Shown: positions 1 through 64,000, counted from the first letter of the stretch. The stretch is 64,000 bases of DNA from Candidatus Woesearchaeota archaeon (GCA_019322895.1 JAHWHZ010000001.1:459528-523527), one strand, 5' to 3'. Numbers and translations: made by a program. The notes: a model not told the origin generated them from the letters alone.

Positions 1-95
1 TTGATAATAAATTTAATCTTAGTGGCTGTGCTCGTGGCGCTTTATTTCCTTTTTAAATAACAAGCTTTTTAAATGCGTTCTTTTTAAAATAGGAT

Positions 96-629
96 ATGGC
101 AAAAAAATTAGTTCAAGCAGAATTTGCAAAAGAAAGAGTAATTACAGAGAACTCAAATGAAGCTAGAGATTTGTATAATACTAATAGGTTTGGCTCTCTG
201 CTGGACTCTGGAAGGGTTCAGTTGTCTTTGCTTGAAGCCTTGTACTTGATTGAAAAAAAGCGCTTAGAGGTTCTTGACGGCAGGAACAAGCCTATTCCTT
301 CTGAGAAGTTCATGAAAAAAGCAGCTAAGATAGAGCCTAATTTCTGGACAAGGTACGTTGTTTTCAAGGATTTGAGGAGCAGGGGGTATATTGTGAAGAC
401 TGCTCTTAAATTTGGGGCTGACTTCAGGGTTTATGAGCGCGGAGTTAAGCCTGGGGAAGACCATGCCAAGTGGGTTGTGTTTCCTGTTCATGAGATAACC
501 GGCTTGACCTGGCACGAATTTGCTGCAAAAAACAGGGTCGCCCACAGCACAAAGAAACGCCTCATGATAGGTGTTGTTGATGACGAGGGCGACGTGAGCT
601 ACTGGGAAGTCAGGTGGCTTAGACCATAA
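96..629 (+). CDS. endA: tRNA-splicing (intron) endonuclease, short homotetrameric type
   Basis: 177 aa. The C-terminal catalytic region KFGADFRVYERG...HAKWVV is typical of archaeal EndA. ATG start at 96. Confidence 0.75.
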   Translation: MAKKLVQAEFAKERVITENSNEARDLYNTNRFGSLLDSGRVQLSLLEALYLIEKKRLEVLDGRNKPIPSEKFMKKAAKIEPNFWTRYVVFKDLRSRGYIVKTALKFGADFRVYERGVKPGEDHAKWVVFPVHEITGLTWHEFAAKNRVAHSTKKRLMIGVVDDEGDVSYWEVRWLRP

Positions 630-671
630 TTCTATAGCACCATAATCTATTTATACAACGCGTGCTTTTCT

Positions 672-1637
672 GTGATTATGGAATTCCAGGATAAAATTCT
701 TGCAATGGCCCATCACAAGCCTTTATTGCCTACAGAGGTTGGCAAGGCTTTGGGCAAGGATTCTTTGATTGCTTCTGCAATGCTCTCTGCAATGGTGGAA
801 AAAGGCCTGTTAAAGATATCTCATATAAAAGTCGGAAGCTCTCCATTATATTATGATCCAAAGCATGGCGAGCAGCTTCAGAATTATGTCTCTTACTTGA
901 ATGAAAAAGATAGGAGAATCTATGAAATTCTTAAAGAAAAAAAGATTTTAAGAGAGGCAGCTCTTGATCCCTTGTCAAGGGTGTGCGTGAAAAATCTCAA
1001 GGATTTTGCAAGGCCTTTAGAGGTTTCTTTTGGAGAAAAGAAAGAGATTTTTTGGAAATGGTATATGCTTCCTGATACAGAGGCAGCTCCTTTGATTAAG
1101 CAGCTGCTTAATTTGCAGCCAGAATCAGAGCCAGCTCCCCCGCCGCAGCCCTCTCCTGAGCCAGAGCCGCAGCCAGAATCAGAGCCAGCTCCTGAACCAA
1201 AACCAGAGCTTACTCCAGTTGAAAAACCAAAATCAAAATCCAAGCCAAAATCTAAAAAGAAAGAGACTCAAAAGAAGATTGTTGATAAAATAAAGGAAAT
1301 TATTAAAAAACCCAAGACAATTAAGGGTTCTGATGCGTTTTATAAGCATCTCAGCAAGTATTTTGACAAGAACAAGATACGCATTATTGAGAAACTTAAT
1401 CAGAAAAGAAAGTCTGAATTCGAGTTTATAATTGATATACAGACTGAAATAGGCGCATTGACATACTATTGTCATGCAAAAGACAAAAAAAGAGTTGGTG
1501 AGGCTGACTTAAGCAATGCTTTTGTGCAGGGCCAGTTGATGAAACTGCCTGTGCTTTTCCTGACTACAGGAAATCTTACAAAACAAGCAGAGAAAATGAC
1601 TGAAAAATTCAAGGGTGTTGCTGTCAGAAAGATATAA
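672..1637 (+). CDS. hypothetical DNA-binding-like protein: N-terminal winged-helix-like region, Pro/Glu/Ser-rich PEPEP linker with Lys-rich stretch, C-terminal possible PD-(D/E)xK-like fold
   Basis: 321-aa ORF with a GTG start at 672 (ATG at 678). The low-complexity linker is PESEPAPPPQPSPEPEPQPESEPAPEPKPE...KSKSKPKSKKKE. The C-terminus reads EFEFIIDIQTEIGALTYYCHAKDKK. No confident family match from the sequence alone. Confidence 0.4.
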   Translation: MIMEFQDKILAMAHHKPLLPTEVGKALGKDSLIASAMLSAMVEKGLLKISHIKVGSSPLYYDPKHGEQLQNYVSYLNEKDRRIYEILKEKKILREAALDPLSRVCVKNLKDFARPLEVSFGEKKEIFWKWYMLPDTEAAPLIKQLLNLQPESEPAPPPQPSPEPEPQPESEPAPEPKPELTPVEKPKSKSKPKSKKKETQKKIVDKIKEIIKKPKTIKGSDAFYKHLSKYFDKNKIRIIEKLNQKRKSEFEFIIDIQTEIGALTYYCHAKDKKRVGEADLSNAFVQGQLMKLPVLFLTTGNLTKQAEKMTEKFKGVAVRKI

Positions 1638-2665
1638 TGGGTGTTAATTTAAGGGATCTTTTGATTAAAGAAGTAATAAGTTTAGATGATTTAAAGGGGA
1701 GGATTGTTGCAGTTGACAGCTTTAACATGCTGTATCAGTTCCTTACAACCATACGAACTCCTGACGGCAAGCCTCTGACAGACAGCTCAGGCAATGTTAC
1801 TTCTCATTTGATCGGATTATTCAACAGAACTACTAAATTTATGGCTAAAGGCATCAAGCCTGCATTTGTTTTTGATGGTGAGAAGCCCGAGCTTAAGACA
1901 GCTGAATTAGAGAAGCGCAAGAAGCTCAAGATAGAGGCAAAGATGAAATACAGGGAAGCCTTATCTAAGGAAGATGTTGCAGCCATGCGAAAATACGGCG
2001 GAAGGTTTGCATATCTGACAAAAGACATGGTTGACCAGGCAAAAGACCTGATAAAGGCCCTTGGTTTGCCTGTTATCCAGGCTCCTTCTGAAGGAGAGGC
2101 TCAGGCAGCGCATATTGTCAAGCAGAATAAGGCATGGGCAGTTATAAGCCAGGATTTCGACAGCCTTGTTCATGGTGCAGACAAGCTTGTGAGAAATCTT
2201 TCTATTGCAGGAAGAAGGAAAAAGATTGGCGCAATGGCTTACCAGACCATAAAGCCAGAGATTATTGATTTGGCCAAGAACCTAAATAATCTAGGAATTG
2301 ACCAGGATAAGTTGATTGCCTTGTCAATGCTTGTCGGCACAGATTATAATCCCGCAGGAATAAAAGGCATTGGCCCCAAAACTGCTATTAAGTTAGTTAA
2401 GGAATATGATGATTTTGATAAGTTGTTTGAGCATGTCAAGTGGGATGAGCATTATGATCTTCCTTGGACAGATATTTTTTATTTATTCAAGAAGATGAAA
2501 GTTACAAATAAGTATGAAATAAAATTCAAGACTCCTGACAAGCAAAAAATAGTTAAATTATTAGTTGATAAGCATGATTTTAATGTTGAAAGGGTTGAAA
2601 AGACTCTTCAGCCCGTATTAAAAGAAAGAGCAAAAAAACAGCAAAAAAAGTTAGGTGATTTTTAA
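1637..2665 (+). CDS. fen: flap endonuclease 1 (FEN1)
   Basis: 342 aa with XPG N- and I-domain motifs (GEAEAQAA, helix-hairpin-helix GIKGIGPKTA). The C-terminal PIP-like box is QQKKLGDF. The ATG overlaps the upstream stop (TAATG). Confidence 0.85.
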   Translation: MGVNLRDLLIKEVISLDDLKGRIVAVDSFNMLYQFLTTIRTPDGKPLTDSSGNVTSHLIGLFNRTTKFMAKGIKPAFVFDGEKPELKTAELEKRKKLKIEAKMKYREALSKEDVAAMRKYGGRFAYLTKDMVDQAKDLIKALGLPVIQAPSEGEAQAAHIVKQNKAWAVISQDFDSLVHGADKLVRNLSIAGRRKKIGAMAYQTIKPEIIDLAKNLNNLGIDQDKLIALSMLVGTDYNPAGIKGIGPKTAIKLVKEYDDFDKLFEHVKWDEHYDLPWTDIFYLFKKMKVTNKYEIKFKTPDKQKIVKLLVDKHDFNVERVEKTLQPVLKERAKKQQKKLGDF

Positions 2666-2667
2666 TA

Positions 2668-3537
2668 ATGGAGTTATGGATACTGTTAGTATTGGTATCA
2701 GCAGTGTTAGGAGCGATAAGCCTTCTGTTCAAGAAAAAGGCATTGAAGAATGAGCATACTTCAGAATACTTGTCTTCTTTCAAGATATTAGAGCTTCTGA
2801 TTGTATTGCTGTTTGCTCCTTTTATTGTTTTTAAGATTCCCTTGACTGTTGCTGCATTCATATTTTTGATTTCATTGACAACTTCAGTTGCCTTGACATA
2901 TATCTCAAGATCCTACAGGCATGTTGATTTGTCTGTTGTCGCTCCATTAAGCAATCTTACTCCTTTATTTCTTGTGGTGCTTGCTTTTTTCTTGTTGGGC
3001 GAGCATGTAACATCAAAACACATGATAGGCATAGGCTTGCTTCTTTTTGGAACATATTACTTGGAGTCAGAGCACAGCGCAGGACACTGGCTCTCCCCGA
3101 TTATCACATTATTTCGAACAAGAAACATTGCATTCCTTTTGTTTGGTTTTTTCTTGTCGGCAATAATTGCAATAGGCGAGAAATTCCTCATAGGAATCAT
3201 ATCACCATTCACCCTTCTCTTTTATCATTACTGCTTCCAGACATTCTGTTTCCTGGCAATCACCCTGTTCTTTTACGGAGGATTCAAGGATATTGTCCAC
3301 AGCTATAAGACATCTTGGAAATGGCTGTTAGGCAATGCCTTTTTTGCCAATCTTTCTAACCTGACTTATTTTTTCGCTATTTCTATGACTTTTGTCAGCC
3401 TTGCTGCTCCAGTAAAAAAGATATCCACTTTATTTGCAGTGGTTTTAAGTGGCAAGTTTTTTAAGGAACAAAGGATATTCCACAAGGCATTGGCATGCGG
3501 TATCATGCTTGCAGGTGTTTTTGTTATCGCGATATAA
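2668..3537 (+). CDS. polytopic membrane protein, EamA/DMT-superfamily-like transporter
   Basis: 289 aa with about 10 predicted hydrophobic helices arranged as a duplicated 5-TM pattern. Confidence 0.45.
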   Translation: MELWILLVLVSAVLGAISLLFKKKALKNEHTSEYLSSFKILELLIVLLFAPFIVFKIPLTVAAFIFLISLTTSVALTYISRSYRHVDLSVVAPLSNLTPLFLVVLAFFLLGEHVTSKHMIGIGLLLFGTYYLESEHSAGHWLSPIITLFRTRNIAFLLFGFFLSAIIAIGEKFLIGIISPFTLLFYHYCFQTFCFLAITLFFYGGFKDIVHSYKTSWKWLLGNAFFANLSNLTYFFAISMTFVSLAAPVKKISTLFAVVLSGKFFKEQRIFHKALACGIMLAGVFVIAI

Positions 3538-3538
3538 A

Positions 3539-4366
3539 ATGGCATCTTTAAAACAAGCACTAAAGAAAAAATTGACAAAGAAAGAGCTGTCTGCAATGCA
3601 CTCCAGCTTTGATGTAGTTGGAAGCATAGCGATTATAGAGATTCCTGATGAACTAAAGAAAAAAGAGAAGATAATTGCCCAGACAATGATTGGTTTGTTC
3701 AAGCCTGTCAAGACAGTTGTCAAGAAAAGCGGCATTCATTATGGAAAATACAGGAGGCAGAAGTTAAAGGTTCTTGCAGGTGAAAAGAAAAAAGTTGCTG
3801 AATACAAGGAATCTGGTGTTCAGATGAAAGTTGACTTGGAAAAATGTTATTTCAGTTCAAGATTAGGCACAGAAAGACTGCGGATCGCAAAGCAAGTCAA
3901 GCCAAAAGAAAAGATTTTAGTGATGTTTTCAGGCGTTGCTCCTTATCCTTTGGTTTTAGCAAGGAATTCAAAGCCAGAAATCATCTGCGGCATTGAACTT
4001 AATCCAGTTGCGCACAAATTTGCTGAGGAGAATGTCAAGCTTAACAAGATGCAGGATAAGATAAAGCTGTACAAGGGCGATGTTGTCAAGGTTGTTCCTA
4101 AGCTAAAGAAGAAGTTTGACAGGATTCTTATGCCAATGCCAAAGACATCAATTACATTTCTGGAAACTGCTTTCAAGGCAGCGAAAAGAGGCGCAATCAT
4201 TCATTTCTATACTTTTGGAAGGGAGAAAGAGTTCAAGGAAATAAGGGACAAGATTAAAGCAGAGTGCAAGAAACACAAAAAGAAGTGCAGGATTCTTAGA
4301 ACAGTAAAGGCAGGCCATTATGCCCCAGGCGTTTATAGGGTGTGTGTGGATTTCAAATTGCAATGA
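3539..4366 (+). CDS. Trm5/Taw2 (Met-10+) family tRNA methyltransferase
   Basis: SAM-binding motif MFSGVAPYPL and an NLPK-like motif LMPMPK. The start is set at ATG 3539, immediately after the upstream stop. The tracker's 3449 start would overlap the previous gene by 89 nt. Confidence 0.6.
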   Translation: MASLKQALKKKLTKKELSAMHSSFDVVGSIAIIEIPDELKKKEKIIAQTMIGLFKPVKTVVKKSGIHYGKYRRQKLKVLAGEKKKVAEYKESGVQMKVDLEKCYFSSRLGTERLRIAKQVKPKEKILVMFSGVAPYPLVLARNSKPEIICGIELNPVAHKFAEENVKLNKMQDKIKLYKGDVVKVVPKLKKKFDRILMPMPKTSITFLETAFKAAKRGAIIHFYTFGREKEFKEIRDKIKAECKKHKKKCRILRTVKAGHYAPGVYRVCVDFKLQ

Positions 4367-4581
4367 CGCGCTTTGTCTGCTTCTTTAATTGCTTGTTTCT
4401 CAGATTTATCAGATACTGTTCAGCAACTGAAGACTCCGCCAGGCGTCATTGATATTTCCGATTACTTTAAATACTCTTATTCTATACAATATTCCAGTGC
4501 AAAGCGCAATGACGAGGTGAATCCCAATCGAGGCCTAGAAATAGGTCAGTGAGATATTTTGGAAGACCGAGCGCGCACAAA

Positions 4582-5769
4582 TTATCCAAACATTTCTTTG
4601 TATTCTATGTCTTCTTTTTCAGCAACTTTCTCAATTGCGTGATAGAAATCTTCTTCTTTTACCTTGGTCCTGTTCTCGCGGATTGCAAAATATCCTGCTT
4701 CTGTTACCGCTGCTTTTATCTGCGCTCCGCTGAAGCCATTCATTGCTTTTGCGATTTTGTCTGCATCAATCTTGCAAAGGCTCATTGTAGAAGCATGTAT
4801 CTTGAATATTTCTTTTATTGCCTCTTCTGATGGCAATGGGACTTCTGTTAGCCTGTCCAGTCTTCCTGGCCTTGTTATTGCAGGGTCAAGGATGTCAATC
4901 CTGTTTGTGCACCCGATTATTTTTACATTGTCCAGCGGCTTGAAGCCGTCTATCTCAGCAAGAAGCTGCATGAATGTCCTTTGCACCTCTCTTTCGCCAG
5001 AGGTTCCGACATCCATTCTTGTTGCTGCTATTGCATCTAGTTCGTCTATGAATATGATTGACGGTGCTTTTTCTCTAGCCAGTTCAAATATTTCTTTCAC
5101 TAGCTTTGCTCCTTCGCCGATAAATTTCTGGACCAATTCTGAGCCGACAACTTCAATGAATGTTGAGTTTGTTGAGGCAGCCACTGCTTTTGCCAGCAAT
5201 GTCTTTCCTGTTCCAGGGTGGCCGTGCAATAGAATTCCTTTTGGCGGGTTTATTCCTACCTTTGTGAATAGTTTTGGTTTTAATAAAGGAAGCTCTATCA
5301 CTTCTTTTATTTCCTGCTCTTGGTCTCTAAGCCCACCTATGTCTGTCCATTGTGTGTTGGGCTTTTCAATTATGACAAATTTTTCAACATCAAATCTTTT
5401 TGTTTTAGATATTTTCTTCACTACCGTAAGATTTTTTTGTTCTGCAAGAACAGTATCTCCTGAAAGTACTTTTTCGCAGTCGTCTGCTATGTCAACAAGA
5501 AATTCATTTCCGTTAGGAAGCCTTACAAGAACCTTATCTTCAATCATTTCTTTTACTTCGCAAGAAATCAAGGGCGTTTTCCTGTATTTGCTCAATTCCT
5601 GCTCAAGGCTTGATACTGTTTCTTTTAAGACCCTATTTTCTTCCTCTAGATAATCGTGCTCTGTCGAATAGCCGTATACTATTTTTTTGACTTCATCATC
5701 TTTGCTTGTCATGGCGTTTTCTAGAGGTGGAAGCTTTATAAACTTTATGGTAAATTTTCCTCGCAACAT
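4582..5769 (-). CDS. pan: proteasome-activating nucleotidase (AAA+ ATPase)
   Basis: 395 aa with an N-terminal coiled coil, Walker A GHPGTGKTLLAKAVA, Walker B IIFIDELD and an AAA second region of homology. Confidence 0.85.
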   Translation of the reverse strand: MLRGKFTIKFIKLPPLENAMTSKDDEVKKIVYGYSTEHDYLEEENRVLKETVSSLEQELSKYRKTPLISCEVKEMIEDKVLVRLPNGNEFLVDIADDCEKVLSGDTVLAEQKNLTVVKKISKTKRFDVEKFVIIEKPNTQWTDIGGLRDQEQEIKEVIELPLLKPKLFTKVGINPPKGILLHGHPGTGKTLLAKAVAASTNSTFIEVVGSELVQKFIGEGAKLVKEIFELAREKAPSIIFIDELDAIAATRMDVGTSGEREVQRTFMQLLAEIDGFKPLDNVKIIGCTNRIDILDPAITRPGRLDRLTEVPLPSEEAIKEIFKIHASTMSLCKIDADKIAKAMNGFSGAQIKAAVTEAGYFAIRENRTKVKEEDFYHAIEKVAEKEDIEYKEMFG

Positions 5770-5799
5770 TTATATATCATTATTCAAAAATTATTTACA

Positions 5800-6867
5800 A
5801 TGACCACTGTGCGCATTAAAAAAGCTGCTAAAGTCCTGGTTGACTATTGCACCAAAGTGAAGGAAGGGGAAAGGGTTGTCATAACAGCTCCGCCTGTTGC
5901 TCAGCCGCTGGTTCTTGAGATTTATAAGATGTGTCTGCAAAGAGGAGCACACCCTGTAATAAGGACTCCTTTGCCAGGTGCTGCTTATTTGTTTTACAAA
6001 TATGCAAAAGGCCAGCAGCTCACGCGTTTTCCTAAGACTGCAATGTATGAGATGAAAAACACAGATGCTTATATCGCAATAAGAGCGCCTAGAAACACAA
6101 GCGAGTTTGCAAGTATTGATCCTAAGAAGATTGCAGAGCGAGCAAAGATTCTGAGGCCTATATCAAAATATCGTTTGCAGAATGTCAAATGGGTTGCTTT
6201 TGATTATCCTACGCCTGCTTATGCCCAGAATGCGGGCATGTCTTTGCATGATTATGAGGGTTTTGCTTTTAATGCAATAAACCTTAACTGGAAAAACCTG
6301 AACACGCGCCTGCAAAAGATTGCAGATAAAGTGAACCAGGCAAAAGAGGTTCATATCGTAGGCTCTGGGACTGATTTGTCTTTTACTGTAAAGACGACTA
6401 ACTGTGTTTTAGGAAACGGCACTAATAATATGCCCGGTGGCGAGGTTTTTACTGCTCCTGACAAATATTCTGTTAATGGATACATAACTTTCAATTATCC
6501 TGCTATCTACAGGAGCAATGAAGTCCGGGGAGTCTATCTGGAATTCAAGAAAGGCAAGGTTGTGAAAGAAGAAGCGCAGTCTGGCCTTGATTTCTTGAAG
6601 GCAATGCTTGACCTTGATGCTGGCTCTAGATATGTGGGCGAGTGGGGCATAGGCTGTAATTATAATATAAAGCAGTTTACAAAGAACACATTGTTTGATG
6701 AGAAGATTGGCGGAACAATCCATCTTGCCCTTGGGCACGGCTATAAAGAGTGCAATGCAAAAAACAGGTCTGCCTTGCATTGGGATTTAGTAAAGGACTT
6801 AAGAAGAAATGGAGCGATTTATCTGGACGGCAAATTGTTCCAGAAGAATGGAAGGTTCAGGCTTTAG
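5800..6867 (+). CDS. M29-family aminopeptidase (AmpS/PepS-like)
   Basis: 355 aa. The motifs NMPGGEVFTAPD and GTIHLALGHGY match the thermophilic-metalloprotease (M29) family. Confidence 0.6.
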   Translation: MTTVRIKKAAKVLVDYCTKVKEGERVVITAPPVAQPLVLEIYKMCLQRGAHPVIRTPLPGAAYLFYKYAKGQQLTRFPKTAMYEMKNTDAYIAIRAPRNTSEFASIDPKKIAERAKILRPISKYRLQNVKWVAFDYPTPAYAQNAGMSLHDYEGFAFNAINLNWKNLNTRLQKIADKVNQAKEVHIVGSGTDLSFTVKTTNCVLGNGTNNMPGGEVFTAPDKYSVNGYITFNYPAIYRSNEVRGVYLEFKKGKVVKEEAQSGLDFLKAMLDLDAGSRYVGEWGIGCNYNIKQFTKNTLFDEKIGGTIHLALGHGYKECNAKNRSALHWDLVKDLRRNGAIYLDGKLFQKNGRFRL

Positions 6868-7880
6868 TATGCTTCTTTTGCCAGTTTTTCAATCTCTTTT
6901 TTCTCTTTTCTGAAAGGCTCCAGCAGATTATTTATCTCTTTTGCAAGGGCGTTCTTCAGGTCAAGAGGATGGAGTTCTTTTGCAGCATATGCTTTTTCTA
7001 TCTCTTCATATGTCTTGAATTCTTTGTTGCCTCCGAATTTTTCAGGCCTCTCTACCACAAATGATTCTTTTTTGTCTTTTTTGATTACCATTATTACATA
7101 TTTCAGGAATGCAAGCACTCCATTGTCTTCTATAACGCCAGGTTCGCAATATGCGCTTTTTAGCTTGTCCATCACTGTTTTTTCATCGTCTGCAAGGCCT
7201 ATCTTGCTTCTTGGATCAGAGGCGCTCATCTTCTTGCCTATCAATCCAGGAATCATGGGTGTCATTACTTCTATTCGTGCCTTGTATCCTATCTTTGGAA
7301 GGAATTCGCGTGCAAACATGAGTATCTTTCTCTGGTCTACTCCGCCGTATTGTATGTCTACTTTCAGGTATTCTTCATCCAGTGCCTGCATTATTGGATA
7401 AATAAGGCCGCAAAGCTTTGGATTCTCGCCGAATTTTACAACTTCTGCCGCAGCCCTCTTGCAGTCATTTATGCTTGCCTCTGTTGACATCTTGAGCATG
7501 TCAAAGTAAAAATCTTTTTTCATCTGAAAGTCAGAGCCTTTCACTATCTCAAAATCTTTTATGTCTGCGCCTATTGCCTTGAACATCAAAGGCATCACTT
7601 TTGCGTAATATTTGTATCTTTTTTCCAGCACATCCCACGGCGTACCGTCTAATGCGCCGTGCAAATTTGCTAATAGCAGCTTTACCTTGAATCCTGCTCT
7701 CAAAAAGTCTGCAAGCTTGATTACAGGAAGAAAATATCCTATGTGAGGTTTTCCTGTGACTGCAGTTCCCAGATATACAGCAGGCTTTTTCTTTTTCTTC
7801 AGAAGTTCTTTTAGTTCTTTCTCTGTGACAATCTCTTGCGTGTTTCTTTTGATTAATTCAAGTTTCTCTTCTGCATTCAT
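6864..7880 (-). CDS. tyrS: tyrosyl-tRNA synthetase, archaeal type
   Basis: 338 aa with a class I HIGH-type motif (PHIGY), KMSAS (KMSKS) and strong similarity in layout to archaeal TyrRS (IKRNT...ELKELL N-terminus). Confidence 0.85.
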   Translation of the reverse strand: MNAEEKLELIKRNTQEIVTEKELKELLKKKKKPAVYLGTAVTGKPHIGYFLPVIKLADFLRAGFKVKLLLANLHGALDGTPWDVLEKRYKYYAKVMPLMFKAIGADIKDFEIVKGSDFQMKKDFYFDMLKMSTEASINDCKRAAAEVVKFGENPKLCGLIYPIMQALDEEYLKVDIQYGGVDQRKILMFAREFLPKIGYKARIEVMTPMIPGLIGKKMSASDPRSKIGLADDEKTVMDKLKSAYCEPGVIEDNGVLAFLKYVIMVIKKDKKESFVVERPEKFGGNKEFKTYEEIEKAYAAKELHPLDLKNALAKEINNLLEPFRKEKKEIEKLAKEAY

Positions 7881-7949
7881 ACTTATTGGCTTCTTTGTTT
7901 TAGTATAAAAAGGTTTCTGAGAAAATATATAAACTCACAGGGATTATGT

Positions 7950-8801
7950 TTGCTTATGCTTGCTGTAACATCTTTGACTGCATATCTATTCTGTTCTAGA
8001 AAGCTTTTTCTTGAAAAAGTGATGGGATATTCTGAGATTCCAAAAGCTCTGCTTGTAAAAGGGGCAATAAAGCACAAGGTATTTGAAGAGATGGAGAAAT
8101 ATGAGGCAGATATTGTTTCTTCTTTTCAAAAAGGCGTCACAAAAGAGCAGATTCTTGAGAAATACACTTCTATTTATTCTGAGGTTCTTCGCAGGGCAAT
8201 TTTGAACAGCAGGAAGCAGCTGGCACTGGCAAAACTTCTTCCTGTCGCAGCATTCAAGCAGTTTCATCCTTTATTTATTAAAGAAGCTGAGGCAAGAACA
8301 GAGAGTATCTTTAACTTCATCAAGGAAAAAAATATTTATGGCTTGGAATTGTGGGAGACTCTCATCCCAAAAATAAAGTCAGAATACAAGATTTCTGCAG
8401 AAGAATTAGGCATATCAGGAAAGATTGATCAGGTATTGGTTTATCAGGACGGCGTGGTCCCTATTGAGCTAAAGACTGGAAAAGCCCCGAAAGAAGGCGC
8501 CTGGGAAAACCACAAGATCCAGCTTGCTGCTTATGCATTGCTGCTTGAAGACAGGTTTAACGTGCCGATTACGTCTGGCTACGTTAAATATATTGATGAG
8601 AATATTTCCAGGAGAATTGATATAAATCCTTTTCTTAAAGATCAGGTAAAGGATTTAATCAAGAAAGTCAGGGAGCTGCTTGATTCAAAAAAACTGCCTA
8701 AAAAATGCACTAACACAAATAAATGCGAAAAGTGTGGTCTGAAAAAGATATGTTACAGTGATGATATCGCCGAAAAAGCGCAACATTTAAATAATAAATG
8801 A
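7950..8801 (+). CDS. Cas4-like PD-(D/E)xK nuclease with Fe-S cysteine cluster (DUF83 family), stand-alone
   Basis: N-terminal YLFCSRKLF (Cas4/RecB-like YxxCxRK motif), a central ELKTGK/QLAAY nuclease core and C-terminal CTNTNKCEKCGLKKIC. TTG start at 7950 (ATG at 7956). No CRISPR array or cas genes in the window. Confidence 0.6.
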   Translation: MLMLAVTSLTAYLFCSRKLFLEKVMGYSEIPKALLVKGAIKHKVFEEMEKYEADIVSSFQKGVTKEQILEKYTSIYSEVLRRAILNSRKQLALAKLLPVAAFKQFHPLFIKEAEARTESIFNFIKEKNIYGLELWETLIPKIKSEYKISAEELGISGKIDQVLVYQDGVVPIELKTGKAPKEGAWENHKIQLAAYALLLEDRFNVPITSGYVKYIDENISRRIDINPFLKDQVKDLIKKVRELLDSKKLPKKCTNTNKCEKCGLKKICYSDDIAEKAQHLNNK

Positions 8802-8845
8802 CCTATTCAAAACTCATAAAAAGAAAAGTTTGAGGGTGAAAAAAC

Positions 8846-9109
8846 ATGGCTGAAAATGATAAGCAATTCTCAAAGAAACTGATTGGCAAAACAGTAGTTA
8901 GCAAGGCAGGAAAGCGTTTTGGAGAAGTGGGGGACATAATTTTTGAGACCAAATCTGGTGAATTAATCAATCTCGTATTGAAAAGCCCTACAAGCTATAC
9001 TGAAAAGCTGGAACTGGAAAAAAACAAGGAAGGAAAGCTATTGATACCTTTTTCTGCAGTGATTGCCATGGGCGATTTCATGGTCATTTCTGAAGAAGAC
9101 ATCATTTAA
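8846..9109 (+). CDS. PRC-barrel domain protein
   Basis: 87-aa small archaeal PRC-barrel pattern (LIGKTVVSKAGKRFGEVGDIIFE). SD-like GAGGGTGA lies 6 nt upstream. Confidence 0.55.
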   Translation: MAENDKQFSKKLIGKTVVSKAGKRFGEVGDIIFETKSGELINLVLKSPTSYTEKLELEKNKEGKLLIPFSAVIAMGDFMVISEEDII

Positions 9110-9188
9110 ACCTTAGTTTTGCCTTTTTATTCGCAAACCAAAACTATTTAAATCAGTCTATGCTAGCTTATTTTCATAGGGGGAAATC

Positions 9189-10145
9189 ATGAATCAAAGT
9201 GTTATCTGGACAGAGAAATACAGGCCTTCTGTTTTTGAGGAGATAAAAGGCCAGAAAGAGATAGTATCCAAAGTTAAGGCTTTTGTTGAGCAGAAAAATC
9301 TTCCGCATCTATTGTTTGCAGGACCTGCAGGCATTGGCAAGAGCACGCTGGCATTAGTTACCGCCAGGCAGATGTTTGGCGAGGGATGGAAGCAGAATTT
9401 TCTTGAGCTTAATGCTTCTGATGAAAGAGGAATAGATGTTGTAAGGGTTAAGGTAAAGGATTTTGCAAGGACAAAGGCAATCGGCGATGTTCCTTTCAAG
9501 ATAATCTTTCTAGATGAATGTGATGCTTTGACAAGAGATGCACAGCAGGCCTTGAGGAGAACCATGGAGAATTATGCTTCTACCTGCAGATTTATTCTTG
9601 CGTGCAATTATTCTTCAAAGATAATTGACCCTATACAGTCAAGGTGCGCCATGTTCCGCTTCAGGCCTCTTGAAAAAGAGCACATGCTCGCGCTGGTTAA
9701 TTTTATTGTTGAAAAAGAGAAGCTGAAGGTTGATGATGATGCCAAATCTGCTTTGATTGAGGTCTCAGGAGGAGACTGCAGGAAATTAGAGAATGTTCTG
9801 CAGAGCTGTGCTTCTGTGACAGACAAGATCACGCACGAAGTTGTTTATTCCATGGCTTCGACTGCGCAGCCACAGGAAATCAAGGAATTATTGAGCATTG
9901 CAGTCAAAGGAGATTTTCTTGCGTCAAGAAAGCAGTTGTTGGATATCATGCTTCGCTATGGTCTTTCTGGCCTGGATGTCATAAAGCAGATACAGAAAGA
10001 GATATGGGAATTAGATATTGATGCCAGGCAAAAGGTTGCTTTAGTCGACAAGTGCGGAGAGATTGAGTTCAGGCTGGTTGAAGGCTCTGATGAATACCTG
10101 CAGTTAGAGGCATTGCTTGCTCAGATCTGTGCTGTCAAGAATTAG
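9189..10145 (+). CDS. rfcS: replication factor C small subunit
   Basis: Walker A GPAGIGKST, DEAD-box-like LDECD, SRC motif (SRCAMFRF) and a clamp-loader fold arrangement. Confidence 0.85.
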   Translation: MNQSVIWTEKYRPSVFEEIKGQKEIVSKVKAFVEQKNLPHLLFAGPAGIGKSTLALVTARQMFGEGWKQNFLELNASDERGIDVVRVKVKDFARTKAIGDVPFKIIFLDECDALTRDAQQALRRTMENYASTCRFILACNYSSKIIDPIQSRCAMFRFRPLEKEHMLALVNFIVEKEKLKVDDDAKSALIEVSGGDCRKLENVLQSCASVTDKITHEVVYSMASTAQPQEIKELLSIAVKGDFLASRKQLLDIMLRYGLSGLDVIKQIQKEIWELDIDARQKVALVDKCGEIEFRLVEGSDEYLQLEALLAQICAVKN

Positions 10146-11074
10146 TCTGCTAAAAGCCATTTATAATATTCTTTTGTCATGTTTGTATATTGTTTCTTCA
10201 CTTCGTCATGCCCAAGATCTATGTTTAAAGATAATCTTGTAAAATCCAGGACAGTCTCTCTTACAAGGCCAGACATCGGTTTATCATCATCTTGTTGGAT
10301 CTTTTCAGAAGCCGCATAAAATTCAAAAACAAGAGGTTTTTCACTGTCATATTTATCAGCATCAACTATGCATACTGCAATGCAGGGTTTTGCACCGTGC
10401 TGTGTTCTTGCATACTCGCGGTAATCCATCAGGCTCATGCCTTTAGCAGTTCTATGAGTATCTCTTAATTCTCTTAAAAGAGCAATGTCAAATCTATTAT
10501 CTTCAGTAACAGGTGCAATATGTATGTGTGCGTGCCCGGCATTTTGATATGTGTCGGGCATTCCTCTTTGATAAGTTGGTTTTTCTTTTCCATTTAATCT
10601 TGTTCCCCGAACATGGCCGTATCTGTCTTTTAAGACACCGTCTTCTTTGCCATAATCACTTGCTGTCTTTCCAATACCATTATTGGCCCATACAGCCACT
10701 TTTTTATAATCTGCATTCAGAAGCTTTTCAACAATAGTTTTCAGGCTTTTTTCCCTGTTTTCAAAGACAAGTTCTGCTAAAGGCGAAGGATCAAGCGCAT
10801 GGTCTGGCGCTGCTGCAAAAGCATTTTTATCCCTGAAAATACTTTCAATCTTGTCTTTTGTATCAAAATCTTCTGTTCTTAGTATTGAGGATTTTCCCCT
10901 CTTGCGCATTATCGGTCTTGAGATATAGAGAATATGAAGCATTGTTGCAATGCCTGCCATTGGAACTATGACTGCTTCTGGAAATTCATGTATGATATCC
11001 AGTCCAAAGCATTCATACCTGCCTTTGAAATTTTTTGGCAGGCAGAGTTTCCCGCAAACATTAAGCAAATGCAT
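10142..11074 (-). CDS. HIT-superfamily-like protein (HxHxHxx motif) with N-terminal extension, GalT/Apa2/DcpS-like architecture
   Basis: Central HAHIHIAP histidine-triad motif with about 120 aa downstream. The N-terminal 40-60 aa may be caller over-extension. Confidence 0.35.
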   Translation of the reverse strand: MHLLNVCGKLCLPKNFKGRYECFGLDIIHEFPEAVIVPMAGIATMLHILYISRPIMRKRGKSSILRTEDFDTKDKIESIFRDKNAFAAAPDHALDPSPLAELVFENREKSLKTIVEKLLNADYKKVAVWANNGIGKTASDYGKEDGVLKDRYGHVRGTRLNGKEKPTYQRGMPDTYQNAGHAHIHIAPVTEDNRFDIALLRELRDTHRTAKGMSLMDYREYARTQHGAKPCIAVCIVDADKYDSEKPLVFEFYAASEKIQQDDDKPMSGLVRETVLDFTRLSLNIDLGHDEVKKQYTNMTKEYYKWLLAD

Positions 11075-11122
11075 GTTTAAGAATAAGAGGGGATTCTATA
11101 AAAAGATTAGGAAAAAAAATAA

Positions 11123-12103
11123 TTATTCAGAAGCATTTCCTGCTTCTGTTGGTGTTTCTGGAGCAGTCGGACCTTCTCCAGAGCTTTTGACTGTTATCGT
11201 TGTCTGCTGGTATTCCTCATAATCATATTCTGCATCTATTGTGATCAGCTGCTCAAAGTCTGTTCTTGTGTCAACTGTCTGCGTGCAAGTGATTATCTTT
11301 GACCCGTCAAAAAGAGTTACGTATCCTTCTGCTGTTTTTCCTGAGGTCTCAAGTCCTGTGCAGCTCAGTCCTGGAAGGTTTGTATCAACTTTTATATAGA
11401 CGCTATCCTTGTTTTTTCTTTGTGTCTTGTCGCACAAGGTTCTTTTTGCAAACACGTCTCCTCCGCCGACATTCTTTACTTCAAAGCTGAATCCTATCTT
11501 GTTTCTTGCACGCGCGCTTTCCTTGAAATCAGAGAACTGTATCGGGCCTCCTGAATTAAATGCTGGTTTGGCGCCTGTGATTTCGCAGATTCCTTCTGGT
11601 GCAGGATTAAGTATGTTTTCGCGCACACAAATCTTGCTTACTGCTTTTGTTCCATATAGATAGCACACTTCTGCTCTTAATGGCAGGTCAATCTGCGTGC
11701 CTGCTATTGGGGATATATGGTTCAGTTCCTTGAATTCAACAAAGACAGGAGCTCCTGGAAGTATGTTGCCTTGGGCATCTTTCATTGTCTCTGGAAGGTC
11801 ATCTTCAGGGCTTGCTGTCAGCTGCTCTTCAAGCTTGCCAAACTCTGCAGGGTTTATTCCAGATATCTTTACCCGCACATCTTCTTTTTGTACAGGAACT
11901 TCGCCTTTGTTTTCAAGCTTTAGAATAATATCAAAAGGGTCTCTTCCGCCATCAAAGATCTCTGCCCTGAAATCAACAAATTCTGATACAACGCCTGTGG
12001 TGCCGCCGATAAAAGGCGATACAATCTCTATCTGTTCTCCGCCTTGGCACCCAATCACAAAAATTAACAGCATTATTATTGCAAAGAAGCTTATTTTTTT
12101 CAT
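11123..12103 (-). CDS. secreted lipoprotein, paralog 3 of a 3-member tandem family
   Basis: Signal peptide plus lipobox-like VIGC. Shared family motifs are ACYxYxT, CID, SGGQGAP, NVGGGDVF and C-terminal YGY. Acidic Thr/Pro-rich C-terminal tail. Confidence 0.6.
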   Translation of the reverse strand: MKKISFFAIIMLLIFVIGCQGGEQIEIVSPFIGGTTGVVSEFVDFRAEIFDGGRDPFDIILKLENKGEVPVQKEDVRVKISGINPAEFGKLEEQLTASPEDDLPETMKDAQGNILPGAPVFVEFKELNHISPIAGTQIDLPLRAEVCYLYGTKAVSKICVRENILNPAPEGICEITGAKPAFNSGGPIQFSDFKESARARNKIGFSFEVKNVGGGDVFAKRTLCDKTQRKNKDSVYIKVDTNLPGLSCTGLETSGKTAEGYVTLFDGSKIITCTQTVDTRTDFEQLITIDAEYDYEEYQQTTITVKSSGEGPTAPETPTEAGNASE

Positions 12104-12170
12104 TTTATCAATCCTCGTAAATTATAAAGAAATCTTTGCCTCTCAATTATATAAATTTTTCTATTATTAA

Positions 12171-13127
12171 TTAATATACGGAAACAATTTCTATGTCTTT
12201 AAATATGCTGTTTTTATAGCCGTATGCAAGTGTTATGCTCATCGGAGTTGTATATGCATCTTGTCCTCTTGTCATGAATTCGCAGAAAACTGTTCCTTTG
12301 CCATTTGTCAGCCTTATATGATTGTTGTCTAATGGCTTGCAGGTTGGCTTTATTGACATGCCTGATATCATAACATCCCTTAATTCAACATAATCAATCT
12401 CATCAAAGCCTAATCCTGCTGTAAAAGGGCTGCATTTCTGGAGATACTGCGCTCCTGACCTGAATACATCGCCTCCGCCTACATTACTGACATGTATCTT
12501 GAATCTTGTCCTGCCCGGGCTTGGCTCAACTTCTATTGTAGAAACTGAAATCGGCGCCCCCTGGCCTCCACTTAATGAGATTGATGTTGGAGTGCAGATT
12601 TTTGCTCTTGTGGTTGGCGAGTAAGGATCAGGATCGATGCATATCGGTGCTGTTGCAATTGTTTCATAAGCATAGCACGCTGTTGCAAGAAGCCGTACAG
12701 GATATTTGTCAATGTTTTTTGGAGCCAACGGAGCAATAGTTCCTTTGAATCCCACTACATCCAGCCCCCCTTCTGTAACGAATTGTGTCTTTCCTTCTAT
12801 GTAAGGTATGTTTTCCCCCCACTCAAGTATTCCTGTAATTATAGACGGGTCAAACCCTGAAAGGTATATCTTGTCTCCTGGGCCGCCGACAGTATATGCT
12901 CCTCTGTTTTCTATCTCAACTAGCGCACTGAACTGTTCTGTGTCAAACAGCCTGTTTGGTGGAAGGTTTGGTGCAAAATTAAGGTTAAGCCCTTGTGTTC
13001 CTGTCCTGTATTGTGTCATAAGACTTGTTTCTTTGTCAGGCGCTCTAGGAGCGCACGCGCTTATTAAAACTCCAAGAACCAATAATATGAGGATGATTTT
13101 CTTCATTTTTACTCTTGTTTGATTCAA
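12171..13127 (-). CDS. secreted lipoprotein, paralog 2
   Basis: Signal peptide (possible internal start MKKIILILL at 13106) and lipobox LISAC. Carries the same conserved motifs as its neighbours (ATACYAYETIATAPICIDPDP, SGGQGAPISV, NVGGGDVF, LAYGY). Confidence 0.6.
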   Translation of the reverse strand: MNQTRVKMKKIILILLVLGVLISACAPRAPDKETSLMTQYRTGTQGLNLNFAPNLPPNRLFDTEQFSALVEIENRGAYTVGGPGDKIYLSGFDPSIITGILEWGENIPYIEGKTQFVTEGGLDVVGFKGTIAPLAPKNIDKYPVRLLATACYAYETIATAPICIDPDPYSPTTRAKICTPTSISLSGGQGAPISVSTIEVEPSPGRTRFKIHVSNVGGGDVFRSGAQYLQKCSPFTAGLGFDEIDYVELRDVMISGMSIKPTCKPLDNNHIRLTNGKGTVFCEFMTRGQDAYTTPMSITLAYGYKNSIFKDIEIVSVY

Positions 13128-13143
13128 GTTTTTAAATACTTTT

Positions 13144-14064
13144 TTATTTTATTTCTATTTTCTTGATTTCAAGCCCTTTTACCATCCGGTCCATGTAGCC
13201 GTAATTTACCTCAATTGATAATGGCGCAAGGTATGTTCCTTCTTCCTTGTAAATTCCGCCTTCAAGTGTGCATACAATCCTTTGGTCTTTTGTTAGCTTG
13301 ATTTTTTCTGGCCTGCAGTTCAGCTCAACATCAGATAATGCTGCTCTTAATTCAACCTTGTTCCAGGTCTCTTCACCAAGTGGCTTGCCTGTACATGCAT
13401 CAAAAACCTTGTCTTTCACCATTGCCTGTCCTTTTCCTAAATTTTCAAGCTTGATTATGAACTCGGGCTGTATTCTTTCAGGATCCTCATGCACCAGCAT
13501 TTTAGGCTCTACAGATGTGACTGCCACAGGAGCGCCCTGCCCTCCTGAGAATGTTATTTTTTGTGTTTTACAGGGCTTTGTTCTTACAATGTTTGTTATG
13601 TCCGTATCAATGCACACAAGCGCAGTTGCTTCTGTCTTGTAGGGATAGCATGCGCTGGCAACTATTGCTGTCTCAAAGTGCTCGAATTGCGGAGGCAGCA
13701 TTCGTGCCTGTGCCCTGAAGCTTTTTGTTGTTTCAGTTCCTTCAGGATAAAAGACAGATTTTCCTGCTAAGTCAAACTTGTCATTGCTTTCTGAAGTAAA
13801 ATAAATCTGCTGCTCTTCATACCCTATTGAGATCATCCCATTTTGTATGTCTGCTGCTCCTTTGTTGTATATTTTTGGCATGATTTCAAAATAGCGCCCT
13901 TCATAGACTTCTGAAGGAGGCAGTTCAGGCAGGAATTCCATGACAACTCCTTGTGTTCCTTTGTGGATTTCAGGAACCTTTATTTCTTCTTTTTTTGTTT
14001 GCATGTACGTACAACTAGCTAAAATCGCAAGTATAATCATCATTGAAAAAATTATTTTTTTCAT
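13144..14064 (-). CDS. secreted lipoprotein, paralog 1
   Basis: Signal peptide plus ILASC lipobox. Motifs ASACYPYKTEATALVCIDTD, SGGQGAPVAV and VNYGY. Confidence 0.6.
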   Translation of the reverse strand: MKKIIFSMMIILAILASCTYMQTKKEEIKVPEIHKGTQGVVMEFLPELPPSEVYEGRYFEIMPKIYNKGAADIQNGMISIGYEEQQIYFTSESNDKFDLAGKSVFYPEGTETTKSFRAQARMLPPQFEHFETAIVASACYPYKTEATALVCIDTDITNIVRTKPCKTQKITFSGGQGAPVAVTSVEPKMLVHEDPERIQPEFIIKLENLGKGQAMVKDKVFDACTGKPLGEETWNKVELRAALSDVELNCRPEKIKLTKDQRIVCTLEGGIYKEEGTYLAPLSIEVNYGYMDRMVKGLEIKKIEIK

Positions 14065-15569
14065 GTTGTTGCTTCTTGTTTTTCTACTGTTATTGAGCGC
14101 TGTGTTGAATAACTGTAATCATATCTCGTGGTGACCTTTATGTTTCTGATTGATACAGGGTCCTCTCCCATTAAATCATCAAAGTCTGTTATTTTAGTAA
14201 ATGCCCTGAATGTGAAGCCAACAATGTCTTTTTCCTTGTTGACCTGGTCAAGCAGTTTCTTTGGAAGCAGATAAGCGGTTTCAACTCCGTCATCGCAGAA
14301 CTCTGCATCTTTTTCATCAAGTTCTTCGCATGGAGTTGCCTCGACTTCAATTCCATTTATGTTGTCTATTTCCATTCCTTTCGGAGTCAAAAGAATAAGG
14401 TATTCTATCTTTTTGAGCTCTCCTATCCACGCATTATCAATGGTTACACCGATTGTAGGTCCTTGCTCAGAGACTGTTGTATATGCTATCCCTACTGGCT
14501 GTGTTTCAACACCTGCTCCGACTCCAATCATGACAGGCCCTGCTGTGTAGATTGTTTTAGTCTGTTTTTGCGGGAAGTCAGCCAAGGGGTCGATGCCTTC
14601 TCTTCGGTACTCCCTTAACCTGTCTTTTTCAATCAAGTAAACACGTTTGTAAGCTCTTGTTGTGAATTCGAAGTTTGCAGCCAGCTTGAATACATAGCTT
14701 TTTGCTTTCAGGTCCTTGAATATGCAGTCAATTGCCTGTTCTTCTGTAGTGTAAACCTTGAATTCTTTTTTCGGGATGACTTGGTCTGCAGTTATCTTGT
14801 CTGCAGTGCACGTCAATTTGATATCCAGAGGATCTTCCATTGTTTCTGCTTTTAATGTTGAATAAACTGTTGCCGGCTCGCCTTCATAGAATGTCGGATG
14901 CGCTGCCTTCAGCGGCTCAATAAATACCCCGAGCATTTTCTTGGCGCCTTCGTCCACCTGGCCGGTATAATAGTCTCCCGACGCAATCTTGATGCTCCGC
15001 TCTACCTCTTTTTCAACAGTCTCTTTTATGCCTACAAGAGTATCCCAGACATGATAAGCTGCATCAACAGTTGCTCTTACTAGATATCTTATTGTTATTG
15101 CAGGCGAGATTGTGGGGATCGTGTATCCTTGCTGCCCTGCATATTCTTGTATCTGTGGCATGAATGAGAATGTGAGCAGCATGATCCAGAACAAAAGATA
15201 GATTGTGCTTATCCAGGGATATTCTTCTGAATGGAAAAACAGCAGATAGATGATCCACACTGGATTAAATACCATTATTATACCGGCAATTGCACTATAT
15301 TGTGCAAGAAGACTATACAGCAATGGCATGACAAGTGCGCTTAAGATAAAGCAGACTAATATCGGCTTCCAGTCATGATATTTTTGCTGGAGCCTGTATG
15401 CAATCACGGCATAAAGCGCAAAAAACAAGGCCCACGTGTATAAGTTGATTGCTCCTTTATAATAACGCGTGAACACGTCAAACAAATGCACTGCGCCCAC
15501 TATCAGGATAATTCCAATACCTAATGCTGTGCTTTGTATTTTTTCAGTGTCAACCATTTCATTTAGCAC
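14061..15569 (-). CDS. polytopic membrane protein with large extracytoplasmic C-terminal domain
   Basis: 502 aa with about 5 N-terminal TM helices and a roughly 330-aa soluble domain. The start overlaps the upstream gene by 11 nt and the stop overlaps the downstream start by 4 nt. Confidence 0.55.
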   Translation of the reverse strand: MLNEMVDTEKIQSTALGIGIILIVGAVHLFDVFTRYYKGAINLYTWALFFALYAVIAYRLQQKYHDWKPILVCFILSALVMPLLYSLLAQYSAIAGIIMVFNPVWIIYLLFFHSEEYPWISTIYLLFWIMLLTFSFMPQIQEYAGQQGYTIPTISPAITIRYLVRATVDAAYHVWDTLVGIKETVEKEVERSIKIASGDYYTGQVDEGAKKMLGVFIEPLKAAHPTFYEGEPATVYSTLKAETMEDPLDIKLTCTADKITADQVIPKKEFKVYTTEEQAIDCIFKDLKAKSYVFKLAANFEFTTRAYKRVYLIEKDRLREYRREGIDPLADFPQKQTKTIYTAGPVMIGVGAGVETQPVGIAYTTVSEQGPTIGVTIDNAWIGELKKIEYLILLTPKGMEIDNINGIEVEATPCEELDEKDAEFCDDGVETAYLLPKKLLDQVNKEKDIVGFTFRAFTKITDFDDLMGEDPVSIRNIKVTTRYDYSYSTQRSITVEKQEATT

Positions 15570-16725
15570 TTATCTCAAGTTTTACGATGTTGAGTTCTGT
15601 CAATGGCGTTAATTCCACATAATTGTTTCCTTCTTCAATTATGTTTGATATGTCTGCCCTGTACGTAGGAGTTCTCTGGTCTATCATGTATAATCTGCCA
15701 TTCACATTTAAGCGCGCATTTTTTAATTTATTGTCATCAATGAATTTTATTACCAGTTCTGCATCTTGTATGCCGTCTGCTATTTGTTCATAAAGCACGC
15801 TGTTAACATTGAAGTAATCCATGAAGCCTTTTGTAGGGTCTAATATTGTCTTTAGTCTTATCTGTTCAACAGACGCACTGCCAGATGACAGCATTATTTC
15901 AACCATATTCTTGCCTGCTTTAAGGTCTTCTTTGTAGATGTCTTTCCTGTTCAGGCTTTCGCAGTTAGGCACGCCTGAGAATATGCTCTTGTCATTTATG
16001 CTTATTGTCATTGTGCCTACAGATAGTTGGTCGCATAATGGATAAAAGTCCATCCAGGCCCTTTCAAGATTGTTGTGCTCAACCTGGCTTATTGGCAGGT
16101 CAATCATTCCAGAAAGCTTGCTTTTGTCAAGCACATCTCCGATTATCTTGACATCTGTCAATTCGTATTTCCTTGTAGGTATGCCGAATCCTTCTGCCTG
16201 GAAGCTTATTGTGTTCTTTTTCTGAAGGTAATTCTTGCTTATTGGTATTGGCGGAGGGTTTGTCTGTCTTATCTCTCCTTCAAACACATCCATATCATTG
16301 AATCGTACTTTTAATGCGCCTTCGTGAACTGGCGCTGCAAAGCTGACATACACATTTTGCGTGTTTGCAGGGTCTGCTATGCCGAATGTGTGAGCTTTTC
16401 GGTCTGTCTTGTAGATTGTTTTCTTTATTGTGAACGGATTTATTGTGGTCAGTATCTCTGCACCGCGAGATTCGTGCAAGTAAAGGTTTGGAAGATAGTG
16501 GTCAAACTCATTTTCAGCCACAAATTCAATTTTTCCTATCGGTGCTTGCAGCAATACTTTTTTTTCAATAACTTCTCCGGTCTCTGAAAGATTTTCATCT
16601 GCAAAAAGTGCAGCTCTTTCTCCTGGAGGTAAAAATATTATATAGAAAACTAACAGCAAGGCTATTATTCCTATGAGCGAGGCTGCAGTGGCGCCTACTG
16701 GTGCTCCATCAGCTCTTTTTTTCAT
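15559..16725 (-). CDS. signal-anchored secreted protein, first gene of surface operon
   Basis: 388 aa with one N-terminal hydrophobic helix (AASLIGIIALLLVFYIIFL) and no recognisable domain. Confidence 0.55.
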   Translation of the reverse strand: MKKRADGAPVGATAASLIGIIALLLVFYIIFLPPGERAALFADENLSETGEVIEKKVLLQAPIGKIEFVAENEFDHYLPNLYLHESRGAEILTTINPFTIKKTIYKTDRKAHTFGIADPANTQNVYVSFAAPVHEGALKVRFNDMDVFEGEIRQTNPPPIPISKNYLQKKNTISFQAEGFGIPTRKYELTDVKIIGDVLDKSKLSGMIDLPISQVEHNNLERAWMDFYPLCDQLSVGTMTISINDKSIFSGVPNCESLNRKDIYKEDLKAGKNMVEIMLSSGSASVEQIRLKTILDPTKGFMDYFNVNSVLYEQIADGIQDAELVIKFIDDNKLKNARLNVNGRLYMIDQRTPTYRADISNIIEEGNNYVELTPLTELNIVKLEISAK

Positions 16726-16834
16726 TGAATCACCCTTTTTTCTTTTGTTAGTATATTACTAACTAGAGTATATATAAATGTTTTTCTTTTTATAGGGGTA
16801 AGTTTTAAATGCTGATGTGGTTTTTATTTGTGTT

Positions 16835-17890
16835 ATGAAGATAATCAGTTCAAATTTCAAGAAAGGAGAAGCAAAGGTAAAAGTTGAGAACCTTGATGAT
16901 CTTTGGTATCTTAGCCAGGTGATTGATGCAGGCGATACTGTAAAAGGCAAGACCTTCCGCAAGATCAAGGTAGGCAGTGCTGAAAAAGAAGCTGTCAGGA
17001 AGACTGTTTTTATTGTTTTGCAAGTTGAGAAAGTTGAGTTTTCCAAGACAACAAACAGGCTGCGCGTCTTAGGCACGATATTAGAAGGGCCTGAAGATGT
17101 GCAAAAAGGAAGTTATCACACATTTAATATTGAAGTTGATACTATTATTACGATTATAAAGGAAGAGTGGCCTTCTTATCAGATAAACCGCCTGAAAGAA
17201 GCTGCACAGGCAAGGCTTTTGAAGATATTGATTTGTGTTTTTGACAGGGAAGATGCTTATTTTGCCTTGATGAAGCGCGCAGGCTATGAGTTATTGACGC
17301 ACATCCATGGAGAGGTTGCAAAGAAAGCTGTGGACACTCCCGTCAAATCAACTTTTTATTCCCAGATAATAAAACAGCTTGAGGAGTATGACAAGCGCTA
17401 CAAGCTTGACAAGATTATTCTGGCAAGCCCGGCTTTCTGGAAAGAGGAATTGCTGAAGGTATTGCAGGACAAGGAGCTTAAAAGCAAGATTGTGCAGGCA
17501 ACATGTTCTTCTGCTGACGAGTCTGCAATTAATGAGGTGCTTAAGCGCGAAGAAGTGCAGAAAGCACTTAAAGAAGAAAGAGTGAGTGAGGAGCTTGCGC
17601 TTGTTGAGCAGGTGCTTGCAGAGATATCTAAACAAGGACTTGCTGCTTATGGCATGGAAGAGGTCGCAGAAGCAGTCAATGCAGGGGCTGTCAAGGATTT
17701 GCTTGTTACAGACGCATTGATAATGAAATTAAGGGATGAAGACAAGTTCAAGCATTTAGATGCACTGATGAAGCTTGCAGACAAGAGCAAGGCAAAGATC
17801 CATATCATTTCTATAGAGCATGCAGGCGGCAAGAAACTAGAGGGTCTTGGCGGTATTGCAGCACTGCTGAGATTTAAATTATCCTATTAA
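16835..17890 (+). CDS. pelA: Pelota/Dom34 (mRNA surveillance, aRF1-like)
   Basis: N-terminal MKIISSNFKKGEAKVKVENLDDLWYLSQVI is a Pelota hallmark, with a three-domain eRF1-like layout. The start is set at ATG 16835 rather than the tracker's 16817. Confidence 0.8.
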   Translation: MKIISSNFKKGEAKVKVENLDDLWYLSQVIDAGDTVKGKTFRKIKVGSAEKEAVRKTVFIVLQVEKVEFSKTTNRLRVLGTILEGPEDVQKGSYHTFNIEVDTIITIIKEEWPSYQINRLKEAAQARLLKILICVFDREDAYFALMKRAGYELLTHIHGEVAKKAVDTPVKSTFYSQIIKQLEEYDKRYKLDKIILASPAFWKEELLKVLQDKELKSKIVQATCSSADESAINEVLKREEVQKALKEERVSEELALVEQVLAEISKQGLAAYGMEEVAEAVNAGAVKDLLVTDALIMKLRDEDKFKHLDALMKLADKSKAKIHIISIEHAGGKKLEGLGGIAALLRFKLSY

Positions 17891-18096
17891 CTATCGAATA
17901 TAATTTTCAAAATCTATTCTAAATGACATAAATGTTTATATATATGCCATCATTTCTTTACTCCAGAATAGCAACGGACAAACAAGGGGTTTTGTTTGCG
18001 CTATTATTCCCCTCTTTGTAGTGCATCAAAACCGTAACATATAAATAGTGGTTCAGATTTACCTCAAGCAAATAATAAAAAAGGGGGGAGGTATAA

Positions 18097-18894
18097 ATGA
18101 TAGTAAAAGAAGAATTTTTAAGTAAATTACGTCGGTTTTTTTCTCTGAACTTGTATGAAGTGAAGATTTGGGCGTCATTGTTGTCCAGAGGTGTTGCGAC
18201 TGCTGGAGAGCTTTCTGATATCGCTAATGTTCCAAGATCAAGAAGCTATGATGTTCTTGAGAGCCTCGAGAAAAAAGGCTTTGTCATAATGAAGCTGGGC
18301 AAGCCGATAAAGTATATTGCTGTCCCTCCTACAGAGGTTATTGAGCGCGTCAAGAAGAACATGCACGAAGAGGCCCAGATGAAAGTAAAGAGGCTCGAGG
18401 ACTTGAAAAACACAGATGTTCTAGGCGAGCTTCAGACACTTCACAAGCAGGGCATTGAAGTGATTGAGCCGACTGACTTGAGCGGAAGCATCAAGGGAAG
18501 ACACAATCTATACAATCATTTAGAACTTACTATCAAGAATGCGCAAAAATCTGTTACAATAATGACTACTTCTCAAGGTCTTATGAGAAAAGTGGAAGGA
18601 TTAAAGCCAGTCTTTGAAAAATTGAAAAAGAAAGGAGTGAAGATAAAAATCGCTGCACCTTTGACAAGGGAGACAAAAAAGACTGTAAGCGAGATTGGTT
18701 CTGTGGCAGACGTGCGTAATGCAGATTCCAAGGCAAGATTCTGCATTGTTGACGGCAAAGAGATTGTCTTTATGGTATTGGACGATAAGGAGGTTCACCC
18801 GACATATGATGTTGGAATCTGGGTGAATTCCCCGTTTTTCGCCAAAGCCCTGGAGACCTTGTTTGATACAGCATGGAAGGGCCTAAAGAAATAA
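18097..18894 (+). CDS. TrmB-family transcriptional regulator
   Basis: N-terminal TrmB wHTH (LYEVKIWASLLSRGVATAGELSDIANVPRSRSYDVLESLEKKGFV) plus a TrmB C-terminal domain. Strong SD GGGGGAGG upstream. Confidence 0.6.
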   Translation: MIVKEEFLSKLRRFFSLNLYEVKIWASLLSRGVATAGELSDIANVPRSRSYDVLESLEKKGFVIMKLGKPIKYIAVPPTEVIERVKKNMHEEAQMKVKRLEDLKNTDVLGELQTLHKQGIEVIEPTDLSGSIKGRHNLYNHLELTIKNAQKSVTIMTTSQGLMRKVEGLKPVFEKLKKKGVKIKIAAPLTRETKKTVSEIGSVADVRNADSKARFCIVDGKEIVFMVLDDKEVHPTYDVGIWVNSPFFAKALETLFDTAWKGLKK

Positions 18895-18922
18895 AATTTC
18901 TTTTTTTCTTTTTTGAATTACT

Positions 18923-20446
18923 ATGGACTTGAAAAAACTAGCTGAGACGTTGCATCCTTTGGAAAGGAAGGTTTTGCCGGTTCTTAATAAATTCAAGACC
19001 CTTCCTCAGATTGTTTCTGCAACAGGATTAAAGGAAATAGAAGTCATGCGCGCATTGCAATGGCTGCAGAACAAGAAAGTAATCAAGATTGATACAGAAT
19101 TAAAGGAAGTAGTCAACCTTGACAAGAATGGCGAAAAATATCTGAAAGAAACACTTCCTGAAAGGCGTTTTATAGAAGTTTTAAAAGATAAGGAGATGAC
19201 AATCACCCGGCTTGAAAAGAGCAGCAAGCTGGCAAAGAACGAACTCAATACCTGCCTCGGCGCTTTAAGAAAAAAAGCGATGATTCTCATAATCAAGAAC
19301 AAGGAGCTGAGAGTAAAGCTGACAGACCAGGGAAAAAAATACCTGAAAAAAGAGTTTCCTGAAGAAATATTTTTGAAAAAGCCTTTTCCTGTTGAAATAA
19401 AAAAACTTGCTCCTGAAGACAAGTTTGCGCTGGACAACCTAAAGAAAAGAAAGAACATAGTGAAGGTTGAGCTTCAAAAAATCAAGAAAGTTGAGCTGCT
19501 GAAGCCAGGCCAGCAGTTGATTGATATGGGCATTAGCGATGAGAAAGTCATTGATACACTCACACCGCAGATGCTGCGCACAGGCGCATGGCGTGACAAG
19601 ACTTTTCGCAGGTATGATGTGCAAATTAATGTTCCTAAGATTTATTGCGGAAAAAAGCAGAACTATAGGCGTTTTCTTGATAATGTCCGCGAGAAATTCA
19701 TTGAACTGGGCTTTAAGGAGATGACAGGCCCTCTTGTTGAGTCAGAGTTCTGGGACATGGATGCTTTGTACATGCCGCAGTTTCATTCCGCAAGAGCAAT
19801 CCATGATGCATATTATGTTGAATCAAGAAAGCCTGCAAAGCTTGATGAATCCTTGGTCAAGAAAGTCAAGTCAGCCCATGAAAATGGCGGCAAGACAGGA
19901 AGCATAGGCTGGCAGTATGATTTTGATGTGAAAAGAACGCATAACCTGTTATTAAGGACGCAGGGAACAGCGTGTTCTGCGCGGATGCTTGCTTCAAAAG
20001 ACTTGAAGATTCCTGGAAAGTATTTTGGCATTGCGCGATGCTTCAGGCCAGATGTTGTTGATGCAACCCATGCAGTTGATTTTTATCAGACAGAAGGCAT
20101 TATCATTGAAGAGGGACTTAACATGAGGCATCTTTTTGCCCTGCTGAAGATGTTTGCAGAGGAATTTGCAGGCGCAGAAGAAGTAAAGCTTGTTCCTGGA
20201 TATTTTCCTTTTACAGAACCGAGTGTTGAATTGTTTGCAAAACATCCTGAAATGGGCTGGATAGAATTAGGCGGGGCAGGTATTTTCAGGCCAGAGGTTG
20301 TTGTGCCTTTGCTTGGAAAAAACATTCCGGTGCTTGCCTGGGGCATAGGCATTGACAGGATTGCCATGTTCAAGCTGGGAATAAAGGATATCAGAAAATT
20401 ATTTTCACACGATTTAGATTATTTGAGGAATGCAAAGGTGATTTAA
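18923..20446 (+). CDS. pheS: phenylalanyl-tRNA synthetase alpha subunit (archaeal)
   Basis: Class II motifs (FRPDVVDATHAVDFYQTEG, GAGIFRPEV) and an N-terminal wH repeat region. Confidence 0.85.
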   Translation: MDLKKLAETLHPLERKVLPVLNKFKTLPQIVSATGLKEIEVMRALQWLQNKKVIKIDTELKEVVNLDKNGEKYLKETLPERRFIEVLKDKEMTITRLEKSSKLAKNELNTCLGALRKKAMILIIKNKELRVKLTDQGKKYLKKEFPEEIFLKKPFPVEIKKLAPEDKFALDNLKKRKNIVKVELQKIKKVELLKPGQQLIDMGISDEKVIDTLTPQMLRTGAWRDKTFRRYDVQINVPKIYCGKKQNYRRFLDNVREKFIELGFKEMTGPLVESEFWDMDALYMPQFHSARAIHDAYYVESRKPAKLDESLVKKVKSAHENGGKTGSIGWQYDFDVKRTHNLLLRTQGTACSARMLASKDLKIPGKYFGIARCFRPDVVDATHAVDFYQTEGIIIEEGLNMRHLFALLKMFAEEFAGAEEVKLVPGYFPFTEPSVELFAKHPEMGWIELGGAGIFRPEVVVPLLGKNIPVLAWGIGIDRIAMFKLGIKDIRKLFSHDLDYLRNAKVI

Positions 20447-22095
20447 TGCCAACATGCACATTTTCATTAAAGGATTTGAACTCCCTGGTCAAAAAGACCT
20501 TGAAGAAGTCTGAGCTAAAAGATTTGCTGGCATATGCCAAGGCAGAGCTTGAGGATATTTCAGATGATGAGATGACTGTGCAGTTCAATGACACAAATCT
20601 TCCTTATCTCTGGTCTGTTGAAGGACTGGCCATCTTTTTGAGAGGTGTTGTAGGAAAAGAAAAAGGCATTCCAAAGATAAAGATTCATAAAAGTCCAGAA
20701 TATAAGGTGCAGGTTGATTCCTCTCTAAAGACAATAAGGCCTTATATTGCTGCTTTTGTTGCAAAAGGCAAAAAGATAAATGATCATTTCTTGAAGCAGC
20801 TTATCCAGATGCAAGAAAAATTCTGCGAAGCATATGGCAGGAGAAGAGAAAAGATTGCAATCGGCGTCTATCCTGCAAAGAAAATCACATTTCCTGTCTT
20901 TTACAAGGCTGTTCCGCCGAGGAGCGCGAGATTTGTTCCGCTGGACTTCATGAAAGAGCTGGATCTCGCGCAGATACTTGACCAGCATCCTACTGGAAAA
21001 GAGTATGCTTGGATTTTGAAGAATTGCAAGAAGTATCCTCTGCTGATTGATTACAAGAAAGAAGTGCTTAGCTTTCCTCCAATTATCAATTCAGAGACAA
21101 CAGGCAGGCTAAGCATGGAAGATGAAGAGGTTTTTTTCGAGGCAACTGGCACTGATCTGGATTCAGTGAATCTTGCTGCAAATATCTTTGCGCAGCTGTT
21201 CTTTGAAAGAGGATTTAATATTTCTTCTGTCAATATAGGATACGCCAGGAAGCCTACAACAACTCCTGATTTCAAGACAGAGGCAATGAAGATAAAGAAA
21301 GAGGATATCACAAATATCATCGGCATTGATTTCAAGGATTCTGAAATAAAGAAGCTGTTAGAGATGGCAAGATACGATTTTGCAAATTACAAGGTCACGG
21401 TTCCTGCTATCAGGCGTGATGTGATGCATCCTGTAGATATCATAGAGGATGTTGCCATAATGTACGGCTATGACAATATTGAGCCGCTTGATTTAAAAAC
21501 ATACACCCGGGGAGATACTTTTGATATCCAGCGCTTTATTGATACTGTTCGCGAGATAATGGTTGGAGAAGGTTATCAGGAGATTGCAAGCCCGATTCTT
21601 TCAAACAAGGAATTGCTGTTAAACAAGATGAATATAAAGGATTTTGGGTGTGTTGAGATAAAGAATTACACTTCATTGAACTATTCTGTCTTGCGTACAT
21701 GGCTCATTCCAGGGCTTATGGATGTATTGATGAGAAACAAGCACGTGGATTATCCTCAGAAGATGTTTGAGCAGGGAACAGTAACAGTCAATAAAGAAGG
21801 CAGTATCATGGATTATGAGAGGATTGCTGCCTTGTCCTGTCATGCAAGTGTTGATTATACTGAGATAAAGCAGGTTATTGATTACTTGTTCAAGATGCTT
21901 GGAATAGAATATGAGATTGAAGACGCTGAGCACAAGGCATTTATTTCAGGCAGAGTTGCAAGAATTTCTGTCAAGGGAAAGAAAGTTGCATTTATCGGAG
22001 AGATTAGTCCAATTGTATTGAACTCTTTTGGCGTGGATATGCCTGCAGCTGCTTTTGAGCTGAATCTCACAGAGTTATTTAATGCCTTGAAGTGA
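20446..22095 (+). CDS. pheT: phenylalanyl-tRNA synthetase beta subunit (archaeal)
   Basis: 549 aa with a B3/B4 and B5 layout. The start overlaps the pheS stop (ATGA-type coupling). Confidence 0.85.
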   Translation: MPTCTFSLKDLNSLVKKTLKKSELKDLLAYAKAELEDISDDEMTVQFNDTNLPYLWSVEGLAIFLRGVVGKEKGIPKIKIHKSPEYKVQVDSSLKTIRPYIAAFVAKGKKINDHFLKQLIQMQEKFCEAYGRRREKIAIGVYPAKKITFPVFYKAVPPRSARFVPLDFMKELDLAQILDQHPTGKEYAWILKNCKKYPLLIDYKKEVLSFPPIINSETTGRLSMEDEEVFFEATGTDLDSVNLAANIFAQLFFERGFNISSVNIGYARKPTTTPDFKTEAMKIKKEDITNIIGIDFKDSEIKKLLEMARYDFANYKVTVPAIRRDVMHPVDIIEDVAIMYGYDNIEPLDLKTYTRGDTFDIQRFIDTVREIMVGEGYQEIASPILSNKELLLNKMNIKDFGCVEIKNYTSLNYSVLRTWLIPGLMDVLMRNKHVDYPQKMFEQGTVTVNKEGSIMDYERIAALSCHASVDYTEIKQVIDYLFKMLGIEYEIEDAEHKAFISGRVARISVKGKKVAFIGEISPIVLNSFGVDMPAAAFELNLTELFNALK

Positions 22096-22500
22096 TTATT
22101 TCTTTTCTTCCTTTGTTTCAGCCTTTTTTGCAGTCTTTTTCTTTACAGCTTTTTTCTCTGTTTTTGCTGCTTTCTTGACTGATTTTTTCTCAGGCTCTGC
22201 AGCCGGCTTTGCCAGCTTGCTTCTTCTGAGTCTTCTTGGCCTTATTTTCTTTGCTTTTGGTTTTGTTTCCCTTGCTTCCAGGCCAATCTTCTTGAATGCA
22301 GCCTTGACATCAGCATGGCTTGCTTTTTTCTTGATGTCAATCTTTTCTTCTAAAGGCTCTAGATGTAGAACATTGCATTTTCTTCTTCTTGTCTCGCCGT
22401 CAATCATGACAAAAGTCTTATCAAGAACTTCAACAATAACACATTTTTTGCCAGAATCCCTTCCGGCAATCTTCACGCACAATCTTCCGGTTTCAATCAT
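22096..22500 (-). CDS. rpl14e: 50S ribosomal protein L14e with Lys/Ala-rich C-terminal extension
   Basis: KOW core MIETGRLCVKIAGRDSGKKCVIVEVLDKTFVMIDG. The start is set at the internal Met (22500). The tracker's 39-aa N-terminal extension is hydrophobic nonsense. Confidence 0.8.
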   Translation of the reverse strand: MIETGRLCVKIAGRDSGKKCVIVEVLDKTFVMIDGETRRRKCNVLHLEPLEEKIDIKKKASHADVKAAFKKIGLEARETKPKAKKIRPRRLRRSKLAKPAAEPEKKSVKKAAKTEKKAVKKKTAKKAETKEEKK

Positions 22501-22679
22501 TTTCTGCCTCCAAAACTTATTTTTGGAGACCAGCAGAATCTTTGATTCTGCGCTGCCTCCATTTCCAAGAGTAGCAGTCGCCTTAATAGCAAATTGCAGG
22601 CAAAACACCATCAGCATTTTTGCAATTTGCTATTTAGCGAATCTCACAAATGTTTAATACTTGCTGGGATTCGCTATAA

Positions 22680-22955
22680 CTACTTGGAGATTTTTCTTGT
22701 TTTTTCAACTATTTTCCTGCGAGCGCATCTGGTGCACAATACTCCGCCATATGCGCGCTCAGGCCTTTTCTTGGTCTTTGGCATATTCTTCATCTTTAGA
22801 GGAAGTTCTCTAGGCACACCTGCCAATACTTTCTTGCACTCAGCACATTTTGCTTTTGAAGGCTTTCGCCTCTTGTACTGGACTTTGGTATTTCCTCCAG
22901 GAGTCTTTACTTTGACTCTCCTGAATGTCCTTGATTTTTTTCTGCCTTCGACCAT
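22680..22955 (-). CDS. rpl34e: 50S ribosomal protein L34e
   Basis: MVEGRKKSRTFRRVKVKTPGG...CAECKK...CTRCARR (L34e Zn-ribbon). The start is set at 22955. The tracker's extension would cover a conserved intergenic repeat. Confidence 0.8.
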   Translation of the reverse strand: MVEGRKKSRTFRRVKVKTPGGNTKVQYKRRKPSKAKCAECKKVLAGVPRELPLKMKNMPKTKKRPERAYGGVLCTRCARRKIVEKTRKISK

Positions 22956-23014
22956 GCTCTTGAGAATTACTGGTTCATTTAAAAAGCTTTTGTATCTTTG
23001 TATGTTTAGCAATA

Positions 23015-23072
23015 TTTCCAATAGCGCCTTGCGAAGTCTTGTGGCATAAATGCGGAATAACATAAATCTGGA
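23015..23072. repeat. intergenic repeat element, copy B (core CCAATAgcGCCTTGCGAAGT...AATGCGGA...CATAAATCTGGAAT)
   Basis: Roughly 60-nt direct homology to 46237-46296. Shares the GCCTTGCGAAGT core with 29459-29476 and with the reverse complement of 52788-52805. Confidence 0.7.
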
Positions 23073-23178
23073 ATAAAAGCGATTAAAAAAGTAGATGTAG
23101 CGCGCTATTGGTTAGCACCTGGTGCAGTCTTTTTAAACATAAGGTTTATAAAGCCTCTGCATTGCTTTATTAACTAAA

Positions 23179-24321
23179 ATGAGAGTATATTTAGACAACG
23201 CAGCAACTACAAAAACAGCGCCTGAAGTAGTTGAGGCCATGCATCCTTATTTTACTGAAAAGTATGGCAATGCATCCAGCATACACTCTTTTGGAGAAGA
23301 AGCTAAAGAAGCATTGGAAAATGCAAGAGAACAGCTGGCTAAATATATTAATGCAGAGCCAGAAGAGATTATTTTCACAAGCGGCGGGACTGAAAGCGAT
23401 AACCTTGCTATTAAAGGAACTGCTTATGCCTTGAAAGACAAAGGAAAGCATATCATAACAAGCAAGTTTGAGCATCATGCTGTTTTAGAGACCTGTCAGG
23501 CCTTGGAAAAAGAAGGTTTTGAAGTTACATATATAGGCATAAGCAAGGACGGCTTTGTTGATATAGCTGCATTGAAGAATGCAATAAGGGATGACACAAT
23601 CCTTGCTACTATAATGCATGCTAATAATGAGATTGGAACAATACAAGACATTGAAAAAATCGGGGAAATCTGCAGGGAAAAAGGAATTATCTTTCACACA
23701 GATGCTGTCCAGTCATTAGGAAAAATTCCGATAGACGTAAAAAATATGCGCCTGGATCTTGCTTCTTTTTCAGCACACAAGCTTCATGGCCCAAAAGGCA
23801 TTGGTGCATTGTATGTCAGGAAAAAAGACAAGATAACAAAATTATTTTACGGCGGCGCACAGGAGTTCAATCTTCGCCCAGGGACAGAGAATGTTTCAGG
23901 TGCAGTTGGTTTTGCAAAAGCAATAGAGCTTATGTCTGAGCAGGATATCAAGAATATGACTGAATTTCAGGATTATTTGATTGATGCATTGCTGCAGATT
24001 CCAGAGGCCTGTCTTAATGGCTCTAGAGAAAAAAGGCTTTGCAATACTGTTAATGTTTCTTTTTCACATATTGAGGGGGAATCTGTATTGCTTGGCTTGG
24101 ATGACAAAGGTATTGCAGTCTCAACAGGTTCTGCATGCACTTCACAGAAGTTGGAGCCAAGCCATGTCTTGATTGCAATGGGCATTAAGCCAGAAGATGC
24201 GCACGGCAGCATAAGATTTTCATTGAGCAAATACACAACAAAAGAAGAATTAGATTATGCAATAAATGCAGTAAAAGCAGTTGTAGAAAACTTAAGAAAG
24301 ATTTCACCTTTAGGCAAATAA
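23179..24321 (+). CDS. iscS: cysteine desulfurase (IscS/NifS)
   Basis: 380 aa with the PLP-binding SAHKLHGPKG and active-site SSGSACTS loop. Confidence 0.85.
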   Translation: MRVYLDNAATTKTAPEVVEAMHPYFTEKYGNASSIHSFGEEAKEALENAREQLAKYINAEPEEIIFTSGGTESDNLAIKGTAYALKDKGKHIITSKFEHHAVLETCQALEKEGFEVTYIGISKDGFVDIAALKNAIRDDTILATIMHANNEIGTIQDIEKIGEICREKGIIFHTDAVQSLGKIPIDVKNMRLDLASFSAHKLHGPKGIGALYVRKKDKITKLFYGGAQEFNLRPGTENVSGAVGFAKAIELMSEQDIKNMTEFQDYLIDALLQIPEACLNGSREKRLCNTVNVSFSHIEGESVLLGLDDKGIAVSTGSACTSQKLEPSHVLIAMGIKPEDAHGSIRFSLSKYTTKEELDYAINAVKAVVENLRKISPLGK

Positions 24322-24322
24322 A

Positions 24323-24694
24323 ATGTATTCAGAAAAAGTGCTTAAGCATTTCAAGAAACCGCACAATGTAGGCAAGATTGAAGATGCTGACGGAATTGGA
24401 ACAGTAGGCAACAGGGCCTGCGGCGATGTCATGAAATTATACATCAAGGTAGAGGATAACAAGATTGTTGACATAAAGTTTGAGACAATGGGGTGTGCAG
24501 CTGCCATAAGTTCTTCTGATATGTTATGTGAAATGGCTAAGGGAAAAACTATCGAGGAGGCCTTAAAAATTACTAAAGACGATTTAATTAAGGAGTTAGA
24601 AGGATTGCCGCCAGTAAAAATTCATTGTTCCGTACTGGCTGTCGACGCATTACATGAAGCGATTAAAGAATACAAACAAAAACAAAAGAAATAA
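24323..24694 (+). CDS. iscU: Fe-S cluster scaffold IscU/NifU N-terminal domain
   Basis: 123 aa with three conserved Cys (GNRACGD, MGCAAAIS, KIHCSVLA). Confidence 0.85.
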   Translation: MYSEKVLKHFKKPHNVGKIEDADGIGTVGNRACGDVMKLYIKVEDNKIVDIKFETMGCAAAISSSDMLCEMAKGKTIEEALKITKDDLIKELEGLPPVKIHCSVLAVDALHEAIKEYKQKQKK

Positions 24695-24757
24695 TTTCTA
24701 CTAGCCACTGGACATTCTCTCGCAGTCTATTTAAAGACTAAATGCTCGAATATTATG

Positions 24758-24840
24758 AAAAGAGAATACGCAGAACTGCTAAATAATGTTTTTCGGTCTG
24801 CGACGCGAAAATCAATTACGCAGTTCTGCTCAGGCGTTCT
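24758..24840. repeat. long imperfect inverted repeat/hairpin upstream of the endonuclease gene
   Basis: AAAAGAGAATACGCAGAACTGC ... GCAGTTCTGCTCAGGCGTTCTCTTTT. Perfect 10-bp arms GCAGAACTGC/GCAGTTCTGC plus flanking AAAAGAGA/TCTCTTTT arms, with a loop of about 45 nt. Confidence 0.6.
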
Positions 24841-24915
24841 CTTTTCTCGAAAAAGTTGAGCTTTCCTATCAACTGCGGAAATCTCAACTACAAGATTGGG
24901 ATTTCGAGGTGTACT

Positions 24916-25785
24916 ATGGCTTTTAAAAAAGGAAACGTTCCTTGGAATAAAAATAAAAAAGGAGTTATGCCGATTCCTTGGAATAAAGGATTATCTAAAA
25001 ATAATTCTAAAATTGCTGAAATTTGTCAAAGAATCAGTCAAACTAAAAAATCACAATATCTGCATGGCGAACTTGTTGTTTGGAATAAAGGAAAAAATAA
25101 ATTTATTGATAAAAGATTAGCACAGCAAGGAAAAAAATCTTCTGAAACTAAGAAAAGAAGATACACAGCAGGTGACTTAGTTATTTGGAATAAAGGTAAG
25201 AAAAATGTACAAACTCCTTGGAATAAAGGCAGAGAAGGACTGCAAAAAGCATGGAATAAAGGATTAAATAAAGAAAATAATTCATTTATTCGTAAACAAG
25301 CAGAGTCTTTGAAAGGCAGCTGGGATGTAAAGTATGGAATACAGCATGCAGAGAAAAGAAAAGCAAAAGTTCGAGCGGCTCGTTTAAAGCAAACCTTTAA
25401 TAAAATCAGTAGCATAGAACTGACGACTAAAAAAATTCTTTTAAGTATAGGATGCAAAGAAAAACAAAGTATCAATAACTGCAAATCTTGGCTAGATTTT
25501 GCCTGTCAGCAATCTATTGAAGGAATTTGTGTGCCTGATTTCGTTTTTCCTCTGCAAAGTTTAATTATAAATTGTGATGGTGATTATTGGCATGGAAATC
25601 CTAAGCTCTTTAATGAATTAGATTACATTCAGAAAAAAACAAGAAAAAGAGATATTAGACAAAATGAACTACTTAAAGAAAAAGGCTGGCTTGTTCTGCG
25701 CTTCTGGGAACACTTCATTAAAGAAAACGAAGAAAGATACGCGAACGATTTAGCGAATATATTAGAGATACAATTAACTTTATAA
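24916..25785 (+). CDS. homing-endonuclease-like protein: six NUMOD3-type WNKG DNA-binding repeats fused to a Vsr/DUF559-type endonuclease domain
   Basis: Repeats VPWNKNKKG, IPWNKGLSK, VVWNKGKNK, VIWNKGKKN, TPWNKGREG, KAWNKGLNK. The C-terminus VPDFVFPLQSLIINCDGDYWHGN...RKRDIRQNELLKEKGWLVLRFWEHF matches the Vsr catalytic core. ATG 24916 has GAGGTG 4 nt upstream, and the tracker's TTG at 24856 is an alternative start. Confidence 0.6.
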   Translation: MAFKKGNVPWNKNKKGVMPIPWNKGLSKNNSKIAEICQRISQTKKSQYLHGELVVWNKGKNKFIDKRLAQQGKKSSETKKRRYTAGDLVIWNKGKKNVQTPWNKGREGLQKAWNKGLNKENNSFIRKQAESLKGSWDVKYGIQHAEKRKAKVRAARLKQTFNKISSIELTTKKILLSIGCKEKQSINNCKSWLDFACQQSIEGICVPDFVFPLQSLIINCDGDYWHGNPKLFNELDYIQKKTRKRDIRQNELLKEKGWLVLRFWEHFIKENEERYANDLANILEIQLTL

Positions 25786-25808
25786 ACTCGATTTCTTTTT
25801 CTAGCATT

Positions 25809-26654
25809 ATGATCATAATTCGCTTTGCTGAAATCGGCCTTAAAGGCAGGAACCGGGCTTTCTTTGAAAAAACTCTTGTGAATAACATAAAATCTTGCCT
25901 TGATGCTCATAAAATAATATACAAGAACATCAAAAGGCCCATGGGCAGGGTCTTGATTGCCACAGATGATTCTTGCAAATGCTTGGAATGTGTTTTTGGT
26001 ATTGCCTCTTTTTCAGATGCAGTCAATGCAGGCTTTAACATGGAGTCTGTAAAAAAAGAGGCTTTGAAATTAGCAAAAGATCTTACTCCGAAAAAATCTT
26101 TTAGGATAACCTGCCAAAGACTGGACAAGAGATTTCCCATGACTTCTCAGGAATTTGATGTAGAGCTTGGCGCTTTTATCCAGGAAAAGACAAATGCAAA
26201 AGTCAAGATGAAAGGGTTTGATTTGAATATCCGGGCAGAGATCATTGATAATTTTGTTTACTTGTTCACTGAGAAGATCAAAGGCCTTGGAGGCCTGCCA
26301 GTTGGTGTTGAAGGAAAAGTTATTGTTCTTCTTGAGAATGAAGCTTCCTTGCTTGCAGGATTGTTCATGATGAAGCGCGGATGCCATATAATTCCAGCAG
26401 CTTTTAAAGAGATGGATATCTCTTTGCTGCAGAAATATGCTTTTGGCACAAGGGTTGAACTGAAGATAATCAAAAATATTTCAGATATTGATGCATTGGC
26501 TAAAGAGCATAAGGCAAAAGCAGTGGCTGTCAGTGATTTATTGGACACGATGAAAGAATATGATATGAATACCAAGGTGTTCAGGCCTTTGATTGCTTAT
26601 GAACCTAAAGAGATTGCAGAGGAATTAAATGGTTTCAGACAAAGAGTTTGTTAA
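25809..26654 (+). CDS. ThiI-like THUMP-domain protein with degenerate PP-loop (predicted catalytically inactive tRNA-binding module)
   Basis: N-terminal ferredoxin-like plus THUMP. The region GKVIVLLENEASLLAGLFMMKRGCHII aligns to the ThiI [25 protein letters not shown], but SGGxDS is replaced by ENEAS. The protein is about 100 aa shorter than ThiI and has no rhodanese domain. Confidence 0.55.
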   Translation: MIIIRFAEIGLKGRNRAFFEKTLVNNIKSCLDAHKIIYKNIKRPMGRVLIATDDSCKCLECVFGIASFSDAVNAGFNMESVKKEALKLAKDLTPKKSFRITCQRLDKRFPMTSQEFDVELGAFIQEKTNAKVKMKGFDLNIRAEIIDNFVYLFTEKIKGLGGLPVGVEGKVIVLLENEASLLAGLFMMKRGCHIIPAAFKEMDISLLQKYAFGTRVELKIIKNISDIDALAKEHKAKAVAVSDLLDTMKEYDMNTKVFRPLIAYEPKEIAEELNGFRQRVC

Positions 26655-27495
26655 GAAGTTTGAGCAGAAAGTAAAAAATACAATAAAGAAATTCAAGCTG
26701 ATTAGTCCTAAGGACAAGATTCTTGTCGCGGTTTCAGGAGGAAAAGACAGCACAACTGTTTTGTATCTGTTAAATAAGTTTGGCTATGATATTGAGGCAG
26801 TGACAGTTGATGTTGGTGTGGGTGATTATTCTGAAGTTAATCTGAAAAATCTGAAGGCTTTTTGTGCAGAGAAAAATATCAAGCTGCATAAGCTGTCTTT
26901 TATAAAAAATTTTAATTGTTCTATTGATCAGATACAGCCCTTGCTGAAGAAAAAAGGAATTAATCTAAGATCCTGTGCTGTTTGCGGTGTTCTCAGAAGA
27001 TATTTAATCAACAAGTTTGTGAGAAAGGCCAAGGCAACAAAAGTTGCTACAGGCCACAATGCTTCTGATGAGGCTCAGGTTTACTTGATGAATGTTTTAA
27101 AGAACAAGCAGGAATTGAATTCACGATTAGGCCCTATGCCTGGCTTAATAAGAAGCAAATTGTTTGTTCCAAGAATAAAGCCATTGTATCTTATCACAGA
27201 AGATGATGTTGAGCGCTATTCAAAGATAATGAATTTTCCTGTCAAGTATGGAAGATGCCCCTGCGCTCATGATGCTTATAGGAATTATATCAGGAATTTC
27301 TTGAATGATTACAAGAAGACAAATCCAGATGTTCACTTGAATATTGTCAGGAATTTCTTGAAAGAATTGCCTGGATTAAAAAAAAGATTTGCAACAAAAA
27401 AAAAGCCGAATGTTTGTGCAAAGTGCGGAGAGCCTGCCAAAGAAAAGATATGCAGGACCTGCCAGATATTATCTCATCTTAAGAAATGCCTTTAA
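26629..27495 (+). CDS. TtuA/TtcA/NcsA-family PP-loop tRNA thiolase with C-terminal Zn ribbon
   Basis: PP-loop SGGKDS, Fe-S ligand candidates CAVCG and CPCAHD, C-terminal CAKCGEPAKEKICRTC. Overlaps the upstream THUMP gene by 26 nt. Confidence 0.65.
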   Translation: MVSDKEFVKKFEQKVKNTIKKFKLISPKDKILVAVSGGKDSTTVLYLLNKFGYDIEAVTVDVGVGDYSEVNLKNLKAFCAEKNIKLHKLSFIKNFNCSIDQIQPLLKKKGINLRSCAVCGVLRRYLINKFVRKAKATKVATGHNASDEAQVYLMNVLKNKQELNSRLGPMPGLIRSKLFVPRIKPLYLITEDDVERYSKIMNFPVKYGRCPCAHDAYRNYIRNFLNDYKKTNPDVHLNIVRNFLKELPGLKKRFATKKKPNVCAKCGEPAKEKICRTCQILSHLKKCL

Positions 27496-28158
27496 TTCTT
27501 TTAGTTCTTTTTTGCCTAATTGTCTCTTTTTTCCTGGGCGCAATCCTTTTAGTTTTATGTTGGCCACCTGAGTTCTTTTAAGTTCCTGGACCTTGTATCC
27601 TAGCTTTGCAAAGATTCTCTTGACTATGTGCTTTTTTCCTTCGTGTATTATTATCTCAATCCCTTTTGGCAGTGACCTGTATCTTTTTATCTTTACTTTC
27701 TTTCCGTCAAGGACTATTTTTTGCAATTTGCTGAAATCCTTGAATTTTTTGTCTAATACTGCGTGGTATGTCTTGAATGTCATATATCTTGGATGCATTA
27801 TCCTGTTTGCCAGTTCGCCGTCATTTGTAAGAATCAATAATCCTTCTGTATTCTCATCAAGCCTTCCTACTGGAAATACTTTTTCTTTTATCTTTATGAG
27901 CTCCATTATTGTTTTCTTGCCTTTTTGCTTGAGAGAAGTCACATATCCTTTTGGCTTGTTGAAGGCAAAATACACTTTTTCCTCTGGCTGGATTATTTCT
28001 CCATCTAGTGTAATTACATCCAGCACAGCATCTGCTTTATCTCCTAGTTTTATCTTCTTTCCATTTACCTTGACCCTGCCCTGCGCTATGAGTTCCTCGC
28101 TTTTTCTTCTTGAGGCAATCCCTGCAGCAGCAAGTATCTTTTGCACTCTTTCTTCCAT
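27469..28158 (-). CDS. RsuA/RluB-family pseudouridine synthase with S4 domain
   Basis: N-terminal S4 (RVQKILAAAGIASRRKSEELIAQGRVKVNG) and catalytic VGRLDENTEGLLILTNDGELANRIMHP. Confidence 0.75.
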   Translation of the reverse strand: MEERVQKILAAAGIASRRKSEELIAQGRVKVNGKKIKLGDKADAVLDVITLDGEIIQPEEKVYFAFNKPKGYVTSLKQKGKKTIMELIKIKEKVFPVGRLDENTEGLLILTNDGELANRIMHPRYMTFKTYHAVLDKKFKDFSKLQKIVLDGKKVKIKRYRSLPKGIEIIIHEGKKHIVKRIFAKLGYKVQELKRTQVANIKLKGLRPGKKRQLGKKELKELKAFLKMR

Positions 28159-28210
28159 AACACTAGGATATAACAGAAGATTTAAATAATTAACTCAATA
28201 AGGCGGTCTT

Positions 28211-28807
28211 ATGATTGATGTAGTGTTTCCAGATAAAAATGAGAAGGAATTTGTTGAGATAGCTGAAAAGCTGGGATATTCAGGATTGATATTTGTTTAT
28301 GAGCATAAATTTGAATCTGGTGCTGAAAAAATCAAGACAAAGCTAAAATTGCACGATGCCTTGTCAGTTCAGCACAAAAAAATCATTTCTGCAAAAAACA
28401 AGTCAAAGTTTGTATTTGCAAAAGCAATAGAAGATAATCGTTTTGCTTTTGAAAAAGCACGACCTGCAATGGTTTTTGCATTAGAAGAAGCACAGAAAAG
28501 GGATTTCATGCATCAGAGAGGCTCTGGACTCAATCATATATTTTGCAGGCTTGCAAAAGAAAACAATGTCAAGATAGGTTTTTCCTTTAATTCAATCCTT
28601 AATTCAAGAGGGATGTCAAGAGCGCAGATAATCGGCAGGATGCAGCAGAACATCATGCTCTGCAGGAAATACAAGTGTAAGATGGTTATTGCTTCTTTTG
28701 CAAAAGATCCTTATGAGATGCGCTCTCCAAAAGATTTGATTTCTTTTTTTACAGAGATAGGAATGCACCAGAAAGAAGCAAAAGACTCATTAAATATGTT
28801 TAAATGA
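28211..28807 (+). CDS. RNase P protein component Rpp30/Rnp3-like (TIM-barrel)
   Basis: 198 aa. The conserved C-terminal ASFAKDPYEMRSPKDLISF resembles the Rpp30 signature. Call is tentative. Confidence 0.45.
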   Translation: MIDVVFPDKNEKEFVEIAEKLGYSGLIFVYEHKFESGAEKIKTKLKLHDALSVQHKKIISAKNKSKFVFAKAIEDNRFAFEKARPAMVFALEEAQKRDFMHQRGSGLNHIFCRLAKENNVKIGFSFNSILNSRGMSRAQIIGRMQQNIMLCRKYKCKMVIASFAKDPYEMRSPKDLISFFTEIGMHQKEAKDSLNMFK

Positions 28808-29390
28808 TTAATTTAATACATCTTTGTTTTAATTGCGCATCAACTATGTTGTCGCAGAGAGGCTTGTGATTGAATTCCTGCGCAGCGATCATGTAAGAAG
28901 AATCTGCGCATTCTTGTTTAACTTGATTGTTCAGGAAATAATCTGCATTCCTGGTTGCCATTGCAATGCAGTCATCAATTATTTTTTGTGTATCACTTGA
29001 TTTCAGGCAGTAGCTTTGGTCTCCTGTTGTGTATGCCAAGCACATGTAATTATCTGGCCTACAGAGTGAGCTGTCTTTTGTTATTCCTGCAATGCATCTT
29101 TTTTTAGCATCTTCTGACAGGTCTTGACATACAGAAGGGTCTCTATTCACATTTGCAGCGCAGTATATCTTTGCCTCTCCTTTTAATTTATTGCAGTATC
29201 CTATATCCCCTGTTTTTTCTGCCAGGACAGTATAGTACACTTCACCTCTTTCACCAATGCATATGTCATAGTTTTCCTCAAAAACAACTTTATATGCTGG
29301 TTTTTTGACAAGCAAGGTGAACACTAGCGCAAGAATTACGATTAATAACAGCAATAAAAGCAATACAATGATTGTTTTTCTTCTTTCCAT
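28800..29390 (-). CDS. membrane-anchored Cys-rich extracellular protein
   Basis: N-terminal poly-Leu TM anchor followed by about 16 cysteines in a recurring xYCxK/xCxD pattern. Transcribed divergently from the large surface-protein cluster. Confidence 0.5.
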   Translation of the reverse strand: MERRKTIIVLLLLLLLIVILALVFTLLVKKPAYKVVFEENYDICIGERGEVYYTVLAEKTGDIGYCNKLKGEAKIYCAANVNRDPSVCQDLSEDAKKRCIAGITKDSSLCRPDNYMCLAYTTGDQSYCLKSSDTQKIIDDCIAMATRNADYFLNNQVKQECADSSYMIAAQEFNHKPLCDNIVDAQLKQRCIKLII

Positions 29391-29456
29391 CTTGCCTCTT
29401 TTTATAAGATTGTTTTTTGTCTTTGACTATTTAAAACTTTCTTTGCAAGGTAAGCG

Positions 29457-29556
29457 GCAATGCTGCCTGGCGAAGTTATCCAAATGACAAGCGGTTTCAG
29501 ATAAATCTGATGTATATGTGATTTAAGCAGCGTAACGTAGCGCAGTATTGCTGCAA
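29457..29556. repeat. intergenic repeat element, copy D (full-length, about 100 nt, terminal inverted repeats)
   Basis: The 5' end is GCAATGCTGCCTGGCGAAGT, the centre is GCGGTTTCAGATAAATCTGA (near-palindrome TCAGAT..ATCTGA) and the 3' end is AGCGCAGTATTGCTGC, the inverse of the 5' end. Homologous to the reverse complement of 52713-52806. Confidence 0.7.
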
Positions 29557-29635
29557 TACAATAAACTTAACTCAACTCTTTACCCAAAAGGTTTATATAT
29601 TAAATACTCGATATTAACGTTAAAAGAGGGTTTAT

Positions 29636-32600
29636 ATGGGAAGCAAACATACATTACTAGTTATTTTAGTGTTAATTCTGTTTTCTAGCACTGTTTATGC
29701 TGTTGATTTTGAGCTTGCATTTGGGTATCCAATGTATAATCTCTCTTATAGCAAACAGTTTTGGGGTGTTGCTGACACAACAGGCCCTTATTTTATCTTG
29801 GAAAATACAGGAATCTGGACTATTCATCCTACTGAAATCGAAGTGGAGGGTTTATTAGAGGTAGACCCGCCTTTTATTGCTGTAGAAGCCAGAGGGCACT
29901 ATACAGACAGATATGCTTGTGAAGGAAACAGGGGCGGCGGAGGATGTAATTCCCATTTGAAAGTTTTATTAGAATATAATCAAAAAGAGGTATGGGACAA
30001 TGTCCGGCGCGCAGACAATCCTCCTAACTGGTATGAAGATCCTATCAATGTTATTTCAGATTATGTAGAATATAAGAGAGTTTCTGGAAGAAAGGAGTGT
30101 ACTAATAGAGATCCTGATGTGAATTGCTGGCCTGACCAGGTAATTCAATTTTATTATGCTCCAATCATTGTAAAGGATTTTAACAATGTATTTGTTGAAG
30201 ATGAGACAAAATCTCTTGGAACTGTTGGAGAGATAATGGGAGAGGATTTTCCAGATGGTGTTAATGCAACTGTTTACACTGGAATTTTTTCAGAGAATAA
30301 ACAGGTTCTTTTCTGGATTGCTGATTATCCTGATTCTTCTGCAGATTATCCTGCGGAGCCTGAAAAAAATACTGCAGACAAGACAGATTATATACTTGCA
30401 TGCGCGGATTTTGACCAAAATAATAAATGCGATCACTTACAGTCTACTGTCCAGACCTGCTGGGATGAAGATGGTGCCTGGTTTGGCAGGAATTATCATG
30501 AAGGCCAGTTATATGGTGGAGGATTTGTGGAAGGATGTTGTGTTGATAATGACCCTCAAAAAATTGCGCGCCTGAATGCAGCAGGAATTGAAGCTTTTCA
30601 CTGCGGATATTATGATCACAGGCTCAAGGCATTGTGCGGTTATGATGAGCAGGGAAATCATCACTGGGCTTCCTTAGAGCAGGCAGGCAGTATTGCAGAT
30701 TTAAGAGGCTGTCCTGGTTTTAATATTGTATCAAATGGAAGAAGATTTTATGGATGTCGCGCCGGAAATTTAGGGTTTGCTACATTTGATACAAATGTTT
30801 CTGTTCAAAGGACATGGTATGACTGGGAAGGCAAGTGGCATGCAAAAGCTGAAAATGAAGACTTGTTTGAAGGCGCATTATATACTAATGCCAATGATTG
30901 GCTTAGAGATTATTTTGATGACAATGGAAAAACTGATTTATGTAGATTAACTGAGAGCATGTGCAATGCGGAGAATGCATATGAAAGCGCGTATAAGTGC
31001 GACTTTACTGATGATCCTAATACCGAAAGATATCAGGTTAATAGTGATGAAGCAACTGTTTATTGGGACTTATCTACAGATGACTGGCCTGATTTGTTTT
31101 GTCCATATAGGATAAGCATATATCCTCTGGAACACCAAACGAAGAGTATCTACAGTGCTTCTGGCACACACACTTATCTTTGTGATTCTACCACTGGAAA
31201 CTTGTTTGAATGTACAGGAGACCTGCCTTCTTTTACAAATCCTTATGAAAATCCTGGTGCAATTGCTGAGACAGGCAGGACAACTGTTGAGCTGGTTGGT
31301 GCAGGCGGCTGTCCTCCAGGAATATTGTCTTACTGGACTTTTGATGATACTGTGCAGGATTCTAAAGGAGATTTCAATGGATTGCTTTCTGGCGCAACTT
31401 ATGCAGAAGGCATTGTTAATAATGCCCTATTGTTTGATGGCAATGACAAGGTGACTGTTTCAGGAAATCTAACAACCCCTGCAAGTAATTTTACGATTGA
31501 GTCATGGATTTATCCTGAGCAGGTTGATGAAGGCACTTATTCAATATTAGAAAAGCCTGGCTCTTACAAGCTTGAGATAGTTGATAGAAGACTTAAGGCA
31601 GGAGTCAATATTGATGGAACCTGGGAAAACTTTGGACATGCATTAGTAAGCAAGAATGACTGGGCTCACATCGCTTTGATTTTTAATGGCAACACTGCGA
31701 GACTTTTCAAGAATGGCGACCCTGTCGGTCATGCTGACAAGACAGGAAGCATAACAAAAACAATCAATCCTTTGGTTATTGGCCAGAATTTCATAGGCAA
31801 GATTGATGAAGTCGCTCTTTATGATGAATCGCTTTCCTATACTCTCTTTAAGGCGCATAAGGATGCTGAAAGAAACTATTGCAATCTTTCCACCGGATTT
31901 ACACAAATAGAATATTGTGCATCAGATGGCTGGTGGACGTATGATTTAGATACAAAAGATGAAAGCTCTTGTGAAAAATCTGGATTCAAGTGGACAGGAC
32001 ATTTGTGCTGCTCAGAAGACAATGATGAAAATGAATTTTACAATGATTGGGATTCTCCTGCACTGCCTTTTGATTATAGCAGGAAATCTGCAAATGTAGA
32101 TTTATTGCCAGATTCAGATAATCCGACATTTATCACATTAAAACCTAGAAAATCAAGAATTACTATTTACGGTCCTGCAAGGTTTGAGATGCGCGTGTAT
32201 TCTTCTGAGAAATTCGGAACAACATATGATAGATGTGAAGAGATTGAAGATAAAACACGCATCATCGAAATAAAATCAGGAGAATCAAGAACATTCAGGG
32301 CAGAACAAGGGCCTGCAGAAGGAGGAGACAATTGCATTTACAGGGAGATAGAGCTTGAGTCAAAGCCATTTGAGGCTCTTGGCGGATGCTGGAACAAGAC
32401 TTTTGTGCCGATTGGGCATTTTGCAGAGCCGCACGTCATTAATTATCACGGCAAGTTTTACAGCTGCGGCATACCTGCATTAGATTTGATTGATACGCGT
32501 AATGGCAGCACGCTTGTTAAGTCTGTCAGTCCTACATGCAGTCACATAATGCTTCATGCAAGAGGGCCGTTACTGCACGCTGTCTGCAATCCTGGAAAGG

Positions 32601-32782
32601 ACTGGCAGTTCACAAACAATTCTGATGCAACAATGCAAAAAAGTGTTGCATGGGATATTGCAGGAACAAATGCAACTGAAATAGGGTGTTGCGGTCCTGA
32701 TGAGTGCTGGAATGGTTTTAATTGCGTTAAAATCGGCAGGTTCCAGGAAATAGATTCAGTCTCATATTTTTGCGGGGAATAA
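29636..32782 (+). CDS. large secreted Cys-rich surface protein with concanavalin-A-like/LamG domain
   Basis: 1048 aa with a signal peptide. The LamG_3-like segment is LSYWTFDDT...NGLLSGATY...LFDG...DWAHIALIFNGNTARLFKNGDPVG...KIDEVALYD. More than 50 Cys. Confidence 0.65.
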   Translation: MGSKHTLLVILVLILFSSTVYAVDFELAFGYPMYNLSYSKQFWGVADTTGPYFILENTGIWTIHPTEIEVEGLLEVDPPFIAVEARGHYTDRYACEGNRGGGGCNSHLKVLLEYNQKEVWDNVRRADNPPNWYEDPINVISDYVEYKRVSGRKECTNRDPDVNCWPDQVIQFYYAPIIVKDFNNVFVEDETKSLGTVGEIMGEDFPDGVNATVYTGIFSENKQVLFWIADYPDSSADYPAEPEKNTADKTDYILACADFDQNNKCDHLQSTVQTCWDEDGAWFGRNYHEGQLYGGGFVEGCCVDNDPQKIARLNAAGIEAFHCGYYDHRLKALCGYDEQGNHHWASLEQAGSIADLRGCPGFNIVSNGRRFYGCRAGNLGFATFDTNVSVQRTWYDWEGKWHAKAENEDLFEGALYTNANDWLRDYFDDNGKTDLCRLTESMCNAENAYESAYKCDFTDDPNTERYQVNSDEATVYWDLSTDDWPDLFCPYRISIYPLEHQTKSIYSASGTHTYLCDSTTGNLFECTGDLPSFTNPYENPGAIAETGRTTVELVGAGGCPPGILSYWTFDDTVQDSKGDFNGLLSGATYAEGIVNNALLFDGNDKVTVSGNLTTPASNFTIESWIYPEQVDEGTYSILEKPGSYKLEIVDRRLKAGVNIDGTWENFGHALVSKNDWAHIALIFNGNTARLFKNGDPVGHADKTGSITKTINPLVIGQNFIGKIDEVALYDESLSYTLFKAHKDAERNYCNLSTGFTQIEYCASDGWWTYDLDTKDESSCEKSGFKWTGHLCCSEDNDENEFYNDWDSPALPFDYSRKSANVDLLPDSDNPTFITLKPRKSRITIYGPARFEMRVYSSEKFGTTYDRCEEIEDKTRIIEIKSGESRTFRAEQGPAEGGDNCIYREIELESKPFEALGGCWNKTFVPIGHFAEPHVINYHGKFYSCGIPALDLIDTRNGSTLVKSVSPTCSHIMLHARGPLLHAVCNPGKDWQFTNNSDATMQKSVAWDIAGTNATEIGCCGPDECWNGFNCVKIGRFQEIDSVSYFCGE

Positions 32783-32797
32783 AAAAGAGGTGATTAG

Positions 32798-33922
32798 TTG
32801 AAAAAACCATTGATTTGGTTATGTATAATCATTTTGCTAGTTTTTGCTGTTTTTGCAGCAGACTGGTATGGGCCTCTTAGCTTAAAGCAAAATTGGGACA
32901 GGACAGAATCTGGCGTGTGTCCGAACATAAAGCAGTGTCTTGTGAGTGCAAGCCCGCAGGCAAAAGCCGAATATAATGACCAGCCAGGAAAATATTTTAC
33001 AGACCCTCCTGGCCCCAAATGCATTGCAGACAAGCAGCATATTCTTGATTATTACTGCGAAGAAGGCAGCTGGACAACAAGAACAAAACTTATTGCCTTG
33101 ACTTTGATGGATTTTGCAAGCACGCAGTCAAACAAGTTTGCCTTGTTCTGCGGAAATTACAAGGACGCTCTTAATCATTACCAGTATCTTGTGGGTTCTA
33201 ACACAGATACAAAATTAGTTGAAGACTTTCTGAAAGATTACAGATGCCCGCAATACAATACAACGACAAAAGAAGCATGCGTGAACAACATCTGTGTCTT
33301 GAAATACCAGGATGGAGTTGCAATAGGCACTAGCTTGAACACAAAAATAAATGATGACGAGCATTCGTTCCTGCTTGCATTGAATCATTCAAGTGATGCC
33401 TGCGACAATATAAATTCAGGCGAAAATTTTCAAAGATGCACAGACTGGAACAAAAGAGGAAGAGCATTTTATAACCCCGGCATAAATTCATTTATTTACT
33501 TGTCTACAGATGATACTCTTCCTTCTGCAAAATATTCTGCAGCATATAATGCATTCATCAAGAATAACCTGGAGTCAATAGAAGATTATGCAGCTAATAT
33601 CCAGGATTCAAATCTTAGTTTTGTCAAGAATACAAGATTATTCAATAATTTTTATTATTCCCAGCAAGGAAGCGGAAAAATAATTTTTGCATTTTTAGAA
33701 GAGGGTCAGGAACTTTTTGATTATGATTATGTCGGTGCAAGATACAAGGGTATTGACTTAGGTAATAATCCTTGCAGTGATGTGTTTGAGCAGTATGATG
33801 CCTGGTCATTTTGCGAAGAGACAAGCGGAGACATAAAGATAATCGCAAAGCAGACCCCTGACAAAAAAAGCCCGCTGGTTGAAGCATGGGCAGATTTGTC
33901 AGGAAAATTAAGGCCAAAATGA
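32798..33922 (+). CDS. secreted Cys-rich protein
   Basis: 374 aa. The TTG start at 32798 is preceded by AGAGGTGA at 5-nt spacing. Signal peptide MKKPLIWLCIIILLVFAVFA. Confidence 0.55.
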   Translation: MKKPLIWLCIIILLVFAVFAADWYGPLSLKQNWDRTESGVCPNIKQCLVSASPQAKAEYNDQPGKYFTDPPGPKCIADKQHILDYYCEEGSWTTRTKLIALTLMDFASTQSNKFALFCGNYKDALNHYQYLVGSNTDTKLVEDFLKDYRCPQYNTTTKEACVNNICVLKYQDGVAIGTSLNTKINDDEHSFLLALNHSSDACDNINSGENFQRCTDWNKRGRAFYNPGINSFIYLSTDDTLPSAKYSAAYNAFIKNNLESIEDYAANIQDSNLSFVKNTRLFNNFYYSQQGSGKIIFAFLEEGQELFDYDYVGARYKGIDLGNNPCSDVFEQYDAWSFCEETSGDIKIIAKQTPDKKSPLVEAWADLSGKLRPK

Positions 33923-35196
33923 GAAACGCACAGATAACATTGTTTTTGATTATTGGAATCGTTATTTTGCTGGGGGCTGGATTGTTGATTTACATGGTAT
34001 CAATAACACCTGAAAAAAAAGGAGAAGAAACAGTGGTTGGGCAGACTTTAAGGCAGCAGGCAGTGCAGCCTGTCAAGGATTACATAACTACTTGTCTTGA
34101 TATTGTTTCTTCAGATGCCCTTGAATTAGTTGGCAAGCAGGGCGGAAGATTGTATCAAGAGCAGGGAAGCATTATTCCTAATCCTTCTGTAGATAAGCTT
34201 GGAATTATTTTCATGGATTATGATGACTCGAAGCTATCGTATTCGATAGTTCCTCCAAAAGGCAATGTTGGCGCCTTGTTTTTTTCTGATGTTCCAGAAT
34301 ATCCTTGGCCCAGCTTCCCATATACAGCCAATGGAAACACCTCAGATCTTGGTTACTTTGGATTATCAAGGCTGCCGGCATTGTACAAGAATTTCAGCAC
34401 AGACTCTATACAACAGCAATTAGAGACATACATCTCAAACAATATCGCAAAATGCACTTTGTGGGATAATAAGTTCCCTGGCTTTAAGATTACAACAGGA
34501 ACACCTATGACAACAATGATTATTGCAGAGAATCTTACACACTTGCGGCAGGAAGAATATATTTCATTTGTGCTTGACTGGCCTGTTACAATAACAGAAG
34601 AAAGCAGTGGTGCCAGGATTACTTTAGATAGGTTCACGGTCAATTATCCTGTCGCATTTGGCAGGATGTATTATACAATCAAGAGCATAGTAGAAGCTGA
34701 AATATCTAACATGAGTTATGAGCCGATTACAACAGATGCTTATTTTATCACAATAAACAATAATGCTTACAACAAGGATGACATAATTGTTTACCAGGAC
34801 AAGAAATACAGTCTCAAGGGGGTTCCTTATGAATTCAGGATTGCAAGAAAGAACCGGGCTCCTGCACTTCATTTGATTGATCAGAAAGAGATAGACAAGT
34901 TTGCATATTGCGTGGATATTGTGAAGTTCTCTTTGCAGGGAAACAAGTTGTATGCAAGTCCTGACCTGGAAGACGGCGATCCTTTTCCATTAAACAGTAC
35001 AGCAATTGATCCAGACAATGATGTGATTTCCTTTAAGCTCAAGCCAACTACGCCAAAAGTGGATTCATATGCAGTTGCTTTGTACAAGGATAATCCTGCA
35101 AAAGGAGGATTGCTTTTCAAGGTCTATGCAGATGACGGCGAGCTTGAAGATTACCAGCAGATAAGGATAATTCCTAAAGGATGTGCAGAAGATTGA
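33919..35196 (+). CDS. membrane-anchored protein with class III (prepilin-like) signal-peptide-type N-terminus
   Basis: The start is set at ATG 33919 (MRNAQITLFLIIGIVILLGAGLL), which overlaps the upstream stop as ATGA. The tracker's start is 33886. Confidence 0.5.
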   Translation: MRNAQITLFLIIGIVILLGAGLLIYMVSITPEKKGEETVVGQTLRQQAVQPVKDYITTCLDIVSSDALELVGKQGGRLYQEQGSIIPNPSVDKLGIIFMDYDDSKLSYSIVPPKGNVGALFFSDVPEYPWPSFPYTANGNTSDLGYFGLSRLPALYKNFSTDSIQQQLETYISNNIAKCTLWDNKFPGFKITTGTPMTTMIIAENLTHLRQEEYISFVLDWPVTITEESSGARITLDRFTVNYPVAFGRMYYTIKSIVEAEISNMSYEPITTDAYFITINNNAYNKDDIIVYQDKKYSLKGVPYEFRIARKNRAPALHLIDQKEIDKFAYCVDIVKFSLQGNKLYASPDLEDGDPFPLNSTAIDPDNDVISFKLKPTTPKVDSYAVALYKDNPAKGGLLFKVYADDGELEDYQQIRIIPKGCAED

Positions 35197-38100
35197 ATAA
35201 AAAAATATTATTGATATCCATTATGATGATTTTAACAGCATTAGCTGCAGCTGTTTTTGCGCAGCAGTTTGGCTGCTGCTGTGATCCTATTGTCAGGACA
35301 GGCTCTATAATGAACCAGTCAGCATGCGTCTCCCCTTTTGTATTTGTTCCAATTCCTGCTTTTGGCTTTACTGGCTGCCCTGCTTTGTGCAATGCAACAA
35401 ACATAACTGCACCGCCTACAGTCCCGCCTAGCTGCACTGCTCCTGGATACAAGCCGCCTGTCTCAAATCTTTTTGTCTTGCCTGTTAAAGGCGAAAAAGC
35501 AGTCCAGATTGACTTTAATCTTCCCTGCCCTGTGAATCATGTCAAGATTTACCGCTGCCAAGGCTCTGGATGCACTAACTTTACCTTGTTGACAACCCTT
35601 GGCTCTTCTAATTCATACAAGGATGAGTCTGCTGACTTGCTATGGGACGAGGATTATAATTACAAGATTATTGCAAACTATAAAGTGTCTGGTGATTCAA
35701 CTCCAGCAACAGCAGAAGTAAATATAGGAGACTTGGAGTGCTGGTATCAGACAACAAATGACTTGTTTTGCATTGCTCCGTATTATTATGACCAGTTCAA
35801 GAGCTATCTTAAAAAATACGGCTACAAGATAGCTTCTGCAGATGATTTTAAGGCGGATTTTGATTCAGAAAGAGATTCTGTATTCAATGACTTTTATAGA
35901 AAATCCTGGCGCTGCAATGACATGAATCAATTGTCAAAGCCTTCTCCACAGGTTTCCTGCACAGAGGATGAAATATGCATCTCAGATGGAAGCACTGCAA
36001 AGTGTGTTGAGAGTGTTTCCTGCGATCTTGGAGGAGATTTTGGCCTGCAGTCTGATGTAGATGACTGCGAGGGAGAATATGGAGAAATCAAGTATTGCTT
36101 CTTGGACAAGTCAACTACTGTTGTAAACAAGTGCTATCCTTGCAATCCTCAGATGACTTGTTATGATTATCATTCAGAAGATGCCTGTCTTAGAGATAAT
36201 TGTGGCGCAGGCCAGTGTGCATGGACAGATGTGTTTCCTGATTTAGGAATAGGTGTTTGTTATGACGCGCGTTTTGATGCGTGCAGCTTGTGCCAGGCAA
36301 GGCCAAGCAGCAGTGCTTCAAACAAGGAAGGCTTTAATGAGGTGTTTGATGCTTGCACTGAGGAAAAAGCAAGAGCACTTTCTACAGATGAAATACCTTG
36401 CTTCTTCAATAAAAATACGCAGGAAGGCCAGAGCTGCGATTATGTTGATTGTACAGCTTATACGCAGACGCAGTGCAGTTCTCCTGCTGGAGGAATCCAG
36501 TTAAATTCAGACAATTCAATAAAAGTTGGCAGCAATGATGCCTGCCAGATAAATGTGTGCCAGTATTCCGTTGAGACAGGATGCGTGAAGAATGCAAATG
36601 GAGCATCAGGTGTTGGCTGGTCTGACTGCCTTGATGCAGAAGATCCTGAATTATGTGAAAAAGATTATTTTCCTCCTGAAACAATTGCTGTCTTGACTGG
36701 AGAAGCTCCTGGAAAGCACGATTATATTGACTTGATAATAAATGACATGACAAGCAGGACAGGCAAGACAAAAGAGATGCAGGGCGAGCCAGGATACAAG
36801 ACATACTTGTGCATTGTTTCAGCAAATAATTCCTGCAATATTGCTTCAGCATTTCCTATCACCACAACAAAATCAAGATTGATAATAAATGATTTGAACC
36901 TGCAGGACGGCCAGGATGTTGTTGGCAAATTCAGCGAGGGAAACAACAAGGTCAAGTTTTATTCTGTTGATCCTAACAAGAATCTGGAAGTCATAAAGGA
37001 AGTTATTGTTTTTGCATGTGACAAGTGTTCAGGCCCAAAAGCAATTAACATAACTGTTACAGGAGCAAATGAGGTTAATGGAAAGTTTTACACAAGGGTT
37101 TTGCAGCCTTCAATAAAGATTACTTTTGATGAGCCTGCAGAATTGATTGCCTCCAGCCTGGACAAGGCAGGTGTTTTGCAATCGCTAGCATCTTCTCCTA
37201 CTTCTGGATTGAATTACCAGTATACTTTCATGCCAAACAACCAGCTGTCAGAAGGAGTCTATAGGTTCTCAGTCAATGCAAAAGATGATAATGGTGTTTC
37301 AATGGATAATCCTGTTGTCTTTGACTTGTACATAGACACAACACCTCCGACTGTTGTGATTACTCCAGAGGATGGTGTAGAGTTTGAGACAAAAGATGTT
37401 GCAGTTGCCTTGAATTTCAGCGAGCCTGTCTTTTTCAACAAGACAACACTGGATGAGGTTGTCTTCATAAATGAGTTTGCAAAAGAATCATTTCCGATAT
37501 ATCTTTCAAGAGAGCTCAGCTCAGAAAACAGCAAGTATTTTTCAGGCATTGTAACAAATCTTAAGGCAGGATTAAAAATAGTCAATGTTGATGTCACTGA
37601 TTATGCAGGCAATGTCTTGAGAACAAAATCTTATTTCTCAGTTTTTGCAGGCCCTCCAAAAATCAGGATGGTACATCCGAGCTGGGGAATCTCGTCAGTA
37701 TTCTCTTTCAATGTAACAGTTGAATCGTCTACAAAAGCAAAGTGCAAGTATATCTATGATGTTCCTGCACCTCCGCCTGCAACACAGTTTGATAGTTTGA
37801 GTGATTTTGATTCAAGCGACGGCATATATCATGTAATCAATCAAGTCACGATTCCTTACGGCGATACTTCAACACATTCCCTGCACGTATACTGCAAAGC
37901 AGGAGAATTCAATATCTCAAGGCAGTCATTTAACTTGTTTATTGATTCAATAGCTCCAAAGATAGTTTCTGCTTACGCAAATCCAGACCCTATTGTTGAG
38001 CCAGTGGAAACAGGTGCAGAGATTTACTCAACAAGGCTGCAGGTGCAGACAGATGAAGAAGGATTCTGCAAGTACAGTGCAGACAAGCAGGACTTCAAGG

Positions 38101-39851
38101 AGATGGAAAGTTTCTTCCCTGGATTTGATGTGTATCCCAAGAAATCCCATTCAGTTGCAGTCAATGTTTCTGAAGTCAAGGGCTACACATATTATGTTGC
38201 CTGCAAAGACAAGGCAGAACTATTGTCATCATCAAAGCCGATCACATTCACTATTGACTTGACAGCCTTGTTTGCAATAAAGAGCACTACAGAGCCTTAT
38301 TCCAGCACAGAATTGTTTGACCTGCGTATTGAAAGCAATAAAAGGTCATTCTGCTTTTTTGGAGAAAATAAGAACAGCATCTCAAACTGCTTTGGGGCAT
38401 GTGAATTCACTAATGGCCATGCCCAGCCAATCACAAAGCCTGCTGGAACTTACACGTTCTTTGTTAAGTGCAATACCGGCTCTGGAGGGGAATCGAGCAA
38501 TGTGCTTAATATCACTGTGACAGTTGATACCAGCCCTCCTGTTATGGAGTATGTTGATGACAGCTCTACACTGCCTGGGGAGCCAGACATATCATGGTAT
38601 CCTGACAGGCTAAAGGTCAAGTTCAAGGGCAAGGATCCTGAGACAAAAGTCATAAAATATTATTATCTTTTAGAGACTGCATTTGCAAGAGAGCTTGTTG
38701 TGAACTGGACTCCAAGTCTTGAGCTAAATGGAACTTCTATCTTTGTAAAAGCAAACTTGTCTGACGGCCAGAGATATGTTTTTAGGGTAAGGCCTGTGAA
38801 TCTTGTCGGCCTGGTTGGAAATTTCAGTTCAAGTGACGGAGTGACAGTTGATTTGTCAAAAATGCCTCCTGTCTGTGCTAATGGAGAAAAAGATGCAAAT
38901 GAAACTGATATTGACTGCGGAGGCATGTGCGCAGGCTGTGCAGTAGGTAAAAATTGCCTGAAGAATAATGACTGTGAATCAGTGTATTGTGCAGAGAATG
39001 TTTGTGCAGAGCCTTCTTGTACAGATGGCGTAAGAAATGGCCAGGAGACTGATGTTGACTGCGGCGGTCCTGAGTGTCCGAAATGCATGCTTAACAAGAC
39101 ATGTGCAGAAAATACTGATTGTGATTCTGGCAGCTGCTTGTTTGGAAAATGTGCTGTTGATACCTGCAAAAATGGTGTTCTTGACAACACAGAGTCTGAT
39201 ATTGATTGCGGAGGTGCATGCCCATCAAGGTGCGGCAGTGGAATGAACTGCAACCTGCCAGGTGATTGCGCAGAAGAACTTGCCTGCATTGACAATACTT
39301 GTAGTGTTCCTCTTGACTTAGATGAAGATGGTGTTCCTGATTATCTTGATATCTGCCCTAATACTCTTCCAGGTGTTCCTGTTGATGCACAAGGATGCGA
39401 GATTGTTGAAGAGATTCCTGCTGCAGAAAAGCCTTCCTTCTTGTGGACTCTCATAAAGTTCTTGCTGATACTTGCAGTGCTTGGAGGCCTTGGATTTGGA
39501 GGATATTATGCTTACAAGAAAGGATATTTAGATAAAGTGATTGCAAAGTTCAAGAAAGCCCCTCCTGCTGCGCCTGAAATAAAGCCTGCTGCTGTAAAAG
39601 CAAGGCCAAAGCCTAAGCCAGTAGGGCCTACACCTGAAGAAAGGATTGCTGCCTTGCGAAAGTTTGCAAAAAAGAAGGAGCGGCCTGCAATAACAGAAGA
39701 GTTTGTTCCATTAGAGAAATTAAAAACTAAAAAAAGGCCTAAAACAAAGGCTTTTGAGAAGCTAAAGAAGCTTAAATCAAAGAAAAAAGCTTCTAAGAAA
39801 AAATCTAAAGAAGAGGCCATAGCAAAGCTGAGGAAGATAAGGAAAAAATGA
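35181..39851 (+). CDS. giant (1556 aa) type-I-membrane surface protein: Sec signal, Cys-rich modules, Ig-like regions, three or four novel 6-Cys tandem repeats, TSP-type-3-like Ca-binding motif, C-terminal TM and Lys-rich cytoplasmic tail
   Basis: Signal ...AAAVFAQQ. Repeats of the form CxxGxxNxxETD(I/V)DCGGxCxxC...C...DC.S..C....C at about 38866-39310. DLDEDGVPDYLDICPNT matches DxDxDGxxDxxDxCP. TM segment FLWTLIKFLLILAVLGGLGFGGYY. Tail KKAPPAAPEIKP...KKLKSKKKASKKKSKEE. Confidence 0.7.
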   Translation: MCRRLNKKILLISIMMILTALAAAVFAQQFGCCCDPIVRTGSIMNQSACVSPFVFVPIPAFGFTGCPALCNATNITAPPTVPPSCTAPGYKPPVSNLFVLPVKGEKAVQIDFNLPCPVNHVKIYRCQGSGCTNFTLLTTLGSSNSYKDESADLLWDEDYNYKIIANYKVSGDSTPATAEVNIGDLECWYQTTNDLFCIAPYYYDQFKSYLKKYGYKIASADDFKADFDSERDSVFNDFYRKSWRCNDMNQLSKPSPQVSCTEDEICISDGSTAKCVESVSCDLGGDFGLQSDVDDCEGEYGEIKYCFLDKSTTVVNKCYPCNPQMTCYDYHSEDACLRDNCGAGQCAWTDVFPDLGIGVCYDARFDACSLCQARPSSSASNKEGFNEVFDACTEEKARALSTDEIPCFFNKNTQEGQSCDYVDCTAYTQTQCSSPAGGIQLNSDNSIKVGSNDACQINVCQYSVETGCVKNANGASGVGWSDCLDAEDPELCEKDYFPPETIAVLTGEAPGKHDYIDLIINDMTSRTGKTKEMQGEPGYKTYLCIVSANNSCNIASAFPITTTKSRLIINDLNLQDGQDVVGKFSEGNNKVKFYSVDPNKNLEVIKEVIVFACDKCSGPKAINITVTGANEVNGKFYTRVLQPSIKITFDEPAELIASSLDKAGVLQSLASSPTSGLNYQYTFMPNNQLSEGVYRFSVNAKDDNGVSMDNPVVFDLYIDTTPPTVVITPEDGVEFETKDVAVALNFSEPVFFNKTTLDEVVFINEFAKESFPIYLSRELSSENSKYFSGIVTNLKAGLKIVNVDVTDYAGNVLRTKSYFSVFAGPPKIRMVHPSWGISSVFSFNVTVESSTKAKCKYIYDVPAPPPATQFDSLSDFDSSDGIYHVINQVTIPYGDTSTHSLHVYCKAGEFNISRQSFNLFIDSIAPKIVSAYANPDPIVEPVETGAEIYSTRLQVQTDEEGFCKYSADKQDFKEMESFFPGFDVYPKKSHSVAVNVSEVKGYTYYVACKDKAELLSSSKPITFTIDLTALFAIKSTTEPYSSTELFDLRIESNKRSFCFFGENKNSISNCFGACEFTNGHAQPITKPAGTYTFFVKCNTGSGGESSNVLNITVTVDTSPPVMEYVDDSSTLPGEPDISWYPDRLKVKFKGKDPETKVIKYYYLLETAFARELVVNWTPSLELNGTSIFVKANLSDGQRYVFRVRPVNLVGLVGNFSSSDGVTVDLSKMPPVCANGEKDANETDIDCGGMCAGCAVGKNCLKNNDCESVYCAENVCAEPSCTDGVRNGQETDVDCGGPECPKCMLNKTCAENTDCDSGSCLFGKCAVDTCKNGVLDNTESDIDCGGACPSRCGSGMNCNLPGDCAEELACIDNTCSVPLDLDEDGVPDYLDICPNTLPGVPVDAQGCEIVEEIPAAEKPSFLWTLIKFLLILAVLGGLGFGGYYAYKKGYLDKVIAKFKKAPPAAPEIKPAAVKARPKPKPVGPTPEERIAALRKFAKKKERPAITEEFVPLEKLKTKKRPKTKAFEKLKKLKSKKKASKKKSKEEAIAKLRKIRKK
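38866..39310 (+). repeat. tandem array of about 45-aa six-cysteine modules inside the giant surface protein
   Basis: PPVCANGEKDANETDIDCGGMCAGCAVGKNCLKNNDCESVYCAENVC / PSCTDGVRNGQETDVDCGGPECPKCMLNKTCAENTDCDSGSCLFGKC / DTCKNGVLDNTESDIDCGGACPSRCGSGMNCNLPGDCAEELACIDNTC. Confidence 0.6.
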
Positions 39852-40321
39852 AAAAAGCGCAGATGATAGGCCAGATATTTATTTTTGTAGTTGCTGCAAT
39901 AATTTTTATCCTTATCCTTATGTATGGGTATAAGGCAATCTCTAATTTTTTGCAGCGTTCTGAGCAGGTTGCATTGATTGATTTCAAGTCTGATTTAGAA
40001 TCTTCTGTAGAGGTCATCAAGAGGGATTATGGCAGTGTGAGAAAGCTTGAATTAAAGCTGCCAAAAAGATATACAGAGCTCTGCATAATTGATATAAACA
40101 ATTGCGAGCCGCTAAAGAAACAGAGGCCTTTGATGTATTCGACGTGTATTGCAGGCAGTGAGAATGTCATACTTGTTCCTAAGCAGGAAACTCCTATCTT
40201 TCTTCCAGACATAACTGTTTTAGGCGGCTACACTTGTGTTGATGTTGCCCACGGCAATGTTGTACTGGGCCTTAAGGGTCTTGGCAAGTCAACACAGATT
40301 TCAGGGTGGCCTGTTCCATAA
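39848..40321 (+). CDS. pilin-like protein with archaeal class III signal peptide
   Basis: MKKAQMIGQIFIFVVAAIIFILILM... The ATG overlaps the upstream stop (ATGA). Confidence 0.55.
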   Translation: MKKAQMIGQIFIFVVAAIIFILILMYGYKAISNFLQRSEQVALIDFKSDLESSVEVIKRDYGSVRKLELKLPKRYTELCIIDINNCEPLKKQRPLMYSTCIAGSENVILVPKQETPIFLPDITVLGGYTCVDVAHGNVVLGLKGLGKSTQISGWPVP

Positions 40322-41358
40322 TGAAAAAACGCGGTTTTGAGATGCAGTTTCACTGGATTTTTATTCTGATAGCTGGCGCTGTAATCCTTGCTTTCTTTTT
40401 TTCTGTAGTTGCCAAGCAAAAATCGCTTTCTGAGCAAAAGCTTTCCATAACCCTCTCAGAGAATATTGAAGCGGTTTTTTCTGGCGCAATTGAAAGCAAG
40501 GGAACTGCCCAGTTGCTTGCAATGCCTAAAGGGGGACTGTCTTTTTCCTGCTCAGAGGCTTGTGACTGTAATTTTTGGATTGATGACAAGGCAACTTCTT
40601 TCAGCGATAAGATCCTGTTTGCTCCCTCCTTGATTGAAGGCCAGGATGCTGTGGCCTGGTCAAATGAATGGAAGATGCCTTTTAGGATAACTAATTTCCT
40701 GTACATCACAAATCCTAATATCAAGTATTATCTTGTTTATGAGGCTGGCAAGAATGACCGCTTGTTTGATAGGATAAATAAGTCATTTCCACCTGGATTG
40801 AATGTGGCTGTTTTGAGAGACCCGAATGAAGTAGAGGATGTTCCTTATGAAGGTTATCCGGAGACTAAGTTTATATTTTTAGATGTGGTCAATCCTGAGA
40901 TTAACCTGATGGGCATGGACAGTGATTTCAAGAGAGAAGAGGTTTCTGCAATAAATATCCAGCCAAATGCAAATTCAATCACTTTTTACGAGAAAACGCC
41001 TAAAGAGATTGAATTTACATCCAAATCATCTCCTTTTGCAGGCGAGCCGTGGATATTTGCCGCAATATTCGCTGCAGATAAGCAGATGTATGATTGTGGC
41101 TTGCGGGCAGCTTTCCTTAAGCTGAGTCATGTTGCGCAGGTAATTTATGGCAGGGCAAAGATGATACAGGCCAACATAACCCAAATAAAACCTGAATGCA
41201 CATATTTGCTTGACAGTTTTGACGTGCTTATTGAAAGCTCAAAAAGTTTTGTAAATCAATTGGATTTTTCAAGTATTTCAGGCATAGCCCAGGCTGCTGA
41301 TGATATTGAGAGAGAAAACAAGAACATAATATTGTTATCCTGCCCAGAGATTTATTAA
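40321..41358 (+). CDS. pilin-like protein (class III signal peptide, 345 aa)
   Basis: MKKRG|FEMQFHWIFILIAGAVILAFFF. The start is set at ATG 40321, overlapping the upstream TAA by 1 nt. Confidence 0.55.
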   Translation: MKKRGFEMQFHWIFILIAGAVILAFFFSVVAKQKSLSEQKLSITLSENIEAVFSGAIESKGTAQLLAMPKGGLSFSCSEACDCNFWIDDKATSFSDKILFAPSLIEGQDAVAWSNEWKMPFRITNFLYITNPNIKYYLVYEAGKNDRLFDRINKSFPPGLNVAVLRDPNEVEDVPYEGYPETKFIFLDVVNPEINLMGMDSDFKREEVSAINIQPNANSITFYEKTPKEIEFTSKSSPFAGEPWIFAAIFAADKQMYDCGLRAAFLKLSHVAQVIYGRAKMIQANITQIKPECTYLLDSFDVLIESSKSFVNQLDFSSISGIAQAADDIERENKNIILLSCPEIY

Positions 41359-41359
41359 A

Positions 41360-41851
41360 ATGAGGCGAGCACAGATAAAGATGTTTGAAACAATGGCTGT
41401 GTTAGTGATATTCTTCTTTTTATTGGTCGGCGGTGCTGCTTTTTATTTTCAGATACAGAAAAGCAGCATAAAAAGAGATTTGGAGAGGCAGGAGCAGCTG
41501 CGTGCGTTTCAGGTTGTGCAGAAAGCGTTGTTTTTGCCAGAGCTTGACTGTTCTTTTGTGAGCATACAGAAAGATAATTGCTTTGATAAATTAAAAGTGA
41601 TTAATCTCCAAGAGCTTTTGAAGCAGGAAAAGTTTATGATTGATTATTTTAATGTGTTTGGTTTTTCCGAGATAAAGATAATGCAGCTTTATCCTGTTAA
41701 TGATACCTTTTCATATACTCTTTACCAGAACATTCCTGAAAAATATAAGTCCGTGATAAGCACGCAAAGCCCGATACTGCTGTTTGATGCAGTGCAGAAC
41801 AGGTATAATTTTGGTGTTGTTGAGGTTGATGTTTATGCAGAAGAGCAATAA
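41360..41851 (+). CDS. pilin-like protein (class III signal peptide)
   Basis: MRRAQIKMFETMAVLVIFFFLLVGG. Confidence 0.5.
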   Translation: MRRAQIKMFETMAVLVIFFFLLVGGAAFYFQIQKSSIKRDLERQEQLRAFQVVQKALFLPELDCSFVSIQKDNCFDKLKVINLQELLKQEKFMIDYFNVFGFSEIKIMQLYPVNDTFSYTLYQNIPEKYKSVISTQSPILLFDAVQNRYNFGVVEVDVYAEEQ

Positions 41852-42320
41852 GTCCCAGATGGAGATAATGGGTCTGGTAATTATAGTGATACTTGTTGCT
41901 ATTGGAATGCTTTTTGCAGTGCAGTTTTTGCTGAAAAAGCCTGCTGGAAGAGAGACTGCAGCTGTAAAGGAAAGCACGATTGCGGCAAATTTCCTTAACG
42001 CGATGCTTTCCACCACAACTGACTGCTATAACAGGAACATTCGCGAATTATTGCAGGACTGTGCTCTTACTGGCGGCACCACAAGATGCCCTGGCCAGAG
42101 AAACTCTTGTGATTATGCTGCAGACCAGATAAGAATAATGCTTGACAAGACATTGAGCACCTGGAACAAGGATTATTATTTCAGCATAAAAGGCGCTCCT
42201 GGTGTTGAGGCAATCTCTTTTGGCAATTCCTGCCCTGAATGTGAGAGAGAGGCAAAGATACATCCTGTTCCTGTCCGGCCTGGCTTTGAGATACAGCTTA
42301 CGCTTGAGATTTATAGTTAA
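41835..42320 (+). CDS. pilin-like protein (class III signal peptide), Cys-containing
   Basis: The start is set at ATG 41835 (MQKSNKSQMEIMGLVIIVILVAIGMLF). Four Cys in the globular part. Confidence 0.5.
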   Translation: MQKSNKSQMEIMGLVIIVILVAIGMLFAVQFLLKKPAGRETAAVKESTIAANFLNAMLSTTTDCYNRNIRELLQDCALTGGTTRCPGQRNSCDYAADQIRIMLDKTLSTWNKDYYFSIKGAPGVEAISFGNSCPECEREAKIHPVPVRPGFEIQLTLEIYS

Positions 42321-42350
42321 TCTTTATATATCGCTTTTTCTTTATATCTA

Positions 42351-44207
42351 ATGATGGGGGACAGCAGGATTAAAAGAGCATATAATTGGCTAGTGAAAAA
42401 GCCTTTGCGCACAGCAGGCATTGCAGGACTTATTGCATTGCCTTACAGTTTGTACAATGTTTTGAACTGGAAGATTTCTTTTATTGATTCAGAGGCGTCT
42501 GAGCTTTTTCAGGATCTTTTTGCAATAACCACTCCTGTATGGACAGCAGCCAGCACAGGCTTTTTTGCAGAATTGCTCAATACTTTTACTTATGAAGATA
42601 AATATCATCCAAGAACAAGATTAAGTGATTTCAAGAAGAGAAGGAAAATAAAAAAAGAACTTGCAAAAACTGATTTTGAGTCATTAATTGACAAGGAGTT
42701 TAAGTTGTTGAAGGCAGATAATGTCTTGAAGACGCTTTATGATGAAGGAATTAAAAGGCCAGGTATCACAGGAACTCCTGAAGGCACAGACAAGCTTGCT
42801 GAGCTGGCTGAAAAAGAAAAAAATCCAGCAATGCATTTTGATGCTGCATTTAATTATTTTGACCAGGATAAACATGATGAAGCTTTTATCCAGATGAGCA
42901 AGTTTCTTCAGCTTAATAAGGATATTTCTTTGCTTCATAAGCTTGATTTGACAATAAAAGACTTTTGCAACAGAACAGAAACTTTCTTGAATACCAGGAA
43001 TTCATTTCCCTTGTTTTATGCAGCCTTGATAGAGATATTGAAAAGAAATTATGACAGCGCCCTTTATTATTCTTCTTTTGCAAGAAAAACAGCTGAAGAA
43101 TTTGACAGTCCGATCAAGAAAGAAATATTTTGCCTTGACTCATTGATTCATCATGCACTGAATGCAAAGAATTCAAGCGAAATCTGGGCCAATTTTGTGA
43201 TAGAGACAAGAAAACAGCAGGCTCTTGAAAGGATTGCTGAAACAAAGAATCTTGTGAGGCAGGTGAAAGACAGCAGGTTCTTGTCAAAGACAATTGTGTT
43301 AAAAGACAAGCATGATAGAAAAGATCTTGAGGCAGAGGCAGAGATGACAAATTACATTAAAGGCATTCTTCCTACTAGAGATGAGCTCAAGAAGATAATC
43401 GGCGATGATATTGGAATAACATTTGATACTCCAGAGATGTTTTATCTTTCAGAAAAACCTGTCAATAATATGTATCCATTGGTCATGCGCCATGCTCCTG
43501 GAGAGACCTTGCTTGAGCAGTTTAAGAAAGAAAAATATTCTATGTTTCCTTTTATTGCTGTATGCCTGGCAAAGATTCATGCAGATGTCCCTGCTGAAAA
43601 AGTCAGGAAAAAGCAGCTTGAGATTATTCCTAAGTTAATGCGCAAGCTGACAGATCCTGATCTAAAGCTCTCAAAGGACCTGACTGAAAGAGTCCTTCGC
43701 AATTACAAGCCTGTGTTGAATCTTTTTAAGGACGCAACGTATGTCTATAATAAGGATGCGCATCCAGAAAACTGGCTGATACATGACAAGACAGTTATTG
43801 TTCTTGACTGCGAGAATAATTTCTTGGTCCCGCAGCAGTTTGACTTGGTTAATTTGCTTGAGTATTCAGATTACCTTACTGATATGCAGAAAGATTATGC
43901 AATAAAGCTGTATATTGATGCATATGAGGAATTCACAAATACCTTGATTGACAGGGAAAAGTTCAAGCTTACGTATTTAAATTCAGTGATTCAAAGAGCC
44001 ATCTCCTTGTGTACTGCCTGGTCTTCTGAATACAGGAAGTCAATGCATGCTGAAAGGCCTAAAGTAATTGCAAATGCCATTCACGCGATAGACAGGATGC
44101 AGAAAGAGCATAAAACATATTATTACAGGCATAAATTTAATTATTTGAATTTGCAGAGAGCTTTAGAAGAAATAAAGGAATTAGTCAGTGTTCAAGGCAA
44201 TCATTGA
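42351..44207 (+). CDS. hypothetical 618-aa protein; C-terminal region with protein-kinase-like (APH/ChoK-type) signature
   Basis: NKDAHPENWLIHDKTVIVLDCENNFLVPQQFDLVNLL resembles the HxDxxxxN ... DxE ... DL motifs of aminoglycoside/choline kinase-like folds. There is one N-terminal hydrophobic segment. Call is tentative. Confidence 0.3.
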   Translation: MMGDSRIKRAYNWLVKKPLRTAGIAGLIALPYSLYNVLNWKISFIDSEASELFQDLFAITTPVWTAASTGFFAELLNTFTYEDKYHPRTRLSDFKKRRKIKKELAKTDFESLIDKEFKLLKADNVLKTLYDEGIKRPGITGTPEGTDKLAELAEKEKNPAMHFDAAFNYFDQDKHDEAFIQMSKFLQLNKDISLLHKLDLTIKDFCNRTETFLNTRNSFPLFYAALIEILKRNYDSALYYSSFARKTAEEFDSPIKKEIFCLDSLIHHALNAKNSSEIWANFVIETRKQQALERIAETKNLVRQVKDSRFLSKTIVLKDKHDRKDLEAEAEMTNYIKGILPTRDELKKIIGDDIGITFDTPEMFYLSEKPVNNMYPLVMRHAPGETLLEQFKKEKYSMFPFIAVCLAKIHADVPAEKVRKKQLEIIPKLMRKLTDPDLKLSKDLTERVLRNYKPVLNLFKDATYVYNKDAHPENWLIHDKTVIVLDCENNFLVPQQFDLVNLLEYSDYLTDMQKDYAIKLYIDAYEEFTNTLIDREKFKLTYLNSVIQRAISLCTAWSSEYRKSMHAERPKVIANAIHAIDRMQKEHKTYYYRHKFNYLNLQRALEEIKELVSVQGNH

Positions 44208-45095
44208 TGCAGAGAAATCAACTATTTTCAGGACAGCGTTATTTAAGTAGTTAAGCATTCCTGCTTCTGCTCCTTTTTTTATGCTCACTGCCTTGTGCCC
44301 TTTTTCAAGCAGTTCTTTTTTCTTTTCATTCAGTTTATTTAACTGCTTTAAGTCAAATGAATAAAATAATTCGTAATATCTTCTCAGCAGGTCATTTGTT
44401 TCCTTGAATAAAGAAATGCTTTCTTTTGAAAGTTTTGCATTGCTTTCTGAGAGCAGTTTGCAGATATACTTGTAATCATCGCATACTTTTTCAAGGTTCC
44501 ATGCGATTACATAATAAAAGCAGGTTTTTGCATAATCAAGATGCCCTTTCTTGTTGAGTGTTCTTTGGCAGAAATTTGTTAATTGATTGTTTGTTTTTTC
44601 AAGTGCAAGAAGCTCTTTCAATTGCTTTTGCTGTCCCTGCTTGATGTATTCTATTGCACTGTCGCCCATTGATATTGTCACAAGCCACGCTCTTCTCAGG
44701 ATGTTGTCAAACTCCTGCTCTCTTTCCTGTGATATTGCTCGTAATACGCATCTTTTATTGCTTTGGTGCACAATTGCAAATCCAACAAAGAGGTCTTTCA
44801 CAAGCTCTTGTATGACTGCTGTCTTTTTCGGGTTTTCATAGAATAATTCTATCTCATCATAGCCTTTCTTGTGCAGGCTTGATAACAGCCATCTAAGGGT
44901 TCTTTCGTCTGTCTTTGTTATGTTGATGCTTGTCTTTTTTGTGTCTATTTCTTTTTTTGTTGAGAATATGATGTTTGTTGCCCTGTCTTTTACTTCCAGT
45001 TCATCTCCTTTTTTGATGCCGTACTTTTTTACCCACTTGCTTGGCAAACTCACCACAAAGGTTCTTCCTGCAAGCTGTATCACTTTTCTCTTCAT
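44181..45095 (-). CDS. transcription regulator: AbrB/SpoVT swapped-hairpin N-domain fused to PhoU-like domain
   Basis: MKRKVIQLAGRTFVVSLPSKWVKKYGIKKGDELEV (AbrB/MazE-type) plus a helical PhoU-like repeat region. Confidence 0.6.
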   Translation of the reverse strand: MKRKVIQLAGRTFVVSLPSKWVKKYGIKKGDELEVKDRATNIIFSTKKEIDTKKTSINITKTDERTLRWLLSSLHKKGYDEIELFYENPKKTAVIQELVKDLFVGFAIVHQSNKRCVLRAISQEREQEFDNILRRAWLVTISMGDSAIEYIKQGQQKQLKELLALEKTNNQLTNFCQRTLNKKGHLDYAKTCFYYVIAWNLEKVCDDYKYICKLLSESNAKLSKESISLFKETNDLLRRYYELFYSFDLKQLNKLNEKKKELLEKGHKAVSIKKGAEAGMLNYLNNAVLKIVDFSASMIALNTD

Positions 45096-45227
45096 ATTAC
45101 TTGCTTAAACTTTGGAATATATAAGTTTTTCTATATTATATAACTATAAGGCAATATATAAGACTTAAGAAAAAAGTATATAATAATCAAAGCTTATAGT
45201 ATTATATTGTTTAGGAGGTGATATATA

Positions 45228-45692
45228 ATGCTTAAGAAAAAAGATCTGGTATTAACAGCTTACTTAAGGCAGAATTCGCGGGCATCCTTGACAATATTAT
45301 CACGCAAGACAGGGGTTCCTGTAAGCACAATATTTGACAGGCTCAAGACAAATAAGATAATTGTAAAAAACACTGCCTTGCTGGACTTCAGTAAGATGGG
45401 ATATGGCGCGCGGGCCACTATACTATTGCGCGCAAAAAAGAATGAAAAGCAGAATCTTAAAGATTTTTTGATGGCATCCTTTAATGTAAACTCTTTGTAT
45501 AAGGTAAATAATGGCTTTGATTTCATGTTTGAGTGTATTTTCAGGGATATAAAAGAGCTTGAGGAGTTTGTGGATGCTATTGATGAGAAATTCTCTATCA
45601 GGTCCAAGGAAATTCATTATATAATCGATGAAATCAAGAAAGAGACTTTTCTCAGCCAGCCAGAGCTTGTAGAGCTGGTATATGCCCAATAA
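45228..45692 (+). CDS. Lrp/AsnC-family transcription regulator
   Basis: 154 aa with an HTH (SRASLTILSRKTGVPVSTIFDRLK) plus a RAM domain. GGAGGTGA SD upstream. Confidence 0.75.
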   Translation: MLKKKDLVLTAYLRQNSRASLTILSRKTGVPVSTIFDRLKTNKIIVKNTALLDFSKMGYGARATILLRAKKNEKQNLKDFLMASFNVNSLYKVNNGFDFMFECIFRDIKELEEFVDAIDEKFSIRSKEIHYIIDEIKKETFLSQPELVELVYAQ

Positions 45693-45754
45693 TCCCAAAA
45701 AGTTTATATATAACCAATTACAAATACAGTGTAAAGCTAGCAAGAGGTGTACTA

Positions 45755-46081
45755 ATGAGAAAAGCACAAGGATTGCCTATCACTACTATTATCATTGCTG
45801 CATTAGCACTAGTTGTGCTTGTAGTATTGTTTGCCATATTTACAGGCAGACTATCTATTTTTGGAAGAGGCATTTCCGAATGCCCTGGAATTTGTGTTGC
45901 CAAATATTCTGAAAGCGGTGCAACCACTAGTGGCGTGAAAACAGCAGATGCAACAGCTGCATGTCCTAATCCGCAACTGCAAAGGCCGCTGACAGGAACA
46001 TATATTGAAGTAGGACAGCCAGCTAACAGAAAAGCAGAAGATTTGGTTTTCTGCTCTAAGTGCTGCGTCTCCACAGTCTGA
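45755..46081 (+). CDS. small disulfide-rich pilin-like protein (candidate major pilin), paralog 1
   Basis: MRKAQG|LPITTIIIAALALVVLVVL class III signal, with an approximately 80-aa mature part containing 6 Cys. Confidence 0.55.
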   Translation: MRKAQGLPITTIIIAALALVVLVVLFAIFTGRLSIFGRGISECPGICVAKYSESGATTSGVKTADATAACPNPQLQRPLTGTYIEVGQPANRKAEDLVFCSKCCVSTV

Positions 46082-46236
46082 TGGTAGAGCTGAAGATTCC
46101 TTATTTGCAGGGCGTCACTCCTGCAAGACTTTTTACTTTATTGACTTTGATTGTTCTTTTGGTTATACTCATAACTAAATTCTTTGTTTTGAAAGAGCAT
46201 ATGAGCTTGATTCCGCCTTCTGTATTGCCTTAGGTT

Positions 46237-46296
46237 GCCAATACTGCCTTGCGAAGTTCTCAGATGAATATGCGGATTCTGATACCTCGGGAATAC
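46237..46296. repeat. intergenic repeat element, copy 46(+)
   Basis: GCCAATACTGCCTTGCGAAGTTCTCAGATGAATATGCGGATTCTGATACC. Collinear with copy B at 23015-23072. Confidence 0.7.
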
Positions 46297-46325
46297 TTCT
46301 TAATTATTTGTATGTGAAGTATTCC
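46290..46325. other. perfect 10-bp stem-loop (GGAATACTTC ... GAAGTATTCC) with 16-nt AT-rich loop
   Basis: Read directly: GGAATACTTCttaattatttgtatgtGAAGTATTCC. Confidence 0.7.
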
Positions 46326-46390
46326 GGATGGTGCTCAAGAACCCTTGGTTCTTGACAAATCTGGTTTGCAGGAGGCATCTAGTGCATAAC

Positions 46391-46505
46391 ACAGCGCAGC
46401 ATTGGCTTATGCATAGCACGCTTCGTTCTGCTTCTATTATCGCTTATGTCCAGATTTATGATAAGTGGAATATTGCTTAGATAACTTCGCTAGGTGCTAT
46501 GCATG
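46391..46505. repeat. intergenic repeat element, copy 46(-), inverted relative to the 46(+) copy
   Basis: AGCGCAGCATTGG...CGCTTCGTTCT...CCAGATTTATGATAAG...AACTTCGCTAGGTGC is collinear with 52713-52806. Together with 46237-46296 it forms about 25-bp imperfect terminal inverted repeats (GCGAAGTTCTCAGATGAATATGCGG vs the reverse complement GCGAAGTTATCTAAGCAATATTCC). Confidence 0.65.
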
Positions 46506-46553
46506 TATGTTCTGCCATAAAGTTTATATATGAGAATTAGATTTTATATCAGC

Positions 46554-46895
46554 ATGAAGAAAAGAGGCCAAGGATTGCCAATAACCACCATAATCATAGC
46601 TGCTCTTGCACTGATAGTTCTCGTGGTTCTTATTTTCATATTTTCAGGCAAAATAAGGGTTTTTAGCGGAGAGATGGTTAGCTGCACAAGCAAGGGGGGT
46701 TTTTGTACTTCAAAAGCTTGCGTATTTGGCTATCAATCAGAAATCAAGAATACAGATTGTCCTTCTGGCCAGAAATGTTGCCTTACAATTCTTGGCGCTC
46801 CTGCAGATTCTCCTTGCGCTAATGATGATGACTGTGCAAAAGGTTTAGAGTGTAAAAATAACAAGTGCACCGCAAAGACTGCAGCTAAAAAATAG
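46554..46895 (+). CDS. small disulfide-rich pilin-like protein (candidate major pilin), paralog 2
   Basis: MKKRGQG|LPITTIIIAALALIVLVVL has an N-terminus nearly identical to 45755. The mature part has 10 Cys (knottin-like spacing). The start is set at ATG 46554. Confidence 0.55.
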   Translation: MKKRGQGLPITTIIIAALALIVLVVLIFIFSGKIRVFSGEMVSCTSKGGFCTSKACVFGYQSEIKNTDCPSGQKCCLTILGAPADSPCANDDDCAKGLECKNNKCTAKTAAKK

Positions 46896-46952
46896 ACAAT
46901 ATTTCTTTTTTCACCAAAAACCTTTTATATATAATTCTTATTTTCTGAAGTA

Positions 46953-47060
46953 ATGAAAAAAAGAGGCGTGATTGAGCCAGAGATATTGATAGCAATAGTT
47001 TTGTCAGTCATTTTTCTCATAATCGCAATCTTGGTCTTGACAAGGAAGGGCATCATATGA
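46953..47060 (+). CDS. micro-ORF (35 aa) consisting only of a class III signal peptide plus TM helix
   Basis: MKKRGVIEPEILIAIVLSVIFLIIAILVLTRKGII. Its stop overlaps the next start (ATGA). Missed by the more than 60-aa ORF track. Confidence 0.3.
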   Translation: MKKRGVIEPEILIAIVLSVIFLIIAILVLTRKGII

Positions 47061-48025
47061 ACAAGAAAAGCCAGGCAGGAATCCCCACAAGCGTGCGTAT
47101 AATAGGCCTTGCAATAGCACTGTTAGCGCTTATACTTGTTTCAGGAGTGTTTGTTCAGTATATTTTTGGAGCTGTAAAGACAGGGGAATGCCAGTGGGAC
47201 CTGCTGTTCTCAGCCATCTCAACAGTGGCTGGCGGAGGCGCGATGGATATTCCTCCTGAATGCAAGGCAGAATACATCACCATAACAAAAAAAGATCTTG
47301 AAAAAGAGCTTGATACTGCTGCAGCAAGAATAAAAACATATGATTCAAATCCAGAAAAATATAAGAAGATACGCGCCGCAGGATTCCAGTATTACAAAAA
47401 TGAGCCAGAAAAGAATTACAGGGTTCAGATGGAATGGGCCTTGAACAAGATAGTTGCAGATAAGCTGCTTTCCTGCTGGAAAAAGGTATGGAAAGGAAGC
47501 CTGCCAATGTTTGATTATTGGTGGAAGCTTGTTGACTGGACCTGGTTTGGATTGAGTGAAGAAGATTATACCAAAAAGCAGTTAGAATATATTGATGAAC
47601 AATTTAATGCAGGAGTTTTAAAGATCTACGGCCCTCCTGCTTTCTGCATTATATGCTATCACTTGAATTTTGATAAGGATGTCAGGGGATTATTTCAAGA
47701 AGATATCAAATCCTTGAAGGTATGGATGGCAGGCAACAAGGCCCCGAATTCAGATAAAAGCTATCTTGAAGAACTGCTTGAAGGACAGACTTTTGAAAGC
47801 CCGCTGTATATCCCCCCATATGAATATAACATTCAAAAGCCAGTAGGGATTGTTTACAAAAGGCTTAATCCTCAGGCATTAAACGTGGTTAAAGACTGGA
47901 TTCTTAGCAACTTGGCTGGATATGAGAAAGCAAAGGCAGTGAATATTCTTGCTCTTGCAGATTATGATGTGGTAACTACTCCAGCTGGTAAAAATGGATT
48001 AGGGTGTTTTTATGTCATTGATTAA
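47057..48025 (+). CDS. pilin-like protein (class III signal peptide, 322 aa)
   Basis: MNKKSQAG|IPTSVRIIGLAIALLALILV. Confidence 0.5.
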   Translation: MNKKSQAGIPTSVRIIGLAIALLALILVSGVFVQYIFGAVKTGECQWDLLFSAISTVAGGGAMDIPPECKAEYITITKKDLEKELDTAAARIKTYDSNPEKYKKIRAAGFQYYKNEPEKNYRVQMEWALNKIVADKLLSCWKKVWKGSLPMFDYWWKLVDWTWFGLSEEDYTKKQLEYIDEQFNAGVLKIYGPPAFCIICYHLNFDKDVRGLFQEDIKSLKVWMAGNKAPNSDKSYLEELLEGQTFESPLYIPPYEYNIQKPVGIVYKRLNPQALNVVKDWILSNLAGYEKAKAVNILALADYDVVTTPAGKNGLGCFYVID

Positions 48026-48179
48026 GATGCAAAACAAGAAAGCAATGGAAATACCTGGATGGATTTATGTTGTAGGCTTGATAATCGGCTTGCTGGTCAT
48101 ATTGTTGATAATCTGGATTTCTGCAAAATCCGGCCAAAAGGCAACTGGTTTGCTGGATACCATCAAAGGATTACTATGA
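48012..48179 (+). CDS. micro-ORF (55 aa) with class III signal-peptide-like N-terminus
   Basis: MSLIKMQNKKA|MEIPGWIYVVGLIIGLLVILLIIW. Translationally coupled at both ends (14-nt overlap upstream, ATGA downstream). Confidence 0.3.
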   Translation: MSLIKMQNKKAMEIPGWIYVVGLIIGLLVILLIIWISAKSGQKATGLLDTIKGLL

Positions 48180-51100
48180 AAAAAAGAGGTGTAAGTGGGG
48201 CTTTTATGTGGGTTTCTATAGTTATAGGGCTCATTGTTATCTTGTCCATTGGAACAGTCCTTTACCAGGGAAGAGATTATCTCTCAGAAAAAATATTTGG
48301 AAAAAAATACATCTCTGCTGAAGAAAAAGAATTTGTTCCTTACGAAGTGGAGTTAGAAGGAGAAGTAAAGACAGCAGATGATTCTATGAAAGCTCTTGTT
48401 TGCGCTTTCAACAGTTTGGCTATTGAGAAAAAAGGCTGGCTCATTGAAGGAGTGTGTCCAGAAGGGTTTTATTCAAAAGAAGTAGAAGAGAAAAAGAAAA
48501 AAGAGGCAGAAGAGAAGAAAGCAGCAGAAGAAAAGAAAAAAGCAGAGGAAAAGAAAACAGAACCCACGCCTGCTCCAACAGGAGCAATGGTTTCAATAAC
48601 AGGCGCCGCAACTAAAGAGGATTGCGATGGTGCCTTGTATGGCCAGACTTGTGTTGAGTGCCGTGAAAGCGAGTTTGGCATGAAAACAATTACTTTGCCA
48701 GACAGCGAATATGATGCTACAAAAATGTTAGCTAAAGCTGCAGTTCAGTGCTGGAATGATTTTAAAGGTCCAAAAGGCAATAAAGGCGAAAAAAATATTC
48801 TTTGCAATAAGGTTGTCATACCAGGGACTGCACCTGGCTGGGTAATAACAAAAGAAGAGTTTAGAGAACGTCTAGAAAAATTTGAAGGAGAAGTAGGTTC
48901 TGACTTGGCAGGTCTTGGTACTGGAACACAGAATGTTGATTGGAAATTTGGCGAGGCAATTGTCTTAAATATTAAACAAGAATTTTATATCTGCGCTAAC
49001 GATGCTTACGATGCCAATCCGTTTGACGCAGATGAGATTTTCTTCACGCGAAATCTAAATGATTGTGAAGTTGAAACAAGAGGGCTTGCCGAAAAAGAAT
49101 TTACCTGCGAAATTAAAACTTTTGAGTTGCCGCAGGAGATTGGCAGCGACATCAGTCTTTTTAATTGGGCAGAAGAGTTCATTAACAAGTATAATGACCC
49201 GGAATATCTTGCGTATTACGAGTCTTTTCCAAGAGGAGAGGAAGCAGCATGGCATTTAGAAGAAGGCGATTTTATTGTTGATGTTATACTGTTCGGTGCA
49301 GTCATGAATACGTTGCCTGTGCTTGGAAAAGGTGTGCGCCAAGCTGGCGGATTATTTAGAAGAATATTCACTAAAAAAATTCTTGTGGAAGTGCCTGAAG
49401 ATATTGTTAAGAAAGCTTCTAAAAAAACCATAACAACAGTATTAGGGAAAACAGGCAAAGAGATTGGAACAGAACTCGGCGAACAAACTATAAAAGAACT
49501 GACAGATATGTTTGGCAAAGGCATGGAGCGCCAGCTAAAATCACAGATACTCTATGATAATATACTTAAAGAAGTGGGGGAAGATGCTGCAGAAACAGCC
49601 CGCCAGGCATTTCTCTCAAAATATTCTATCTATAAAGGAATGGGAAAGACAGACGACCAGATTGCAACTCTTCTGAAAAAAGAGATCCCAGAAGCAATTG
49701 GAAAGACACCTGATGAAGTCAGCGGACTAATCAAGAATGTGGATGACGTGATTAAGAAATCCCTGGCAGAGCTTAGCGAATCCGCTAGGAATAAGCAGAC
49801 TGCCAGGCAGTTTTTTACAAAATATCTCTTGAAAGAAGGCGGTGAAAGCCTCAATAAAGAAGCTATGGAAAATATATTAGCTACAGCCTTGACTAAAGAG
49901 ACATATGATAAGCTTGGCCCAGAAGCAGCAGAACAAATAATGCAGCGTTCCCTTTCATATACTGATGAAATTATTGATGTCACTAAAGGCACCGATGAAT
50001 TGTTAAAAACCCAGTCATTGATAGGCCGAACTTATGGTGCAGTTGTTGGCCAAGTTAATAAAGAATTCAACCTTTTTGCAAATATATTGAGCCAGCCAAA
50101 TAAAGATACCTTATCAAGATTTTTATTAGGAGTAACTCCCAAAGAAATTGGCGAAGCTGTTGCGCAAAAAGGAGGGGCATTAGGTGCTATCGGAGCAGCT
50201 GCAGCGCGTTATAATCCTATTCATATTTCAATAGGAACAGGAAAAATTGTTCCAATTCCTAGACCTTTGTTGGTACGTTCACTTGTTGGAACTGCATATA
50301 AGACTACGCGTACAGGCATTCGTTTTACCTCTGATGCTGCAGGGGCTGCATGGCATTCCAGGGCTGCGCGTTACACACTGGCATATCTCCTTGCAACGCA
50401 GATAGCTGAATCAGATGCAAAGAATGATAAATTAGGTTATAATGAGGAAAATACGCTTATCCTGCAAAAGCCTTATGATTTTGATGCTAAGGCAAAATAT
50501 TTTTTGTCAGATGAAACTAATAAGTATTACTTGAACTTGCACAAGTATCAGTATGGTGATGCGCGGTTCTTCCTTGCAAGTCCCTGCAAAGCAGACTTGA
50601 CAATACCTAAAACAGATTGTGATTGTAATATCTATTCTGGAGATTACATCTTGAAATCCAATAATCAGCCATTTGACCCTGCTTCTGTAAAATTCAAGAG
50701 CGATGACGCGATTCATACTGTGTATAAATATGATGAACTTTCAAAAGATGGTAAAAGAGCTGCAATGGATTATTGTTTAGTAAAAGACCAGGAGTTTGGT
50801 GTTTTATGCAACATATTTGTTATGAAGGATCCTGAAGCTTATGAAAAGTTTACAAAATATGTTTATAAGAATGTTTATAGCCCTGCAATTGATTTCATGC
50901 AAAAATATAAAGTAGATGAAGAAAAGATTGCTGATATCATTGAAAGAAAAGAAGGGGATGTATCGCTTACAATAGGCCACATAATTTCAGATGCTGGCGA
51001 AGAATTAAGGCCGCATTATGAATTTGGTGCTTTCTGCTTTTTTGCAGAAGGCGGTATTGGTCCTTGCTCAGTCAATATTCCTGGTGCGCTCACTGAGATG

Positions 51101-51700
51101 CTTGTAGAAACAAGAGCTCCTGAGCTTACATTAAGAAAAACTCCTTTGTCTTATGAAGAATTCAAAAAAGAGTTTGATAAGGTTATTGCAAGTGGTTATT
51201 ATGAGAATATTGCATTTTCAGTTTATCATAAACTGGGAGCGATTAGGAAAGGCGAAGGTATGTATTTCATGGATATGTATGACCCAAATGGATTCTTAGA
51301 TATTGCTACAAGACACACTTACTTAAATTACAATGTTGTTGAAGACAGCAAGATTGACAAAAAGAAGATTGCAAAGCTTTGTAATACTAGATTAGATGAG
51401 CGGGAGCCACACATAAAAAGTATGCTCGCAACAAAAGTATCTATTGCTTGTTTTAATGCCCAGCCAAGCATAGAAGGATATCCTGATTATAATAATGGCC
51501 ATAATTATTGCTTCAGCAGCGAGCATGCTGGAATTGAGACTGCCAAAGATATTGCCACAGGCATTTCTATTGCAATTGACTTTGGTGCAGGAATCATAAG
51601 TGGCGGCTTGGCAGAAGCGCCTGTAGCAGCTCTTACTGGCCTTGGTTCTGCATGGTTTGCTCATGAAATGGATAAAAAGAAATTCTGGCCAAATCATTAA
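48176..51700 (+). CDS. giant (1175 aa) pilin-like surface protein with Lys/Glu-rich repeat
   Basis: The start is set at ATG 48176 (MKKRG|VSGAFMWVSIVIGLIVILSIG). EKKKKEAEEKKAAEEKKKAEEKK is encoded by an approximately 85-nt pure polypurine tract. The remainder has no recognisable domain. Confidence 0.55.
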   Translation: MKKRGVSGAFMWVSIVIGLIVILSIGTVLYQGRDYLSEKIFGKKYISAEEKEFVPYEVELEGEVKTADDSMKALVCAFNSLAIEKKGWLIEGVCPEGFYSKEVEEKKKKEAEEKKAAEEKKKAEEKKTEPTPAPTGAMVSITGAATKEDCDGALYGQTCVECRESEFGMKTITLPDSEYDATKMLAKAAVQCWNDFKGPKGNKGEKNILCNKVVIPGTAPGWVITKEEFRERLEKFEGEVGSDLAGLGTGTQNVDWKFGEAIVLNIKQEFYICANDAYDANPFDADEIFFTRNLNDCEVETRGLAEKEFTCEIKTFELPQEIGSDISLFNWAEEFINKYNDPEYLAYYESFPRGEEAAWHLEEGDFIVDVILFGAVMNTLPVLGKGVRQAGGLFRRIFTKKILVEVPEDIVKKASKKTITTVLGKTGKEIGTELGEQTIKELTDMFGKGMERQLKSQILYDNILKEVGEDAAETARQAFLSKYSIYKGMGKTDDQIATLLKKEIPEAIGKTPDEVSGLIKNVDDVIKKSLAELSESARNKQTARQFFTKYLLKEGGESLNKEAMENILATALTKETYDKLGPEAAEQIMQRSLSYTDEIIDVTKGTDELLKTQSLIGRTYGAVVGQVNKEFNLFANILSQPNKDTLSRFLLGVTPKEIGEAVAQKGGALGAIGAAAARYNPIHISIGTGKIVPIPRPLLVRSLVGTAYKTTRTGIRFTSDAAGAAWHSRAARYTLAYLLATQIAESDAKNDKLGYNEENTLILQKPYDFDAKAKYFLSDETNKYYLNLHKYQYGDARFFLASPCKADLTIPKTDCDCNIYSGDYILKSNNQPFDPASVKFKSDDAIHTVYKYDELSKDGKRAAMDYCLVKDQEFGVLCNIFVMKDPEAYEKFTKYVYKNVYSPAIDFMQKYKVDEEKIADIIERKEGDVSLTIGHIISDAGEELRPHYEFGAFCFFAEGGIGPCSVNIPGALTEMLVETRAPELTLRKTPLSYEEFKKEFDKVIASGYYENIAFSVYHKLGAIRKGEGMYFMDMYDPNGFLDIATRHTYLNYNVVEDSKIDKKKIAKLCNTRLDEREPHIKSMLATKVSIACFNAQPSIEGYPDYNNGHNYCFSSEHAGIETAKDIATGISIAIDFGAGIISGGLAEAPVAALTGLGSAWFAHEMDKKKFWPNH

Positions 51701-52308
51701 CTTAATGACATCATCGTTCTTCCAGGAGCATGTTCTTTAGTTACATCTCCTACAAGTATTCCAAATGTTCTTATTCTTGCATCATCTGAAAATCTTTCTG
51801 CATCATCTATTATCTGGTCATGATACATTCCTGAATCTATCTCTTTGAATTCAAAAGGTCGCATCTTTGTGTACATCACTCCCCATTGAATGTTTGTGAA
51901 ATTCATTTGCTCTTTCCAGTCCTCATCAAGAAATATGTCAACAATCCACTGGCCGTCCTCTCTTTTCTCTGTCATGAAGCCTTCCATAATGCCGTCATCT
52001 GGGGTCATTTCAGTTGTTATTCTTATTTTGACTTCACCATCTTCAACAAATTGGTTTGTGAATTGCTGGCCTTTGTAATATCCTTCTAATTCAAATACAG
52101 TGCTTATCTCTGTATCTCTGTATTGCAGTCCCATGGAATCCATGAACATTCTTCTGCCTGTCGCTTTATCTATGTCTATTGTGCTGTCCTCCACCCAGGT
52201 CTCTGGCTCTTCAGGAGAATATGGCTTTGGCCTGGTTGATATATAGATTGATACTAAAAGAAGTATGAGTGTGATTATTATTCCTATTATCACCACTTTT
52301 TTTTCCAT
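51697..52308 (-). CDS. membrane-anchored hypothetical protein
   Basis: 203 aa with an N-terminal TM (VVIIGIIITLILLLVSIYI). It is the only minus-strand gene inside the pilin-like cluster and is convergent with the giant gene. Confidence 0.45.
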   Translation of the reverse strand: MEKKVVIIGIIITLILLLVSIYISTRPKPYSPEEPETWVEDSTIDIDKATGRRMFMDSMGLQYRDTEISTVFELEGYYKGQQFTNQFVEDGEVKIRITTEMTPDDGIMEGFMTEKREDGQWIVDIFLDEDWKEQMNFTNIQWGVMYTKMRPFEFKEIDSGMYHDQIIDDAERFSDDARIRTFGILVGDVTKEHAPGRTMMSLS

Positions 52309-52381
52309 GCCTTGCTTTATCTTATATGTTTATTTAAACTTTTTGGAAATATTTATATAGGTGTAAGCTTCTTTTATTTTT

Positions 52382-52711
52382 ATGAAAAAAAGAGCTGTTC
52401 AATTGTCTGTGCAGACAATGATTATTGTAGCTCTTGGCTTGATTGTTTTGCTTGTCTTGATTTTTCTTATCAGAGGCCAGATTCAGAAAGGTGCTGGACA
52501 GTATTTTGATATTGGCACGAAAATCGGCAAAGAGGCAGAGCTTGAGAAATGCCAGGGCGGATTCTTTACTACAAAACAATGTGCCACAAACTGCATAAAG
52601 GATCCTAAGCTGGATGAGAATTATTATTGGGAGGATATTGGCCCAAAAGACTGCAAGGCTCCTACGCCGGTATGCTGCCAAAGAGGAGATAAAAAAGCTT
52701 CTATAAAATGA
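52382..52711 (+). CDS. small Cys-containing pilin-like protein
   Basis: MKKRA|VQLSVQTMIIVALGLIVLLVLIFLI, with 6 Cys in the mature part. Confidence 0.5.
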   Translation: MKKRAVQLSVQTMIIVALGLIVLLVLIFLIRGQIQKGAGQYFDIGTKIGKEAELEKCQGGFFTTKQCATNCIKDPKLDENYYWEDIGPKDCKAPTPVCCQRGDKKASIK

Positions 52712-52712
52712 T

Positions 52713-52806
52713 GCAATGCTGCGCTTCGTTCTTATGCTGAAACCGCCTGTTACCTAGATTTATCAGAAATCACTCTTAACATTAAAGACTTCGCAAGGCA
52801 GCATTT
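52713..52806. repeat. intergenic repeat element, copy 52 (minus orientation relative to copy D)
   Basis: GCAATGCTGCGCTTCGTTCT...CTAGATTTATCAGAAATC...GACTTCGCAAGGCAGCATTTGC. Its reverse complement begins AAATGCTGCCTTGCGAAGT. It starts 1 nt after the upstream stop and ends 6 nt before a TATA-like TTTAAAAAT. Confidence 0.7.
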
Positions 52807-52858
52807 GCACGTTTAAAAATAAGAAACTTTTAAATAACAATTATGCTAATTCTTTATT

Positions 52859-53380
52859 ATGTCAAAAAAAGGGGCAGTAGCATTAGAATACTTGGTTGAT
52901 TTAATTCCAAGAATAATAATATTTGTAGGGCTTCTGGCTGCATTGGCTGTTTTGTTTAATGTTATAGTAAAGCAATCAGCAACAACTCCTGCTGAAGATG
53001 ACTTGAACAGGGTTTTTGAAAAAATAAAGCAATTGCAGCCATACAGAGCAGAAAAAGTGTTTACAACAGGCGATGATTATACATTAGTCTTGTACGGACA
53101 GGAGCATATTGATCTTCCTGAGCAGTGCAGCAAAGCAGCATGCTTGTGTGTTACAGATGCAAAAGGAAAAACATCATGTAAAAGACTTACTGATGTGAGC
53201 AAGCAGTGCGCCACCTCAAAATGCGCCGCAAGCCCGATGTGTTTTGATCCTATAAGCTCAAATAAAGTTTATATCAGGGGAACCGGCACGGTCCGAGAGC
53301 CAATTTACATTTGCAGGCACTGCACAGAATTAATGATTACAGATTCAGAAGCATTATGTAAAGGACATGCAGCAAAATGA
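52859..53380 (+). CDS. pilin-like protein, Cys-rich
   Basis: MSKKG|AVALEYLVDLIPRIIIFVGLLAALAVLF is a classic archaeal prepilin N-terminus, with 12 Cys. Confidence 0.55.
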   Translation: MSKKGAVALEYLVDLIPRIIIFVGLLAALAVLFNVIVKQSATTPAEDDLNRVFEKIKQLQPYRAEKVFTTGDDYTLVLYGQEHIDLPEQCSKAACLCVTDAKGKTSCKRLTDVSKQCATSKCAASPMCFDPISSNKVYIRGTGTVREPIYICRHCTELMITDSEALCKGHAAK

Positions 53381-54480
53381 TTTCTAAAAAAGGAACAATA
53401 GTGGACCTTGTCTTAATGCCTACTTTCACGACAATAATTGTTCTTGGCTTTATTTTGCTGAGCATCCTTGCTACAATCAAAGGCCTGCATGGTGATTTGC
53501 AGCCGGAAAAAGCATCAACTGCAATAAATTCAGGACTGCTAACAATAGGATTGCATGATCTTACAGGAAATATTGATTATATCTACGGCAACAGGAAGAA
53601 TTTCAGCTTTGATTTCCAGGACAATAAAATATTGGTTTACACAAAGAAAAAAGACAAGTCAGATGCAGTAACTTATGCTTTTGCAGAAGACGGCTCTTTA
53701 GGCAGGCTTACATTCATTCCAAAAACCCTTAATTTCACCAAAAAAACAATACGTGAGCTTCATTTTGTCAAGCAGGGCAATGTTGTTTTTGTGGACAGCC
53801 CTATTGTTAATGATAAATTCCGGGCAAATCTTGATTTGCTGGAGTGCTCAAGAGAAAAGACAACAGCACTAAAAAAAGATATAATTATAGATCCATCTCT
53901 TGGCTGGGACGCAAACCTTGAGAAAGAGGGTGTTCCTGCCGGCGAAAAAGGTTATATGAATCACAGACTGCAGATAACAGAGTCTGATGTTAATAGGATT
54001 ATTGCAGCAAGGCTTTTTGGCTATGGCAAGGACTTTTTTGCTGAAAAAGCACAGCACACAAGAAGCTTATCGCAGGATTCAAAGGTTGACTTAAATGAAA
54101 AAATAAACAAGGTACAGAAAAGCAAGGGAAACGCAGTAATCTCACTGCGCCTTGGCAGCTATGCTGATACAGATTTCAATCCAGTTATTGCTTATATCAA
54201 TGGAGAATCAAATGACATTAAGGCAAGCAGGAAACTTGCCTGCCTTATCCTTAATGCACTCTCAAGCAAGCTTCCTGAAATCACTGATATTGCGATTGTT
54301 CCTGTCAGCATAAGCCAGCTTGATAGATTTTCAGGAAATGACCCAAAAAGAGTGCTGCTAAAGGAGAAGATAGGATTGCAGTTAGTCATAGGCAATGTCC
54401 AGATAGAAAATAAGAATATGATTGTTGAAAAACAAGATGACATTGCAAGAGCAATATACGATGGCATTAAGGCTTATTAA
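53377..54480 (+). CDS. pilin-like protein (367 aa)
   Basis: MISKKG|TIVDLVLMPTFTTIIVLGFILLSIL. ATGA overlap with the upstream gene. Confidence 0.5.
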   Translation: MISKKGTIVDLVLMPTFTTIIVLGFILLSILATIKGLHGDLQPEKASTAINSGLLTIGLHDLTGNIDYIYGNRKNFSFDFQDNKILVYTKKKDKSDAVTYAFAEDGSLGRLTFIPKTLNFTKKTIRELHFVKQGNVVFVDSPIVNDKFRANLDLLECSREKTTALKKDIIIDPSLGWDANLEKEGVPAGEKGYMNHRLQITESDVNRIIAARLFGYGKDFFAEKAQHTRSLSQDSKVDLNEKINKVQKSKGNAVISLRLGSYADTDFNPVIAYINGESNDIKASRKLACLILNALSSKLPEITDIAIVPVSISQLDRFSGNDPKRVLLKEKIGLQLVIGNVQIENKNMIVEKQDDIARAIYDGIKAY

Positions 54481-54943
54481 AAACAAGAAAGGCGCGAAGC
54501 TTCATAATTTTCTGTATTTGATACTTTATGTAATCCTTACTTTTATTGTGGTTCTTTTGCTGGTGCAGATTCCTGAGAAAATGTTTAAAGCAAGGATGGA
54601 GCAGGGATATTTTCCTCAAACTGTAAACCAGGACAGGATAAGCACCATGTTTGCTTACAAAAATCCCTATTCTGGAAGATTAGACTTGCTAAAAGTTTCT
54701 TCAGCCAACATGATTCAAAACAAGACAGCAAAGAATCTTCTCAGCTTTCCTGAAGAAGAGGAAGTGGCATTATTTGTTTCATTAGACAATAAAAAGTCTT
54801 ATTATGACAGGAAATTTTACAAAAGAGCCAAGCCATTGGTTCCTGTAAGATATGTCAGCTTGCTAAATACGCGCAAGGTCCAGGCGCAGGATGACAAGTC
54901 CTGGAAAACATTAACAATAGAGCAGGTTTTCAGGAGAACATGA
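54461..54943 (+). CDS. pilin-like protein
   Basis: The start is set at ATG 54461 (MALRLIKNKKG|AKLHNFLYLILYVILTFIVVLLLV). Confidence 0.45.
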   Translation: MALRLIKNKKGAKLHNFLYLILYVILTFIVVLLLVQIPEKMFKARMEQGYFPQTVNQDRISTMFAYKNPYSGRLDLLKVSSANMIQNKTAKNLLSFPEEEEVALFVSLDNKKSYYDRKFYKRAKPLVPVRYVSLLNTRKVQAQDDKSWKTLTIEQVFRRT

Positions 54944-55338
54944 ATAAAAAAGGAGATATCAGGCCGGCACTTTACTTGTTTGCAATAATTGGCATTGGAT
55001 TTCTTTTTATCTTGTTTTATATCTGGCAGGGCGCTGCGTATGAGGCAGGCAAGGAAATAATAATTATCTCAGAAGAAGTGCACAAGAATCCGATGCTTAC
55101 AAAACTGCTTAGTTACAATGTAGATTCTGGCCGGACAATAGGTGATGCAATTGCATACGATGAATTAAGCAAAGCCTGCGTAGCTGCTAAAAAAATAATG
55201 GACAAGGAGAAATTCATCCTTTCCTTGGATGGAGTTGATTTTTGCTCTAGTGAGAAAGGGCCTGAAAAGCCTGCAAAGATAAAAGCACTTATCCCTGCTG
55301 AAGATAATCAGATAAAAGAGGTTGTTTTAGAAATATGA
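54940..55338 (+). CDS. pilin-like protein
   Basis: MNKKG|DIRPALYLFAIIGIGFLFILF. ATGA overlap. Confidence 0.5.
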   Translation: MNKKGDIRPALYLFAIIGIGFLFILFYIWQGAAYEAGKEIIIISEEVHKNPMLTKLLSYNVDSGRTIGDAIAYDELSKACVAAKKIMDKEKFILSLDGVDFCSSEKGPEKPAKIKALIPAEDNQIKEVVLEI

Positions 55339-56168
55339 GAAGATTATTGAAGAACAAGAAAGGGTTTAACTGGGCCTTCTTGATGCTGGGCGTAGTGTTG
55401 ATCTGCCTTGTTTACTTGTTTTTCCAGCTTAATTCAAAACTAGCAAGCTTATCAATTATAGGTCCAAATCAGATGCAGGTAATCAATGCAAAAAAGCAGT
55501 CAAGTGATGTATTCTTCTATCTCGATCAAGCAAGCAGGCTTTCTGCCTGCAATGCAATATATGATTTAGGTGAAAAAGGAGGGTTTGCAAGCAATATTGC
55601 GTGCAACAAGCCGCCTTTCATAGGCGTGATAGATACGCCGCACACATACTGGAATGCAGGAGATGAGAAATGCTATGAAAACATAAATTTCTATGCAGAA
55701 TTTGAAAAGTTGTTCAAGCAGCATTTCATTAATTATCTCAGGATTTACAATGCTTTTCCTGCTGCAGACATAGATATTGATCCTTTTAATTATGAATTCA
55801 TGATTACAGATGACTTGATTGTTGGTTCTGCAATAAAGAATGCAGAAATGTCATTTGTTTCTTTGGATGCAGGATCATTAAGCAAGTATGTTTTCAAGCC
55901 TTCTTTTGCAATTGATTTTAAGACAGGAATAAATGATTATTTCAAGACAGGCGAGGCAGTTGACAAGTTGCTTGACTGTGACAAGCCAATGGCACAATGC
56001 ATCAATGATTTGAATACTCCTGGCCTGTCCTGGCATTTTACGCAGTCCAGCATGCCTGGCATTTATTTGTTTGAAGTGACGCAGAACAGTATAAACTGCA
56101 GGTTTGCCGGGGCAAAGCCTAAAATCAAGTTTGCTTTGCAGAAGATGCCGCCTGTTCCAGGGCCTTGA
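55335..56168 (+). CDS. pilin-like protein
   Basis: MRRLLKNKKG|FNWAFLMLGVVLICLVYLFF. ATGA overlap. Confidence 0.5.
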   Translation: MRRLLKNKKGFNWAFLMLGVVLICLVYLFFQLNSKLASLSIIGPNQMQVINAKKQSSDVFFYLDQASRLSACNAIYDLGEKGGFASNIACNKPPFIGVIDTPHTYWNAGDEKCYENINFYAEFEKLFKQHFINYLRIYNAFPAADIDIDPFNYEFMITDDLIVGSAIKNAEMSFVSLDAGSLSKYVFKPSFAIDFKTGINDYFKTGEAVDKLLDCDKPMAQCINDLNTPGLSWHFTQSSMPGIYLFEVTQNSINCRFAGAKPKIKFALQKMPPVPGP

Positions 56169-56236
56169 AACAGTATTCTCTAAAATACAAAAGTATATAA
56201 ATAATTAGTTAACCATTTAATTAAGGGTGGATTTAG

Positions 56237-57226
56237 ATGATTAGAATTCCTTATGCAGAGATGATTGCTAAATTAAAAGAAAAAACAGGCATGTCTCAAG
56301 AGGAAGTAGAAGCTAAGATTAATGACAAGCTTAAGCAGCTTTCTGGCCTTATAAGCAAAGAAGGAGCAGCTCACATAATTGCAAATGAGCTTGGAGTAAA
56401 GCTGGTTGAGCCAGGAGGAAAGATAAAGGATATCTATGCTGGAATGCGCAATGTTGAGGTCAACGGCAAGATCCAGCAGGTTTATGAGATTAGGGAATTT
56501 ACAAGGCAGGATGGAAGCGCGGGAAAAGTAGGTAATTTCTTGATGGGTGATGAGACCGGAGTCATGCGCGTTGTCTGCTGGGGAGACAAGGCAGACGTTC
56601 TCTCTAAACTGAATGAAGGTGATATTGTTAGGGTCACCTGCGGCCTTTGCAGGGAAAACCAGGGCAGGTGCGAGATTCATCTTGGCGACAACAGCCAGGT
56701 TATCATTAATCCTAACGGCGTGTCTATAGGAGAGGTTCAAAACAAGAGAGCAGCTTCTATCAGGAAGCCCATTAAAGATCTTGCAGAAAATGACGAGAAC
56801 ATAGAGGTTCTTGGCACGATTGTTCAGGTTTTTGATCCAAAATTCTATGAAGTGTGTCCTGACTGCAATGCAAGAATAAAAGAAAACAATGGAGAATTTG
56901 CCTGCTTAAAGCACGGCAAGGTGAATCCAGATTATGCTTATGTCGTGAATGTATTCTTAGATGACGGGACAGAAAACATAAGATGCGTTCTTTTCAGAAA
57001 ACAGGCAGAGATGCTGTTAGGCAAGAAACCTGAAGATATGCTTACCTTCAGGACATCGCCTGAATCTTTTGAGTCCTTGAAGACAGAGATGCTTGGCAAT
57101 ATTGTCAAGTTTGTCGGCAGAGTGAGGAAAAATGATTTTTTTGACAGGCTGGAATTCATGGTTCAGCTGGTTTTTCCAGAACCAGATCCTGAAGAAGAGA
57201 TTCAAAGATTGAAAGTAGAACAATGA
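56237..57226 (+). CDS. rpa: replication protein A-like ssDNA-binding protein (OB folds plus Zn ribbon)
   Basis: RPA-type N-terminus (LSGLISKEGAAHIIANELGVKL), OB-fold segments and C4 Zn ribbon CPDCNARIKENNGEFACLKHG. Confidence 0.65.
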   Translation: MIRIPYAEMIAKLKEKTGMSQEEVEAKINDKLKQLSGLISKEGAAHIIANELGVKLVEPGGKIKDIYAGMRNVEVNGKIQQVYEIREFTRQDGSAGKVGNFLMGDETGVMRVVCWGDKADVLSKLNEGDIVRVTCGLCRENQGRCEIHLGDNSQVIINPNGVSIGEVQNKRAASIRKPIKDLAENDENIEVLGTIVQVFDPKFYEVCPDCNARIKENNGEFACLKHGKVNPDYAYVVNVFLDDGTENIRCVLFRKQAEMLLGKKPEDMLTFRTSPESFESLKTEMLGNIVKFVGRVRKNDFFDRLEFMVQLVFPEPDPEEEIQRLKVEQ

Positions 57227-57678
57227 TGGCCCACACTCACCTGGCTTTTGGACTGCTTTTCGGATTGTTGTCCTTGTCTTTTATTCATCCTGCAAACAAG
57301 TATGTGTTTCTTGGCATCGCGATTTTTTCTTCATTGCTTCCTGACCTTGACCATCCGCAGTCCAAGCTTGGAAGAAAACTGTTTGTCTCAAAAATATTCA
57401 ATGTATTCTTCGGCCACAGGGGTTTTTTTCATGCAGTGTGGATTCCTATTGCAGCATGGCTTATCTTGAGCTTGGGCTTTGGAATTTCATACGGCTCAGC
57501 AGTATTTGTGGGGTATTTTGCTCACCTGTTCTCAGACGGCCTCACAAAGGCAGGAGTAAATCTCATACATCCTTTAAAGCAGCTCAGGATGCAGGGATTC
57601 ATTGAAACAGGCGGCATTGCAGAGCATCTGACCTTTTTTGCAGTGGTGGTAGTGTCTATAATATTGATAGTCAGCTAG
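57223..57678 (+). CDS. membrane-bound metal-dependent hydrolase (DUF457/YdjM-like)
   Basis: 151 aa with 4 TM segments and conserved His/Asp (LPDLDHPQS, GHRGFFHA, HLFSDG). Confidence 0.55.
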   Translation: MMAHTHLAFGLLFGLLSLSFIHPANKYVFLGIAIFSSLLPDLDHPQSKLGRKLFVSKIFNVFFGHRGFFHAVWIPIAAWLILSLGFGISYGSAVFVGYFAHLFSDGLTKAGVNLIHPLKQLRMQGFIETGGIAEHLTFFAVVVVSIILIVS

Positions 57679-57818
57679 TCCACTGGTCACTGGACATCTT
57701 CTCGTAGCGTATTTAAACAATTTTAGCCACCCTTATTCTATCGCAAACCTCATCTCCTGGTTTAATCTTTCTTTTTCCAGGGGATTGAAACAAGATGCGA
57801 AAGCAAGAGGTGAAAAAA

Positions 57819-58085
57819 ATGAACAAACCTGAAAAAAAATACAAGGCAGGGGCAATAAGCGCAACTGTCTGGAAAAATGAAGGGCAAAAAAATGGAAAAA
57901 CTTTTGCTTTTCATACAATCTCGATTGGAAGAAACTATAAAGACAAGGATGGTGAGTGGAAGAACTCTTCTTCTTTGAGGCCTGCTGATTTGCCAAAAGC
58001 TGCACTGGTGCTTAACAAGGCTTATGAGTATCTGATAATGAGCTCAGCTGAAGAAGGAGTGGTGGAAGAGGAGCTTGCTGCATGA
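57819..58085 (+). CDS. PC4/Sub1-like small ssDNA-binding protein, paralog 1
   Basis: KKYKAGAISATVWKNEG...KDKDGEWKNSSSLRPADLPKAALVLNKAYEYL fits the PC4 C-terminal domain pattern. The start is set at ATG 57819, with AGAGGTGA 5 nt upstream. Confidence 0.45.
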   Translation: MNKPEKKYKAGAISATVWKNEGQKNGKTFAFHTISIGRNYKDKDGEWKNSSSLRPADLPKAALVLNKAYEYLIMSSAEEGVVEEELAA

Positions 58086-58243
58086 TTTCCGAAAAAAGAA
58101 CCGGATTTTTCGGTTATCCCTGTTTTTTAGGCAGGTATTTCGAAATAATTCCAGATTCTGTATTGCTTTTTCCGGAAAAATCTCAGCAAGGCATAATTAA
58201 AATGCCAGCCACCTGTTTTACAAAAATAAAAAAGGTGGTTTGC

Positions 58244-58474
58244 ATGGAAAAAAATACACCAGAAAAAAAGTTCAGGGCAGGAGCAATAAGCGCTACTGTC
58301 TGGAAAAACCAAAGCAAGGAAGGAAACGAGTTCAGCAGCGTATCTTTTGAAAAAGGATACAAGGATGCTGCAGGCGAGTGGAAATCAACCAACCACTTGA
58401 ACGTGAATGACCTGCCAAAGGCTTTGGTTGTGATCGGCAAGGCATTTGAGCACTTGTCACTTAAAGAGGCTTAA
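58244..58474 (+). CDS. PC4/Sub1-like small ssDNA-binding protein, paralog 2
   Basis: MEKNTPEKKFRAGAISATVWKNQSKEGNEFSSVSFEKGYKDAAGEWKSTNHLNVNDLPKALVVIGKAFEHL. The start is set at the internal ATG 58244 after GGTGG. Confidence 0.45.
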   Translation: MEKNTPEKKFRAGAISATVWKNQSKEGNEFSSVSFEKGYKDAAGEWKSTNHLNVNDLPKALVVIGKAFEHLSLKEA

Positions 58475-58497
58475 AGCCTCTTATTTTAATTTTTTAA
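58464..58497 (+). terminator. terminator-like palindrome plus T-tract after the second PC4-like gene
   Basis: AAGAGGCTTaAAGCCTCTT (9-nt perfect inverted arms spanning the stop codon) followed by ATTTTAATTTTTT. Confidence 0.4.
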
Positions 58498-58509
58498 GGT
58501 GGTGGTAAT

Positions 58510-59526
58510 ATGACAAAAAAACAAAAAGGTGATAATATGGAGCAAGAACTTGAACAGCCAGAAGTAGTTGAAAAGAAAGTACAATCCTTGGACCAGCTTC
58601 CAGGAGTAGGTCCTGCAACAATTGAAAAGCTTAACAATGCAGGATATTCTGACTTGATGAGCATTGCGGTAGCGACACCAGGCGAGCTTGTGGGCGCTGC
58701 TGAGATGTCAGAAGCAACTGCAAAGAAAGTTATTGCAATCGCAAGGGCAAATCTTGAGATGAATTTTGAGAGCGGAGATGATTTGCTGCAGAAAAGAGAG
58801 CAGATAACCAAGCTGAGCACTGGAAGCGAAGAGCTGGATAAATTATTTGGCGGTGGTGTTGAGTCAGCTGCAATCACAGAGGCTTTTGGACAGTATGGTT
58901 CTGGAAAAAGCCAGATAGCCCACGTTCTTGCTACAAGATGCGTGCTTCCTGTTGATAAGGGAGGTGCTGGCGGTGTTGCAGTATTCATTGATACAGAAGG
59001 AACTTTCAGGCCAGAGCGTATTGTTCAGATGGTCAAAGGTGTTGATAAGGATGCAGATCCCCAGGAATTCTTGAGAAACATAAAGGTGGCAAGGGCCCTT
59101 AATTCAGACCATCAGATGCTTCTTGCAGACAAGATTGCAGATTTGATCAAGAATAAAGGAGTGGATGTAAAATTAGTCATTGTTGATTCCTTGACATCGC
59201 ATTTCAGGGCAGAGTATATTGGCAGAGGAACCTTGGCAGAAAGGCAGCAGAAGCTTAACAAGCACATGCATACCTTGATTAGGCTTGCAGACAGGCATAA
59301 TGTTGCTGTTTATGTGACAAATCAGGTGATGTCAAAGCCAGACATGTTTTTCGGAGACCCTACACAGGCAATTGGAGGCCATGTAGTTGGCCACAACTCA
59401 ACTTACAGGGTTTATCTCAGGAGAGGGAAAAAAGGCACGCGGGTTGCCAAGATGATTGACGCCCCAAATCTTGCAGAAGATGAGGCAGTATTCATGATAG
59501 ACGAAGCAGGCATAAGAAATGCCTGA
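58510..59526 (+). CDS. radA: DNA repair and recombination protein RadA
   Basis: N-terminal HhH (LPGVGPATIEKLNNAGY), Walker A GQYGSGKSQ and an RecA/Rad51 core. An oligo-T tract follows directly after the stop. Confidence 0.85.
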   Translation: MTKKQKGDNMEQELEQPEVVEKKVQSLDQLPGVGPATIEKLNNAGYSDLMSIAVATPGELVGAAEMSEATAKKVIAIARANLEMNFESGDDLLQKREQITKLSTGSEELDKLFGGGVESAAITEAFGQYGSGKSQIAHVLATRCVLPVDKGGAGGVAVFIDTEGTFRPERIVQMVKGVDKDADPQEFLRNIKVARALNSDHQMLLADKIADLIKNKGVDVKLVIVDSLTSHFRAEYIGRGTLAERQQKLNKHMHTLIRLADRHNVAVYVTNQVMSKPDMFFGDPTQAIGGHVVGHNSTYRVYLRRGKKGTRVAKMIDAPNLAEDEAVFMIDEAGIRNA

Positions 59527-59623
59527 TTTTTTTGTTCTACAGATACCTTTATATATCTCATTCATATCTTGAGAGCTATTGTGCAGTGCACAAGATTAAA
59601 TAAATTAATAGGTGAAAAGAAAT

Positions 59624-60103
59624 ATGGAAAGAAGAAGTTATTCAGGATCCCGTAGAGGATTTGGATCCAGACCGCCTGTAAATCAGGGCGATGTATTAGA
59701 AGTAACCATAGAAGCTGTCGGCGAAAAAGGCGACGGAATTGCCAGGAAAGACGGATTTGTCTTGTTCATTCCTGGTGTCAAGGAAGGAGACCGCGTGAAA
59801 GTCAAGGTGACGCGCGTTCTAAGAAAGGTGGGATTTGCAGAAGTTGTTGGAGAAGGTGAAGCACCTGCTGAGGAAGCTCCTGCTCCAGAAGCAGAGATGC
59901 CTGCTGAAGAGCCTGAAGCAGAGCCAGAAACTCCTGTAGAAGACACAGAAGATTTTGGCGAAGAAGTCGCAGAAGAGGTGTCTGTGGAAGAAGCTCCTGC
60001 AGAAGAGGTTCCTGCTGAGGAAGCTCCAGAAGAACCTGAAGCTCCAGAAGAGCCTGCAGAAGAGGCTCCTGAAGAACCTGCTGAAGAAAAGCCTGCTGAA
60101 TAA
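59624..60103 (+). CDS. TRAM-domain protein with acidic Pro/Glu/Ala-rich tail
   Basis: TRAM core GDVLEVTIEAVGEKGDGIARKDGFVLFIPGVKEGDRVKVKVTRV. The tail is (PEE/AEE)n. ATG 59624 follows AGGTGA (the tracker's GTG 59612 lies inside the SD). Confidence 0.6.
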   Translation: MERRSYSGSRRGFGSRPPVNQGDVLEVTIEAVGEKGDGIARKDGFVLFIPGVKEGDRVKVKVTRVLRKVGFAEVVGEGEAPAEEAPAPEAEMPAEEPEAEPETPVEDTEDFGEEVAEEVSVEEAPAEEVPAEEAPEEPEAPEEPAEEAPEEPAEEKPAE

Positions 60104-60131
60104 GCAGTTAATTTTTTTTATCTTTTTTAAA

Positions 60132-60674
60132 ATGAGATTATTTATTGCATTTGATGTTTCTGAAGAAGTGAAAGATTATTTATCTGGCCTGCAAAAGCAG
60201 ATTCCTGAGGATTCTAAGGTCAATCTTGTCAAAGAATTTCATCAGACTATGAAATTTCTTGGCGATGTTGATGAAAACAAGGTTGACAAGATAAAGGCAT
60301 TGCTTTCTAATGTGGATTTCACTAAATTCACAGCAAAGACAGCTGAGCTGGGTGTTTTTCCTGATGAAAAGATGGTTCGTGTTGTTTGGATTGGCCTTGA
60401 GCCAAAGGATATAATAATTGGCTTGCAGCAAGAGATTGAATCTGCTCTTATGGACTTGTTTCCTAAAGACAAGCGCTTTCACCCGCATCTCACTCTAGCA
60501 AGAGTCAAGTTTGTCAAGGACAAGAAAAATTTCATGGAAAAGCTCAAGAAGATTTCTGTAAAAGAGATAGAGTTTCCAGTAAATTCTTTCAAGCTTATCA
60601 AGAGTACCCTCACAAGAGAAGGAGCTGTTTACGAGGATGTTGCTGAGTTTGCTTTGAAACCAAGAGAGAAATAA
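60132..60674 (+). CDS. RNA 2',3'-cyclic phosphodiesterase / 2'-5' RNA ligase family (ThpR/LigT, 2H)
   Basis: Two HxT motifs (FHQTMKF, HPHLTLAR). The start is set at ATG 60132 (MRLFIAFDV). The tracker's 59955 start adds a Lys/Leu-rich artefact overlapping the TRAM gene. Confidence 0.65.
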   Translation: MRLFIAFDVSEEVKDYLSGLQKQIPEDSKVNLVKEFHQTMKFLGDVDENKVDKIKALLSNVDFTKFTAKTAELGVFPDEKMVRVVWIGLEPKDIIIGLQQEIESALMDLFPKDKRFHPHLTLARVKFVKDKKNFMEKLKKISVKEIEFPVNSFKLIKSTLTREGAVYEDVAEFALKPREK

Positions 60675-61172
60675 TCACTGCCCTGCTGATAGGATTGCTT
60701 TTACTTCTCTTATTGAAAGGCCTTCGTCCTTGTAATGGTCAAATCCTTTTTCCTGGCTGTATTCTAAGAAAGCTAATAATTGAGGGCCAAATCCTCTGAC
60801 GATTGCCTGCAGATCTGTGTTTCTCTCATCTAAAGTCCTGTATCTTTTTGAGATTCTTCGCGCCAATCTGTCTCTTAATCTAAAAGAATATTCCTGCCCA
60901 ATATCTGTTAATATGTGGGAGAGTTCATGAGCAAAACCACCTTCTATAACATCAGTCGGCGCGTCTTTCATGGAATTATCAACTTCAATGCAATACCCTT
61001 CTGAAGTTAATCCGCAATATTCCAACAAAGCATCATCTAAGTCTTTGTATTCCACTTGAATATCTTCATCCATTAATTCAAGGAAACCTTTCTGTATTAT
61101 TCTATCCCGTATTTCATCTAAGTTTTGCATGTTAAATTTTAATTTTGATTTATATTTAAAGATTAACCGCAA
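60675..61172 (-). CDS. putative HExxH zinc metallopeptidase-like protein
   Basis: FAHELSHIL motif in an approximately 150-aa soluble protein. True start possibly at internal Met (61130). Confidence 0.35.
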   Translation of the reverse strand: MRLIFKYKSKLKFNMQNLDEIRDRIIQKGFLELMDEDIQVEYKDLDDALLEYCGLTSEGYCIEVDNSMKDAPTDVIEGGFAHELSHILTDIGQEYSFRLRDRLARRISKRYRTLDERNTDLQAIVRGFGPQLLAFLEYSQEKGFDHYKDEGLSIREVKAILSAGQ

Positions 61173-61282
61173 TCTTTATAAACAAACTCTGAATCCTTTA
61201 CTCTATTACCAAAGGCATTCAGTGGCTATATTGAATGCAAAAGACTGTTGAGGTTATAAAAATACGGTCGGAGGAAAATAAC

Positions 61283-61882
61283 ATGGCAGAACAATCATTT
61301 TTAGTACCGCAGGAAAAATACTTGAAGTCAGGAATACATATAGGTACAAAATTCAAGACTAAATATATGGCTCCTTTTATTTACAAGACAAGGCCAGACG
61401 GCCTCTCAGTTCTGAATCTTCAAAAGATTGATGAAAGAATAAAGGTTGCTGCTAACTTATTGTCTGCTTACGAGCCTGAGGACATATTGATTTCCTGCAG
61501 GCGTGAAAACGGCTGGAAAGCTGTCAAGGCATTTGGAAAGGCAACAGGAGTGAATGTTTTTGCAGGCAGGTATCCTCCAGGAATCTTGACTAATCCTGCT
61601 TTGGATAATTATATGGAAGTCAAGATTATTCTTGTGACAGATGCATGGCCTGACAGGAATGTAATCAAGGATGCAAAGGCAACAGGAATTCCTGTAATTG
61701 CATTATGCGATACAAACAACCAGGCAAATGACATAGACTTGGTTGTTCCATGCAATAACAAGGGAAAGAAATCCTTGGGATTGTTCTTTTACATCCTTGC
61801 AAGAGAATTCTTAAGGAACAAGAGCCTATTAGGAAGTTCAGAAGAGCCTAAGTTTACAGTAGATGATTTTACTGAAGAATAA
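61283..61882 (+). CDS. rps2: 30S ribosomal protein S2 (uS2)
   Basis: Core LKSGIHIGTKFKTKYMAPFIYKTRPDGLSVLNL...GIPVIALCDTNN. ATG 61283 follows GGAGG. Confidence 0.8.
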   Translation: MAEQSFLVPQEKYLKSGIHIGTKFKTKYMAPFIYKTRPDGLSVLNLQKIDERIKVAANLLSAYEPEDILISCRRENGWKAVKAFGKATGVNVFAGRYPPGILTNPALDNYMEVKIILVTDAWPDRNVIKDAKATGIPVIALCDTNNQANDIDLVVPCNNKGKKSLGLFFYILAREFLRNKSLLGSSEEPKFTVDDFTEE

Positions 61883-61884
61883 GC

Positions 61885-62556
61885 TTAGATTTTTTCAATT
61901 CCTTTTTTTACTATTCTGAATATTGCTTCTTTTTCTCCTGCTACTGAGCGGTGCTTTCTTAAGATTGCCTTTCGCAGCCCTTTTGATCCTGCTTGAAGCT
62001 CTATCAGGCACTTGCTGCCGTATTTCATTATGTCTCCGCCCACCATGTTCACCTTGTTTTTTTCTTCAAATGGAGTATATACGTGGTTTGATATCAGCAC
62101 AGGAATGTTTTTCTTGCGTGCAATCTCTGTCAAGCAGCACATCTGAACGCCAAGCTCCCTGTTTATCTCTTTGGCATCTTCATTTGACCTCTCAAGCCGG
62201 TAAAGCATGGATATTGTGTCAACAATTATCAGCCCTATCTTAGAATTGACAGCATCTTTTAGTTTTTCAAACACTTTTTTTTGCTCTTCAAATGTTGTTG
62301 GCTTGAAAAAGATGATGTTGTTGAGTATCTTCTCGTGTTTTGAAACCACTTGTTTAAGTCTTGCAATTGAGAATCCGCCTTCTGTATCTATGTATATCAC
62401 TTTTTTGCCGCTTTTTGCAGTCTCTACTGCAGCAAGCAATAACAGGTTGGTTTTTCCGCTTCCTGCAGGGCCGTAGATAGTGGTGATTGCGTCTTTTTCA
62501 TAGCCACCCTCAAGAAGCTCATCTAATATTCTTGTTCCGCAGGATATCTTTTCCAT
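61885..62556 (-). CDS. radB: RadB (archaeal RadA paralog)
   Basis: 223 aa with Walker A GPAGSGKTNL and a KaiC/RecA-like core without N-terminal HhH. Size typical for RadB. Confidence 0.7.
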   Translation of the reverse strand: MEKISCGTRILDELLEGGYEKDAITTIYGPAGSGKTNLLLLAAVETAKSGKKVIYIDTEGGFSIARLKQVVSKHEKILNNIIFFKPTTFEEQKKVFEKLKDAVNSKIGLIIVDTISMLYRLERSNEDAKEINRELGVQMCCLTEIARKKNIPVLISNHVYTPFEEKNKVNMVGGDIMKYGSKCLIELQAGSKGLRKAILRKHRSVAGEKEAIFRIVKKGIEKI

Positions 62557-62655
62557 GCATTTTGTGATGTTTTCTTTGTTTAAATACTTTGTGCCTTTAA
62601 AACCGGAACATTTGCGACCAAAACCTATTTAAACCGCGCTTTTTTAAGAAAATGT

Positions 62656-64000
62656 ATGGGGAGGCGTGCTAATACAGCAATCTTGATAATATTATTTTTA
62701 ATAGTACTTGCCACAAGATTGTATTTGGCATACAGCACTCCTGTATTCAGTTCAGATGACTCTTATTTTCATTTAAGGCAGATAGAGCACATCAAGGAGA
62801 CAGGAGCGCCTATTTTTCATGATGATTTAAGCTTTTCAGGGCGCACTAATATATTCAGCCCGGCATTTCATTATTTTATTGCAGTTTTTGCATTGTTTTT
62901 GCCCACCATGCTTGTTGCAAAGCTTATACTTAACATATTTGCAGCATCATTGATATTTTTTGTCTACCTGATTGCCAAAAAAATTACAAATAATTCATTT
63001 GTCTCTCTTTTTACTGCATTTTTATCTGGCTTTGTGCCTGTGTTTTTTGCAGAGACAATAACTGAATTAAATCCAGTGTGCATCGTGATTCCCTTGATGT
63101 TCCTTTTGATATATGCGTTCATGAACATACAAGACCAGAGATGGCTGTATTGCTATCTGGTGCTGCTGGTTTTCCTGTCTTTGATACATCCAATAATTCT
63201 TTTGTTTATCTTGGGCTTGATTATTTACTTGATTTTGATCTTGATAGAACGCCTCAAGCAAAACAGAGAAGAGCTGGAAATCTCGCTTTTTTCAATATTC
63301 TTTGTCCTTTGGGCACAGTTCATTCTTTACAAGAAGCTGATTGTTTTTCACGGTCCTGCTGTTATCTGGCAGAACATTCCTGCCCCCATCTTGAATAATT
63401 ACTTTGCCCACATAACTGTTCTTGAAGCAATATATAACATAGGGATTGTCCCGCTTATAGTTGGGCTTTATGTGATTTATCTTTTTTCTTTCAAGAAGAA
63501 AAATAGGCAGATATACCTGATAATTGCTTTTGCTGCTTCTGCAGGGCTGCTGCTCTGGCTAAGACTGATAAATGTCAATGTCGGCTTGATGATGTTTGGA
63601 ATTGTCCTGGTCATACTTTTTGCGCAGTGGCTGAATAAGTTTATAGTCTATGTAAAACAATCAAGGGCATCTAATTTTTTAAGCTTGTTTCTTGTCTTGA
63701 TTTTTGCAGGCCTGCTTGTTTTGTCAGTTTATCCTTCTATTGAGATGGCAAAGATTTCTTTGAGCGAGATAACGCCTGCTGAGATAACTGCGCTGGAATG
63801 GATTGAAGAACATACTCCTGAAGATGCAGTCATAATTGCAGCGCCGCAAGAAGGCAATCTTATAACAGCGATAGCAAAACGAAAAAATATTCTTGATACT
63901 TTTTTTCTGCTGCAGCCTGATGCCAAGCAAAGGTTTGATGATGTTAAGAGAGTTTATTCTGCTTGTCTTGAGATAGAGGTTGTTGAGATAATGGACAAGT
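62656..64000 (+). CDS. aglB: oligosaccharyltransferase AglB/STT3-like polytopic membrane protein (N-terminal part; continues beyond window)
   Basis: Found by manual translation. It is absent from the ORF track because no stop occurs before the window end. MGRRANTAILIILFLIVLATRLYLAYSTPVFSSDDSYFHLRQIEH matches the first-loop DxD...YxHxR signature of STT3/AglB, followed by multiple TM helices. Confidence 0.55.
   Translation, partial: MGRRANTAILIILFLIVLATRLYLAYSTPVFSSDDSYFHLRQIEHIKETGAPIFHDDLSFSGRTNIFSPAFHYFIAVFALFLPTMLVAKLILNIFAASLIFFVYLIAKKITNNSFVSLFTAFLSGFVPVFFAETITELNPVCIVIPLMFLLIYAFMNIQDQRWLYCYLVLLVFLSLIHPIILLFILGLIIYLILILIERLKQNREELEISLFSIFFVLWAQFILYKKLIVFHGPAVIWQNIPAPILNNYFAHITVLEAIYNIGIVPLIVGLYVIYLFSFKKKNRQIYLIIAFAASAGLLLWLRLINVNVGLMMFGIVLVILFAQWLNKFIVYVKQSRASNFLSLFLVLIFAGLLVLSVYPSIEMAKISLSEITPAEITALEWIEEHTPEDAVIIAAPQEGNLITAIAKRKNILDTFFLLQPDAKQRFDDVKRVYSACLEIEVVEIMDK

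What the first reader, a model, noticed from the sequence alone, without database searches (positions are those of the whole stretch)
48176..51700. 1175-aa protein with prepilin-type N-terminus and no recognisable domains: candidate tip adhesin
A class III signal on a protein this large is unusual, since archaeal pilins are typically under 200 aa. Apart from a Lys/Glu repeat encoded by an approximately 85-nt all-purine tract (48478-48560), I recognise no known domain. A giant pilin-like protein co-encoded with many small ones is the layout expected for a filament-tip adhesin.
Basis: inference. Interest (0 to 1): 0.6.

Follow-up and report, generated by a model that had tools for sequence, protein, structure and literature searches.

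The report
Giant pilus-locus membrane protein of DPANN archaea
This gene encodes a 1,174-residue surface membrane protein with a pilin-type N-terminus and no known fold; it is the signature member of an undescribed family that tiny symbiotic (DPANN) archaea keep inside their pilus gene clusters, but it looks more like a membrane-held part of the apparatus with exchangeable outer modules than a simple filament-tip adhesin.

Summary
The ORF is real: 48176-51700 on the + strand, 1,174 aa. It comes from a Candidatus Woesearchaeota genome.

- **N-terminus.** MKKRG|VSGAF plus a 20-residue hydrophobic stretch meets the published sequence criteria for an archaeal class III (prepilin) signal. The motif is conserved across the family.
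- **Domains and folds.** Pfam, NCBIfam, PHROGs and PADLOC find nothing. A confident AlphaFold model (pLDDT 73) matches no solved or viral structure.
- **Lys/Glu tract.** It is 93% purine, not all-purine. It is an imperfect 18-nt repeat of about four units. It is predicted as a rigid single helix, and a related strain has exactly one unit fewer, in frame. This is length variation, not phase variation.
- **Family.** At least 264 sequence clusters, found in DPANN archaea. The gene sits in a conserved pilin-rich cluster. In some lineages it lies directly beside the pilus ATPase and platform genes, and there a 400-aa "mini" version keeps every core motif.
- **Topology clues.** Covarying cysteine pairs show that both Cys-rich domains are extracellular. 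Two further conserved hydrophobic segments and an invariant C-terminal WPxH argue against a protein carried out on a filament tip.
- **Strain variation.** Recombination has replaced the central and C-terminal modules between close strains.

The parts
48176..51700 (+). Whole ORF, 1,174 aa plus stop. Identical to NCBI 'hypothetical protein KY346_03050', Candidatus Woesearchaeota archaeon.
48176..48190 (+). Class-III-type signal MKKRG (Arg at -2, Gly at -1); putative prepilin-peptidase site after Gly5.
   Evidence: Sequence; criteria from PMC4371748; family enrichment 88/123.
48191..48265 (+). aa 6-30: short polar spacer VSGAF plus the H-domain / first membrane helix MWVSIVIGLIVILSIGTVL.
   Evidence: Kyte-Doolittle 2.56 in the query; family mean 2.41.
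48326..48475 (+). aa 51-100: conserved EFVPY motif and a high-confidence helix carrying the Cys76-Cys94 pair.
48476..48556 (+). aa 101-127: Lys/Glu tract. Imperfect 18-nt repeat of about four units (48484-48556), predicted as an isolated helix (ER/K single-alpha-helix type spacer). One unit shorter in L001/L050.
48599..49267 (+). aa 142-364: N-terminal alpha/beta ectodomain. Covarying Cys pairs 150-159, 162-311, 192-210, 273-297. Motifs FELPQ (49121-49135) and YYESFP (49214-49231), and W359.
49268..49330 (+). aa 365-385: second hydrophobic segment FIVDVILFGAVMNTLPVLG. Acidic flank before, strongly basic flank after.
   Evidence: low pLDDT
49331..50155 (+). aa 386-660: basic linker plus Cys-free all-helical central domain. 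Replaced by recombination relative to L001 (dS 1.9).
50156..50425 (+). aa 661-750: conserved basic block. Two beta-hairpins and a long helix 720-748 with invariant W726, R732, Y733. Kept at background divergence (dS 0.43).
50426..51535 (+). aa 751-1120: C-terminal ectodomain. RFFLASPCK motif (50564-50590). Covarying or invariant Cys pairs 804-1112, 815-1092, 817-1069, 867-878, 954-964. Hypervariable between strains.
51536..51697 (+). aa 1121-1174: Gly/Ala-rich hydrophobic helix hairpin with conserved AIDxG, then a basic tail ending in the invariant WP-x-H (WPNH, 51686-51697).
48012..48179 (+). 55-aa helix-only pilin-like ORF (NKKA|MEIPGW plus H-domain). Its stop overlaps the target's ATG. Conserved at this position in at least 13 loci.
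47057..48025 (+). 322-aa class-III-signal protein with invariant Cys residues (family c2). Found upstream of the giant in 27 loci.
51697..52308 (-). 203-aa protein whose N-terminus (MEKK directly followed by the hydrophobic core) I read as a plain signal anchor without a class III motif (family c1). Always immediately after the giant (29 loci, on either strand). It diverges together with the giant's C-terminus.
52382..56168 (+). Downstream conserved class-III-signal genes: a 109-aa pilin-like protein, a 173-aa protein, a 367-aa Amidase_3 homolog, and proteins of 168, 132 and 277 aa.
35181..42320 (+). Upstream conserved sub-cluster: a 1,556-aa protein with a Sec-type-looking N-terminus and Ig-like domains, plus four minor-pilin-like genes.
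45755..46895 (+). Two small (~110 aa) pilin-like genes (KA|QGLPITTIIIAALAL...).

Best explanation
**What it is.** The gene encodes the signature subunit of an undescribed, DPANN-wide accessory module of a type IV filament (archaeal pilus) system.

**Shown by the analysis:**
- It has an archaeal class-III-type signal followed by a pilin-like hydrophobic helix.
- It has two ectodomains stabilised by covarying disulfide pairs.
- A Lys/Glu single-helix spacer varies by whole 6-residue units between strains.
- It has a Cys-free helical central domain.
- It has two further conserved hydrophobic segments and an invariant C-terminal WPxH.
- It is always encoded with a 322-aa class-III protein, a ~50-aa helix-only pilin and a ~205-aa signal-anchor protein, inside a pilin-rich cluster.
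- In some lineages the gene sits directly after the pilus ATPase and a platform-like gene.
- Mini versions of 390-550 aa keep all the core motifs.

**Inferred mechanism.**
1. The protein is inserted by Sec.
2. It is probably trimmed by the prepilin peptidase.
3. It stays in the archaeon's own membrane, held by its N-terminal helix and by the middle and C-terminal hydrophobic segments.
4. There it forms, with its three constant partners, a membrane-anchored complex at or near the pilus base.
5. The lineage-specific insertions (the N ectodomain on its helical spacer, the central helical domain and the C-domain) project outward.
6. These insertions are the parts exchanged by recombination between strains, which suggests they contact something variable: a host surface, a virus, or a partner protein.

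**Unresolved.** Whether the central domain is cytoplasmic (a polytopic in/out/in/out topology) or external is not settled.
For: - **Class III motif.** Conserved in the family. It differs from the N-termini of non-cluster proteins in the same window.
- **Family size and range.** 264 representatives, 117 with E <= 1e-10. 44 genome loci, labelled Woesearchaeota, Nanoarchaeota, Aenigmatarchaeota and Nanohaloarchaea.
- **Conserved neighbourhood.** Giant in 33 loci, c1 in 29, c2 in 27, the amidase-like gene in 18, and others. Synteny with the closest relatives holds.
- **Link to pilus machinery.** In L005 the order is T2SSE (55.7 bits), a platform-like protein, a paralog, the giant, then c1. In Aenigmatarchaeota loci T2SSE and T2SSF lie within about 3 kb of the mini homologs.
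- **Mini homologs.** They keep the class-III N-terminus, YYEAFP plus the hydrophobic segment, the ASPCK..CxC motif, N-x-C, and the C-terminal hairpin with WPxH.
- **Cysteine covariation.** phi up to 1.0. The Cys count is even in 105/108 members for the N region and 103/108 for the C region.
- **Extra hydrophobic segments.** Conserved, with an acidic-before/basic-after asymmetry of -3.0 versus +3.2. They have low pLDDT, like the first membrane helix.
- **Position of the tail.** A subfamily has four co-occurring Cys that link the tail to the aa 661-723 region.
- **Mosaic divergence.** Genome background is 92% nucleotide identity, against about 79% or unalignable across the giant's C-terminus and c1. 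dS is 0.5 / 1.9 / 0.43 / saturated along the gene.
- **No known fold.**
Against: - No experiment bears on this protein. Cleavage, localisation and partners are all inferred.
- No pilus ATPase, platform or prepilin peptidase gene was found in the 64-kb window, nor within 10 kb in the loci labelled Woesearchaeota.
- Only the first helix is hydrophobic enough to be an unambiguous membrane span. By my hand estimate on the Hessa biological scale, the other segments are marginal.
- No convincing third span exists for the polytopic model: the family-mean peak at aa 698-716 is only 0.82.
- Recombinational replacement of the central domain fits an exposed domain better than a cytoplasmic one.
- pTM 0.70 suggests that the domains pack together. 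I could not inspect coordinates or PAE.
- Hypervariable modules are equally what a tip adhesin would show.
Confidence: 0.45

Rival explanations
1. Filament-tip modular pilin or adhesin. After signal cleavage the N-terminal helix is built into the pilus, and the roughly 1,100-residue remainder is displayed at the tip, where it binds the host. The other hydrophobic segments are buried in the fold.
For: - Conserved class III motif.
- Disulfide-rich ectodomains.
- The rigid ER/K spacer varies in length.
- The central and C-terminal modules were replaced by recombination between strains.
- The gene is co-encoded with many small pilins.
- The four-Cys subfamily is compatible with the whole protein, tail included, lying outside the cell.
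- Large modular pilins exist in bacteria (PMC8179133, listed).
Against: - Two extra hydrophobic segments and the WPxH tail are conserved over DPANN-wide distances, with a positive-inside-like charge asymmetry.
- The mini homologs consist of little more than the membrane-proximal core.
- No adhesin module or pilin fold was detected.
- A separate gene set (a large Ig-like protein plus four minor-pilin-like genes) in the same cluster fits the tip role better.
Confidence: 0.25
2. A general cell-envelope protein of DPANN archaea (a wall or S-layer-associated anchor) that uses a pilin-type signal only for membrane insertion. It would have no functional tie to any filament.
For: - No ATPase or platform gene lies nearby in the window or in the loci labelled Woesearchaeota.
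- A neighbouring gene encodes a cell-wall amidase homolog.
- Class III signals are known on non-filament proteins such as Sulfolobus sugar-binding proteins (PMC3387779).
Against: - The gene lies directly beside T2SSE and a platform-like gene in L005, and the mini homologs lie beside T2SSE/T2SSF in Aenigmatarchaeota.
- It is constantly associated with small pilin-like genes, including a helix-only pilin.
Confidence: 0.12
3. A host-membrane insertion or fusion device. The Gly/Ala-rich hydrophobic hairpins (aa 365-385 and 1121-1165) would be stored on the symbiont surface and inserted into the host membrane on contact, helping to form the cytoplasmic bridge seen in DPANN-host pairs.
For: - The hydrophobic segments are Gly/Ala-rich, only marginally hydrophobic, and not confidently packed in the model.
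- The family is restricted to host-dependent DPANN lineages.
- The exposed modules are hypervariable.
- The fold is novel.
Against: - This is purely inferential.
- No structural similarity to any solved fusion or pore-forming protein was found.
- The charge asymmetry around aa 365-385 fits a resident span in the archaeon's own membrane.
Confidence: 0.08

Closest known systems
Archaeal class III signal peptide substrates (type IV pilin-like proteins processed by PibD/FlaK/EppA), including large non-pilin substrates such as Sulfolobus sugar-binding proteins of the bindosome
   Same: Charged residue at -2, Gly at -1, and a cleavage motif that precedes a roughly 20-residue hydrophobic domain (RG|VS; compare RA|VS and KG|QV in PMC4371748). 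Encoded among other such proteins and, in relatives, beside a T2SSE ATPase.
   Different: About 6-10 times larger than pilins. It has two additional conserved hydrophobic segments and a conserved C-terminal WPxH. No pilin or solute-binding fold was found. Processing is untested.
Bacterial modular or large minor pilins and tip proteins (S. sanguinis PilB/PilC, ETEC CofB, V. cholerae TcpB, GspK) and PilY1-type tip adhesins
   Same: A large protein in a pilus locus, with a pilin-type N-terminus (the modular pilins) and an exposed, variable C-terminal part.
   Different: No vWA, lectin, beta-propeller or other known module. Extra membrane-active segments are present. The conserved core behaves like a machine part. 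It is archaeal, and no sequence or structural homology was detected.
Epd-type (TFF system 1) pilus clusters of methanogens and DPANN archaea, with helix-only pilins and many accessory class-III proteins (bioRxiv 10.64898/2026.04.22.720090)
   Same: Many pilin-like genes; cleavage motifs with Gln at +1 in the neighbours (KA|Q, KS|Q); a helix-only mini pilin; accessory proteins of unknown role; large adhesin-like proteins in the loci.
   Different: This family is not named in the sections of that preprint I read. The ATPase and platform genes are not in the window. Membership of system 1 was not tested.
ER/K single alpha-helix (SAH) spacers
   Same: The Glu/Lys-rich aa 101-127 tract is predicted as an isolated helix with pLDDT about 90. 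Its length changes in whole repeat units.
   Different: Short (about 27 residues). Present in only about 30-40% of family members. Not tested biophysically.

Membership tests
Archaeal class III signal peptide / type IV pilin-like proteins | G/A/S at -1 and a charged residue at -2, with the processing site before the hydrophobic domain | tested here: met
   MKKR-G|VSGAF plus the H-domain. Criteria from PMC4371748. 88/123 family members have G/A after the last K/R. The pattern is absent from non-cluster N-termini.
Archaeal class III signal peptide / type IV pilin-like proteins | Hydrophobic H-domain of about 20 residues at the N-terminus | tested here: met
   Kyte-Doolittle 2.56 for aa 11-29; family mean 2.41.
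Archaeal class III signal peptide / type IV pilin-like proteins | Cleavage by a prepilin peptidase (PibD/FlaK/EppA) | not testable with these tools
   This needs N-terminal proteomics or an in vitro cleavage assay. No peptidase gene was seen in the window.
Archaeal class III signal peptide / type IV pilin-like proteins | Genomic association with a TFF ATPase (T2SSE) and a platform protein (T2SSF) | tested here: inconclusive
   Not present in the window or in the flanks of loci labelled Woesearchaeota. Present next to family members in L005 and in Aenigmatarchaeota loci.
Archaeal class III signal peptide / type IV pilin-like proteins | Pilin fold: the N-terminal helix continues into and packs on a beta-sheet or Ig-like head | tested here: not met
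Filament-tip adhesins (PilY1/PilC; modular minor pilins) | A recognisable adhesive module (vWA, lectin, beta-propeller, Ig-like) | tested here: not met
Filament-tip adhesins (modular minor pilins) | The only membrane segment is the N-terminal pilin helix, so the protein can be extracted into the filament | tested here: inconclusive
   Two further conserved hydrophobic segments are present, but their hydrophobicity is marginal. No dedicated topology predictor or coordinates were available.
TFF platform proteins (PilC/FlaJ, T2SSF) | T2SSF domain repeats in a polytopic protein | tested here: not met
   No Pfam T2SSF match.
Archaeosortase substrates (PGF-CTERM and relatives) | C-terminal motif, then a membrane helix, then a basic tail | tested here: not met
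   The order here is hydrophobic hairpin, then basic residues, then WPNH at the extreme C-terminus. There is no PGF motif (the family definition is from my own knowledge).
ER/K single alpha-helix | Alternating E and K/R runs predicted as an isolated stable helix | tested here: met
   aa 101-127 is KEVEEKKKKEAEEKKAAEEKKKAEEKK. Helix 101-122 has pLDDT 89-92. Stability was not measured.

The most novel reading that the evidence does not exclude
The giant and its three constant partners form a DPANN-specific, pilus-derived contact apparatus. On contact, its Gly/Ala-rich hydrophobic hairpins insert into the host membrane, making it a candidate for the long-sought machinery that opens the symbiont-host cytoplasmic bridge. 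The recombining ectodomain modules would set host specificity.
Probability: 0.08. Interest if true: 0.9.

Novelty: new variant of a known kind. Interest (0 to 1): 0.55.

Why it matters
DPANN archaea depend on physical contact with hosts, yet the proteins that make this contact are almost unknown.

- This analysis defines a large, unannotated protein family that no Pfam model covers and that has no known fold. In the genome scan it was found in MAGs labelled as several DPANN phyla.
- It fixes the family inside a conserved cluster of about 14 genes related to type IV filaments.
- It shows that two modules of the protein are swapped between near-identical strains.

Together these give concrete, testable targets for work on DPANN attachment in the few available co-cultures: the giant, its 322-aa, 55-aa and 203-aa partners, and the invariant motifs. 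The result also warns that pilin-type signals in these genomes mark a whole apparatus rather than filament subunits alone.

Tried and rejected
**Searches that gave nothing**
- Pfam, NCBIfam, PHROGs and PADLOC on the protein, and Pfam on 25 long relatives: no domain.
- PDB sequence profile: only chance helical matches.
- afdb50 was not available.
- The second and third homologous-protein searches with alignments returned nothing new, apparently because of the word-index step. Homologs came from the exhaustive representative search instead.
- The search for related loci with the 37-sequence alignment failed. It worked with a 12-sequence alignment.
- The metagenome scan for more Lys/Glu-tract alleles found only the L001 strain again (99.97% identical) and two chance hits.
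- Literature searches found no description of this family.

**Methods that failed or had limits**
- The first AlphaFold run with 4 sequences was useless (pLDDT 37).

**Ideas rejected**
- Phase variation: the tract is an 18-nt in-frame repeat, not a homopolymer.
- A model with the central domain outside and the C-terminal tail in the cytoplasm: in a subfamily, tail cysteines covary with cysteines at aa ~661 and ~723.
- PGF-CTERM-type sorting: the order of elements is wrong.
- T2SSF platform identity: no Pfam match.


Full report
**1. The observation**

The window carries an ORF at 48176-51700 on the + strand: 1,174 codons plus a stop. The mechanical ORF starts at 48059, but the ATG at 48176 is the credible start:
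- It overlaps the stop of a 55-aa upstream ORF (ATGA).
- The same arrangement holds in two orthologous loci.
- Codons 1-10 differ from the closest ortholog only at two synonymous third positions.
- The N-terminal motif is conserved in the family.

The identical NCBI protein is 'hypothetical protein KY346_03050' of a Candidatus Woesearchaeota archaeon, on a 697-kb contig. It is annotated from Met11, which cuts off the signal and is probably a miscall.

The rest of the window is archaeal housekeeping: eRF1, Phe-tRNA synthetase, RFC, RPA, a RecA/Rad51-type recombinase (by synteny with the annotated L001 gene) and others.

**2. The N-terminus**

MKKRG|VSGAF followed by MWVSIVIGLIVILSIGTVL has Arg at -2 and Gly at -1, and the motif lies in front of the hydrophobic domain. 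These are the sequence criteria published for archaeal prepilin-peptidase substrates (PMC4371748; PMC3387779). Listed processing sites such as RA|VS and KG|QV are close matches.

Across 123 family members with a clear N-terminal helix, 88 have Gly or Ala directly after the last Lys/Arg. Proteins outside the cluster in the same window have a different N-terminal pattern, with Lys/Arg abutting the hydrophobic core; several end in Cys-containing stretches that I read as lipoprotein signals. The 203-aa neighbour also lacks the motif.

The prepilin-type N-terminus is therefore a real, selected feature. Whether it is cleaved cannot be decided here.

**3. No known domain or fold**

- Pfam, NCBIfam, PHROGs and PADLOC give nothing.
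- 25 longer relatives also have no Pfam domain.
- A PDB profile search gives only chance helical matches.
- With a 37-sequence alignment AlphaFold2 gives a usable model: mean pLDDT 73.4, pTM 0.70. The 4-sequence run was useless.

There is no sign of an intracellular enzyme fold, a pilin head or a known adhesin module.

**4. Anatomy**

| Residues | Feature |
|---|---|
| 1-30 | Signal and first helix |
| 51-100 | Conserved EFVPY motif and a high-confidence helix with the Cys76-Cys94 pair |
| 101-127 | Lys/Glu tract |
| 128-141 | Thr/Pro linker |
| 142-364 | Alpha/beta ectodomain ending in the nearly invariant FELPQ and YYESFP motifs and W359 |
| 365-385 | Second hydrophobic segment |
| 386-660 | Basic linker and a Cys-free all-helical domain |
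| 661-750 | Conserved basic block with a long helix (W726, R732, Y733 invariant among close relatives) |
| 751-1120 | Second ectodomain with the RFFLASPCK motif |
| 1121-1165 | Gly/Ala-rich hydrophobic helix hairpin with a conserved AIDxG |
| 1171-1174 | Basic tail ending in WPNH; the Trp-Pro is invariant |

**5. The Lys/Glu tract**

- 48478-48560 is 92.8% purine, not all-purine. The longest pure run is 23 nt. It is still the only stretch of the window above 90% purine over 85 nt.
- It is an imperfect 18-nt repeat of about four units.
- The ortholog in L001 (and L050, the same strain at 99.97% identity) lacks exactly one unit, in frame.
- The tract is present in only about 30-40% of the family.
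- It is modelled as an isolated helix with pLDDT about 90.

I read it as an ER/K-type rigid spacer whose length drifts by whole units. It is not a phase-variation switch.

**6. The family**

An exhaustive profile-free search of 1.84 billion representatives finds 264 relatives at E <= 1e-3 and 117 at E <= 1e-10, mostly 900-1,300 aa. Three conserved cores lie at query residues about 305-430, 730-860 and 1046-1174.

A scan of one genome per species finds 44 loci. Their records are labelled Woesearchaeota, Nanoarchaeota, Aenigmatarchaeota, Nanohaloarchaea and Nanobdellati. Some third-party assemblies are labelled 'uncultured Methanosarcinales' and one is labelled Thermoplasmatota. These show the same synteny, and I regard the labels as doubtful.

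**7. Genomic context**

I clustered the ORFs of 47 loci plus the window. The conserved gene order is:
1. A large protein with Ig-like domains and an N-terminus that I read as a Sec-type signal, followed by four small class-III proteins.
2. Small pilins.
3. A ~320-aa class-III protein.
4. A ~50-aa helix-only pilin.
5. The giant.
6. A ~205-aa signal-anchor protein, on either strand.
7. A ~105-aa pilin, then a ~165-aa protein.
8. A ~360-aa Amidase_3 homolog.
9. Two ~150-aa proteins, then a 277-978-aa protein.
10. RPA (housekeeping).

The giant occurs in 33 loci, the 205-aa partner in 29 and the 320-aa partner in 27.

The window has no pilus ATPase, platform or peptidase gene. Related loci do:
- In L005 the order is a T2SSE ATPase (55.7 bits against a 24.9-bit cut-off), a platform-like protein, an 881-aa paralog, the giant, then the 205-aa partner.
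- In Aenigmatarchaeota loci, T2SSE and T2SSF lie within about 3 kb of 390-550-aa 'mini' homologs.
- The minis keep the class-III N-terminus, YYEAFP plus a hydrophobic segment, ASPCK..CxC, the N-x-C motif and the C-terminal hairpin with WPxH.

The conserved core is therefore small and membrane-proximal. The giant's bulk consists of lineage-specific insertions.

**8. Where the parts sit**

*Cysteine evidence.* In a 108-member alignment the cysteines covary in pairs: 150-159, 273-297, 192-210, 76-94, 162-311, 815-1092 (phi 0.95), 817-1069 (phi 1.0), 867-878 and 954-964. Cys804 and Cys1112 are invariant. The Cys count is even in 105/108 members for the N region and 103/108 for the C region. The central region has none in 86/108. 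This is the signature of disulfide pairs, so both Cys-rich domains are extracytoplasmic.

*For a polytopic in/out/in/out topology:*
- The flanks of aa 365-385 are acidic before (-3.0) and basic after (+3.2).
- The stretch before helix 720-748 is basic (+2.8).
- Conserved charged residues sit inside the weakly hydrophobic helices: D369, R732, D1135.

*Against it:*
- No convincing third span exists (family-mean peak 0.82).
- Only the first helix is strongly hydrophobic by my hand estimate.
- The central domain has itself been replaced by recombination between strains.

*A further constraint.* A subfamily has four co-occurring extra cysteines at about aa 661, 723 and 1168 (CGxWPxH) and just beyond the C-terminus. 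The tail and the aa 661-723 block must therefore be on the same side of the membrane. This excludes a model with the central domain outside and the tail inside.

The topology remains open between 'polytopic' and 'all outside with membrane-associated hairpins'.

**9. Strain-level mosaicism**

Against L001 the flanks are 92% identical in nucleotides. Region 46513-52709 is about 79% identical, and 50620-51440 cannot be aligned.

| Residues of the giant | dS versus L001 |
|---|---|
| 1-350 | 0.5 |
| 351-650 | 1.9 |
| 651-750 | 0.43 |
| 751-1120 | saturated |

dN/dS is about 0.1-0.3 wherever it can be measured. Two modules have been replaced by distant alleles while the blocks between them stayed at background divergence. 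This is recombinational cassette exchange rather than point-mutation positive selection. The adjacent 203-aa partner lies in the same divergent island, which suggests it binds the C-terminal domain.

**10. Interpretation**

The tip-adhesin idea is partly right. The protein is a pilus-locus, class-III-signal, exposed and variable protein. Five points favour a membrane-retained accessory or anchor subunit carrying outward-facing variable modules (confidence 0.45):
- The conserved extra hydrophobic segments.
- The invariant C-terminal tail.
- The mini homologs beside the ATPase and platform genes.
- The constant four-gene module.
- A separate gene set in the same cluster (a large Ig-like protein plus four minor-pilin-like genes) that looks more like a tip complex.

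Alternatives and my confidence in each:
- True tip pilin: 0.25.
- Filament-independent envelope protein: 0.12.
- Host-membrane insertion device: 0.08.

**11. Novelty**

In the searches I ran, the family is unannotated, no Pfam model covers it and no paper describes it. The kind of thing, an accessory class-III-signal protein of an archaeal type IV filament locus, is known. The architecture, fold and DPANN-wide conservation are new. I rate it a new variant of a known kind, with interest 0.55.

Noticed in passing
window 53377-54480 (+); L035, L041, L034, L024, L006, L037, L039: This is a class-III-signal protein with an Amidase_3 (N-acetylmuramoyl-L-alanine amidase) domain in an archaeon; the family profile hits solved bacterial amidases at E = 8e-13. 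The Zn/catalytic motifs DPGHG, SxH and LExG are intact in several loci. They are lost in the window and L001 copies (DPSLG, SLRLG, QLVIG), so this copy is probably a non-catalytic wall-binding or structural version.
   Followed up: partly
window 48012-48179 (+): This is a 55-aa ORF consisting of a class III motif (NKKA|MEIPGW), one hydrophobic helix and a short tail. Its stop overlaps the giant's start codon. A 45-73-aa equivalent occupies the same position in at least 13 loci. It resembles the helix-only Epd/Tad-type pilins.
   Followed up: partly
window 35181-42320 (+): A 1,556-aa protein with Ig-like domains (Big_13, Big_3_3) and an N-terminus that I read as a Sec-type signal is followed by four small class-III-signal proteins starting at 39848, 40318, 41360 and 41835. 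The set is conserved as a block in 11-13 loci. The layout resembles an adhesin plus a minor-pilin priming set.
   Followed up: partly
window 46513-52709 versus L001: This is a divergence island: about 79% nucleotide identity, with 50620-51440 unalignable, inside flanks that are 92% identical. It covers a pilin gene, the 322-aa gene, the giant and the 203-aa gene. Synonymous divergence within the giant is mosaic, which indicates recombination.
   Followed up: yes
window 48176-48205: The public annotation of the identical protein starts at Met11 (1164 aa) and so removes the class III motif. Overlap with the upstream stop, synonymous-only differences in codons 1-10 and family conservation all favour the ATG at 48176.
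   Followed up: yes
window 48176-51697: The 1,174 residues contain no N-x-S/T glycosylation sequon. By my rough estimate from 46 Asn, about 5 would be expected.
   Followed up: no
window 42351-45692: An APH-like kinase (618 aa), an AbrB/MazE-domain protein (304 aa, minus strand) and an Lrp/AsnC regulator (154 aa) sit between the two pilin sub-clusters. The last two recur at the same place in L001, L035 and L041, and a 618-672-aa ORF sits in the kinase's position in L001 and L041. They are possible regulators of the apparatus.
   Followed up: no
window 11123-14064 (-): Three tandem paralog-like ORFs of ~306-326 aa have N-termini that look like lipoprotein signals (MKK plus a hydrophobic stretch ending in Cys) and no Pfam match. 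Next to them, at 14061-16725, are a 502-aa multi-pass protein and a 388-aa protein with a class-III-like start (MKKRA|DG).
   Followed up: no
L005 9137-11779 and 11889-15779: An 881-aa protein and the 1,297-aa giant homolog lie side by side and share an almost identical N-terminal helix. They sit directly downstream of a T2SSE ATPase and a platform-like gene.
   Followed up: partly
family members such as P0004, P0021, P0022, P0035, P0036, P0043, P0059: This subfamily has four extra cysteines that always occur together: at about query aa 661, 723 and 1168 (CGxWPxH) and in a short extension after the C-terminus. They form either two disulfides or a metal site, tying the C-terminal tail to the conserved basic block.
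   Followed up: partly
window 29636-32782 (+): A 1,048-aa protein with a Sec-type-looking N-terminus and a Laminin_G_3 (concanavalin-like lectin) domain lies at the upstream edge of the surface-protein region. Its only PHROG matches are to large virion structural proteins, through that same domain.
   Followed up: no
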